Shown here piece by piece: positions 1 through 64,000 of a stretch of DNA of 64,000 bases. A program made the position numbers and the translations under genes. Positions within the stretch are counted from its first letter, which is position 1, and the number at the start of each line of letters is the position of its first letter. The stretch is from assembly GCA_950097015.1 (NCBI GenBank), contig CATNEN010000007.1, positions 3,534,001-3,598,000 of the forward strand, written 5' to 3'. Origin of the DNA: Macrostomum hystrix. Its lineage: Eukaryota; Animalia; Platyhelminthes. Under the pieces are notes generated by a model, which was not told where the DNA came from, made no database searches, and was given only the letters and a program-made list of their open reading frames with translations.

Positions 1-20
1 ACGCGCAGTACCAGCACGCT

Positions 21-2546
21 ATGGACATCTTCCTCGCTGCCGACGAAGGCGCGAGCCTAACCGAGCCAGACGACGAAGACGCCGAGGAGGACGAAGAAGA
101 CGAGGAGCTAGAAGATGATGATGAAGAGGAAGAGGATTTAGAAGAGGACTTGGACGCGGAAGAAGAGTTACAACAGGATGATGAAGACATCGCTGAGGAG
201 GCTGTTGACGTAGCCGAGGGTCCGAAGTCGCACTCAATTGCTTCGCTGGAGCTGAATGAGCACAGCTCACCGCAGATGCAGCAGCAGAGGCGACTGAGAG
301 ACAGCGGACAGCCGTACGACACGAACTCTTTCCTGTGGGCCCAGCAGCTGCTGCGGGCCCACGGAGCCGCCACAGCGGTAGCCGCAGCAGCCGCCGCTGC
401 TGCCGCGGCCACCGACAAAGCCTCCGGTGAAAGCCAGCCAAAGGAGCCCGGAAAAATTGCTTCACCGGAAGCGCCGACGAGCCGGCCGTCGACGGCACAG
501 CCGCCTGAGATTGAACCCGCGTCCTCCAGCCATTCACCGAAGAGCAACAAGGACCGCGCCACCTCATCGTCGCCTGAAGCTTCGCCGCTACCGCCCCCGC
601 CTCCTCCACCTCCGCCGCCATCACTCACGCCGCAGCCGACTCAAGCAGAGCCGCATTCGCAGCCGCCACCGCCACTTCTGCAACCAGCACAGCAGCAGCA
701 GCGACAGCAACATGAGCATCAGCTGCCCCGACTGCCACAGCAGCAGAGGCAACAGAGGCAGCAGCCAAACCTTCCAGTTCCGGCGTCTTTGCCTCTGCAC
801 CAGCCTCAGTTGCAGCAGCAGGCGCAGCAGCCGCAAAAGCCGTCGCCCCATCCGCCGCCAGTACCACCGGCGTCAGTCAGTAACGGCGAACCGTCGACCT
901 CGGCAGCGGCTGCGGCTTCTTTAGCCGCTGCCGCCGCGGCAGCATTTGGTGTTAACAGCCCGTTTCGACACCATCCTAATGCGGCGGCGGCTGCAGCTGC
1001 GGCTGCTGTAGCGGCCGGCGCTTTTCCTGGCGGTCCATTTCCAAGATCGGCGCTGGAGTCCTACCTGTACCGGCCCTTCATCACACCCTACAACCCGCCC
1101 CCGTTTGACTGGCACCCCCTGTCAAAACGACCCCGGCTCGATGCAGAAGCTACGAGCAGTCTGTCCCATCACCATCATCATCCGCTGCTGTCGCTGCCGC
1201 AGGCGCCGATACCACCGCATGCCCAGACGCAGCATCCGCCGCGGCCAGCGCCGCCGCCTCCACCGCTTCCGACAGCGCCAAATGCTTCTCAACGTCAGCC
1301 GCCGCAGCACCCGCTGTGGAGCCTGCCGCACATGCTCACTGACTTCTATGCGGCAACTGCGCGAACCTCAACACCGCGACCGTCATCTGCCGCTGTAGCC
1401 GCTGCTGCAGCTGCAGCTGCGGCCGCCTTCGGCAAGCAAGCCCCGGAGTCGGCACTGTCCGCCTTCAGCAGCTTCCTGCCGAAGTCCGTTGCTCCGCCGA
1501 CCCGGGTAGCGACATCGAATAACTGCGGCGGTGGCGGTGGAGTTGGCCGCAGCGTCAGCCCAGCCCGGGGCCACGCGCCAAACGCATCGCCGCACATGGC
1601 GGTCGGGCCGACGCTTACTTCGCCACTGCAGCAGCAGCAGCAGCAGCAGCAGCATCAGCGGCAGCATCAGCAGCAGCAGCATCGGCATCATAATCGAGAG
1701 CCAAAGTCTGGCGGCGCTAACGGAAACAACAACAGCAATTCGTTGTCCCACAGCGGAGGCAGCCGAAATAGCAACAACTCCGCACTGAGGTCGCCGACAC
1801 CGCCTCCGCAGCCGTCTCGGCCGTCGATGTTTCACCATCACAGACGCCACCGGTCGAGATCGCCGCTGCCGCTGCCCAACTCACCAGTGCGCGGCAGCGC
1901 CGGCAGCGACATCAGCGATGGCACGCCGACATCCGCATCTGCTGCGGCAGCCGCCGCCGCCGCCGCTGTAGCCGCCGCTGCAGCCGCCCGGGATCGTCGC
2001 AGCGACACGTGCGAGTACTGCGGCAAGATCTTCAAGAACTGCTCGAACCTCACGGTGCACCGGCGCAGCCACACCGGCGAGAAGCCGTACAAGTGCCGGC
2101 TGTGCAACTACGCCTGCGCCCAGAGCAGCAAACTGACGCGGCACATGAAGACCCACGGCAGGGACGGCAAGGCGTCCTACGTGTGCAAGTACTGCAACAC
2201 GCCCTACACGGTGCCCAGCACCCTGGAGAAGCACATGCGAAAGTGCATGAAGGATCGCCATCTGCAGTCGCACATGTCCGCCGCTGCCGCCGCCGCTGCG
2301 GCCGCCGCGCTTCGACCCTCCCTGCCGCTGACATCCCCGCATCACCATCATCATCATCACCACCACCTGATGCACCGGAGCTTCGGCCTGTCAAACTCCT
2401 ACTCCTCCAAGCTGGCTAACGCTGCCGCAGCCGCCGCCGCCGCCGCCGCAGCCGCCGCGGCCGCCAACGCGTCGGAGGGTGAGGGCTCGCCTTCGCCGTC
2501 AATCACTGCGGCTGACAGCCCCAAGACCGAGGAGATCGATGTTTGA
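21..2546 (+). CDS. BCL11: BCL11/CTIP-family C2H2 zinc-finger transcription factor; probably the last exon, with the 5' part outside the window
   Basis: 841-aa ORF. C-terminal finger triplet [54 protein letters not shown]...[21 protein letters not shown] (about 2000-2250) matches BCL11A/B fingers 4-6 from memory. Also has an acidic tract, an SKRPRLD NLS-like motif and poly-A/Q/H/P. The frame is open upstream of the ATG to the window edge. Confidence 0.88.
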
Positions 2547-3314
2547 CAGTCTCAACGCATTCATTAGTATTACTCAGTGAATCCCAAGGACAAGTCTCTT
2601 CACCCCCGAAATGCTTGTGATCTGGCGGACTCTGATCCCGAAAATTTCAGTCGACGTGTTTTAAATCTTTCTAGCTTTTCACATTGTGTAGCGGTGGTTA
2701 AAGTTTTATTCATTTTGTCATTTAACTGTCTGTCTCTGTTTCCTCCTTGTCTTCAGCTTCTACTTTGCTTGGTTGTGCATTTTTTAACAAAAAAATTGTT
2801 TCAGTGCAACAAAAAGATTTTCGAATTGTGTTTCTTCTTGCAAAGGATTTTTATCGGAACATATTATTCAAAATGGTAGCAGTGTGCAAGCCCCTTGTGT
2901 TTTGTTAGAATTACTGCTCTATTCTGCTTGTTCTCCGCTTCTTTAACTCAACGGACTTTCGTGTTCCCTCGATGAAGAGCCGCGGCAAGCCCACAGATTC
3001 CGATCGAAATCTGGTTCACTGATCGATTTGATTGACCAATGACCGTTTTTCATGTCCTTTTTTCACAACTTTTAGCAAACTATTGTTGTTTGACGTCTCA
3101 TGTGCACATACACACACGTATTGCTATATTGTTCTACATACTAAAATAGTAAATTATATGCTTATCAGTTCATTGTGCAATCTTTCCGTGTTTCTTTTGT
3201 TTCTGTCTCGGCTTTCTCTTCTGTTCTGCTTGTTTTTGACCGGCGCGACCAGCACAAACTCTGCCGTACATTTCTTGCGCGCTTTCCCTGATCCCAATTT
3301 TTTATCAAAATCCC

Positions 3315-3320
3315 AATAAA
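3315..3320 (+). terminator. Candidate polyadenylation signal for the BCL11-like gene
   Basis: AATAAA at the end of a T-rich stretch about 770 nt after the stop codon. Confidence 0.4.
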
Positions 3321-3451
3321 TTTATGCCACACAACAAATTGCCCGCCACAGCACCGGCAATCAAACTCAATCCGAAAGTAACAAAAAATTCAAACAAAAT
3401 CTTTAGATTTTCGCTTTCAATGCTTTAAAAAATATATGATCTAAGATATAA

Positions 3452-3929
3452 AGAGAAAGTGACATTGCAATCTAAGGAGAGAGTGACATTGCAATCTAAG
3501 GAGAGAGTGACATTGCAATCTAAGGAGAGAGTGAAATTGGGATCTAAGAAGAGAGTGACATTGCGATCTAAGGAGAGAGTGACATTGCGATCTAAGGAGA
3601 GAGTGAGTGACATTGGGATCTAAGGAGAGAGTGACATTGCGATCTAAGGAGAGAGAGAGACATTACGATCTAAGAAGAGAGTGAGTGACGTTGGGATCTA
3701 AGGAGAGAGTGACGTTGGGATCTAAGGAGAGAGTGAGTGACGTTGGGATCTAAGGAGAGAGTGAGTGACGTTGGGATCTAAGGAGAGAGTGACTTTGGGA
3801 TCTAAGGAGAGAGTGACGTTGGGATCTAAGGAGAGAGTGACGTTAGGACCTAAGGAGAGAGTGACGTTAGGACCTGAGGAGAGAGTGAGTGACGTTGGGA
3901 TCTAAGGAGAGAGTGACATTGGGATCTAA
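3452..3929. repeat. 24-bp minisatellite (some 28-bp units)
   Basis: Unit GACATTGCAATCTAAGGAGAGAGT drifting to GACGTTGGGATCTAAGGAGAGAGT. Confidence 0.9.
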
Positions 3930-4718
3930 AGGTGTGTCGTTTAGGAATTGGTGTACGCAAGTTGTCACAAGCATTCTTAGCTGTTTCATGAGTAACGAGA
4001 ATTCAGTACATAGCAAGAAAGCCTGCTAAAACACTGAGTGGCTGAGTGGACCATTGAAGACAAAAAATCGACGACAACCCGAGACCTCTCAACTGGGAAG
4101 GCATTCGCGCGATCATCTATAGTATCTGCCTATCGCATCGCCAACACCTGCGGGCCGGGCCCTCTTCAGCAGCAGCAGCAGCAGCAGCAGGAGGCAATGG
4201 TAAAGTCAATCATCCGACAAGCATTGGGGCCTTCACACTCCACTTAATGGTCGGTCCAATAAGTGTAGTAGGGCCTGAGAGAGAGGTTGGGAGGACACAG
4301 GGAGACAGTCAGATGGAGCTGGGGACCCCCTAGGCTGGAGTGGGAGGGGGGCGCGAACTCGCGGACACACGCGCTGACCGTGACCACGCGGCTCCCACAT
4401 TTTCCCACACTTTCATCCCCCAAACCTCCTGTTCTATAGCTTTCTCCATCCATGCCAGCTTCTCAGCTAGCTCTCTGACTGACTGACTGACTGACTGGCT
4501 GACTGGCTCACTGATCTCATCTACCTGGCTAAACAAGGCGGTCCCCAATTGTTCTTTGTTCTCCGCCAATGAAGTTGGAGAAGCGAACGATGGAGTTCGA
4601 GTGATGCCTGCTTCAAATTCCAGCATTGAGCGGCGGCAGCGGCGGCAGGTGACAGGCCCGACTCTTGTGCAATCAGTGGGGCCTGGAGAAGCCTGTTGCC
4701 CCCCAGCTACTGCCTTTG

Positions 4719-5290
4719 GGGATTTGGTACGAGCGGGATTTGGTACGAGTGGGATTTGGTACGAGTGGGATTTGGTACGAGTGGGATTTGGTACGAGTGG
4801 GATTTGGTACGAGTGGGATTTGGTACGAGTGGGATTTGGTACGAGTGGGATTTGGTACGAGTGGGATTTGGTACGAGTGGGATTTGGTACGAGTGGGATT
4901 TGGTACGAGTGGGATTTGGTACGAGTGGGATTTGGTACGAGTGGGATTTGGTACGAGTGGGATTTGGTACGAGTGGGATTTGGTACGAGTGGGATTTGGT
5001 ACGAGTGGGATTTGGTACGAGTGGGATTTGGTACGAGTGGGATTTGGTACGAGTGGGATTTGGTACGAGTGGGATTTGGTACGAGTGGGATTTGGTACGA
5101 GTGGGATTTGGTACGAGTGGGATTTGGTACGAGTGGGATTTGGTACGAGTGGGATTTGGTACGAGTGGGATTTGGTACGAGTGGGATTTGGTACGAGTGG
5201 GATTTGGTACGAGTGGGATTTGGTACGAGTGGGATTTGGTACGAGTGGGATTTGGTACGAGTGGGATTTGGTACGAGTGGGATTTGGTAC
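4719..5290. repeat. 16-bp minisatellite, about 36 near-perfect copies
   Basis: GGGATTTGGTACGAGT. Confidence 0.97.
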
Positions 5291-5435
5291 TGACTCCTGT
5301 CTCCGAGACAAGCCTTGGAGCAGCAATAAGATTAGGAGTAACAGGTGATTTCTGTCGCATTGTATAGAAGCCAATTCCCAGAGAGCACCCAGTTGAGCGC
5401 CTTCTCTTGACCCTCCCTAGGCAAACTTAGCCGGG

Positions 5436-5473
<38 letters not shown>

Positions 5474-5660
5474 CCGCACTTGACAAACCGTGAGCTGTTT
5501 TTGACAACTTGACAAACGCTTGACTGGCCCCCTTATCGACTGAGGGCAGACAATGCGCGATTCTGTCAGGCTGCAGTTATCCCTGAAATTCTGTGTTTAC
5601 CCAAGCTGAATAGAAACTGACACCGATTCCAACCTCCGTGCCCGTTCTCACCTGTTGAGC

Positions 5661-6152
5661 GGACTAGCAGACAAATGATAAGAATGGCAGTAATATTCTT
5701 AGGACTGGCAGACAAATGATAAGAATGGCAGTAATATTCTTAGGACTAGCAGACAAATGGTAATAATGGCAGTAATATTCTTAGGACTAGCAGACAAATG
5801 GTAATAATGGCAGTAATATTCTTAGGACTGACAGACAAATGGTAATAATGGCAGTAATATTCTTAGGACTGACAGACAAATGATAAGAAGGGCAGTAATA
5901 TTCTTAGGACTAGCAGACAAATGATAAGAAGGGCAGTAATATTCTTAGGACTAGCAGACAAATGATAAGAATGGCAGTAATATTCTTAGGACTAGCAGAC
6001 AAATGATAAGAATGGCAGTAATATTCTTAGGACTGGCAGACAAATGATAAGAATGGCAGTAATATTCTTAGGACTAGCAGACAAATGATAAGAATGGCAG
6101 TAATATTCTTAGGACTAGCAGACAAATGATAAGAATGGCAGTAATATTCTTA
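5661..6152. repeat. 41-bp minisatellite, 12 copies
   Basis: GGACTAGCAGACAAATGATAAGAATGGCAGTAATATTCTTA. Confidence 0.95.
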
Positions 6153-6932
6153 GAAAAAAGCCTGTCAGGAATGGGTCACGCACCGACACTTCACCCTGGG
6201 GACAGCATGCCAGTGTTTACTGCGCCGAAATCTCATTGAGCCATCGGATCCGGGACATTGTTGTGCGGCTGAATGACAGGGTCACAGACCCGTCCAAGCT
6301 TCAGTTAATTGGGCCCGGACAAACCCGAAAAAGCTTTTTTTTCCGACTGTTAACAACCCAGTAGTTGCATCTTGATAGTGCCAACCAGGCAGGAAGTCAG
6401 GCAGGTGTGGAAGGAACCATCACTGACAGACAGACCTGCAGACAGTTGCTAGAATAAGATGGACAGCTATTTCAAGTTTCTGAGATGTTTTAAAATAGTT
6501 TTGCAATTTGAATACATCATCTTTGTTGGATCTTGAATTGGGAAAATTTAGGATCTAGTGAAAGTGGGAAGAGTGTCACTTTGGGATCAAGGAGAGTGAT
6601 TTTAGGATCTAACGAGAGAGTGAGACTGGGAGTGAAACATCTGATAATATTAATAATAATTTTTGAGGACTGCAGGCAATGGCACAACATTTGGTGACAC
6701 TAGATCCGCAGCCAGCGAGGAGGCAATTCTGCCCATTCCGCTGACTCCTGAGCACACACGCACACAGATACTGTACGCAGGCACACGCTCACACAGGTGT
6801 GTACATCTGCCCTGACTTTCTCATCGTCAGGCAGTGTACACTCTCACTGTGCGTTGGAGGTTGGCCCTCAAGGGTATAAATTGTACGACAAGCCCCCGAG
6901 CCTTCTCTCCGCGGCTGCGCCCCAAATGAATG

Positions 6933-7003
6933 TGGCGCCTCGCCGCGGAATCGAACTCAGGGACCTTGTTGCGTTAGACCGCGTTAGACCGCTCTGACAC
7001 TGG
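6933..7003 (-). pseudogene. Degenerate tRNA-like element (SINE head or pseudo-tRNA)
   Basis: Minus strand CAGAGCGGTCTAACGCG (A-box/D-arm-like), GAGTTCGATTCC (B-box), ending GGCGCCA; the anticodon arm is replaced by a GCGGTCTAAC duplication. Confidence 0.4.
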
Positions 7004-7721
7004 GATGTAAGAAGTGTGACAATTTGGGATCTGTTTCTTCTGAGTGCCCGAATTTCTAAAATTTCCATCAGCAAAAGTCGCGGACCGTGTTTTCCTAAAC
7101 TTATCAAAGCCGGCCCAGGTGACCTTGTTGAATTGAACAGCCCAGCCCAGTCTCTGCTGAAACAGCATTTGGACAAACCAGCTCCCATTACAAGTCAATT
7201 TGTTGCTCTTTGGGACACAGCGAGACTTTGATATGAAATTAAACCACTTTATTATATTCTTTGCTAGAAGCGAATCGAACACACTGCAGGAATTCGGCAA
7301 CATCTGAAAGACAGATCACTAGCAGCATTCTTAAAAAATAATGGAATGCGTTCGAGACTCGAATTCCAAAGAATCAGCGAACTAAATACTGCCGCTGCTG
7401 CCGCTGCTGCTGCTGCTGCTGCTGCTGGACAAGGAGGCCAGCCCGTGTTTGGCTAACAAGTGGTCCCTTTGTGCTGTTTCCCATATTGCATTATTGTGCG
7501 GGCCATTCATCAAAATGCGACATGAATTATGAGCCCCAGCAGCTGACTTGCCAAATTAATAGCAGCCAAACAATCGGGCAAGTGGGACATGAGACACACA
7601 CACCACAGGAATTTTTTGCCCCGAATCAAAGTCTTAGCTGCGGGAGGAAAGTCGATAGTTTAGAAAAAATCTGATACTAAATTTGCATCAAATATTTTAG
7701 CGCTGCAGGCACAAAGAGACA

Positions 7722-8516
7722 AACAGTGAGAGACAACAGTAGAGATTGTGAGATAGGTTTGATACTAGTGAGATAGATAGTGAAATAGAATGAAGAGAGA
7801 CAGTGAGATAGAATAGAGAGAGACAGTGAGAAAGAAAGTGGGAGAGACAGTGAGAGAGACAGTGAGATAGAATAGAGAGAGACAGTGAGAAAGAAAGTGG
7901 GACAGACAGTGAGATAGAGTAGAGAGAGACAGTGAGAAAGACAGTGGGAGAGACAGTGAGATAGAGTAGAGAGACAGTGAGAAAGACAGTGGGAGAGACA
8001 GTGAGATAGAATAGAGAGAGACAGTGAGAGAGACAGTGAGATAGAATAGAGAGAGACAGTGAGAGAGACAGTGAGATAGAATAGAGAGAGACAGTGAGAG
8101 AGACAGTGAGATAGAATAGAGAGAGACAGTGAGAGAGACAGTGAGATAGAATAGAGAGAGACAGTGAGAGAGACAGTGAGATAGAATAGAGAGAGACAGT
8201 GAGAGAGACAGTGAGAGACAGTGAGAGAGACAGTGAGATAGAATAGAGAGAGACAGTGAGAGAGACAGTGAGATAGAATAGAGAGAGACAGTGAGAGAGA
8301 CAGTGAGAGACAGTGAGAGAGACAGTGAGATAGAATAGAGAGAGACAGTGAGATAGAATAGTGAGAGACAGTGAGAGAGACAGTGAGATAGAATAGAGAG
8401 AGACAGTGAGAGAGACAGTGAGATAGAATAGAGAGAGACAGTGAGAGAGACAGTGAGAGAGACAGTGAGAGAGACAGTGAGACAGGCAGTGAGATTGAAT
8501 GAAGAGAGACAGTGAG
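7722..8516. repeat. GA-rich compound micro/minisatellite
   Basis: GAGAGAGACAGTGAGATAGAATA and GAGAGACAGT modules. Confidence 0.92.
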
Positions 8517-8965
8517 TAGCCAAGCAACCAAATTCAGTGAGAAATTATGAATTAATTATCCAAAATAATATTCTACTATATTTATTATATTCTATTCTAT
8601 TCTATTACCATATTCAGTTATGGTAAACACACAAAAGTCGTTACAACAGCTACTCCAAGACCAACAAACAGGCAGTCCTTAGTTTCGATAGCAAAGGCAA
8701 TATCTGCTATTGCTATTTGGTTTTGCCTGCTGTTTGCGGGGCCTGCATTGTGAATTGCGCAGCTTCTCCGGGACTAAACAGACCGGATTTCATTGCGAAC
8801 CGCTTTTGATTCTTATGGCTGAAATAGACAAATTTTCCAGTCAAGCTGCGCGAGAGACAGGCGAACCCGACAAACTGTTACATCTGTGCGGGTTCCACGG
8901 CTTGTGATCTAGGCAGTTCATTTCCAGACACAGAGCTTTGTTTTTTGTTTGTATAGTAAACAAGC

Positions 8966-9625
8966 TCCTCTGCCTCCTCTGCCTCCCCTGCCTCATTGGC
9001 CTCCTCTGCCTCCTCTGCCTCCTCTGCCTCCCCTGCCTCATTGGCCTCCCCTGCCTCCTCTGCCTCCTCTGCCTCCCCTGCCTCCTCTGCCTCCCCTGCC
9101 TCCTCTGCCTCCCCTGCCTCCTCTGCCTCCTCTGCCTCCCCTGCCTCCTCTGCCTCCCCTGCCTCCTCTGCCTCCCCTGCCTCCTCTGCCTCCCCTGCCT
9201 CCTCTGTCTCCCCTGCCTCCTCTGCCTCCTCTGCCTCCTCTGCCTCCTCTGCCTCCCCTGCCTCATTGGCCTCCTCTGCCTCCTATGCCTCCCCTGCCTC
9301 CCCTGCCTCATTGGCCTCCTCTGCCTCCCCTGCCTCCTCTGCCTCCTCTGCCTCCTCTGCCTCCCCTGCCTCATTGGCCTCCTCTGCCTCCTCTGCCTCC
9401 CCTGCCTCCCCTGCCTCATTGGCCTCCTCTGCCTCCCCAACCTCCTCTGCCTCCCCTGCCTCCTCTGCCTCCTCTGCCTCCCCTGCCTCCCCTGCCTCAT
9501 TGGCCTCCTCTGCCTCCCCTGCCTCCTCTGCCTCCTCTGCCTCCCCTGCCTCCTTTGCCTCCTCTGCCTCACCTGCCTCCTTTGCCTCCTCTGCCTCACC
9601 TGCCTCCTCTGCCTCCTCTGCCTCC
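8966..9625. repeat. 9-bp pyrimidine-rich minisatellite
   Basis: CCTCCTCTG / CCTCCCCTG / CCTCATTGG. Confidence 0.95.
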
Positions 9626-10793
9626 ACTGCCTTCTACTGTGACATCATCGTGAGTTACTCCCTCTTCGGAAATCGCAGAGGCAGAATCGCAAGCAATACG
9701 CACAGACAAAGCGATTTCTGATCCTTTAATCTGAGCAGCGAGTTGCATAAAGCTCGAGTTTTGTGTTTCATAATTGTGTGAGCCATTTGAGTAGGCGCGG
9801 AGCTGAATAAAAGAGTTAAACTCGACAGAAGCACACTCAGCGGGGCATCAAGCTGTTTCATTATCCTCTCCCAAATTCTTTAGCGGCGAGTCTATCATCC
9901 AGCTCTCAGCATCTCCGTGACAGTGAAAGTGGGGCGGCCTGTAGCCCGGGTCTTAACACACCAATGAGCACCAGCGGCAGCCTAATTACCAGCATCAGGC
10001 CTCAGGGGGGGAGGATGGCGATATAAGAGAGGGCTCGCCGAGGCGGGGGGTCACGCCGCTGCGGAGGCCACCTGTTATTACGGGTCCGCATGAATTGTTT
10101 AGCACCTGCAGCCGGGGCTCTACTCGCGGCGAGTAATTAGGCGTGGTCGCAGAGGTCGTCAGCTAGCCAGGGCCTACTCCTAGTTGTATTAATATCGGGT
10201 ATTTTCTATTGCCATTCTACAGGGGTGGGCATATATCCGGCTATGTAATCCCATCTCAGGGCGAGTCCTTCGAATCCTCCAGGGGAGGGGGCCGCGCCGC
10301 ACGCTCTCCCGCGTGTCCCTCGGCCGACAGCGGCTGCGCCTTGGCAACGCGGGCCGCGGTCCGCAGACAAAAGGCCGGATTAGTTACAGAGTCGGTCGGT
10401 GTTTTTTTTCATCGCGCCGGCTCCTCCCCATCTCTCATTTGAAAAGCTTCTCACGCAACAATTTCCAAGGATTCTGAAGCCAAGTGTGTTAGCCCGCCAG
10501 AATTTGGGAGAAAAGAAGACAAGGAAAGAGGGGGATTAGCAACTCGGTGAAATCCCAGTTCCCTGCACCCTAACACCGCCCATTGAGTCATTCACGGTCG
10601 ACCGAGCAGTCGGTGTAGGATTGCCAAAGGCTCGCGAAGGCGTGCAGCGAATATCTGAGTCGGTTACAGCCGAGTTTTTGGAAGGCCCAAACCATATCAC
10701 CACCGCTGCTGACATCCCGCTCGTGTGTTCTGAACGCTGCGACTGCTCTTTTGCAGAAATACACGCGCCAACTGCCTGGTTAGCAAATCATAT

Positions 10794-12219
10794 AGTGTGA
10801 TTTCTCATCCCTCAATCGCATCCAGTGTGATTTCTCATCCATCTGTCTCATTAAGTGTGATTTCTCATCCCTCTATCTCATCTAGTGTGATTTCTCATCC
10901 CTCTATCTCATCTAGTGTGATTTCTCATCCCTCAATCTCATCCTCTGTGATTTCTCATCCCTCAATCGCATCCAGTGTGATTTCTCATCCCTCTGTCTCA
11001 TCGAGTGTGATTTCTCATCCCTCTGTCTCATTAAGTGTGATTTCTCATCCCTCAATCGCATCCAGTGTGATTTCTCATATCTCTATCTTATCTAGTGTGA
11101 TTTCTCATCGCTTTATCTCATCTAGTGTGATTTCTCATCCCTCTATCTCATCTAGTGTGATTTCTCATCCCTCAATCGCATCCAGTGTGATTTCTCATCC
11201 ATCTGTCTCATTAAGTGTGATTTCTCATCCCTCTGTCTCATCTAGTGTGATTTCTCATCCCTCAATCGCATCCAGTGTGATTTCTCATCCATCTGTCTCA
11301 TTAAGTGTGATTTCTCATCCCTCTGTCTCATCGAGTGTGATTTCTCATCCCTCTGTCTCATTAAGTGTGATTTCTCATCCCTCTATCTCATCTAGTGTGA
11401 TTTCTCATATCTCTATCTTATCTAGTGTGATTTCTCATCGCTTTATCTCATCTAGTGTGATTTCTCATCGCTCTATCTCATCTAGTGTGATTTCTCATCC
11501 CTCAATCGCATCCAGTGTGATTTCTCATCCATCTGTCTCATTAAGTGTGATTTCTCATCCCTCTGTCTCATCTAGTGTGATTTCTCATCCCTCAATCGCA
11601 TCGAGTGTGATTTCTCATCCCTCTGTCTCATTAAGTGTGATTTCTCATCCCTCAATCGCATCCAGTGTGATTTCTCATATCTCTATCTTATCTAGTGTGA
11701 TTTCTCATCGCTTTATCTCATCTAGTGTGATTTCTCATCCCTCTGTCTCATTAAGTGTGATTTCTCATCCCTCAATCGCATCCAGTGTGATTTCTCATCC
11801 ATCTGTCTCATTAAGTGTGATTTCTCATCCCTCTGTCTCATTAAGTGTGATTTCTCATCCCTCTGTCTCATCGAGTGTGATTTCTCACCCCTCTGTCTCA
11901 TCGAGTGTGATTTCTCATCCCTCTATCTCATCCAGTGTGATTTCTCATCCCTCTGTCTCATCCAGTGTGATTTCTCATCCCTCTGTCTCATCCAGTGTGA
12001 TTTCTCATCCCTCTGTCTCATCCAGTGTGATTTCTCATCCCTCTGTCTCATCCAGTGTGATTTCTCATCCATCTGTCTCATCCAGTGTGATTTCTCATCC
12101 CTCTGTCTCATCCAGTGTGATTTCTCATCCCTCTGTCTCATCCAGTGTGATTTCTCATCCCTCTGTCTCATCCTGTGTGATTTCTCATCCCTCAATCTCA
12201 TCCAGTGTGATTTCTCATC
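10794..12219. repeat. 30-bp minisatellite, about 47 copies
   Basis: AGTGTGATTTCTCATCCCTCTGTCTCATCC with recurring variant blocks. Confidence 0.97.
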
Positions 12220-12531
12220 GCAAGAGAGCAAGGAAAGTTTTGGGATAAAAAGTGAACGGAAGGGATTATTTGGAATGCATTAAGCGAATAAGTGGGTGAA
12301 CAAAAATAATTTTTTGAGGCAGGGACAGAAACGGTGGCTTGAAACGGTGACAGAGGGCTCGATAAATAGCAATAATAATCTCAGTCCACAATCCGGGTTT
12401 TCATGGCAGAACGAAAGGCCAGAAACGTAAATAATAACTCAAGAGTTGTCTGTATTGCTTTTATAGCTAGATAAAGCCGTTTTAATTTCACAGAAAATCT
12501 TTACGACACAAAAAGGCCATGTACTGATACA

Positions 12532-12995
12532 AAACAGGTGCTTCATTCACCTTTGGTCTGAAACAGGTGCTTCATTCACCTGTGATCTAAAACAGGTGCT
12601 TCATTCACCTGTGATCTAAAACAGGTGCTTCATTCACCTGTGATCTGAAACAGGTGCTTCATTCACCTGTGATCTGAAACAGGTGCTTCATTCACCTGTG
12701 ATCTGAAACAGGTGCTTCATTCACCTGTGATCTGAAACAGGTGCTTCATTCACCTGTGATCTAAAACAGGTGCTTCATTCATCTGTGATCAGAAACAGGT
12801 GCTTCATTCACCTGTGATCTGAAACAGGTGCTTCATTCACCTGTGATCTAAAACAGGTGCTTCATTCACCGGTGATCTAAAACAGGTGCTTCATTCACCT
12901 GTGATCTGAAACAGGTGCTTCATTCACCTGTGATCTAAAACAGGTGCTTCATTCACCTGTGATCTGAAACAGGTGCTTCATTCACCTGTGATCTG
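12532..12995. repeat. 29-bp minisatellite, 16 copies, with internal inverted repeat
   Basis: AAACAGGTGCTTCATTCACCTGTGATCTG. Confidence 0.96.
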
Positions 12996-13425
12996 AAACA
13001 GGTGGATTCTATTACCGGTAGTCTCAAACAGGTGGATTCTATTACCGGTAGTCTCAAACAGGTGGATTCTATTACCGGTAGTCTCAAACAGGTGGACTCT
13101 ATTACCGGTAGTCTCAAACAGGTGGACTCTATTACCGGTAGTCTCAAACAGGTGGATTCTGTTACCGGTAGTCTCAAACAGGTGGATTCTATTACCGGTA
13201 GTCTCAAACAGGTGGGTTATATTACCGGTAGTCTCAAACAGGTGGGTTATATTACCGGTAGTCTCAAACAGGTGGACTCTATTACCGGTAGTCTCAAACA
13301 GGTGGATTCTATTACCGGTAGTCTCAAACAGGTGGGTTATATTACCGGTAGTCTCAAACAGGTGGGTTATATTACCGGTAGTCTCAAACAGGTGGATTCT
13401 ATTACCGGTAGTCTCAAACAGGTGG
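12996..13425. repeat. 30-bp minisatellite, 14 copies, abutting the 29-bp array
   Basis: AAACAGGTGGATTCTATTACCGGTAGTCTC. Confidence 0.96.
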
Positions 13426-14042
13426 ACCAAATCATTTCCCCGAGCTGGTGGATGCATTCGATAATTTTCTACTCAACAGCAAATGAGCAAGGTCATACAA
13501 GTTGAGCAGGGTACTGGGCTCAAAGTGGCCCTTAGAAATGTGCAACTGGCAGCTAAAATTGCGAACTCCTGTGCGCCAACCCCCGCAGCGCACAGGTCTG
13601 ATTTTGCAGATCGTAAACCATGCCGACTAGAGAGCAGCAGAAAACACTTTTCATTTTTTTATTCTTTCTCTCGCACCGGGCGAGCCGAGCTGCGCCCCCC
13701 GAGGGGGGCGGAGTGAGCGGGGGGAGCGTCGGGTAGGGGAAAGCGAAGGCCGCCACCTGCTCCCAATCGAGCCGCAGTTGTCCCCTGCTGTCCCCGCAAT
13801 CGGCCAGGCTGCCAAAACGGCCGGGCAGGACCGAGTCCAGGGTTGCGGGGTAAGGGGAGGGCAGGTTGAAGGCGTTGGCGCGGACCCGAATTTCGGACAG
13901 GGCCTCTTGTGCGACGCGAAACACGCGCGCCTAGGCGCTGGGCCGGCAGTGGGGAGAAAGCCATGCAGGCGGACCGCTGCAGCCAAACTGCAGCTTTGCA
14001 CTGCTGGCCATTACAGACACGAGCATATGCACACAATGCAAA

Positions 14043-14592
14043 CAGGATTGCAGACATCCAATACAGACGGGATTACAGACATCCAATACAGACGGGATTA
14101 CAGACATCCTATACAGACGGGATTACAGACATCCTATACAGACGGGATTACAGACATCCAATACAGACGGGATTACAGACATCCAATACAGACGGGATTA
14201 CAGACATCCAATACAGACGGGATTACAGACATCCAATACAGACGGGATTGCAGACATCCAATACAGACGGGATTGCATACATCCAATACAGACGGGATTG
14301 CAGACATCCAATACAGACGGGATTGCAGACATCCAATACAGACGGGATTACAGACATCCAATACAGACGGGATTACAGACATCCAATACAGACGGTATTA
14401 CAGACATCCAAAACAGACGGGATTGCAGACATCCAATACAGACGGGATTACAGACATTCAATACAGACGGGATTACAGACATCCAATACAGACGGGATTA
14501 CAGACATCCAATACAGACGGGATTACAGACATCCAATACAGACGGGATTACAGACATCAAATACAGACGGGATTGCAGACATCCAATACAGA
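14043..14592. repeat. 25-bp minisatellite, about 22 copies
   Basis: ACAGACGGGATTACAGACATCCAAT. Confidence 0.95.
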
Positions 14593-15710
14593 CACAGACT
14601 AGGACAGACAGACACACAGAACAGACAGACACACAGAACAGACAGACACACAGGACAGACAGACACACAGGACAGACACAGACACACATGACAGACAGAC
14701 ACACAGGACAGAAAGACACACAGGACAGACAGACACACAGGACAGAAAGACACACAGGACAGACAGACACACAGGACAGACACACAGGACAGAAAGACAC
14801 ACAGGACAGACACACAGGACAGAAAGACACACAGGACAGACACACAGGACAGACACACAGGACAGAAACACAGGACAGAAACACAGGACAGACACACAGG
14901 ACAGACACAGACACACAGGACAGACAGACACACAGGGCAGACAGACACACAGGACAGATACAGACACACAGGACAGACAGACACACAGGACAGACACAGA
15001 CACACAGGACAGAAAGACACACAGGACAGAAAGACACACAGGACAGAAAGACAGACATGACAGACACACAGGACAGACACACAGGACAGAAACACAGGAC
15101 AGACACACAGGACAGACACACAGGACAGAAACACAGGACAGACACACAGGACAGACAGACACACAGGACAGACAGACACACAGGACAGACACAGACACAC
15201 AGGACAGACAGACACACAGGACAGACACAGACACACAGGACAGAAAGACACACAGGACAGACACAGGACAGACACACAGGACAGACAGACACACAGGACA
15301 GACACAGACACACAGGACAGAAAGACACACAGGACAGACACAGGACAGACACACAGGACAGACACACAGGACAGACACAGACATACAGGACAGAAAGACA
15401 CACAGGACAGAAAGACACACAGGACAGACACACAGGACAGACACACAGGACAGACACACAGGACAGACACACAGGACAGACACACAGGACAGACACACAG
15501 GACAGACACACAGGACAGACACAGGACAGACACACAGGACAGACACACAGGACAGACACAGGACAGACACACAGGACAGACACACAGGACAGACACACAG
15601 GACAGACACACAGGACAGACACAGGACAGACACACAGAACAGACACACAGGACAGACACACAGGACAGACACAGGACAGACACACAGGACAGACACAGAC
15701 AAGGACTGAG
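14593..15710. repeat. ACAG/AC-rich compound satellite
   Basis: ACAGGACAGACAC and ACAGAAAGACAC modules. Confidence 0.93.
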
Positions 15711-15842
15711 AGACAGACCGGCAAGAAATAAGAAGCCCAGAAAGGAAAGCGCAGTTTAGAATTATGCAGGTACAGCTGCCTGAGTCGGGCAAGCATTTGA
15801 TAAACGCCAGCGCACAGCAGGACGCAAGAAGCGCAGGCGGTG

Positions 15843-15848
15843 TTTATT
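15843..15848 (-). terminator. Candidate polyadenylation signal for CLASRP
   Basis: AATAAA on the minus strand about 220 nt after the stop codon. Confidence 0.4.
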
Positions 15849-16064
15849 TACACAGGACTTCAAGTCGGCTGTATAGCAGATTTCACAGGTCATGTTTCTG
15901 ATCCACACCGAATCAGACTGCTTAGGCAGACAAACTCTTACAACAGTAATGCGCGCAGAGCGTTAATAAATTAACTAATTTATCATTCCTAGACTAAAAT
16001 AATATTTTTTTCAAATTTCAGAGTTCAGTTAATTCAAGCAGATTAAGATTTTCTGCAAAAGCAT

Positions 16065-16771
16065 TCAATAGTCAACCAGCTTTGGCACCTTCGAGCTCGG
16101 CGAGCGCCGCCGCTCGGCGCCTGCGTTGCTTTGATTCTGCGAGCTACTTCGGCTGCGACTGCGACGCCGATCCCGGTCCCTGTCCCGATCCCGGTCACGA
16201 TTGCGATCCCGGTCCTGGTCCCGGTCCTGGTCACGATTGCGATCCCGATCCTGGTCCCAATCCCGGTCACGATTGCGATCCCGATCCTGATCCCGGTCCC
16301 GGTCACGATTGCGATCCCGGTCTCGGTCCCGATCCCGATCCCGATCCCGGTCACGATTGCGATTGCGATCCCGGTCCTGGTCCCGGTCTGGGTCCCGATC
16401 CCGATCTCGGTCACGATTGCGATCCCGGTCCCGACCCTTGTCCCGAACTTGAACTCGTTCTGTACTGCGGCTGCGGCTCCGATGAGAACGCTGCTGCTGC
16501 TGCTGCTGCTGCCGGTTCTTCGAGGCCGGAGAATCAGACGACGAGTCAGTCGAGTGGGAAGAAGGCGCCGAAGAATCCGAGCTGTGGTCTCTCTTCTTTT
16601 TTGAATCGCGCAGTTTCTGCAGCTGCTTCTGCTCCTCCTGCTCCTTCTGCTGCTGCTGCAGTCGGCGCCGGCGAAATTCTTCGGTCTGTCGGCGAATCTC
16701 CCGGTCTCGTTGGGTCTGCTCCTCGCGCGCCCGACGCTGCTTGGCGTGCTCGGCCTGCTTGTCGGCGCGAT
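16065..16771 (-). CDS. CLASRP: CLASRP last exon (coiled coil, poly-Q, RD/RS dipeptide tail)
   Basis: (Y)RADKQAEHAKQRRAREEQ...RDRDRNRD...RRSRSRSSSQ...PKLVDY*; TGA at 16065-16067. Confidence 0.82.
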
Positions 16772-19700
16772 CTGACAGATAGAAGGAAAGCCGGGTTCAT
16801 TCTTGGAAGCCTAAAACGATTCTAAGAAATCTGAAGCGATTCTTAGAAACCTAAAGTATTCCAAGACACCTTAAGTCTTTCCTATAAAGCTATGGTCTTT
16901 CTAAGAAACTAAAAACTATTTTAAGAAGACTCAAGCGATTATTAGAATTTCGAAGTCATTGTGAGGAAACTATTTCAAGAAATCTGAAGCGATTCTAAGA
17001 AACCTAAAGTATTTATAAAACACCTAATTTATTTTGAAGAAACTTAAAGTCTTTCTAAAAAACTGTTTTAAGAAAACTTAAGCGATTAAATGAAGCTAAA
17101 TTATAGCGATTAATCGATCCAATAGACAGGGTATTTTTTTGGATCAAAATCGATTCTAAGAAACAAAACGTTTAAAAAACATCGCAGAAATCCTAGGCTA
17201 CCTGATGTCACTCCAAGAAATGTGCGATCGTTTTATTCTAAGAAATTTAATCGCAGCCTTTTATTCGACTTGTCAATATGCGAAGGTGTAAGTTTACAAA
17301 AATGGGGAGACATTGTGCTCGACAAAAAATCTGGCAATTTCGACACGAAAGCTGATCAGCACGCTATAGAAGGCCAGAGAGAAGGCCTAAAGCGACCCCT
17401 GGATAAAAAATGCGAGAATTGCCTATTCGAGGATGAGAGTTCGTGGAACTGCAGTCGGGAGCGGAGGTCATGCAAGGAGATGATAGAGAGGGCTGACAGC
17501 AACAGTTACGGGACACAACCAAGTGGCCGGACTAAGGATGAGGGCAAGGCGGGGAGGAGGCCCTTGGGAGCCGAATTCAACGGCCGAGCTTTTAATATAA
17601 TATCGGAAAGCCGAGCAGACTGGCTCGCATTCCAGCTCTGGGATGGCGGGGAGGGCGGAGGGAGAAATCTGGGCGGATTAGGGATCTTCGAACAGGATCG
17701 CAGTTGAAAACAGAGACTAACACTATAGGCGGTGTCGGACCGCGGGAGATAAATAGAAGGGGTAGCACAATCTCAGCTCCTACCTTGTGCTCAGGCCCCG
17801 CTAATCCCCGTCCCCAGTGTAGGCGAGTCCTTTATCCCTCGATATAGACTAGAAACAAAGCCATTAAAGCCTCATTAATGTGCTGTTTAACCCGCGATAA
17901 AATCTACATCGGACTCACAGGTCTTTGAGATCGCCACGCTGAGGCGCTGCTGAAGCAGCTGCTGCGGAGTCAGAGACTTGGCGGCCGCTGACGGCTTGGT
18001 GGCCGCCGCACTCAACGGCTGGAAAAAAGAGCAAATTAGAAATGAGTTTCTTCCGGGTGTCTGTAAATCTGTTCAATGTGTCTCGCGCCTATTCAGGGTG
18101 TCCTTTATCGGTGTCTGGGTGTGACTGCTGAGGTTTCTGGGTGTGACTGCTGAGGTGTCTGGGTGTGATTGCTGAGGTGTCTGGGTGTGATTGCTGAGGT
18201 GTCTGGGTGTGACTGCTGAGGTGTCTGGGTGTGACTGCTGAGGTGTCTGGGTGTGACTGCTGAGGTGTCTGGGTGTGATTGCTGAGGTGTCTGGGTGTGA
18301 CTGCTGAGGTTTCTGGGTGTGACTGCTGAGGTTTCTGGGTGTGACTGCTGAGGTTTCTGGGTGTGACTGCTGAGGTTTCTGGGTGTGACTGCTGAGGTTT
18401 CTGGGTGTGACTGCTGAGGTGTCTGGGTGTGATTGCTGAGGTTTCTGGGTGTGACTGCTGAGGTTTCTGGGTGTGACTGCTGAGGTTTCTGGGTGTGACT
18501 GCTGAGGTGTCTGGGTGTGATTGCTGAGGTGTCTGGGTGTGATTGCTGAGGTTTCTGGGTGTGACTGCTGAGGTGTCTGGGTGTGATTGCTGAGGTTTCT
18601 GGGTGTGACTGCTGAGGTTTCTGGGTGTGACTGCTGAGGTTTCTGGGTGTGACTGCTGAGGTTTCTGGGTGTGATTGCTGAGGTGTCTGGGTGTGACTGC
18701 TGAGGTGTCTGGGTGTGACTGCTGAGGTGTCTGGGTGTGACTGCTGAGGTGTCTGGGTGTGACTGCTGAGGTGTCTGGGTGTGACTGCTGAGGTGTCTGG
18801 GTGTGATTGCTGAGGTGTCTGGGTGTGACTGCTGAGGTGTCTGGGTGTGATTGCTGAGGTGTCTGGGTGTGATTGCTGAGGTGTCTGGGTGTGACTGCTG
18901 AGGTGTCTGGGTGTGACTGCTGAGGTGTCTGGGTGTGATTGCTGAGGTGTCTGGGTGTGACTGCTGAGGTGTCTGGGTGTGACTGCTGAGGTGTCTGGGT
19001 GTGATTGCTGAGGTGTCTGGGTGTGACTGCTGAGGTGTCTGGGTGTGACTGCTGAGGTGTCTGGGTGTGATTGCTGAGGTTTCTGGGTGTGACTGCTGAG
19101 GTGTCTGGGTGTGACTGCTGAGGTGTCTGGGTGTGATTGCTGAGGTTTCTGGGTGTGATTGCTGAGGTGTCTGGGTATAATTGCTGAGGTGTCTGGGTGT
19201 GACTGCTGAGGTGTCTGGGTGTGATTGCTGAGGTTTCTGGGTGTGACTGCTGAGGTGTCTGGGTGTGACTGCTGAGGTGTCTGGGTGTGATTGCTGAGGT
19301 GTCTGGGTGTGATTGCTGAGGTGTCTGGGTGTGACTGCTGAGGTGTCTGGGTGTGATTGCTGAGGTGTCTGGGTGTGACTGCTGAGGTGTCTGGGTGTGA
19401 CTGCTGAGGTTTCTGGGTGTGACTGCTGAGGTGTCAGGGTGTGATTGCTGAGGTGTCTGGGTGTGACTGCTGAGGTGTCTGGGTGTGACTGCTGAGGTGT
19501 CTGGGTGTGACTGCTGAGGTGTCTGGGTGTGACTGCTGAGGTTTCTGGGTGTGACTGCTGAGGTGTCAGGGTGTGATTGCTGAGGTGTCTGGGTGTGACT
19601 GCTGAGGTGTCTGGGTGTGACTGCTGAGGTGTCTGGGTGTGACTGCTGAGGTGTCTGGGTGTGACTGCTGAGGTGTCTGGGTGTGACTGCTGAGGTGTCT

Positions 19701-22700
19701 GGGTGTGACTGCTGAGGTGTCTGGGTGTGATTGCTGAGGTGTCTGGGTATAATTGCTGAGGTGTCTGGGTGTGACTGCTGAGGTGTCTGGGTGTGATTGC
19801 TGAGGTTTCTGGGTGTGACTGCTGAGGTGTCTGGGTGTGACTGCTGAGGTGTCTGGGTGTGACTGCTGAGGTGTCTGGGTGTGACTGCTGAGGTGTCTGG
19901 GTGTGATTGCTGAGGTGTCTGGGTATAATTGCTGAGGTGTCTGGGTGTGACTGCTGAGGTGTCTGGGTGTGATTGCTGAGGTTTCTGGGTGTGACTGCTG
20001 AGGTGTCTGGGTGTGACTGCTGAGGTGTCTGGGTGTGATTGCTGAGGTTTCTGGGTGTGATTGCTGAGGTGTCTGGGTATAATTGCTGAGGTGTCTGGGT
20101 GTGACTGCTGAGGTGTCTGGGTGTGATTGCTGAGGTTTCTGGGTGTGACTGCTGAGGTGTCTGGGTGTGACTGCTGAGGTGTCTGGGTGTGATTGCTGAG
20201 GTGTCTGGGTGTGATTGCTGAGGTGTCTGGGTGTGACTGCTGAGGTGTCTGGGTGTGATTGCTGAGGTGTCTGGGTGTGACTGCTGAGGTGTCTGGGTGT
20301 GACTGCTGAGGTGTCTGGGTGTGATTGCTGAGGTTTCTGGGTGTGATTGCTGAGGTGTCTGGGTATAATTGCTGAGGTGTCTGGGTGTGACTGCTGAGGT
20401 GTCTGGGTGTGATTGCTGAGGTTTCTGGGTGTGACTGCTGAGGTGTCTGGGTGTGACTGCTGAGGTGTCTGGGTGTGATTGCTGAGGTGTCTGGGTGTGA
20501 TTGCTGAGGTGTCTGGGTGTGACTGCTGAGGTGTCTGGGTGTGACTGCTGAGGTGTCTGGGTGTGATTGCTGAGGTGTCTGGGTGTGATTGCTGAGGTGT
20601 CTGGGTGTGACTGCTGAGGTGTCTGGGTATGATTGCTGAGGTGTCTCCCGTTTTTCCTGTACGGATGTTTCCCGTGGTGCTTGAACTGGTCAGAAAATTG
20701 GGTCTGACCCAGTCCGATTAGGCACGCACAAAAATATATAGGAAAAATAAGTATAGACCAGAATTCGGACGCCGAATAACTTGATAGCGTAAATTATGTG
20801 TAATGCTGTGCAATATAAATTAATGACAAAAATAACTAGAATGTGCTTACCTTTAAACCGATACCGCCGCTTCGTTCTAGTGGATTGGATCTGTAATGCA
20901 ACAATAGTAAATGTGCAGACAGCTAATTGACAGTAAACATAACTTTGAGTTTAATAAGTATTAACTGCCTGCAAAGTGGCTGATATCAGAACAAAAAAAT
21001 TCTGTAGTGCTTTGATAAACTTTCACTGACCTTCTTAGTAAACAGTATATAATAATACTTTAGAAGTCAAGAAGCATATCACGACCTCGTGATCAACTAT
21101 CTATCCATCCTACCAGCAGATTCTGACCCCATGACCAGCTATCCTATCAGCAGATTATGACCCCATGACCAGCTATCCTACCAGCAGATTATGACCCCAT
21201 GACTAGCTATCCTACCAGCAGATTATGACCCCATGACCAGCTATCCTACCAGCAGATTATGACCCCATGACCAGCTACCCTACCAGCAGATTATGACCCC
21301 ATGACCAGCTACCCTACCAGCAGATTATGACCCCATGACCAGCTATCCTATCAGCAGATTATGACCCCATGAATAACTATCCTACCAGCAGATTATGACC
21401 CCATGACCAGCTATCCTACCAGCAGATTATGACCCCATGACTAACTATCCTACCAGCAGATTATGACCCCATGACCAGCTATCCTACCAGCAGATTATGA
21501 CCCCATGACTAACTATCCTACCAGCAGATTATGACCCCATGACCAGCTATCCTACCAGCAGATTATGACCCCATGACTAACTATCCTACCAGCAGATTAT
21601 GACCCCATGACCAGCTATCCTACCAGCAGATTATGACCCCATGACTAACTATCCTACCAGCAGATTATGACCCCATGACTAACTATCCTACCAGCAGATT
21701 ATGACCCCATGACTAACTATCCTACCAGCAGATTATGACCCCATGACCAGCTATCCTACCAGCAGATTATGACCCCATGACTAACTATCCTACCAGCAGA
21801 TTATGACCCCATGACCAGCTATCCTACCAGCAGATTATGACCCCATGACTAACTATCCTACCAGCAGATTATGACCCCATGACCAGCTATCCTACCAGCA
21901 GATTATGACCCCATGACTAACTATCCTACCAGCAGATTATGACCCCATGACCAGCTATCCTACCAGCAGATTATGACCCCATGACTAACTATCCTACCAG
22001 CAGATTATGACCCCATGACCAGCTATCCTACCAGCAGATTATGACCCCATGACTAACTATCCTACCAGCAGATTATGACCCCATGACTAACTATCCTACC
22101 AGCAGATTATGACCCCATGACCAACTATCCTACCAGCAGATTATGACCCCATGACCAGCTATCCTACCAGCAGATTATGACCCCATGACCAGCTATCCTA
22201 CCAGCAGATTATGACCCCATGACCAGCTATCCTACCAGCAGATTCTGACCCCATAACTAACTATCCTACCAGCAGATTATGACACCATGACTAGCCCAGT
22301 TTCGCAAGTCACATTGCTCTGTTATTATCAGGCGGCACAAAAGCCGAATGTGTGAGTGCAAGAGAAGGAAAAGAACAGACTTCAGAAATGTCACAATTTC
22401 TGGCCCACATGGCAGGGTGGTGTTGTAATCAGAGAATATCGGGTGCCTCGAATGTGATATCAGATTCCAAGTGGACAGAAATTGGAGCGATTTAGCGGCG
22501 CTGACGTCCGCTAATAAATCACAGGCGCTGTCGGCACTACGGGAATTCGCCACAGGGGGTTATACGCTCGTAACAAAAATTTCGATAGTTTTAACAAAAA
22601 AGTAGTCACTCATTCTCACACAGTTGACGGAGTGTCCATCAAAGGCTAGCACGACACTGCGCGCTAGTGCGGAAACTGCCAGACCCACGGGATCTTTGAG

Positions 22701-24194
22701 ATTCGGGTTCGGGGAGGTCGTGGGAGCGAGAACCACAGGTGGGGGATGATTTTGATCTGCAGCTGCCATATGTAGGCTAGAGAATGGGCTTGAATGTGAG
22801 ATCACAGTGCTAGCTTTAAAGATATAATGCCAATAAAGACAAATATGTAATGATCTACAGATTGCTGGAGGCAATAATTTTTTCTAGAAATAGTAGGAAC
22901 TGATGTCACTTTGGCTATGGAAATATGGGCGATTTTGATTTTTTACAGTGGGATCAAAAGCCGTCTGGATAATTTTGGTAATGGGATCATGAGCCTTTCG
23001 GGATAATTTTAGCAATGGGATCATGAGTCTTTTGGGATAATTTTGGTAATGGTATCATGAGCTATTGGGATAATTCTGGCAACGGGATCATGAGCCGTTT
23101 GGGATAATTTTGGTAATGGGATTATTGGGATCATTTTGGTAATGGGATTATTGGGATCATTTTGGTAATGGGATTATTGGGATCATTTTAGTAATGGGAT
23201 TATTGGGATCATTTTGGTAATGGGATTTATTGGGATCATTTTGGAAATGGGATTTATTGGGATCATTTTGGAAATGGGACATAAGCCAGTTGGATAATTT
23301 GAAGATGTCTTCAGAAACATTGAAGATGCGAGAAGTGGGATTAAAGTTTACAAAAAACTCGTTGTTTTGTGTTGGAAATCATGGGATCAAAAGTTCAGTA
23401 CTAATAATGGACAATATGTCTGGGATAAAACTGGCTGAAAAGTGGTCCCCCCAAGCCAGGTGGAGTTTCGTGTGGGACGGGAGGAGGAGGATGACAAGGA
23501 GGGCATAAGCGAACTGACAATGGAACAAACTTAGCCGACTTAAATTGCGAGAAGAAAAAAAGTAGGATGGAGCAGCTCAATAGCCGAGATGGGATCGGGG
23601 AGGGTGAGATGGGGAGCTAGCAGGAAAGAGGATTGCAGAAAGATCTCGCATCCCGGCCATCTGTTTGATATATCTATATATAGAGAGAGAGCGCCTAACT
23701 TGGACCGAAATAAGAAGCCACGGGATTATAAAAAAACTGGGGACAGGTAAGAGAAGAAGTAACTCGCCCACCCAGTTCTATTTGGGAAGAGATCAGGGGG
23801 AGGCAAAAAAAGAGAATGGGAGAAAAGGAGCGAGAGAGAGAGAGAGCCGGACAACTGTTAACTGGGCAAACAACAGGACTAAAAGAAGGGGAGAAGAAAG
23901 GAAGACGGGGCAGCGGAGACCAAAAGGGAGAATTCTGGGGAGAAGAATAAGGGTGAGTGGGGGGACGCCAAGGTGAAGGAGGGCAAAGGAGCCGAGCGCG
24001 GCAGGGACGGACCGGGGCGCGCGTGACCAGAGCAAACAGAAAAAGTGGGAGGGCTGGTAGCGCGGCTTCTGTGGCCCCTCCTAAGACGCAGCAGCTATCA
24101 AACACACCTGGGAGTGTGGCTGCGGGGAGGGGAGGGACAGCAGAGTAAGCGGCCTTCAGTTTGAGCTTCTAGCCTGTTGCTTCTTTAATGGCGG

Positions 24195-24227
<33 letters not shown>

Positions 24228-27200
24228 TATCAGCTTGGTTGGGGCCACTGTATTGGGCATTGCGGAAGAAACAAAAAGGTCACAGGCGCTTACACAGACT
24301 AGGCGGTCCACTGGCTCCATCCCTCCCGTCTCAGTCAATATCCCCTCTTCTGCTAGCTCAGGATATCAAATTTCCGTCAAAGTTCTGCCGCATTCGGAGA
24401 ACAAACCACAAATTAAATATTAATTTTATCATCACAATACACTGCCCAAAACTTTACAACTCATCATCTCTGTTCAACATGAAATCCCAGATCCCAAATC
24501 CCAAAACGAAGCAATCTAACCTGAAATCCCAGATCCCAAATCCCAAAACGAAGCAATCTAACCTGAAATCCCAGATCCCAAATCTCAAAACGAAGCAATC
24601 TAACCTGAAATCCCAGATCCCAAATCCCAAAATGAAGCAATCTAACCTGAAATCCCAGATCCCAAATCTCAAAACGAAGCAATCTAACCTGAAATCCCAG
24701 ACCCCAAATCCAAAGCGAATAAATCTAACCTGAAATCCTAGATCCCAAATCTCAAAACGAAGCAATCTAACCTGAAATCCCAGATCCCAAATCCCAACAA
24801 CGTAGCAATCTTATTTGAAAAAAAAGCCTTCAAACACATTTACAAAAAGAAGAAAACAGACACAGCTAATATTATTTGGTCTCCATTTTTTGCTTAAGAA
24901 TAAACTGATTCGAAATCGATTTATGGGGCACGCACAGATATTCGAATGAGTAAACTAGCTACATTCTTACACTGCTCAGACAGCAAGGACGGCCGGTTTG
25001 AGATAGTCTTTTTTTTACTTTATCCACAAAAAATCAATAAGAGCAGTAGGCAGAATTCCATTGCTGGTTCTGCGGCCGTCCGAGCGCAACGGGCATGCAT
25101 ACAGTCGAGGATTTCCAAACGGTTGATCAAACACCCAGCGAAAAGGGGCTAATTATCCCATACCGGTCCAAAAAACTTACGGGGCTTGGTGGAACAGGTC
25201 TCGAAGTAGCCACCGGGGCGGGGGCGGTTTGAGCAAGAGGTGAGACCCGCGAGAGCCAGATAAGAAAGACATGGAAGCAAGCAAAAAATTACCGAAGAAC
25301 CGGATCGGTAACCGAAGGAATGCAGGGCCAGCCTTCTCACAGCTGCAATTACAATTTCATAAGGACTCAATGATTCTGAAAACTCCACTGACTCACTGAC
25401 AAGATCCACAATTTTTAGATTTTTCGAATCACTAACCATTCATGTTTTTATTTAAAAAAATTTAATATAGTTCTCAAACTCCCTTATATCAGTCATCAAT
25501 CTTTAAAATCGAAAGTCTTTAACTTTCAAATATAAGCTTTCAAATCCCAGTTTTCAACTCTTTTAAATCCCAGTTTTCAACTCTTTTAAATCCCAGTTTT
25601 CAACTCTTTTAAATCCCAGTTTTCAACTCTTTTAAATCCCAGTTTCAAGTCTTCGAATCTCAGTTTTCAACTCTTTTAAATCCCAGTTTTCAACTCCTTC
25701 AAATCCTAGTTTCAAGTCTTCAAATCCCAGTTTTCAACTCTTTCAAATCCCAGTTTTCAACTCTTTCAAATCCCAGTTTTCAACTCTTTTAAATCCCAGT
25801 TTTCAACTCTTTTAAATCCCAGTTTTCAACTCTTTTAAATCCCAGTTTTCAACTCTTTCTAATCCCAGTTTTCAAGTCTTCAAATCCCAGTTTCAAGTCT
25901 TTAAATCCCAGTTCCAAGTCTTCAAATCCCAGTTTCAAGTCTTCAAATCCCAGTTTTCAACTCTTTTAAATCCCAGTTTTCAAATCCTTCAAATCCCAGT
26001 TTCAAGCCTTCAAATCCCAGTTTTCAAGTCTTTCAAATCCAAGTTTTCAAGCCTTCAAAACCAAGTCCTTAAACTTCGATAATCCCAATCGAAAAGCTAA
26101 TAATCCCAAACCCTTATTTTCTTAACTACAATCTCAAACTTTCTAATCCCTATGCTAGAAGCTCCAAGTCCCACAGTCCCTAAACTTTCAAACTGACAAC
26201 CTTTTCAGTAGTAGTCCAACTAGAAAGAGGCCAAGTGGGAAAATGAATTAGTTCTGATCCAGACCCGTCAAGGACTCGTCAAAAGAGAATTAATAAGGCA
26301 GCTGAATATAATGTGAACAAAAAACTAGATTTGCACATGGAAAGTGAGGGAGCTGGAACCACTTCCCATCAGTTGCTAAAATTCTGGAAAGAGATTTCGG
26401 AGCAGCAGCAGCAGCAGCGGGAATGGGGAATTGAAAAGCTGCGTCCGGCGGTGGCAGCGGGAGGCCCGGCCGGACAGTGGCCGTGAGCAGCGTACTAATA
26501 AGATCTGCAAAGAATAAAAAAGTCGCAAACTAAAGGCAGAAAAAAATCGCTGTGCCCAGAGAAGAGGAGAGGACAGAGGAGGGGTGGATACGGGAGTGGG
26601 AGGCCGGAAGACAGTCCATCTGACCGGGCAGGGGAGACCAACGGGCCAGCGGCGGCGGCGGCGGCGGCAGAATCGGCGGCGGCGGCGGTCTCGGCAGCAG
26701 CAGCAGCAATGGTACTGGCCAAAAGCATGGGCAAAGACTGACAGACACACAATTCTTTGTGCCCTGAGTGCGTGTGAGGATTGGTAGGGGCCAAGCAGGG
26801 AGCGAGGGAAAAAGGAGATAGACAATGGGCCGGTCACGGTCGGTGGTGAAAGGAAGTTGGGGGGTCAAGCAGCAGCAGCAGCAGGCGAAGAATTATTCTA
26901 TAAATGAAAGAAAGAGAGAGGGAGAGAAGAAAAAGGGAAGGGCTTCTTTTCTAGTTCGTTTTTTTTCTGTTTAAAAAAAGGAGAGCGGCAGGACAGAGGG
27001 GTAGGGTGGCCGACCCCATTCTCAGACTGGACACATCCCACACAGGGGGGGAGGGTGGCACAGGCGACTCAAAGCACCGGCTCAAGCGCTATATGGCCCA
27101 AGCCCAACAGAAAGAGAAGGAGGAATAAAAAAAGGACTGAGTGCCCAGCTGCCAGTCTGTGTGTGCTTGGTGGGCGCGCCACCAGGACTTTAGGATTGAA

Positions 27201-30200
27201 GAGTCGCAAGCTGCCAACCAAGAACAACCCTGGGGGGAGGGGGCGCTCACGATTGTTACAACAACAAGCCAGGGCATTCTTTGGCTTTTGGTCAGCCAAG
27301 CATAAGCAGCAGCAGCAGCTACTACAATAGTCTTCCACTTTTTTCTAACCTTGATGATTTGACAAGTGCGACCCTCTGAGGAATACTTTTTCAACTTGGA
27401 TTCCCTTCTCTTCAATGAGTCTGCCTGGTCCGCGAGCTGGTCCGGCCATTGTAAACTTTACATTTAAAAATTATATTTTTGTTTAAACTAGAATTAAAAT
27501 AACTGTCATGTTACGAAAAAACTTCGCCCTTTGGTTCTGGTTCATAAAGTATGAAAAAAGAGTGGTTTGACCAAGTTTTGCACGATGACCAACTAAAATG
27601 ACCATTACGGAAAGGAACGATGACCAACTAAAATGACCAGTTCGGAAAGGAACGATGACCAACTAAAATGACCAGTTCGGAAAGGAACGATGATAAACTA
27701 AAATGACCATTACGGAAAGGAACGATGACCAACTAAAATGACCAGTTCGGAAAGGAACGATGACCAACTAAAATGACCAGTTCGGAAAGGAACGATGACC
27801 AAGTAAAATATCAATCAGGAAAAGGGAAGATTATCTATTTTAATGATCAGGACAGCGAAAAATATTAGTTAATTTAATTATTTGGCCAACTATAAAAACT
27901 GCCTGAAAAAGGACAATGACCCATAGGTAGTCGCCACGAATCTCTTGTTGACAGTTTCACTAACAAAACAACGAACCTGTCCGAGTTGCTACTCGAGTCG
28001 TCGCTGTCGCCTCCGCCGCCACGAGCTCCTCCGCCGCCGTCACGTTCGCCTTCGCTGTCGGTGTCGCTGCTTTTGTCTTCGAGTTCGCGTCGATAATAGC
28101 GCTTTGGCTGAGCGGGCGGCGGCGGCAGCTGCGACTCGGGCTTCTCCTCTGGCTTCTGGCTCGGCAGCTCGTCCTTAGCCGAGCCAACCTGAGTGAAAGT
28201 GTTGGAAAAACTCGACTTGGTGTAGCCGGAGGCGGGCGCTACCGCCTGAGTGGTTTTAGAAGGCCCGGAAGCCCGACGGTCGCCGTCACGGCCTCGACCG
28301 CGGCTTCGGCTCCGACTCCGACTACGCCGACGTGCGCGATTCCTGGACGAGCCGCGCCGACGATCTCTGGACGAACTGCGAGAAAAGCGGCGGTGACCGC
28401 TGGACGAGGATGACGAACTGGACGACGCTGAAGATGCCGAACTCGAGGAAGTCGACCCAGAGCGATTCCGACCGTGGCCGCCGTGGCGCTGGCGGCGATC
28501 TCTTTCCGCTGAACGCCTAGACGACCGGCGGGAAGCCGACGATGACGACTGCGGCTTCGCGGCGGGCTTCGCTGCCAGCCGTGGCGGCAGCTGCGGGCCA
28601 TGCTGCACCGGAATGTCGATTGTCACGGCGGCTGCCGGCGGAACAGCCAACGAGCCGGCTGAGGTGGCGGAAGCTGCTCCGGAAAGTTTCTTCCCACTCG
28701 GCTGGGATTTCAGTGGACGCCCGCCGACTGTGATTCCGTTGGCTCCGCTATCGTCGTCTTCTTTGTTGCCGTTGCCTTCGTCGGATGACGACGACTTGCC
28801 GGGCGACAGCTGGGGCAGGGCGCTGTGGGTAATGGCACGAGTTGCTTTTAGATTTCCTAAGTTAGTAGATTGGAAATGCCAGGGTTCTGGTTCTGCTTAA
28901 GGTATTAGTAACAATTTCAAAGAAATAGTAACGTATTCAAACAAAAAAGTAACGAATTCAAAGAAGCAGTAACGATTTTTTAAAGTAGTAACGATTTTAT
29001 AAATAGTAACGATAAAAAAGTAACGCTCTAAAAATAGTACCGATAAAAAGGTAACATTTTCAAAGAAAAAGTAACGAATACCTAAGAGTAGTAACGATTT
29101 CAAAGTAGTAACGGTTATAAAGATATAGTAACGATCTCAAAGAGATTAGTAACGACCTCAAATGGTTTTGCAACTATCTCAAAGAATAACTAAATATTTG
29201 AACGGACTAGTAACGAATTAAGCTATCCTATTTATTTTTTAACTAAAATTAATCATAGCTTCTACAAAACACATATTTTAAATACTAAATTGACCGATTC
29301 TTTATATGCAGGCTAAAAAACCGTTACTCACTACATTCGGCGCTGCGCAGTGTGAACATCGTCAATTTCAAATCTGAAAATTGAGAAACAAAAATGAAAG
29401 GATAAATGAATTATTCAGCATAAAAGTGCACAATTATTTTAGCATAGCAGCCGCTAGACAGATACAATGAGACATCAACCCGCGAGCTTAAAATCTGGTC
29501 TGGTTTGTCCGCAATCTCGCTCAGTTTCTGTTAAAACAGGCACATACGCGCACACACACACAGACACACACAGAGAGTTGTAGTGTAGCTGACCTGCAGT
29601 CAGTGTCTGTCTGCTTATGTATTTGTGAGCGTCGAAAAATCAAGAATAAAACTTTAAACTCCCACAAAAAGCCGATAATTTTTTCAAAGAAATGAAACTT
29701 AAGAAAATGCAGGCAGAATAAAGTTTCGTTCGGCCTCTACCATTCTCTACTAGAAGAAACGAAAGCCACGTAGAGAAAAACACCACTGGGCTTTTATTTA
29801 GGCCGCTGATCTCACTAACGGACGACTTTCGGTGGAGTAAAAATTCGGCCAACAACCGGCTGGTCCAGCCTGCAGGTCGATTGTCCTCATCTTGAACCGC
29901 TAGATTCTCCAAGCTGCCCTCTCTATTCTGACTCCAAAAAGCCTATAATATCTCCTCTTCCTGCGATTCTAGCTTCGACTCTTGATGCGATTCTAAATAA
30001 GGTTTTAGCTGCGATTCTAGATAAGGCTCTCGCTGCGATCCTAGATAAGGCTGTTGCTGCGATTCTAGATAAGGCTCTTGTTGCGATTCTAGATAAGGCT
30101 CTTGCTGCGATTCTAGATAAGGCTCTCGCTGCGATCCTAGATAAGGCTCTTGCTGCGATTCTAGATAAGGCTCTTGTTGCGATTCTAGATAAGGCTCTCG

Positions 30201-33200
30201 CTGCGATTCTAGACAAGGCTCTTGCTGCGATTCTAGATAAGTCTCTTGCTGCGATTCTAGACAAGGCTCTTGCTGCGATTCTAGCTAGAACTCAGTTTTG
30301 CAAAGATTTTGAATTAAAAAAGCACGCCTACTGGACTTCATTGTAAACAGACCGGAGTTCGGATATCGAAATAGAGCATCGAGTTGTTTCAAAAAAGTTG
30401 TTTAAATCTAGAAGGTCCTTAACGAATTGAGCTCGTTATATAGTTCTTGTTTGCTAAGCCATCTTTCATGCTTCTGATAATTAGACTTCAAGCGAGATTT
30501 TCATATTAAAACCGGCATGCGAGCACGTTCAACTTCGAGAAGCTTTGAGAAAGTTTTTTTCATCAAAAGACAAAAGTCCGAGAGCAAAAAGCTGGGACAC
30601 TGAGGACTGGGCATTGCGAGTCTTGATAAAAAAAGCAAAGCTAGACCAAGATTTGATAAAAAAATCAAAGCAAACAAATCTTCCATTAGTCTGGACCTGA
30701 CTTGACAAGCACATTTTTGCCAGTTAGCAAGACTCGAAGCGCAGATAATGGCGAAATTTGAATAAAAAACTGAGTAAAGAAAATCTGTAAAGAAAAGAAA
30801 ATCAGAGTAAATGGGAGAACAAGTGTGCTACTGTTTATAAGTGTATCAGCAAAACACGTGATTTGTCACGTGATCAACGAGCAACGGACCAGAACAGCTA
30901 ATGGGACTATGAGGCTTCAAAAATCAGGAATAATAGCACTGCTAGTCAGTTTCACAGATATGGGATTCTAACACAGCTAACGGGAATCTAGTTTCACAGA
31001 TCTGGGATTCTAACACAGCTAACGGGAATCTAGTTTCACAGATATGGGATTCTAACACAGCTAACGGGAATCTAGTTTCACAGATCTGGGATTCTAACAC
31101 AGCTAACGGGAATCTAGTTTCACAGATCTGGGATTCTAACACAGCTAACGGGAATCTAGTTTCACAGATCTGGGATTCTAACACAGCTAACGGGAATCTA
31201 GTTTCACAGATCTGAGATTCTAACACAGCTAACGGGAATCTAGTTTCACAGATCTGGGATTCTAACACAGCTAACGGGAATCTAGTTTCACAGATCTAGG
31301 ATTCTAACACAGCTAAGTTTCAGTTTCTGGGATCCGGGATAAAAAGCTAGAGTCCAGTCACCCCAGTCACTCCACCATCCTCACCTCAGCGGTCGCAGCT
31401 GACTTCGCTGTTTCAATCGCTGCTCCTTGAACATGCGCCTCTCTCGGCGAGACTTTTTGCCCTGTTAAAGTGTTGGATTTAAAACGCGCATTTATTAACA
31501 TGTAAAGCATTATTCTCACACAAGCGAACCATTGAGCCATGTTGCATAATTGGATCCCTAAGGGAAAATTGCGATTTCAAAACTCTTGTGAAAGGAATCC
31601 TAATAAGATTGACTAATAAGCAAAAATAATCCCACAAGAGGTGACTGTTGCGCAACCCCATTCTTGACTGAATTAAGGAAAATTTTACAATGATAATTTT
31701 CACTTCCCATTGTTGGCTTGAGAGCCTCTCTCTGCTGACTCTAAACCCACAACCGCACAATCATAACCGTCATTCTATGACTCTATGAGAACACAGGAGC
31801 TGAAGAGACACAATGTGGCTTAAATAAGCGACCAGGCAAGTGGTCTCTGGGGAGCTTGGGACGATGCGAATAATTTGGTTATCTTGTTTGGCGCGCGTCT
31901 GTTGCAGAAAACTAAAAAGAGGGATCAACATTTTGCCTGAGAATTTAACGCAACGAATTTAAATGCATCAAATGATATGGCTTCATTTAAGCTATGATAG
32001 GTAGATTACTCATGACAACAGCATTATCCTTACAGAATTATCCCTGACACAGAAATCCTGACAGCACTATCCCTGACAACAGCAATCCTGACAGCACTAT
32101 TCATAAGAACAGCATTATCCTTACAGAATTATCCCTGACACAGAAATCTTGACAGCACTATCCCTGACAACAGCAATCCTGACAGCACTATTCATGAGAA
32201 CAGCATTATCCTTACAGAATTATCCCTGACACAGCAATCCTGACAGCACTATCCCTGACAACAGCAATCCTGACAGCACTATTCATGAGAACAGCATTAT
32301 CCTTACAGAATTATCCCTGACACAGCAATCCTGACAGCACCGACAGCACTATCCCTGACAACAGCAATCATGACAGCATTATCCCTGACAACAGCAACCC
32401 TGACAGTGTTATCCCTGACAACAGCAATCCTGAAAGCATTATCCCTAAAAGCACTATTCCTGACAACAGCAATCCTGACAGCATTATTCCTGACAACAGC
32501 AACCCTGACAGTGTTATCCCTGACAACAGCAATCCTGACAGCATTATCCCTGACAGCACTATTCCTGACAACAGCCTGACACTCACCGACATCTGCGCCC
32601 GCTCCTCCTCTTCAGCCTTGGCCAATCGTTCCGACTCCTCCAGCTCCTTGTCTAGCCGCAGCAGCTTCAAGAAGTCGCTCTTCTCCATGCCGTATTTGTG
32701 CGATACGGTCAGCACTGCGCACACCTGCTCGGGTGTTAACTTCTCCGGCTCGATGTCGACGTCTGTCGATTAAGGGAGGAAAAAGAAAATTTTGTACAGC
32801 CAGTGGCGCAGCTGCAGCTATTGCGAGGCGCTTCCAAAAGCTGTGTACAATTATTCAGTCCGTGGACTGGGGAGTCCGCTGTACTAAGCCAGGTATCTAC
32901 CCTAATTGATGCTGGTTAGCTCGTATGGATTTCACAGCTGGTTGAACTGAAGCACATAATTCTTACTCAAGGACACAAATTGTCCCCATGGGTCTGAGGG
33001 TTCGAACTCCCGACCTTCTATTCAGAAGTTCGAAGCTCAAACCAATGGGCTAAAAGCTCCCTTAAAGCTTTTTTGATTAAAAAAACGTTCAAATAAACCA
33101 CTTTCCCCCCCATCTATTGATCAGGTTAGAAGCAATCAGATCGAAGATCGAAGATGAACTAGCCGCAGAATTGTTCTAGCAAAAACAAGATAAACTCGAG

Positions 33201-36200
33201 AAATCTGGTCACGCAAGCTTCGCTTAGAAGCAAACAAAGCGCAGAGAAGTCGACAAAAAACACATCCACAGACGAGTCACATTGATTGTTTTTTAAGAAA
33301 GGAGACCGATCGCTATGTGAAATCAGTGGATCTGGTGAAGTAGCTCATTGAGCACTGGCTGCCGACTCAGTTCGGAAGAGCCCCCGGATACACTCACGAT
33401 GATGGCGGAGTTCGAGAGCTGAGCCGTCAAAAATCGGGCCGTCTCTTCAAATGAAAAAAATTCGCCAACTAAAAATCGCCGCGGCCGGGCACTAGAAGTC
33501 AGCCAGCTCAGCGACTGCCTCTCCACTCGGTATGACGCGCACAAGCGCACACGTGTTTTTTTCAAGCCCTAGTGGTTACTAGCCAACCGCGTCACGCAAC
33601 GCCAACAAGAATAAAGAAGGCCTTCGACAGATTCTGTCAGTCTTTGTCTCACGCAGAGAAACCCAATGGTTCCGCTCGGTGCCATACCCAATCCTAAGGG
33701 CAAAAAACTAATACACACACAGTGGGACAAACGAGTCTGGTTGACGTTGCTACAAAGACCAGACTAAGACTAGAGAAGAGGAAAGGGGGCAGGGCCGGCA
33801 CGATATTTTAAGTGTGCGCTCGCGCGAGCAAGCAACAGTAAGAGAGAAATTGGCGCCACAAACGCGACCTGGCCTACAAAAAAGGTGGGCGGAATGTCCC
33901 AGGGGTTAATTAAAGAGGACCAGCAGTCAGCTGCCGCAATCGTTAATTATATTGGCCAAATGGGGGGAGACCAGAGAGACCAGTTTAACCCTCGGCCCAA
34001 CCACCCGCCAAAAAATGACGAGGAAAACAATAGGGCGGCTAGGGGAGAAGGCGAAAAAATCCACGACCACACGGAGTTTTCGAGTTTCCTCACCCACCTC
34101 CAAATTCATTTTCCCAGAGAAGGGGAGACAGCTCAACAGACGCCGCGGCGGGGCGAAAAATATATACCTGTATATAACTATAATGGAGAATTAATCAGCT
34201 ATTCAACAGCTGGCAACCGACAGAGGGAGCGACTGAGGGACAAGATAGCCCCTCCTACGGACTTCGCCAGCGAAAATTAATTTCCAGACGACCACGGCAC
34301 AGACGCCGTTTTTTAAAGATCCCTGCCCAACCCCCCAAGACTCCAAAATGAAGGAAAGAAGGAAAGGCCAGTCGCTCTTTTAACACCTGATCGATCGATT
34401 TCAGTGATATGTATATGAGCATCAATCTATTATTGATTATCGGCCACCAATTTTCAACCAAAAGACCTGTCAAGCTTTCAAGCGACGGATCAAATTAAAA
34501 TATTGGTGGCCGCACACACCCACACGGTCGCTCATTAGATAACCAGCAAATACAGAAGCCAGCTCAGTGCTAGATGAAGTTAACCGAGACAGGCATTCTT
34601 GGGCAAACACTTGTCATCCAAGCTGCTGGCTGTGTCCACAGAAATGTTCGCGAGCAGCTTCTTTTTGAACCACTTGTAAGGGGAGTAGGATGCGCGCAAT
34701 CGAAACTTGGCCAGCTGCTGCTGTTGCTGCTTCTAAAAGCACAGAAGCAGCATAATGGAGGAATGTCATTGGGCCCAAAAGAGAATGCCTTCTTGAGCTG
34801 CGAGTGCCATCTCATCTTCAGGTCAAACACAGACGACGGTGCTGACAAAACAGGCTCAAACAGCTTCAGGTTGCTTCCCTGTTTGCACACCGGCCAAACA
34901 CCCGCAAACTCTCACCTGGGATGAGTGAGCATTTTAGCCCAGTAGTTTCCAGGCATATTAACCATTTACCTTGCGATTTTACATCATCATCGAGTTTGCT
35001 TCCTTTTTCGTTGCAGTTTTAAATAACATAATCAAAACGAAGGGTCCTAAGTTCGAATCTTCAGCAAAGCCACATTGCTGAGTAGCCAGGAAGAGGGTTG
35101 TGGGCTTGGCGAAAAATTTAGGCCCAAAAGGGCCAACCATCAAGGCACAGCGAGTGTTTTAACACTGCCTGACGATGAGATAGTACGGTACGCATTTCTC
35201 AACCCATATGGCTCTAATTTATCCGTAATTCTCTTTCATCAATTATTTACGAGTACTTATTATCGTTTGTGCCACTCAATACATAGTACACGTTTCACCA
35301 CAATGATGGGCCGAAAAAATTCCGCGACTTCTAAATTTTTGCATCCGCCCTAATCAGGAGGGCAGGCCGACGGAATCTGACAAAGGGTGCAACGAAGCGG
35401 CTCGGAGCTCAGAAGTTTCCCAGGCAGCATCAGCAGCAGCAGCAGAGATCAGCGGTGGTATAGCGGGAATAGAGAAGATAGAAGACAGAGCAGCGCAGGA
35501 CAAGAAGCGATGCGCAACAAGGCGCCAGTTAAACTTCAAGCTCAGCTGAGCCGCTGGGCTCATCCCTAACAGAACCCGCCGCTTCGTTCCGCCCCAGAGA
35601 CAAAACTCCGGACCGAGACCTCGAGGAGGAGCTTATAAAGGCCTATTGAAATTGCATCCAGCGGAATTCTGCCTAAATTGCATACAGTTTCGTGATGAGT
35701 TAGGGAAAAAACTTTCCGCCGCTGTCTCTCCCATTTCCCAAATCCCGGACATTGTCGATCGAGTCGCGACAGTTTGAAAAAAAGCAACCATGAGGGGAGA
35801 GTCGGGGGAAGCGAAAAAAACAGGGAAAACAGAGAAAGCAGAGAAACAGGGAAATCGGGCTGGCCCGACCAGAGTTGCTGCTATCCCGTGGAAAAAGCTA
35901 AAGGGCCCGGTCGACAAACCCTAAGCCGGGTAGGGGAGACCTGACCCATCATCAAATCCAGCACACCTGCTCTTCCGCCTCCTGTGTTGGCATCGGCGGT
36001 GCAACACACAGCCAACAACTCTCTTCTTTCCTCCATCCAGCTTCCGCCCTCTGTCTCCGCTTTCGCTTTAGCTGCTGTAGGCCTTGGCCAAACGGCCTCC
36101 CAAATCCATTCTCACAGCCGTCGCCAGAGACCAAAGCCCTGGGCGGAAGCGCGGAGAGGCCAAAGGCATGGCTAAAGGGAAATGAGAATTGCACCGACTG

Positions 36201-39200
36201 CGTGTGCGCCTGTCGGCTTTTTTTGGGGGCCGCACTCCGATCCGCTCTCCGTTAGCCCAAAGACGGACTGGCGGAAATTCTCCCAACAAAAAAGGACCAC
36301 TTTTTTCCCCTTGTTCTTCCCAATACTATGTTGCCAAAAAATTATCTCCGCTTACCCGGCCTTCTGTTAGCGGGGATCGGATTTGCTAAGAGTTGGCCGA
36401 TCACATCCCATCACACCGCAGGGCGCAAACACACAGGCACAGACCCAGCAGGAGTTCAGCTAGCAATCAGTCTGGATCCGATTCTCTCCTATTCTACACT
36501 GTCAGCTACCAGCTCCAAGCTGATTTTTCTAACAAAAGCTTGCCTGTCTCTATAGCCACAGAACCCAACCTCATGAAACCAGGCTGAAAGAGCCTAGGCG
36601 AAAAACTCCCGTAACAGGTGGGGCGCGCGAAATTTCTAGTTAGGTACAGGGCCCGCCCCCCCGGCAGCCGAGAATGCGAGCAGGATGCTGGAATTCTACG
36701 CTGTGCAAGCAGAGCAAGATGAATATATACAAACACGAATGCGCACACATCGGCACAAACACGCGGGACAAAGAGGGCGGGTCTGAATTCTACAGTGGAA
36801 GAATTTCCGGCTATATCAGACAAGACAGCTGCTGCTGCTGCTGAAGCATGTGCTTTAAACACTTGCCGGGGTCAATAAGCTAATTGTTTGGTATGAAACT
36901 GAAATTTCGAAAGAGATCCAGATTTTTTCTAGGAGATAATTAAAAAAAACAAATAACACAAAACTGTCTGTTATAAATACAGATAAAAGCGCAAATGGAA
37001 ATGAGATGTGAATGAGCGAGAATTGAAAATCCATCTGTCCTCAAGCGAGTAGAGGCAAATATAAAAAGCGAGGCCCCACTGGACGTTCTCCTTGTGAAGA
37101 CTCAATTTTAAGCTTTCAAAAGAAAAGCTAAATTAGCTACAGCACAAGAAAAAACTCACAGGACAATTATCAGCATTTCACGCCTGATAGTTCGCGCTTG
37201 TCAAATTCTTTTAAAATCGAAAGAAATTGGGCAGGAGAAGCAAACGCTTCTAAATGGGATGGAAATAAAAGACAATCGACTAGAATAGGAGGTGAAAAGC
37301 AAAAAGTTTCTTGCCATCTTGACTATTAAACGCGTCTGTATAATTCCGTCACCCGAAAACTGCAATGACCCACAACGGCAAGGTGAATTGTCGCATCCCA
37401 CTGACACAAATACATCCCTGTGTATTTATCATTAAAAACTGATGGATAGCCCTTGGCGGACTCGACTTTTTTGACAGGCCATTGTTTGAACATCGGTCGC
37501 TCGCAAAGCTTTTTTTATAATAATTCTGCCACTCCGACTCAAACCCCATTGGGATCTTGTGCCTGGCGGGAGACGCTGCAAAGGGATAAAAGCCAGTTGG
37601 CCTCGAGGGAGGAGAAGAAGAAAAAAGCAAGAGAGAATTGCAGCAGGTGGCAGCGCTTGTTCCAATTTCATGCGCCTCCTACCCAATGCAATGCCCTCTC
37701 ATTTCCAGCCACTTTGTGCGCCAAATATTGAGACCAGCAAGGACTAGCCGCCGCTGCCGCTGTCCCAGTTCTATCCTTCCTTTCAGTTAATCCAATGCAT
37801 CTTATCTATTACTCTATAAAAGAGATTGTAGCCACCAAGACAGTGTCCGGTTCGCTGTGTAGGATTAGGCACTGTAGCTGTTTTATAATGCAAACAGCGG
37901 CCTGCTATCCATTACTGCCGCCGAGAAACCCAACACACTCTTCTATAATCAGGAGGCATGTCGTGGGTGTTTTTTCACTCCTTGAGTAGCCTCCGATGCA
38001 CAAAGAGCTGGCGGATGAGATTCAAGAACGAGAGAAGCTATAGTTCCAGTCTTTTTGCAACACCTCCATAAAGGGCCAGTTTTTCTTAGAATACAACAGC
38101 AATCTCATTCTCAGAACTCCCCATTCTTATAACTAGCCCTTTGCCTGTTTCTTAGTCCCTCCTCTCCCATTCTCGGTCCGAAACAGGCAGAATAGGCCGC
38201 TATTCAAAAGCTCCCCTACATGCCGCCATGTGCTGAGCATAAGACGGAGCGGTAGCCCTTTCCGCTTCTGCTGGCTCACATTTTTCTATCTTAGCGGCGT
38301 TCATCGGCGGCGCGCCTTCCAGCGGCGTCGCAAGTCCTTTGTCGGCGCGGGAGGGAGTAATCAGGACATCACGGGGCATCAGGGTAGCCAGTTCAATGTT
38401 TGCGGCGGACACTGCCCATTTCTCACTTGCGTATAATAGGGTCACGGCATTTTCTCAAATATTCTTTAACCGACGCTGCCCAAAGCTTTGAGCGGAAGTA
38501 GATCACAGGGGAACAGTGTGTAGCACGCACGGGTTCCTGTTCCAGCAAGAGCAGCAGCAGCAGCAGCAGCAGCAATTCCCGCTTGATCCTCAAGAAAACT
38601 CAACTTAGAAGAGAAAAAACTCCAGTGGGTGGGTTAGGCCGACCACTCGCCTAGCCGCTGTTGGTTGCCGCGCGCGCCGCCGCCAGAAGAAAAGAAGGAA
38701 AATATAAGGCCCAGCAATCCTTTATTCTCTATCTTTTATTGTTGAATCTCTTGCACTTGACTCAATTAAGTGACGCTTTCCTCTGACAGCTGCTGTCCGG
38801 CAGTTCAGGGCTGGCAGTGTTTGTGGGGCCAGCACTTCCTGACGGCATGTCCGCCGACTGAGCTGGTGGGGGGCTGCGAATTGCGCTTAATGCATTTTTC
38901 CTAGGCGTATATTGTTGCGATACCGTTCGCAATGTGTAAACTCGTTGCTGCTTTTTTGCATGCACAAATATCAAGATTGCACCTGTCAAATAACTAATCT
39001 AATAATAAACGCTACCTAGCGGGCAGGCAGGCCGGTTACTCATTTCCACTGCAGTCGGAGTTTTAATTAACAACCATGGCAATTAATAAAAGCACAACAA
39101 AGGCAAAGAAAGCTTACCAATATCCTCATCCGAAATGTCCATGTCGGAATTGGAATCGTTGCCAGTATCGGCAGCGGGTGCGTGCACAGAGCTGGTGCTG

Positions 39201-42200
39201 TCCGAGTAAGTGTAGCCGATGGCCGCTTTGGCTTCGCTAAAATTAAATAAAACATGTCTGAGATATAATAAATATCATTGAAGACAGGGGCAAAATTATT
39301 ACAAACAATAACCTTTTCTTGGCTTTCTCAGCTTCTTCCTTCTTCGAGTCGTCGAGGCCGAATTTTTCTTCCATTTCAATTTGTCGCAAAGCGGCCAGCT
39401 CCGATACTAGATAAATTTAAAGAAATTATAGGAATAAATTTAATTTACATATCCCTCACAGCCTACTGAGCAGCACGCTGAGTAGTACGCTGAAGATATT
39501 GCATCATTTTTTAACTAATGACAAAAAGACTACAATGACATACGAGAATTAACAAGTGCAATTCAGAGAACAAGGAAAGCCCTAACTTAAGTAAGTTTTG
39601 TAGGACAGCAAAATTCACTTACGAGAAGCATGGTCATTTTGAACAAGCACTCTGTACCTCTCATAGTTGCAGCAGCGTTCCTCATTGCGCTCGTCGCGAG
39701 TTAAACTAAAATAGAATTGTATGGAAATTCGGCTGCTTCGTGTCTACTAGAGACAATTAACAAAAAAATGCGATAAACAATCCCAAATGGGCAAGTAAAA
39801 TTTAGAGGAATTGAGAACGTTACTAATCTGAGGATCTTTGATTCTGGGAAGATTGGAAACCCGGCGGTTATTAGAGATTAGAAACACAAACATGTGAAAA
39901 GGATTAGAAACCAAAGGACTAGATAAGTTTAGGAACATGAGGATCTGGGAAGATTAGGAATCTGGGAAGATTTGGAGCATGAAGATCCGCAGAGATTACG
40001 AAAAACAGGATCTGCGACGATTAGGAACATGAGGATCTGAGAAGATCAGAACCATGAGGTTCTGGAAAGATTATGAACATGAGGATCTGGGAAGATTACG
40101 AAAATATGGATCAGGGAAGATTAGGCACATGAGGATCAGGGAAGATTTTGAACATGAGGATCTATGAAGATTTTGAACATGAGGATCACAGAAGATTAGG
40201 AACACGAGGATCTGGGAAGATCAGGAACATGAGGATCTGGGAAGATTAGGGACACGAGGATCTGGGAAGATCAGGAACACGAGGATCTGGGAAGATCAGG
40301 AACATGAGGATCTGGGAAGATTAGGGACACGAGGATCTGGGAAGATCAGGAACATGAGGATCTGGGAAGATTAGGGACATGAGGATCTATGAAGATCAGG
40401 AACATGAGGATCACGGAAGATCAGGAACGTGAGGATCTGGAAAGATTAGGGACATTGGGATCAGGGAAGATCAGGAACATGAGGATATGGGAAGATTAGG
40501 GACATGAGGATCACGGAAGATCAGGAACGTGAGGATCTGGAAAGATTAGGGACATTGGGATCAGGAAAGATCAGGAACATGAGGATATGGGAAGATTAGG
40601 GACATGAGGATCTATGAAGATCAGGAACATGAGGATCACGGAAGATCAGGAACGTGAGGATCTGGAAAGATTAGGGACATTGGGATCAGGAAAGATCAGG
40701 AACATGAGGATATGGGAAGATTAGGGACATGAGGATCTATGAAGATCAGGAACATAAGAATCTGAGAAGATCAGGAACACGAGGATATGGGAAGATTAGG
40801 GACATGAGGATCTATGAAGATCAGGAACATAAGAATCTGAGAAGATCAGGAACACGAGGATATGGGAAGATTAGGGACATGAGGATGCTGCGATTATTAA
40901 GAATACTAGGATCCTGCAAGGCAATAAACACCGCCAGAAAGATGCGAACAATGCTCACCGTCTCTTCTTAGCCAGTCTCTTGGCTCCGGAGCTCGTGTCG
41001 GCCGTAGCGTCCAAATTGGCCCGCACATCAAATCGGTCAATGAGCACCTCCGGATTGCCCTGCCATTTCAGCCTGGAGTGTGCAGGTGTACAGAGTGAGA
41101 ATGGCAGAGAAAAAAATATCGCAGGTGATAATTAGTTCGCTAGAACAATCCGTGTTGAGTGCCCCCGGACGAAAGCATTTGCCTCCAAACTTGTTTCTAG
41201 TCTCATTTCAGAAGCTGGGCTGCAGGCAGCACAGTGCCAGCGGCAAGCTGGAAAGCCTCTCTTACATTGTCTGCGGGTTTTCGGCCGCGTGGAACACATC
41301 CGAGTCGCAGTGGATGCGCGCCTGCCGGCCTGTCAGCCGCATAAACTTGATCGGATCCTGTTTCTGCGGGCGGCAGAAAAGAGATTTATCAATCATTAGC
41401 TGTGTGATCTATCAACCATTAGCTGTGTGATCTATCAACCATTAGCTGTGTGATCTATCAACCATTAGCTGTGTGATCTATCAACAGTTAGCTGTGTGAT
41501 CTATCAACCATTAGCTGTGTGATCTATCAACAGTTAGCTGTGTGATCTATCAACCATTAGCTGTGTGATCTATCAACCATTAGCTGTGTGATCTATCAAT
41601 CATTAGCTGTATGATCTATCAAGCATTAGCTGTGTGATCTATCAACCATTAGCTGTGTGATCTATCAACAGTTAGCTGTGTGATCTATCAACCATTAGCT
41701 GTGTGATCTATCAACCATTAGCTGTGTGATCTATCAACCATTAGCTGTATGATCTATCAAGCATTAGCTGTGTGATCTATCAAGCATTAGCTGTGTGATC
41801 TATCAACCATTAGCTGTATGATCTATCAAGCATTAGCTGTGTGATCTATCAACCATTAGCTGTGTGATCCATCAACAGTTAGCTGTGTGATCTATCAACC
41901 ATTAGCTGTGTGATCTATCAACCATTAGCTGTGTGATCCATCAACAGTTAGCTGTGTGATCTATCAACCATTAGCTGTGTGATCTATCAACCATTAGCTG
42001 TGTGATCTATCAACCATTAGCTGTGTGATCTATCAACCATTAGCTGTGTGATCTATAAACAATTAGCTGTGTGATCTATCAACCATTAGCTGTGTGATCT
42101 ATTAACCATTAGCTGTGTGATCTATTAACCATTAGCTGTGTGATCTATCAACCACTAGCTGTGTGATCTATCAACCATTAGCTGTGTGATCTATCAACCA

Positions 42201-43795
42201 TTAGCTGTGTGATCCATCAACAGTTAGCTGTGTGATCTATCAACCATTAGCTGCATGATCTATCAAGCATTAGCTGTGTGATCTATCAACCATTAGCTGT
42301 GTGATCTATTAACCATTAGCTGTGTGATCTATTAACCATTAGCTGTGTGATCTATCAACCATTAGCTGTGTGATCTATCAACCATTAGCTGTGTGATCTA
42401 TCAACCATTAGTTGTGTGATCCATCAACAGTTAGCTGTGTGATCCATCAACAGTTAGCTGTGTGATCTATCAACCATCAGCTGTGTGATCTATCAACCAT
42501 TAGCTGTGTGATCTATCAACCATTAGCTGTGTGATCCATCAACAGTTAGCTGTGTGATCTATCAACCATTAGCTGTGTGATCTATCAACCATTAGCTGTG
42601 TGATCCATCAACCATTAGCTGTGTGATCTATCAACCATTAGCTGTGTGATCCATCAACAGTTAGCTGTGTGATCTATCAACCATTAGCTGTGTGATCTAT
42701 CAACCATTAGCTGTGTGATCCATCAACAGTTAGCTGTGTGATCCATCAACAGTTAGCTGTGTGATCTATCAACCATTAGCTGTGTGATCTATCAACCATT
42801 AGCTGTGTGATCTATCAACCATTAGCTGTGTGATCCATCAACAGTTAGCTGTGTGATCTATCAACCATTAGCTGTGTGATCTATCAACCATTAGCTGTGT
42901 GATCCATCAACCATTAGCTGTGTGATCTATCAACCATTAGCTGTGTGATCCATCAACAGTTAGCTGTGTGATCTATCAACCATTAGCTGTGTGATCCATC
43001 AACAGTTAGCTGTGTGATCTATCAACCATTAGCTGTGTGATCCATCAACAGTTAGCTGTGTGATCTATCAACCATTAGCTGTGTGATCCATCAACAGTTA
43101 GCTGTGTGATCCATCAACCATTAGCTGTGTGATCCATCAACAGTTAGCTGTGTGATCTATCAACCATTAGCTGTGTGATCTATCAACCATTAGCTGTGTG
43201 ATCCATCAACAGTTAGCTGTGTGATCTATCAACCATTAGGTGTGTGATCTATCAACCATTAGCTGTGTGATCTATCAACCATTAGCTGTGTGATCTATCA
43301 ACCATTAGCTGTGTGATCCATCAACCATTAGCTGTGTGATCTATCAACCATTAGCTGTGTGATCCATCAACAGTTAGCTGTGTGATCTATCAACCATTAG
43401 CTGTGTGATCCATCAACAGTTAGCTGTGTGATCTATCAACCATTAGCTGTGTGATCCATCAACAGTTAGCTGTGTGATCTATCAACCATTAGCTGTGTGA
43501 TCTATCAACCATTAGCTGTTTAATAAAATAGGCTAAAGCCAGCCCCACCCCCAAGCGGGTGAAAGGCCGACGCCATGTACATTTAGACCATTCAGACAAG
43601 ACTTGCCAACGCACAGCACGTGCCACGCAGGAACCCCACACTATCAACAGTTGATTGATAAACCATGACTCGTATCAGTGCGATCCAACAACTCACAATT
43701 CTCTCATAGTACTCTCTTCTGCGCTGGGCCCGCTTGCGATAATCGACCATGGAGGTTCGAATCTGCTTCTCTTGTCGCCTGGCCTCGACCCACAT
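16065..43795 (-). CDS. CLASRP: CLASRP/SFRS16 (SWAP-related, DRY_EERY-domain SR-rich splicing regulator), 12 coding exons, about 850 aa
   Basis: Manual model complement(join 43697-43795, 41266-41363, 40959-41072, 39623-39705, 39313-39406, 39118-39236, 32587-32762, 31385-31461, 27977-28822, 20851-20890, 17919-18018, 16065-16771) = 2553 nt, all GT-AG with consistent phases. Motifs MWVEARRQEK..VDYRKRAQRRREYYE, WQG..IDRFDVRA, CNYERY..VQND, AIGYTY, YGM...DF, GKKSRRERR, LTPQQ and ADK follow the order of human CLASRP from memory. Confidence 0.9.
17919..18018 (-). CDS. CLASRP: CLASRP exon 11
   Basis: PLSAAATKPSAAAKSLTPQQLLQQRLSVAISKT; acceptor ttttttccag, donor GTGAGT. Confidence 0.82.
18110..20646. 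repeat. 22-bp minisatellite, about 115 copies (CLASRP intron 10)
   Basis: CTGGGTGTGACTGCTGAGGTGT. Confidence 0.97.
20851..20890 (-). CDS. CLASRP: CLASRP exon 10 (40-nt small exon)
   Basis: (R)SNPLERSGGIGLK; acceptor cattacag, donor GTAAGC. Supplies the phase 2 to phase 0 shift needed between exons 9 and 11. Confidence 0.62.
21105..22290. repeat. 34-bp minisatellite, about 35 copies
   Basis: CAGCAGATTATGACCCCATGACCAGCTATCCTAC alternating with a ..ACTAACTAT.. variant. Confidence 0.96.
22950..23280. repeat. Degenerate GGGAT-rich 26-30-bp array
   Basis: TTATTGGGATCATTTTGGTAATGGGA-type units. Confidence 0.8.
24478..24795. repeat. 42-bp minisatellite, about 7-8 copies
   Basis: AACCTGAAATCCCAGATCCCAAATCCCAAAACGAAGCAATCT. 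Confidence 0.93.
25538..26060. repeat. About 23-bp minisatellite
   Basis: AAATCCCAGTTTTCAACTCTTTT. Confidence 0.9.
27585..27805. repeat. 35-bp minisatellite, about 6 copies
   Basis: AAAGGAACGATGACCAACTAAAATGACCAGTTCGG. Confidence 0.9.
27977..28822 (-). CDS. CLASRP: CLASRP exon 9 (RS/Ser-rich region)
   Basis: Open frame with SSSS and RSRSRSRS tracts. The acceptor cacag at 28823 was chosen because it is the only nearby AG in the required phase; a TACTAAC branch site lies at 28861-28867. Donor GTTCGT. Confidence 0.75.
28925..29220. repeat. Degenerate AT-rich array
   Basis: Recurrent AGTAACGA core with variable A-rich linkers. Confidence 0.7.
29985..30285. repeat. 24-bp minisatellite
   Basis: GCTGCGATTCTAGATAAGGCTCTT. 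Confidence 0.93.
30948..31316. repeat. 42-bp minisatellite, about 9 copies
   Basis: TAGTTTCACAGATCTGGGATTCTAACACAGCTAACGGGAATC. Confidence 0.95.
31385..31461 (-). CDS. CLASRP: CLASRP exon 8
   Basis: GKKSRRERRMFKEQRLKQRSQLRPL; acceptor ttaacag, donor GTGAGG. Confidence 0.85.
32012..32578. repeat. About 15-bp monomer array with 91-bp higher-order unit
   Basis: TATCCCTGACA(AC)AGCA monomers; GCATTATCCTTACAG recurs at 32021, 32112, 32203 and 32294. Confidence 0.88.
32587..32762 (-). CDS. CLASRP: CLASRP exon 7
   Basis: DVDIEPEKLTPEQV...KYGMEKSDFLKLLRLDKELEESERLAKAEEEERAQMS; donor GTGAGT. Confidence 0.88.
32795..33062 (-). mobile_element. tRNA-derived SINE, diverged copy of the same family, lacking the tail
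   Basis: Reverse complement aligns by eye with 50872-51140: TAGCCCATTGG A-box, GAGTTCGAACCC B-box, GTCCTTGAG, CAGTTCAACCAGCTGTG, CCCCAGTCCACGGACTGAA, CGCAATAGCTGC. Confidence 0.72.
39118..39236 (-). CDS. CLASRP: CLASRP exon 6
   Basis: EAKAAIGYTYSDS...DISDEDI; donor GTAAG. Confidence 0.85.
39313..39406 (-). CDS. CLASRP: CLASRP exon 5
   Basis: (L)SELAALRQIEMEEKFGLDDSKKEEAEKAKK; phases fit the neighbouring exons; weak donor GTTATT. Confidence 0.75.
39623..39705 (-). CDS. CLASRP: CLASRP exon 4
   Basis: LTRDERNEERCCNYERYRVLVQNDHAS; acceptor ttttag, donor GTAAG. Confidence 0.88.
39930..40890. repeat. 25-bp minisatellite (CLASRP intron 3)
   Basis: GAGGATCTGGGAAGATTAGGGACAT and variants, with 100/125-bp higher-order blocks. 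Confidence 0.92.
40959..41072 (-). CDS. CLASRP: CLASRP exon 3
   Basis: (M)LKWQGNPEVLIDRFDVRANLD...; acceptor ctccag, donor GTGAGC. Confidence 0.88.
41266..41363 (-). CDS. CLASRP: CLASRP exon 2
   Basis: KQDPIKFMRLTGRQARIHCDSDVFHAAENPQT; acceptor cccgcag, donor GTAAG. Confidence 0.85.
41388..43519. repeat. 23-bp minisatellite, about 93 copies (CLASRP intron 1); contains the left duplication breakpoint
   Basis: TCAACCATTAGCTGTGTGATCTA; the last 11 units recur at 53447-53692. Confidence 0.97.
43697..43795 (-). CDS. CLASRP: CLASRP coding exon 1
   Basis: MWVEARRQEKQIRTSMVDYRKRAQRRREYYERI, donor GTGAGT, phase 0. Confidence 0.9.
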
Positions 43796-44019
43796 GGTCA
43801 GGGGCTGCTTAGAATTGATAAGTTGAAAACTTTTTATGCGGTGCAAAAGTTATTAGGTTAGATTAGGGTTTGCAGATGCTGAATAGAATAGCCAATGACA
43901 ACTGAAACGAAATGCAATGCACAATTGGATTATCTTTGTTTGTACCAGATCCAACGAGTAGACAAGTGACATGGAAGAACTCACTCAGGGAGGGAAAAAA
44001 CTTATTTAGACTGGGGAAA

Positions 44020-44185
44020 AACTCATTAAGGCAGGGTAAGAACTCATTCAGACAGGGGAAGAACTCATTCAGGTAGGGGACGAACTCATTCAGGTAGGGG
44101 AAGAACTCATTCAGACAGGGGAAGAACTCATTCATGTAGGGGAAGAACTCATTCAGGCAGGGGAAGAGCATACTTAGGGGAAGAG
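44020..44185. repeat. 21-bp minisatellite (copy at 54193-54358)
   Basis: GGGGAAGAACTCATTCAGACA. Confidence 0.88.
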
Positions 44186-45180
44186 CTCGTTGATAAAAGC
44201 ACAGTTAAAAAAGCAAATAAAACTAGCTGTTCAAATCCCATAGGTCAAGCATTATGCGGCTTTAACTAGTTTATTAATTTCTGTGTTTCATAGCTGCTTC
44301 TGCAGCAATCGTTGACAAACAGTCCAATTTCGGCGCACATAAAGCATCTATTGAGATGATTCATAATAAAAGTACAAAACACGAGTTCATTACAAGATCC
44401 AAATTTGAAACGCTTATGAATTATATAGAATGAATAAGAATAACTTCTGTGAATTATAGAATTTTTTCTGGCATATTTTTTACAAAGCTTGGATCGATCA
44501 AACAACAGCAAAAATAGGATAAACACTGTTTCAAATACCCAGAACTCATCAATGCTTTCAGTACCGGGTCTGGTGAGAAATAAAATCACATTTAAATTGA
44601 CAAAAAAGAAATGAGATAAACAGACAAAGTATTAGGACAAACAGAAGACAGGCCCCTTTCTCACCGTGTCACGCGCTTCTAAAGTGTTAGATAAAAAACT
44701 TGCCGATATGTTTCGAAAAAGTAAAATCAATCTACAGTACTTATTGATCAGACCGAATGGCAGATAGACAGACAGTGAGCGACAGGCAGAGAAGATGCAG
44801 AGCATCTAAAGGCAGTAAAAAGAGAGGCGAGAAAGACAACGAATCGGTGATTGGGCAGTCATGACAGATTGCATGGCAGCTGCAGAAATGAGAACAACAG
44901 ATCAAACACCAACGTGGGATGTGAAGCAAATGAGCAAATAGTCTTATGGAACTTTCAAATAAAAATTACAAATCAAATATTTAAGGAATCAGACAAGCAA
45001 CTGAAAAGTTCTCACAGTGCTAAATAAGAAGCCGCTTTTATTGTAGCAAAACATAAACATGAGCTTAGCAAAGAAAAAACATACAATTATGGACAAAAAA
45101 ACTATTTGATTCAAGTATCGTGGAAAAATTGTACCATTCCTCAAGTATAACAATTAGATATATTACAATCCCCACGCCTC

Positions 45181-45642
45181 AATATCCCCATATCCTCAAT
45201 ATCCCCATTCCTAACTGACGTCAGGGATCAATATCCCATTCCTAACTGACGTCAGGGATCAATATCCCATTCCTAACTGACGTCAGGGATCATTATTCCC
45301 ATTCCTAATCTGACCGTCAGGGATCAATATCCCCATTCCTAATCTGACCGTCAGGGATCAATATCCCATTCCTAACTGACGTCAGGGATCAATATCCCAT
45401 TCCTAACTGACGTCAGGGATCAATATCCCATTCCTAACTGACGTCAGGGATCAATATCCCAATTCCTAACTGACCGTCAGGAATCAATATCCCCATTCCT
45501 AATCTGACCGTCAGGGATCAATATCCCCATTCCTAATCTGACCGTCAGGGATCAATATCCCATTCCTAACTGACGTCAGGGATCAATATCCCATTCCTAA
45601 CTGACGTCAGGGATCAATATCCCCATTCCTAATCTGACCGTC
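45181..45642. repeat. 31-34-bp minisatellite carrying TGACGTCA (copy at 55354-55815)
   Basis: CATTCCTAACTGACGTCAGGGATCAATATCC. Confidence 0.92.
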
Positions 45643-45825
45643 GGGTTTTTTTTCCCGAATTCTTCATAGAAACCGTATAGGATTAAACTATTTGATATTT
45701 CTCAATTTGTTATCGGGTGATCTCACTTACCATTCCTCAGCGTGGTCGTTAGTTGCAAGAATTGCCACTTATAATGAAAAAGAATGAATTTTAGCCTTTG
45801 AAAAGGTTCAGGAACAGCTTCAAAC

Positions 45826-47742
45826 CTAATGCTTCTTGTTTCCAGGCGAGGCACCGGAGAAACTGTTTAACTCCAGAGTGCGGTACAGGGCGCCCATGTC
45901 GAGGCGAAATGTGGCCCAAGTGTCGGATCTGAACCGCGCAGCACCAGCCGGCTGATCAGCCTGCTTCAGGCCAGCAGAGCCATTGGCATTGGCAGCTGCT
46001 TTAGAAGCGCCCGGCCTCACATAATCCGGATAGATCTGAAACGGCAGGCCCAGCCTAGTGGCTTCCATGGCCAATTGGTTCAGCTCGTCAAAGCTCAGAG
46101 AGTTGGGATCTGACACCGTGAGCATGCCCGACTCTGTGGCCACCAGCTTGTGAGACGCAATCATCGTCGGCTCGTTCGTCGAAGCGGTGCCATCAGACGC
46201 TGAGGAAGCGGCGGGTCGACCTTGACCTTGAGGATTTTGACCGCCGCCTCCACCACGCTTCTGCCGATTGCGTTGCTTTCCACCTCCGCCTGAGTTCTCC
46301 TTATTGCTGTTGCTAGGCGTCGGGACGCTTGACGGTGCAGCGGCGGCGGCCGACGCGGCTGCAACAGCGGCAGCAGCCGCCGCAGCGGCCGCTGAATCTC
46401 CGGCAGTTGGCCTAGAACTCTTGCGCTGCTGCTGAGAGCGCCGATGCTGCTGTTGCTGTTGCTGTGGCGTTAAAGCTGGTGGGCCGGCGGCCGATCCCGG
46501 ATGTTGCATCATCAGTGGCGGGGGCTGCTGCTGCTGTTGCTGAGCCAAGGAGGCATTGTCTGACATGCGCAGAGCGGCCACCCTTGACATGCCACTCTGA
46601 CGCACAAGGGCCGCCCACCTTCGCAACTGGGCAACAAAGGGAATGACTAGAAAAAAGTCCTTGGATTTCAAGGCAATGCGCCTGGCGCAGTCCTCGTCGC
46701 TGCGGCTAGTGGGCAGGTCGGCCAGGCGGAACCACATGATGGCTTCGATTTCGTTTCGAGTCTCCGGCCGGAATGCGAAGTCCATGGGCACATCCGGGAC
46801 CAGGTAAAGCCTGGACAAGGCCGAGCCGACTACGCGCTCGATGTACAACTCGGGATCAATCTTGGGCCCGATGTCGTAGCCGGTCTCCTCTTGTACTTCG
46901 CGCACTGCCGCCTGCGGAAAGAACTTGGCCTTGGCCTCGCGATCGTTGATTTTGCCGCGCGGAAACATCCAGCCGGGAGTGAAGCCCTTAACCAAAACCA
47001 CCTGGACGGAAAATGTGCGACTGTATAGTGGGATCATCAAACAAAAATTATTCTAGCTGCTGATACTGTAAAACCTTAGTGACCACTTTGAACTATGTCC
47101 TAACAATGCCTTCGTCCTTTTCTTATCAGCGATTTCTTACAATTCAGTAACCTCTTATCCTATTTTCCACGTTGCTAAGCCATGTGTTCTCTCTGCTTCG
47201 CCCCTTTCTCCCCACTTCTATTCCCCGGTCTCCCCAAACCCCTTCCTGTCTCCCCATTCTTCCCTTCCCAATCGCTTAATTCTTCTTTTCTTTATCTCTC
47301 ATTTCTTCCCATCCTAATCTCCTAATGCTTTCCAATCCCACTAAAAGCCAGTGGGATCACACACCTGGTCCAGATCGGAATTCATCAACGCAGCGCCGCA
47401 GGTTGGCGTCTCGGCTTTGGTGCGCCGCCATTCGTCATAATGAGTCTGCCAGGTCTGACTGTAGTTGGCCAGCTTGCCGCAGTGGCGAAACACTTGCGCC
47501 GAAAACTGGTACATCTTCAGTGGCTGCAATTTGTTCTCGGCAACCAGATTGTCCAGGTAGAACCAATAGGCGTGCTCGATCTCATAGAATAGTTTTACAG
47601 CATTTGTAAAATAGTGACCGGGCAGGTTCACAATGAACCGGCTGCACAGGTCATCCAAAACCAGAACAGGAATCGCTGGTCCAGCCTCGTCAGTAAAGCC
47701 AGCATCCAGGCCAATGCCTGATGATGAAGAAGCTAACTGAGA
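45826..47742 (-). CDS. DCP2: mRNA decapping enzyme DCP2 (Box A + Nudix), copy 1; start codon not found
   Basis: Exons 47365-47742 (IPVLVLDDLCSRFIVNLP...EHAYWFYLD...PTCGAALMNSDLDQ) and 45826-47001 (VVLVKG..GWMFPRGK...REVQEETGYDI...RLY...ETRNEIEAIMWF); phase-0 GT-AG intron; low-complexity C-terminal tail. Confidence 0.92.
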
Positions 47743-50273
47743 CTGCAAAGAGTCAAAGACACATTGTAAAGCAAAACACACTTTTTGAAACGAACTTATT
47801 TGCTGATTTAATTTTTATACAAACATTTTTAGACAATTACTTGTATTTTTAAACCAACTGTGACATGATAGTGCATATACTTCTGCTTTCCTTTTGCTCA
47901 TTAATTTTTTTGTTTACATTTAAAATTAGATTAATATTTTCATTTCTTGTGCTTTATTTAAAAAAAATGAAAGAAAAATATATTTAGCCATAATACTAAT
48001 ACAGTCAACTGGACTATATTTTTATAAAACATTAAAAGAGAAAAGAAATAGATCCATAAAGGTATAAGATATCATTACAACCCCCGTAGGCCAGCTAACA
48101 ATAAAATGATTTTCAAAGAAGTTAAATTGAAGATTTAAATTAATAAAAGTAGGATATTCTTGTGTTGGCAAATATACTGTTACAAGATCAATGCTAGTGG
48201 ATATGAACATAGAATAATGTAACATGGATAATGGCTTATTTGAAAGCACCTAGCAATAGCAAGGCTACTAGCATTATAATCATTTAGAAATAATTTCAAC
48301 CTCAAATAAAACATGGTATTGATTAAAAATGCATTTTTATTATTTTTTCTGAATATTGGTGTGGAAGGTGTGATGTGAATGATACTATTCAAATTTTTAC
48401 TTTAAATTGGTTCAGTCAATTTTAAAACAAGAATAATTGAACAAAAAGTTGCTTAAGCCAAAAGGCTAAGATGTGTCTTGGGGGGTATAAATTAGTAGAG
48501 GGTAATTAGGAGGAGGGCTGTAGGGAAAACAATGGCAAAGCAACAGCAACTGATGGCAGAGTGACAGCAATTGAGTGACAACTGACAGCAAGTGATGACA
48601 AAAGTGAAGAGAACACTCCAACAACAAGCACCACAGAAGATTGTCAACTTTAACAAACCACAAGCAGAACTTCAGCTCAACCACAAGGGACGATAAGAAG
48701 AAACTCAAGTGGCTGAGCTAAGGGCCTGCCAAGATTAGAAACTGCTGATGCGGAGGAGGTAGCCTAGGCAAATACAGGCAACAGGAAGCAAGGCAAAGGA
48801 GGATTAGATTAAATTGAGCAGAAGATAAAATATACACAAAAAATTCACCTAAATTAATTGATACTAGTATAAAACTTAGCAACTATAATGATATATAAAT
48901 TCAATAGACAATTTTCAATTGTGATTGAGTATCTAAAATGAAAATGCTGACAGAAGCAGAGTATCAATAAAAGTTGAGAAGGAGGCAGAAAAGGGCAACT
49001 TGGTTGCCCTTAATTGTGAATCACTTTCTGTCACTACTAGAAAGCTGTGTATCTCGTGACAAGCCTGAGATACATTCAGCAAACAAGAGATTTTTGGTCT
49101 TTTTTATTTTGACTAGACACCAAGCACCACCAGAAAAAGAAAACCAAAAAGATGACTCAATTTCTTTTGTTAAATTTGAGGTGGAAATTTTGGCAGACAT
49201 AATTTCATTGCTTCAAAGGTCATACATGGCTTCATGCTAGGCACATCTTTTTTACAATCCTTTGTGCAATATGTTATAGAAACAAAAGTTCTTACTCTCC
49301 TTGCTCTGCCTTTTTACAAGTTTATTTTTTGGCAATCCTTTAGATTTGCATGTTTAAGTAGGCCTATTTTAAATATATATAAAGAAGTTTAAACATTTTA
49401 ATAAGTAAATAAATAAACTTTTCTGGGTAGCACTAGCACACAATAAAGTGTCCTCAGACCCTTTTTATTATTGATTTGGTAGATAAAGGCTTGCTGATTG
49501 TCACTACTAAGTAAAATAGTGAAAACATTGTTGTCTTTGTAAAAAAATTAACATGTAAAACTAGAAGATTGCCTGTTAAAATTTACAAGGTTTAAATTTT
49601 TATTGCTTGTAAATCAATTTAAATCCACCTTTATCCATTTTAAGGCCGAAACTTGAAAATGTGCTCTGCTCTTGCTTAAAAAAGTTATTAAAGAGTCTAA
49701 TTTTAATTTGAATTTGGAAAGTACCACAGTACCATTAAAATATATACTGATTTAATCTTTGATTTAATCTTTAAAACTTATATGTTAATTTTTAACCATC
49801 AATAATTTAACTGTTAATATATAGCCTATTGAATCTACAGCCTAAGTATTACAAAGTGTTATTTCTAACAATTTGATTAGGAAGTATGACATATTGTAGG
49901 CCTAGACACATTTCACATAGGCCCTAGCTATAGCCATAGGGCCTACCTTGCAGCACAATTTTGTTCCTCAGCTTATTGGCCTTTCTATGCTTGCAAATTA
50001 AACCTAGGCCTATTTAGAATTGCTTATAATAATATTATATATTGCTTTGCTGAATACTTAGTCCTAGAATTAGTAAAAAGCAGCTAAGATATGATAAATT
50101 AAAAATCTATATTTTCTTTTTGTATGGTATATCTATATAAAGATTGAAAAATTAATTTAATAAAGCGGTAAACATAGGTTCGTAACTTTTTTTGTCATGC
50201 TACTGTTAGGCACATTCAATTTTATACTCAGCGTCGCAACTTATCATAATCCTGTGCATTAGACATGATAAAC

Positions 50274-50333
50274 CAAGGACCACTAGAAGTAGAGTGGTCC
50301 TTCTTCTAGTCCTTCTTCTTCTAGTGTTCCTTG
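50274..50333. mobile_element. 60-bp TIR element (micro-MITE or footprint) with 9-bp TSD
   Basis: TIRs CAAGGACCACTAGAAG / CTTCTAGTGTTCCTTG (15/16 match), flanked by ATGATAAAC at 50265-50273 and 50334-50342. Confidence 0.7.
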
Positions 50334-50871
50334 ATGATAAACATTAGCTTCGAAATGGAAAATAGCTTCAATTAAGAAAAAGAAGTTTTTGCCTAGCCGT
50401 TAGAGATTCTGAGAAGCATACCTAGATTTAACAAACATGGACATACCCTTGCTTCTTGAATGGCACTAATGTTTAGATTTTATGAAATAAAAGGTTTTTC
50501 TTATATAAAATATCGTAAAATGCTCTTCTTAGAGCGAGAAAAAGTTCACTTGCTAAAAAACCGTTAATTCCTGAACCGAACCGAGGAAAAGAATCGGTTC
50601 TGTAATTCTGGGAAAAGCTGTATAAACTCACAGCGCCTTAGATCGAGTGGAGCGCAAGCAATAAAGACGGCAGTTATTTGTGACAATTATGAAGCAGTTA
50701 GCAGAAAATTAACCAATGAATGATTGAATTACTATTATTTGATAGAAACCTTGCTCTATTCCCTAAATGAAAAGTCTATATGAAGATTGTATTAAAAGTC
50801 TTCTGTAACTTATGACGTTATCGGTCCAATGACTACTTACTAGTATGTAGACGCTTCATAAGTATGCATAC

Positions 50872-51183
50872 AGAGGTTGTAGCCTAGTGGTTAGGGCGTC
50901 GGACTCACGACTTGAAGTTCGGGGCTTCGATTCCCGATTTCACGGAAACAATGAGTCCTTTAGCAACACACTTAACTCTGCATCGCTTTAGTTCACCCAG
51001 CTGTTAAATGGGAACCAGCATAAGCTGGGATAATTGAAGGTGGGTGTGGCGTCCCCCCCAGTCCATGGACTGAACAGCTGTACGCAGCCTTCAGATGCGC
51101 CGCGCAATAGCTGCGGCTTTGCTGTCGGCTGCACATCTGGCCCGATTGGGACATGTGTAATCAATTACAATTACCAATTATTC
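50872..51183 (+). mobile_element. tRNA-derived SINE
   Basis: A-box TAGCCTAGTGG (50880), B-box GCTTCGATTCC (50924), central GTCCTTTAGCAACACACTTAAC...CACCCAGCTGTTAAATGGGAACC, CAATTA-type tail; a homologous copy lies at 32795-33062. Confidence 0.75.
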
Positions 51184-52184
51184 ATACGTATGTAGCTGTT
51201 AAGAGCTTTCCGAGCTTTCTTTATTGCAAATCATAGAAAATGTTATTTTAATCTTTGACCGGTGCTAGTTAAAGTAGTACTGATCCGTTACTGCACAACT
51301 AAGTATTTACTATTACTTGAAGAATTAATCAAGCATCGCAAGTGTTCTCATACAAGTCCTCTTGCAAAGGAATTCCCTTACAGCGAAGAATGACATGCAA
51401 AAAGAAAGTCAAAATTTACCGTAAGGCGTGCGTAGTGGCGCTTGCAAATAAAAAAGTAATTCAGAATTGATGGCGAAATTCAGATTATAGAGTCACTCGG
51501 AATAAAGAGATGGAAAACGTTAACTGTTATTTGTTAATCATTGTATTTAAAAATTTACTGAAAGGTCGTTAGAAAATATTACTATGGCCAGCAGAAAATA
51601 AATATGATTTAGTCACCATAAAGAAAAAGAAAACGAAGCGCATAATGCTTGCGAAAAATTGCAGTAAGCTTTCGGACAATAAATTTAATAGACTTAGTAG
51701 CATAGCCAAAATGTAAATTTAACTGGTAAGTCAAAGGAAAAAATAGTCAATGTTGCTTATTGGACCAGATACTCGAGAAAAGCTGGTCTGACATTGCACC
51801 AAAAAGCACCAATTTAAGTTTATAAAGTTTGGCTATCGGAAAACTGTCTAGAAACTTGCTGCTTTATAATAAGTAAATTAGCAAAATAGATATGTATCGT
51901 AAAATTTATATAGAAGTAAAGTAAATATTTAAAAATATAGATATATATTAGAGAAAATGCCATTCGATCCTATTTGCAAAGTAGTAAAAGCTTTTAATTA
52001 GACAATTTAGTTTCATGTAAGGTAATTAGAAAACTTTAGATGTTAAAATTGTGTCAGCAATGGAATCAATTACATAGTCAGATTCTAATCAGGGTGAAAC
52101 TCGGGTGCAGCTTATCATCAGATAGTTCATTCAGTTTTTACCTAATTCAACACTGCTGCTTGTATTGTACTTTCTGTGGTAAAC

Positions 52185-52676
52185 TCAGAACTTGAAGCCG
52201 CCTGGCGGGGCGTTCGTGTCGGTCGGAGCTGAGAAGTCGATCTGGCCGCTCCCGGCGCCCCCAATGCCGCCGGCCTCATCGGCGCCGCCTTCGTCCTCGG
52301 CGCTGAAGTAGGTTTCAATCATCTGCTGGGCCATTTCGAATACTCGTTCGTTCTCGTGCTCCTGCAGGGCTTCGAGTTTGTCTAGGCCGCCGCAGCCTTC
52401 AATCACGATGCACATGTCGTCGGCCTGGCCGTACTTCTTGGCCAGACTGAGCAGGGAGTTAAGCGACTCCATTACTATGCAGACTATCTTGGCCTCTTGA
52501 ACGGCCAGCATCTCGCAAAGGGCCGGAACAACATTCTGATTGGCCAGGTAGCTGATCTGGGCTTCGCTGCCGCCAGTGACCATGTTGGTTAGGGCCCAGG
52601 TGGCCTCTTTCTTGGCTTTGAAGTCGCCGTTAACCATGATGCCAATTAGTGGCGGAATCAGGTTGTTGTCGATCAC
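52185..52676 (-). CDS. KPNA: Orphan duplicate of the importin-alpha last exon (163 aa); potential 3' half of a chimeric gene
   Basis: Matches 62358-62849. Only 10 nt (53440-53449) of the preceding importin exon were co-duplicated. Confidence 0.8.
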   Translation of the reverse strand: MIDNNLIPPLIGIMVNGDFKAKKEATWALTNMVTGGSEAQISYLANQNVVPALCEMLAVQEAKIVCIVMESLNSLLSLAKKYGQADDMCIVIEGCGGLDKLEALQEHENERVFEMAQQMIETYFSAEDEGGADEAGGIGGAGSGQIDFSAPTDTNAPPGGFKF

Positions 52677-52744
52677 CTGAGAGTGAGAGATTGCAGCGAA
52701 ATCAGTGCACAAGATGCCCAAAGGTCATCAAACTGAGGAAGGCA

Positions 52745-53385
52745 GTGCTGAAGGGTCATAAGACTGATGGAGGCGGTGATGGAAGGTCATGAGACTGATA
52801 GACGCAGTGATGGAAGGTCATGAGACTGATAGAGACAGTGATGGAAGGTCATGAGACTGATAGAGGCAGTGATGGAAGGTCATGAGACTGATATAGACAG
52901 TGATGGAAGGTCATGAGACTGATAGAGGCAGTGATGGAAGGTCATGAGACTGATATAGACAGTGATGGAAGGTCATGAGACTGATAGAGGCAGTGATGGA
53001 AGGTCATGAGACTGATAGAGGCAGTGATGGAAGGTCATGAGACTGATAGAGGCAGTGATGGAAGGTCATGAGACTGATAGAGACAGTGATGGAAGGTCAT
53101 GAGACTGATAGACGCAGTGATGGAAGGTCATGAGACTGATAGAGGCAGTGATGGAAGGTCATGAGACTTATGGAGGCGGTGATGGAAGGTCATGAGACTG
53201 ATAGAGGCAGTGATGGAAGGTCATGAGACTGATAGAGGCAGTGATGGAAGGTCATGAGACTGATAGTGGCAGTGATGGAAGGTCATGAGACTGATAGAGA
53301 CAGTGATGGAAGGTCATAAGACTGATAGAGGCAGTGATGGAAGGTCATGAGACTGATAGAGGCACTGATGGAAGGTCATCAGACT
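52745..53385. repeat. 31-bp minisatellite, about 20 copies, in the last importin-alpha intron (copy at 62918-63558)
   Basis: GTGATGGAAGGTCATGAGACTGATAGAGGCA. Confidence 0.95.
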
Positions 53386-53869
53386 GTAACGGAGGCTGTT
53401 TGGAAGATTAAAAGAACAGCGCCTCTGTCGCCAACACACCATTTGAATCAACCATTAGCTGTGTGATCTATCAACCATTAGCTGTGTGATCCATCAACCA
53501 TTAGCTGTGTGATCTATCAACCATTAGCTGTGTGATCCATCAACAGTTAGCTGTGTGATCTATCAACCATTAGCTGTGTGATCCATCAACAGTTAGCTGT
53601 GTGATCTATCAACCATTAGCTGTGTGATCCATCAACAGTTAGCTGTGTGATCTATCAACCATTAGCTGTGTGATCTATCAACCATTAGCTGTTTAATAAA
53701 ATAGGCTAAAGCCAGCCCCACCCCCAAGCGGGTGAAAGGCCGACGCCATGTACATTTAGACCATTCAGACAAGACTTGCCAACGCACAGCACGTGCCACG
53801 CAGGAACCCCACACTATCAACAGTTGATTGATAAACCATGACTCGTATCAGTGCGATCCAACAACTCAC

Positions 53870-53968
53870 AATTCTCTCATAGTACTCTCTTCTGCGCTGG
53901 GCCCGCTTGCGATAATCGACCATGGAGGTTCGAATCTGCTTCTCTTGTCGCCTGGCCTCGACCCACAT
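53870..53968 (-). CDS. CLASRP: Duplicate CLASRP exon 1; potential 5' half of a chimeric gene
   Basis: Matches 43697-43795, with upstream region and GTGAGT donor intact; its intron is cut at 53447. Confidence 0.8.
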
Positions 53969-55998
53969 GGTCAGGGGCTGCTTAGAATTGATAAGTTGAA
54001 AACTTTTTATGCGGTGCAAAAGTTATTAGGTTAGATTAGGGTTTGCAGATGCTGAATAGAATAGCCAATGACAACTGAAACGAAATGCAATGCACAATTG
54101 GATTATCTTTGTTTGTACCAGATCCAACGAGTAGACAAGTGACATGGAAGAACTCACTCAGGGAGGGAAAAAACTTATTTAGACTGGGGAAAAACTCATT
54201 AAGGCAGGGTAAGAACTCATTCAGACAGGGGAAGAACTCATTCAGGTAGGGGACGAACTCATTCAGGTAGGGGAAGAACTCATTCAGACAGGGGAAGAAC
54301 TCATTCATGTAGGGGAAGAACTCATTCAGGCAGGGGAAGAGCATACTTAGGGGAAGAGCTCGTTGATAAAAGCACAGTTAAAAAAGCAAATAAAACTAGC
54401 TGTTCAAATCCCATAGGTCAAGCATTATGCGGCTTTAACTAGTTTATTAATTTCTGTGTTTCATAGCTGCTTCTGCAGCAATCGTTGACAAACAGTCCAA
54501 TTTCGGCGCACATAAAGCATCTATTGAGATGATTCATAATAAAAGTACAAAACACGAGTTCATTACAAGATCCAAATTTGAAACGCTTATGAATTATATA
54601 GAATGAATAAGAATAACTTCTGTGAATTATAGAATTTTTTCTGGCATATTTTTTACAAAGCTTGGATCGATCAAACAACAGCAAAAATAGGATAAACACT
54701 GTTTCAAATACCCAGAACTCATCAATGCTTTCAGTACCGGGTCTGGTGAGAAATAAAATCACATTTAAATTGACAAAAAAGAAATGAGATAAACAGACAA
54801 AGTATTAGGACAAACAGAAGACAGGCCCCTTTCTCACCGTGTCACGCGCTTCTAAAGTGTTAGATAAAAAACTTGCCGATATGTTTCGAAAAAGTAAAAT
54901 CAATCTACAGTACTTATTGATCAGACCGAATGGCAGATAGACAGACAGTGAGCGACAGGCAGAGAAGATGCAGAGCATCTAAAGGCAGTAAAAAGAGAGG
55001 CGAGAAAGACAACGAATCGGTGATTGGGCAGTCATGACAGATTGCATGGCAGCTGCAGAAATGAGAACAACAGATCAAACACCAACGTGGGATGTGAAGC
55101 AAATGAGCAAATAGTCTTATGGAACTTTCAAATAAAAATTACAAATCAAATATTTAAGGAATCAGACAAGCAACTGAAAAGTTCTCACAGTGCTAAATAA
55201 GAAGCCGCTTTTATTGTAGCAAAACATAAACATGAGCTTAGCAAAGAAAAAACATACAATTATGGACAAAAAAACTATTTGATTCAAGTATCGTGGAAAA
55301 ATTGTACCATTCCTCAAGTATAACAATTAGATATATTACAATCCCCACGCCTCAATATCCCCATATCCTCAATATCCCCATTCCTAACTGACGTCAGGGA
55401 TCAATATCCCATTCCTAACTGACGTCAGGGATCAATATCCCATTCCTAACTGACGTCAGGGATCATTATTCCCATTCCTAATCTGACCGTCAGGGATCAA
55501 TATCCCCATTCCTAATCTGACCGTCAGGGATCAATATCCCATTCCTAACTGACGTCAGGGATCAATATCCCATTCCTAACTGACGTCAGGGATCAATATC
55601 CCATTCCTAACTGACGTCAGGGATCAATATCCCAATTCCTAACTGACCGTCAGGAATCAATATCCCCATTCCTAATCTGACCGTCAGGGATCAATATCCC
55701 CATTCCTAATCTGACCGTCAGGGATCAATATCCCATTCCTAACTGACGTCAGGGATCAATATCCCATTCCTAACTGACGTCAGGGATCAATATCCCCATT
55801 CCTAATCTGACCGTCGGGTTTTTTTTCCCGAATTCTTCATAGAAACCGTATAGGATTAAACTATTTGATATTTCTCAATTTGTTATCGGGTGATCTCACT
55901 TACCATTCCTCAGCGTGGTCGTTAGTTGCAAGAATTGCCACTTATAATGAAAAAGAATGAATTTTAGCCTTTGAAAAGGTTCAGGAACAGCTTCAAAC

Positions 55999-57915
55999 CT
56001 AATGCTTCTTGTTTCCAGGCGAGGCACCGGAGAAACTGTTTAACTCCAGAGTGCGGTACAGGGCGCCCATGTCGAGGCGAAATGTGGCCCAAGTGTCGGA
56101 TCTGAACCGCGCAGCACCAGCCGGCTGATCAGCCTGCTTCAGGCCAGCAGAGCCATTGGCATTGGCAGCTGCTTTAGAAGCGCCCGGCCTCACATAATCC
56201 GGATAGATCTGAAACGGCAGGCCCAGCCTAGTGGCTTCCATGGCCAATTGGTTCAGCTCGTCAAAGCTCAGAGAGTTGGGATCTGACACCGTGAGCATGC
56301 CCGACTCTGTGGCCACCAGCTTGTGAGACGCAATCATCGTCGGCTCGTTCGTCGAAGCGGTGCCATCAGACGCTGAGGAAGCGGCGGGTCGACCTTGACC
56401 TTGAGGATTTTGACCGCCGCCTCCACCACGCTTCTGCCGATTGCGTTGCTTTCCACCTCCGCCTGAGTTCTCCTTATTGCTGTTGCTAGGCGTCGGGACG
56501 CTTGACGGTGCAGCGGCGGCGGCCGACGCGGCTGCAACAGCGGCAGCAGCCGCCGCAGCGGCCGCTGAATCTCCGGCAGTTGGCCTAGAACTCTTGCGCT
56601 GCTGCTGAGAGCGCCGATGCTGCTGTTGCTGTTGCTGTGGCGTTAAAGCTGGTGGGCCGGCGGCCGATCCCGGATGTTGCATCATCAGTGGCGGGGGCTG
56701 CTGCTGCTGTTGCTGAGCCAAGGAGGCATTGTCTGACATGCGCAGAGCGGCCACCCTTGACATGCCACTCTGACGCACAAGGGCCGCCCACCTTCGCAAC
56801 TGGGCAACAAAGGGAATGACTAGAAAAAAGTCCTTGGATTTCAAGGCAATGCGCCTGGCGCAGTCCTCGTCGCTGCGGCTAGTGGGCAGGTCGGCCAGGC
56901 GGAACCACATGATGGCTTCGATTTCGTTTCGAGTCTCCGGCCGGAATGCGAAGTCCATGGGCACATCCGGGACCAGGTAAAGCCTGGACAAGGCCGAGCC
57001 GACTACGCGCTCGATGTACAACTCGGGATCAATCTTGGGCCCGATGTCGTAGCCGGTCTCCTCTTGTACTTCGCGCACTGCCGCCTGCGGAAAGAACTTG
57101 GCCTTGGCCTCGCGATCGTTGATTTTGCCGCGCGGAAACATCCAGCCGGGAGTGAAGCCCTTAACCAAAACCACCTGGACGGAAAATGTGCGACTGTATA
57201 GTGGGATCATCAAACAAAAATTATTCTAGCTGCTGATACTGTAAAACCTTAGTGACCACTTTGAACTATGTCCTAACAATGCCTTCGTCCTTTTCTTATC
57301 AGCGATTTCTTACAATTCAGTAACCTCTTATCCTATTTTCCACGTTGCTAAGCCATGTGTTCTCTCTGCTTCGCCCCTTTCTCCCCACTTCTATTCCCCG
57401 GTCTCCCCAAACCCCTTCCTGTCTCCCCATTCTTCCCTTCCCAATCGCTTAATTCTTCTTTTCTTTATCTCTCATTTCTTCCCATCCTAATCTCCTAATG
57501 CTTTCCAATCCCACTAAAAGCCAGTGGGATCACACACCTGGTCCAGATCGGAATTCATCAACGCAGCGCCGCAGGTTGGCGTCTCGGCTTTGGTGCGCCG
57601 CCATTCGTCATAATGAGTCTGCCAGGTCTGACTGTAGTTGGCCAGCTTGCCGCAGTGGCGAAACACTTGCGCCGAAAACTGGTACATCTTCAGTGGCTGC
57701 AATTTGTTCTCGGCAACCAGATTGTCCAGGTAGAACCAATAGGCGTGCTCGATCTCATAGAATAGTTTTACAGCATTTGTAAAATAGTGACCGGGCAGGT
57801 TCACAATGAACCGGCTGCACAGGTCATCCAAAACCAGAACAGGAATCGCTGGTCCAGCCTCGTCAGTAAAGCCAGCATCCAGGCCAATGCCTGATGATGA
57901 AGAAGCTAACTGAGA
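55999..57915 (-). CDS. DCP2: DCP2, copy 2 (apparently identical duplicate)
   Basis: Exons 57538-57915 and 55999-57174; same translation as copy 1 at offset +10173. Confidence 0.9.
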
Positions 57916-60446
57916 CTGCAAAGAGTCAAAGACACATTGTAAAGCAAAACACACTTTTTGAAACGAACTTATTTGCTGATTTAATTTTTATACAAACATT
58001 TTTAGACAATTACTTGTATTTTTAAACCAACTGTGACATGATAGTGCATATACTTCTGCTTTCCTTTTGCTCATTAATTTTTTTGTTTACATTTAAAATT
58101 AGATTAATATTTTCATTTCTTGTGCTTTATTTAAAAAAAATGAAAGAAAAATATATTTAGCCATAATACTAATACAGTCAACTGGACTATATTTTTATAA
58201 AACATTAAAAGAGAAAAGAAATAGATCCATAAAGGTATAAGATATCATTACAACCCCCGTAGGCCAGCTAACAATAAAATGATTTTCAAAGAAGTTAAAT
58301 TGAAGATTTAAATTAATAAAAGTAGGATATTCTTGTGTTGGCAAATATACTGTTACAAGATCAATGCTAGTGGATATGAACATAGAATAATGTAACATGG
58401 ATAATGGCTTATTTGAAAGCACCTAGCAATAGCAAGGCTACTAGCATTATAATCATTTAGAAATAATTTCAACCTCAAATAAAACATGGTATTGATTAAA
58501 AATGCATTTTTATTATTTTTTCTGAATATTGGTGTGGAAGGTGTGATGTGAATGATACTATTCAAATTTTTACTTTAAATTGGTTCAGTCAATTTTAAAA
58601 CAAGAATAATTGAACAAAAAGTTGCTTAAGCCAAAAGGCTAAGATGTGTCTTGGGGGGTATAAATTAGTAGAGGGTAATTAGGAGGAGGGCTGTAGGGAA
58701 AACAATGGCAAAGCAACAGCAACTGATGGCAGAGTGACAGCAATTGAGTGACAACTGACAGCAAGTGATGACAAAAGTGAAGAGAACACTCCAACAACAA
58801 GCACCACAGAAGATTGTCAACTTTAACAAACCACAAGCAGAACTTCAGCTCAACCACAAGGGACGATAAGAAGAAACTCAAGTGGCTGAGCTAAGGGCCT
58901 GCCAAGATTAGAAACTGCTGATGCGGAGGAGGTAGCCTAGGCAAATACAGGCAACAGGAAGCAAGGCAAAGGAGGATTAGATTAAATTGAGCAGAAGATA
59001 AAATATACACAAAAAATTCACCTAAATTAATTGATACTAGTATAAAACTTAGCAACTATAATGATATATAAATTCAATAGACAATTTTCAATTGTGATTG
59101 AGTATCTAAAATGAAAATGCTGACAGAAGCAGAGTATCAATAAAAGTTGAGAAGGAGGCAGAAAAGGGCAACTTGGTTGCCCTTAATTGTGAATCACTTT
59201 CTGTCACTACTAGAAAGCTGTGTATCTCGTGACAAGCCTGAGATACATTCAGCAAACAAGAGATTTTTGGTCTTTTTTATTTTGACTAGACACCAAGCAC
59301 CACCAGAAAAAGAAAACCAAAAAGATGACTCAATTTCTTTTGTTAAATTTGAGGTGGAAATTTTGGCAGACATAATTTCATTGCTTCAAAGGTCATACAT
59401 GGCTTCATGCTAGGCACATCTTTTTTACAATCCTTTGTGCAATATGTTATAGAAACAAAAGTTCTTACTCTCCTTGCTCTGCCTTTTTACAAGTTTATTT
59501 TTTGGCAATCCTTTAGATTTGCATGTTTAAGTAGGCCTATTTTAAATATATATAAAGAAGTTTAAACATTTTAATAAGTAAATAAATAAACTTTTCTGGG
59601 TAGCACTAGCACACAATAAAGTGTCCTCAGACCCTTTTTATTATTGATTTGGTAGATAAAGGCTTGCTGATTGTCACTACTAAGTAAAATAGTGAAAACA
59701 TTGTTGTCTTTGTAAAAAAATTAACATGTAAAACTAGAAGATTGCCTGTTAAAATTTACAAGGTTTAAATTTTTATTGCTTGTAAATCAATTTAAATCCA
59801 CCTTTATCCATTTTAAGGCCGAAACTTGAAAATGTGCTCTGCTCTTGCTTAAAAAAGTTATTAAAGAGTCTAATTTTAATTTGAATTTGGAAAGTACCAC
59901 AGTACCATTAAAATATATACTGATTTAATCTTTGATTTAATCTTTAAAACTTATATGTTAATTTTTAACCATCAATAATTTAACTGTTAATATATAGCCT
60001 ATTGAATCTACAGCCTAAGTATTACAAAGTGTTATTTCTAACAATTTGATTAGGAAGTATGACATATTGTAGGCCTAGACACATTTCACATAGGCCCTAG
60101 CTATAGCCATAGGGCCTACCTTGCAGCACAATTTTGTTCCTCAGCTTATTGGCCTTTCTATGCTTGCAAATTAAACCTAGGCCTATTTAGAATTGCTTAT
60201 AATAATATTATATATTGCTTTGCTGAATACTTAGTCCTAGAATTAGTAAAAAGCAGCTAAGATATGATAAATTAAAAATCTATATTTTCTTTTTGTATGG
60301 TATATCTATATAAAGATTGAAAAATTAATTTAATAAAGCGGTAAACATAGGTTCGTAACTTTTTTTGTCATGCTACTGTTAGGCACATTCAATTTTATAC
60401 TCAGCGTCGCAACTTATCATAATCCTGTGCATTAGACATGATAAAC

Positions 60447-60506
60447 CAAGGACCACTAGAAGTAGAGTGGTCCTTCTTCTAGTCCTTCTTCTTCTAGTGT
60501 TCCTTG
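60447..60506. mobile_element. 60-bp TIR element (duplicated copy)
   Basis: Same as 50274-50333 at +10173. Confidence 0.7.
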
Positions 60507-61044
60507 ATGATAAACATTAGCTTCGAAATGGAAAATAGCTTCAATTAAGAAAAAGAAGTTTTTGCCTAGCCGTTAGAGATTCTGAGAAGCATACCTAGAT
60601 TTAACAAACATGGACATACCCTTGCTTCTTGAATGGCACTAATGTTTAGATTTTATGAAATAAAAGGTTTTTCTTATATAAAATATCGTAAAATGCTCTT
60701 CTTAGAGCGAGAAAAAGTTCACTTGCTAAAAAACCGTTAATTCCTGAACCGAACCGAGGAAAAGAATCGGTTCTGTAATTCTGGGAAAAGCTGTATAAAC
60801 TCACAGCGCCTTAGATCGAGTGGAGCGCAAGCAATAAAGACGGCAGTTATTTGTGACAATTATGAAGCAGTTAGCAGAAAATTAACCAATGAATGATTGA
60901 ATTACTATTATTTGATAGAAACCTTGCTCTATTCCCTAAATGAAAAGTCTATATGAAGATTGTATTAAAAGTCTTCTGTAACTTATGACGTTATCGGTCC
61001 AATGACTACTTACTAGTATGTAGACGCTTCATAAGTATGCATAC

Positions 61045-61356
61045 AGAGGTTGTAGCCTAGTGGTTAGGGCGTCGGACTCACGACTTGAAGTTCGGGGCTT
61101 CGATTCCCGATTTCACGGAAACAATGAGTCCTTTAGCAACACACTTAACTCTGCATCGCTTTAGTTCACCCAGCTGTTAAATGGGAACCAGCATAAGCTG
61201 GGATAATTGAAGGTGGGTGTGGCGTCCCCCCCAGTCCATGGACTGAACAGCTGTACGCAGCCTTCAGATGCGCCGCGCAATAGCTGCGGCTTTGCTGTCG
61301 GCTGCACATCTGGCCCGATTGGGACATGTGTAATCAATTACAATTACCAATTATTC
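61045..61356 (+). mobile_element. tRNA-derived SINE (duplicated copy)
   Basis: Same sequence as 50872-51183 at +10173. Confidence 0.75.
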
Positions 61357-62357
61357 ATACGTATGTAGCTGTTAAGAGCTTTCCGAGCTTTCTTTATTGC
61401 AAATCATAGAAAATGTTATTTTAATCTTTGACCGGTGCTAGTTAAAGTAGTACTGATCCGTTACTGCACAACTAAGTATTTACTATTACTTGAAGAATTA
61501 ATCAAGCATCGCAAGTGTTCTCATACAAGTCCTCTTGCAAAGGAATTCCCTTACAGCGAAGAATGACATGCAAAAAGAAAGTCAAAATTTACCGTAAGGC
61601 GTGCGTAGTGGCGCTTGCAAATAAAAAAGTAATTCAGAATTGATGGCGAAATTCAGATTATAGAGTCACTCGGAATAAAGAGATGGAAAACGTTAACTGT
61701 TATTTGTTAATCATTGTATTTAAAAATTTACTGAAAGGTCGTTAGAAAATATTACTATGGCCAGCAGAAAATAAATATGATTTAGTCACCATAAAGAAAA
61801 AGAAAACGAAGCGCATAATGCTTGCGAAAAATTGCAGTAAGCTTTCGGACAATAAATTTAATAGACTTAGTAGCATAGCCAAAATGTAAATTTAACTGGT
61901 AAGTCAAAGGAAAAAATAGTCAATGTTGCTTATTGGACCAGATACTCGAGAAAAGCTGGTCTGACATTGCACCAAAAAGCACCAATTTAAGTTTATAAAG
62001 TTTGGCTATCGGAAAACTGTCTAGAAACTTGCTGCTTTATAATAAGTAAATTAGCAAAATAGATATGTATCGTAAAATTTATATAGAAGTAAAGTAAATA
62101 TTTAAAAATATAGATATATATTAGAGAAAATGCCATTCGATCCTATTTGCAAAGTAGTAAAAGCTTTTAATTAGACAATTTAGTTTCATGTAAGGTAATT
62201 AGAAAACTTTAGATGTTAAAATTGTGTCAGCAATGGAATCAATTACATAGTCAGATTCTAATCAGGGTGAAACTCGGGTGCAGCTTATCATCAGATAGTT
62301 CATTCAGTTTTTACCTAATTCAACACTGCTGCTTGTATTGTACTTTCTGTGGTAAAC

Positions 62358-64000
62358 TCAGAACTTGAAGCCGCCTGGCGGGGCGTTCGTGTCGGTCGGA
62401 GCTGAGAAGTCGATCTGGCCGCTCCCGGCGCCCCCAATGCCGCCGGCCTCATCGGCGCCGCCTTCGTCCTCGGCGCTGAAGTAGGTTTCAATCATCTGCT
62501 GGGCCATTTCGAATACTCGTTCGTTCTCGTGCTCCTGCAGGGCTTCGAGTTTGTCTAGGCCGCCGCAGCCTTCAATCACGATGCACATGTCGTCGGCCTG
62601 GCCGTACTTCTTGGCCAGACTGAGCAGGGAGTTAAGCGACTCCATTACTATGCAGACTATCTTGGCCTCTTGAACGGCCAGCATCTCGCAAAGGGCCGGA
62701 ACAACATTCTGATTGGCCAGGTAGCTGATCTGGGCTTCGCTGCCGCCAGTGACCATGTTGGTTAGGGCCCAGGTGGCCTCTTTCTTGGCTTTGAAGTCGC
62801 CGTTAACCATGATGCCAATTAGTGGCGGAATCAGGTTGTTGTCGATCACCTGAGAGTGAGAGATTGCAGCGAAATCAGTGCACAAGATGCCCAAAGGTCA
62901 TCAAACTGAGGAAGGCAGTGCTGAAGGGTCATAAGACTGATGGAGGCGGTGATGGAAGGTCATGAGACTGATAGACGCAGTGATGGAAGGTCATGAGACT
63001 GATAGAGACAGTGATGGAAGGTCATGAGACTGATAGAGGCAGTGATGGAAGGTCATGAGACTGATATAGACAGTGATGGAAGGTCATGAGACTGATAGAG
63101 GCAGTGATGGAAGGTCATGAGACTGATATAGACAGTGATGGAAGGTCATGAGACTGATAGAGGCAGTGATGGAAGGTCATGAGACTGATAGAGGCAGTGA
63201 TGGAAGGTCATGAGACTGATAGAGGCAGTGATGGAAGGTCATGAGACTGATAGAGACAGTGATGGAAGGTCATGAGACTGATAGACGCAGTGATGGAAGG
63301 TCATGAGACTGATAGAGGCAGTGATGGAAGGTCATGAGACTTATGGAGGCGGTGATGGAAGGTCATGAGACTGATAGAGGCAGTGATGGAAGGTCATGAG
63401 ACTGATAGAGGCAGTGATGGAAGGTCATGAGACTGATAGTGGCAGTGATGGAAGGTCATGAGACTGATAGAGACAGTGATGGAAGGTCATAAGACTGATA
63501 GAGGCAGTGATGGAAGGTCATGAGACTGATAGAGGCACTGATGGAAGGTCATCAGACTGTAACGGAGGCTGTTTGGAAGATTAAAAGAACAGCGCCTCTG
63601 TCGCCAACACACCATTTGAATCTGTGATTGCGATCCGGCCAGCACATTGGAGAGGGCCCACGCAGCCTCCTTGACAATGTTAGGCTTATTGTGGAGCAGG
63701 AGACGGTGGCACTTTGGCAGGAAGCCGGCAGCCAGAGCGGTGTCAGTCTGCTCATCGGTGCCAGTCACAATGTTGCCAATGGTGCGCAGAGCCGGTGTCA
63801 CAATGGCGGCGTCAGTGTGGTCGAGCAGAGCCACCATGGTTGGCAGTACACCGCTGGCGATTACCTGCAGGCAATGGATTTGATCAGATATAATATCCAG
63901 CTATCCAATATCTGAGGGCGATGATAAACTAAGGGAGAAAAGGAGCAAAACTCACCTGACCAATCAGGTCATTAGCTGCGTCAGTAACGTAGCTCATCGC
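62358..64000 (-). CDS. KPNA: Importin-alpha (karyopherin alpha, alpha2/alpha3-like), last three exons; 5' part beyond the window
   Basis: join(63956-64000 AMSYVTDAANDLIGQ; 63613-63864 VIASGVLP...TPALRTIGNIVTGTDEQT...KEAAWALSNVLAGSQSQIQM; 62358-62849 VIDNNLIPPL...KEATWALTN...GGLDKLEALQEHENE...GGFKF*). ARM-repeat W..xN motifs; all junctions phase 0, GT-AG. Confidence 0.93.

Follow-up and report, generated by a model that had tools for sequence, protein, structure and literature searches.

Chimeric genes formed by tandem duplications with breakpoints in two genes have been described in surveys of Drosophila yakuba and Drosophila simulans (PMC4069613, PMC5460883). In these chimeras one breakpoint falls in each of two same-strand genes, the parents remain intact, and a 5′ gene is fused to a 3′ gene; the promoter comes from one parent and the 3′ end from the other, the fusion is seen in RNA-seq, and the enclosed gene is doubled. 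The locus described here shares these properties; it lies in a 64,000-nucleotide stretch of Macrostomum hystrix DNA that was analysed as a whole (the window), and it fuses a CLASRP-like gene to an importin-alpha gene, the doubled gene being a DCP2 homologue. It differs from the Drosophila chimeras in its flatworm host, in its spliced-leader-capped transcript and in having one breakpoint in an intronic minisatellite; furthermore, the surveys draw on population samples, whereas the support here comes from one RNA contig. A chimeric gene at a tandem-duplication junction is a known kind of gene, and the present case is a very young one in a flatworm. It is considered likely, with a probability of roughly 0.8, that a very recent tandem duplication made an expressed CLASRP::importin-alpha chimera that is likely neutral or mildly harmful; this reading draws on that one RNA contig, and the 100.000% identity of the duplicated copies is also expected of false duplication or polishing.

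The region of importin-alpha that binds CAS comprises residues 383-497, with residues 469-478 as its core, and C-terminal importin-alpha fragments from ARM 9 onward have been made as stable, soluble GST fusions (PMC3218035). The 163-aa importin exon of the chimera resembles the C-terminal ARM 9-10 region of importin-alpha (KPNA) proteins (E 5e-47), with Pfam Arm and Arm_3 matches and the CAS-binding region; unlike importin-alpha, the chimera lacks the IBB domain and ARM 1-8, including the major and minor NLS sites, and is a fragment rather than a functional member of the family. The other parent belongs with CLASRP and the SWAP-type DRY_EERY regulators; the first 33 residues of the chimera form a CLASRP-like N-terminus with 97% identity to the annotated N-terminus of the Macrostomum lignano gene that lies downstream of DCP2, however the chimera keeps only these 33 residues upstream of DRY_EERY (the Pfam match runs from exon 2) and has no RS region. 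Circular-RNA back-splices provide a further comparison, as the joining of a downstream donor to an upstream acceptor looks identical in RNA to a duplication junction; unlike in a back-splice, the assembly here shows the two exons in cis order, and the acceptor belongs to a terminal exon without a donor of its own. Macrostomum has operons resolved by spliced-leader trans-splicing, and the spliced leader of M. lignano is 35 nt long (PMC8629364).

Comparison of the window with itself reveals a 10,173-bp unit that is duplicated directly in tandem; positions 43274-53449 match 53447-63622 at 100.000% identity across 10,176 bp, and the copies overlap by 3 nt at 53447-53449. Perfect identity over 10,176 bp is far above chance. 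The parts of the duplication are the following:

43274 to 53449: tandem duplication copy 1, the downstream copy in the minus-strand gene direction
53447 to 63622: tandem duplication copy 2, the upstream copy in the gene direction
53447 to 53449: duplication junction, ATC on the plus strand and GAT on the minus strand, common to both breakpoints
52721 to 53386: array of 21.5 units of a 31-nt minisatellite within the last intron of importin, the same in both copies
53447 to 53692: truncated 23-nt minisatellite of CLASRP intron 1, 10.7 units
41383 to 43519: parent array of the 23-nt minisatellite in CLASRP intron 1, 92.9 units, 2.1 kb

Enclosed in the duplicated unit are the importin-alpha last exon with its 3′ UTR, the whole DCP2-like gene, and exon 1 of CLASRP together with the region upstream of it; four minisatellite arrays lie inside it, all identical between the copies. 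Both breakpoints are inside genes, two different ones on the same strand. One falls inside the 23-nt minisatellite of CLASRP intron 1, an intron that in the parent consists almost entirely of this array (43519-41383); the other interrupts unique coding sequence of the importin-alpha penultimate exon, 10 nt short of the exon end. The flanks to the left and right of 53447-53449 do not match each other. By our estimate at least three shared bases occur by chance in about 5% of joins, and the 3-nt overlap may be taken as mild evidence for microhomology-mediated joining. Since one breakpoint lies in unique coding sequence and only 3 nt are shared, the junction is unlike repeat recombination or repeat-driven misassembly. 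The DNA pattern of the junction had no match among JGI metagenome contigs. A separate Rfam profile search over 40000-64000 returned only the tRNA-like head of a SINE, with nothing bearing on the chimera.

The importin-alpha, DCP2-like and CLASRP-like genes are on the minus strand throughout, in that order. Along this strand the importin penultimate and last exons are followed by the DCP2-like gene, CLASRP exon 1 and the junction; beyond the junction come a second importin last exon, a second DCP2-like gene and a second CLASRP exon 1, which continues into intron 1 and exons 2-3. The parent and enclosed genes are placed as follows:

63613 to 63864, minus strand: parent importin-alpha penultimate exon, 84 codons, donor gtgtgt, Pfam Arm 1.8e-16, 95% identical to M. 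lignano
62358 to 62849, minus strand: coding part of the parent importin-alpha last exon, with an identical copy in the duplication
55999 to 57954, minus strand: whole DCP2-like gene in copy 2, with a box A ORF and a Nudix ORF (Pfam DCP2 5.9e-22, NUDIX 3.9e-9)
45826 to 47781, minus strand: whole DCP2-like gene in copy 1, identical to that of copy 2
43697 to 43795, minus strand: coding part of parent CLASRP exon 1, with an identical copy in the duplication
41266 to 41363, minus strand: parent CLASRP exon 2, with a weak DRY_EERY match; its start is the loose end that RNA run X2 carries at 53870
40959 to 41072, minus strand: parent CLASRP exon 3, Pfam DRY_EERY 2.8e-8, above the curated cut-off

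A sequence-only reading that preceded this analysis had held that both parent genes remain intact, and they do: beside the chimera the importin penultimate and last exons are contiguous from 63864 to 62358, CLASRP exons 1-3 stand at 43795-40959, and RNA contigs carry the normal splices of both genes.

A protein search with the DCP2 ORF found an M. lignano protein as the only close relative, with an identity of 89% in the Nudix core and 63% overall. On the M. lignano contig importin-alpha ends 8.6 kb upstream of the DCP2 homologue and an 827-aa gene starts 3.6 kb downstream of it; importin-alpha, DCP2 and the CLASRP-like gene thus stand in the same order, each in single copy. This single-copy order represents the ancestral arrangement, and the duplication is specific to the lineage of the window. 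The importin exons are 80-95% identical to those of M. lignano. The name CLASRP-like is justified by the 97% identity to the start of the M. lignano gene together with the DRY_EERY match of exon 3; judged by this conservation, the 33-aa leader, which the sequence-only reading had called superficially IBB-like, is simply the conserved CLASRP N-terminus.

At the junction a copy of CLASRP exon 1 stands 1193 nt upstream of a copy of the importin-alpha last exon, the architecture that the sequence-only reading had described; its coordinates for exon 1, the GTGAGT donor, the 1193-nt intron, the ctctcag acceptor and the 163 codons plus TGA, and its assignment of phase 0, are all correct. The chimeric gene comprises these parts:

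53870 to 54074, minus strand: chimera exon 1, a copy of CLASRP exon 1, with the 5′ UTR at 54074-53969 and the CDS at 53968-53870 (33 codons, phase 0, donor GTGAGT)
52677 to 53869, minus strand: chimera intron of 1193 nt, skipped by the joint in run X2, with plus-strand ends CT..AC (minus-strand GT..AG)
51673 to 52676, minus strand: chimera last exon, copied from that of importin-alpha, with the CDS at 52676-52185 (163 codons plus TGA) and the 3′ UTR running to about 51673
53440 to 53458, minus strand: candidate 19-nt micro-exon proposed earlier, flanked by cacacag and gtgtgt

The two exons were checked apart, for frame and for Pfam domains, and both are in phase 0 and open. Exon 1 starts with ATG at 53968 and stays open for 33 codons to 53870, where GTGAGT follows. 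The intron, which ends in ctctcag at 52677, is made up in order of the start of CLASRP intron 1, the junction, 10 nt left over from the importin penultimate exon, and the importin last intron. The last exon (52676-52185) matches Pfam Arm at 3.6e-11 and Arm_3 at 7.2e-18. That the two exons fit in frame has a chance of one in three and is unremarkable alone. A word search of public protein sets with the 163-aa exon returned only a 35%-identical protein.

Four sequencing runs (X1, X2, X9 and X11) were compared with positions 51500-55500. X1 is a DNA run; X2 belongs to another study and has the character of RNA, with contigs that end exactly at the exon edges 52676 and 53870, nearly empty introns, and exons covered by contigs at 51673-52676 and 53870-54075. 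One X2 contig joins 53870 to 52676, exactly the splice from exon 1 to the importin last exon that had been predicted with RNA as its check; 1193 nt with GT..AG ends on the minus strand are skipped, four letters at the joint fit either side and none lie in between. The shorter side of this joint has 26 letters plus the four ambiguous ones, a total of 30, which is below the 31-letter bridging rule, and the joint is found in one contig of one run. Thirty letters equal k-1 for a graph of 31-letter words, as expected where the chimeric path meets the normal importin path; all 30 junction-spanning words must therefore occur in the X2 reads. Mean word depth in X2 is 77.8 at the joint, 90.6 in exon 1 and 199.8 in the last exon (contig depths are rough), and the chimeric junction is not a trace species in this run. 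The competing micro-exon of the earlier reading did not fare as well; its sequence is present at 53440-53458, but there are no letters between the two sides of the joint and X2 depth across it is 0.61, which leaves the micro-exon without support.

The X2 contig of exon 1 has 24 extra letters upstream of 54075, which in reverse complement match the 3′ part of the spliced leader of M. lignano; this indicates that exon 1 is trans-spliced at the tttcag just upstream of 54074. The normal joining of CLASRP exons 1 and 2 is also present in X2, where the letters of a loose end at 53870 are those that begin exon 2 at 41363. X9 and X11, which carry other organism labels and are 99% alike and of low depth, hold the normal importin splice from penultimate to last exon unbroken, the 3′ end of the penultimate exon appearing as a loose end at 52677. 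The chimeric joint is absent from X9 and X11; neither covers CLASRP exon 1, and these two runs consequently say little about the chimera.

It is proposed that a 10,173-bp tandem duplication occurred in Macrostomum, the 3 nt shared by its breakpoints fitting either end-joining or a replication error, and that the junction set a second CLASRP 5′ end before a second importin-alpha last exon. The new unit would be transcribed like CLASRP, with the spliced leader added at the CLASRP acceptor; the exon 1 donor would then be cis-spliced to the importin last exon, whose acceptor is the sole one downstream, and the transcript would end at the importin poly(A) region. Leader addition, the cis-splice and the importin end are all shown by the RNA contigs.

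A different reading takes the duplication as an assembly artefact of a single-copy locus, and the RNA joint as a back-splice (circular RNA) of a read-through or polycistronic importin-DCP2-CLASRP pre-mRNA, with the donor of CLASRP exon 1 spliced back to the acceptor of the importin last exon upstream; we regard this as distinctly unlikely. It would accommodate the perfect identity of the copies, minisatellites included, and the genome may be one of the long-read assemblies that were made from pooled inbred worms with canu, Arrow and Pilon, polishing with both long and short reads (PMC10468722), an origin of the window that we infer. The three genes are also on one strand in a genus that has operons with spliced-leader trans-splicing (PMC8629364), and RNA by itself cannot separate a tandem duplication from a back-splice. 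Among the X1 records listed no DNA contig crosses 53447-53449, as an artefact would have it, although there are 34 further records and such holes prove nothing. In a single-copy genome the contig over 53387-53449 should run into the importin exon as a loose end at 53449; no X1 contig does so, as all five partly placed records sit elsewhere (here too, holes prove nothing). An X1 contig of an importin paralogue touches 52572-52607, overlaps by about 30-36 positions and raises the bin mean by about 15.5; the implied depth of the paralogue is about 58-69 against 120-145 in the duplicated region, roughly 1:2, although depths summed in this way do not count copies. The pattern of the X1 contigs and this rough 2:1 depth weakly favor two copies over an artefact; X1 may be the sample behind the assembly itself. 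An artefact is further opposed by the position of one breakpoint in unique exon sequence, with a 3-nt microhomology and no shared repeat. The back-splice needs a donor downstream of the importin last exon, which is a terminal exon, and 10 kb of read-through beyond the importin poly(A) site; the circle must also about equal CLASRP exon 1 in abundance (77.8 against 90.6, both rough), and two independent rare events, the artefact and the back-splice, must predict the same junction. It is very improbable that there is no duplication and that the joint stems from intermolecular trans-splicing of CLASRP and importin pre-mRNAs or from a library chimera. Spliced-leader trans-splicing is very active in the host; however, the exon-to-exon type between protein-coding genes is rare, a library chimera would not fall on an exact GT..AG at a depth near that of the parent exon, and the assembly independently shows the cis arrangement.

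Where the duplication and its transcript are both real, as in the preferred reading, the question turns to the product. The joined ORF of 33 and 163 codons is in frame and encodes 196 aa; its stop lies inside the last exon, and the mRNA should therefore escape nonsense-mediated decay. In the predicted protein, the N-terminal helix conserved in CLASRP precedes the final two and a half to three ARM repeats of importin-alpha, and the importin tail follows. Its importin part contains one ARM without the first seven Pfam positions, a second ARM, an atypical Arm_3 and an acidic/glycine-rich tail; the first helix of one ARM repeat is interrupted at the exon boundary, as the Pfam Arm match begins at profile position 8. 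In alignments to importin-alpha chains in the PDB the exon covers residues 374-503 of one with 529 aa (E about 5e-47 to 1e-46), and by this alignment to structures it spans the equivalents of both the CAS-binding region and its core. The chimera keeps the C-terminal ARM 9-10 and Arm_3 region (Arm_3 7.2e-18), which aligns with the part of importin-alpha that binds CAS. It has no IBB domain, its N-terminus being CLASRP exon 1, which gave no match in a Pfam search on its own; it also lacks the ten-ARM NLS groove, since only the equivalent of 374-503 is present and both NLS-binding sites are missing. The DRY_EERY domain is lost as well, being encoded in exons 2-3 of the parent, whereas the chimera holds only exon 1 upstream of it. 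With no IBB domain and neither NLS site, the product cannot import cargo. Tight binding to the exporter also uses the IBB domain docked in the NLS groove, as in the Cse1p-Kap60p-RanGTP complex (PDB 1wa5); a strong decoy effect is therefore doubtful.

It has been suggested that the product is a functional 'mini-importin', a CLASRP leader on ARM 9-10 and the tail that would bind CAS, possibly also Nup50, and would modulate the recycling of importin-alpha. The alignment to residues 374-503, spanning 383-497 and 469-478, would suit such a role, as would the stability of C-terminal fragments from ARM 9 onward as GST fusions (PMC3218035) and an in-frame ORF with its stop in the last exon on an mRNA that seems abundant. 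We nevertheless consider it unlikely: the IBB domain and the NLS groove used in tight CAS binding are both missing, the first ARM helix is cut by the exon boundary, and newborn chimeras are mostly neutral or harmful. As the two copies do not differ at a single position, selection has had no time to act and has left no signal to read. The fuller form of the idea seems decidedly improbable, namely that the newborn chimera gives a stable 196-aa protein with a CAS/Nup50-binding end, regulated like CLASRP, that it acts as a decoy altering importin-alpha recycling, and that it is rising in this Macrostomum lineage. Most probably the newborn chimeric gene is neutral or mildly harmful; it may also be polymorphic.

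The locus carries a caution for annotation, as its RNA junction would be taken for the back-splice of a circular RNA on a reference without the duplication. It presents a chimeric gene at age zero, with no substitution between the copies, intact parents, a doubled DCP2 and a fusion splice already in RNA; such newborn chimeras are useful for understanding how new genes start. As Macrostomum is a transgenic, RNAi-tractable model, the fate and effect of the fusion are directly testable, and if the decoy reading were true, the chimera would be a new nuclear-transport regulator caught essentially at birth.

The DCP2-like gene of the window, which combines box A and Nudix regions with a long Q/A/G-rich tail, is present as two identical copies because the tandem duplication doubled the whole gene; M. 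lignano carries a single DCP2-like gene at the syntenic place.

45826-47781 and 55999-57954, minus strand: DCP2-like decapping-enzyme gene, complete, two copies
50873-51182 and 61046-61355, plus strand: tRNA-headed element (Rfam tRNA)
33051-32806: further occurrence of the tRNA-headed element in the window

The tRNA-headed element located between importin-alpha and DCP2 matches the Rfam tRNA model at 32.9 bits and is probably a SINE. A sequence adjoining DCP2 on its upstream side in M. lignano (contig L001, 9516-9823) is 83% identical to it over 315 nt; its orientation relative to the genes is reversed between the two species.

The importin-alpha gene also has a paralogue, contigs of which match the window at about 52572-52607. 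Twelve letters past the match, the contigs of the DNA run enter intron-like sequence and those of the RNA run another exon; the paralogue therefore has an exon boundary that is absent from the window gene.

Minisatellites are abundant in the window, with many further arrays having units of 22, 25, 31 and 21 nt; in the array at 18-20 kb, G/C and A/T are strongly skewed between the strands. In both species a minisatellite fills CLASRP intron 1, and the repeat units are unrelated: the window has a 23-nt unit and M. lignano another short one.

18110-20646, 40007-40886, 45196-45638 and 43973-44167: further minisatellite arrays
41383-43519 (M. lignano, L001:15970-16805): minisatellite filling CLASRP intron 1
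53694-53813, copy at 43521-43640: high-copy repeat within CLASRP intron 1, ~120 nt long
54036-54075, minus strand: CLASRP exon 1 acceptor and upstream ORF

Word depth in the DNA run X1 is ~766 at the 53694-53813 repeat compared to 140 nearby, and the repeat recurs with unrelated flanks in RNA contigs of X2, an RNA-like run from another study, and X9, a low-depth run labeled as another organism. The Macrostomum spliced leader, whose 3' end is ATG, is added at the CLASRP exon 1 acceptor; after trans-splicing this leader ATG opens a 13-codon upstream ORF that stops at 54036, before the main ATG at 53968.
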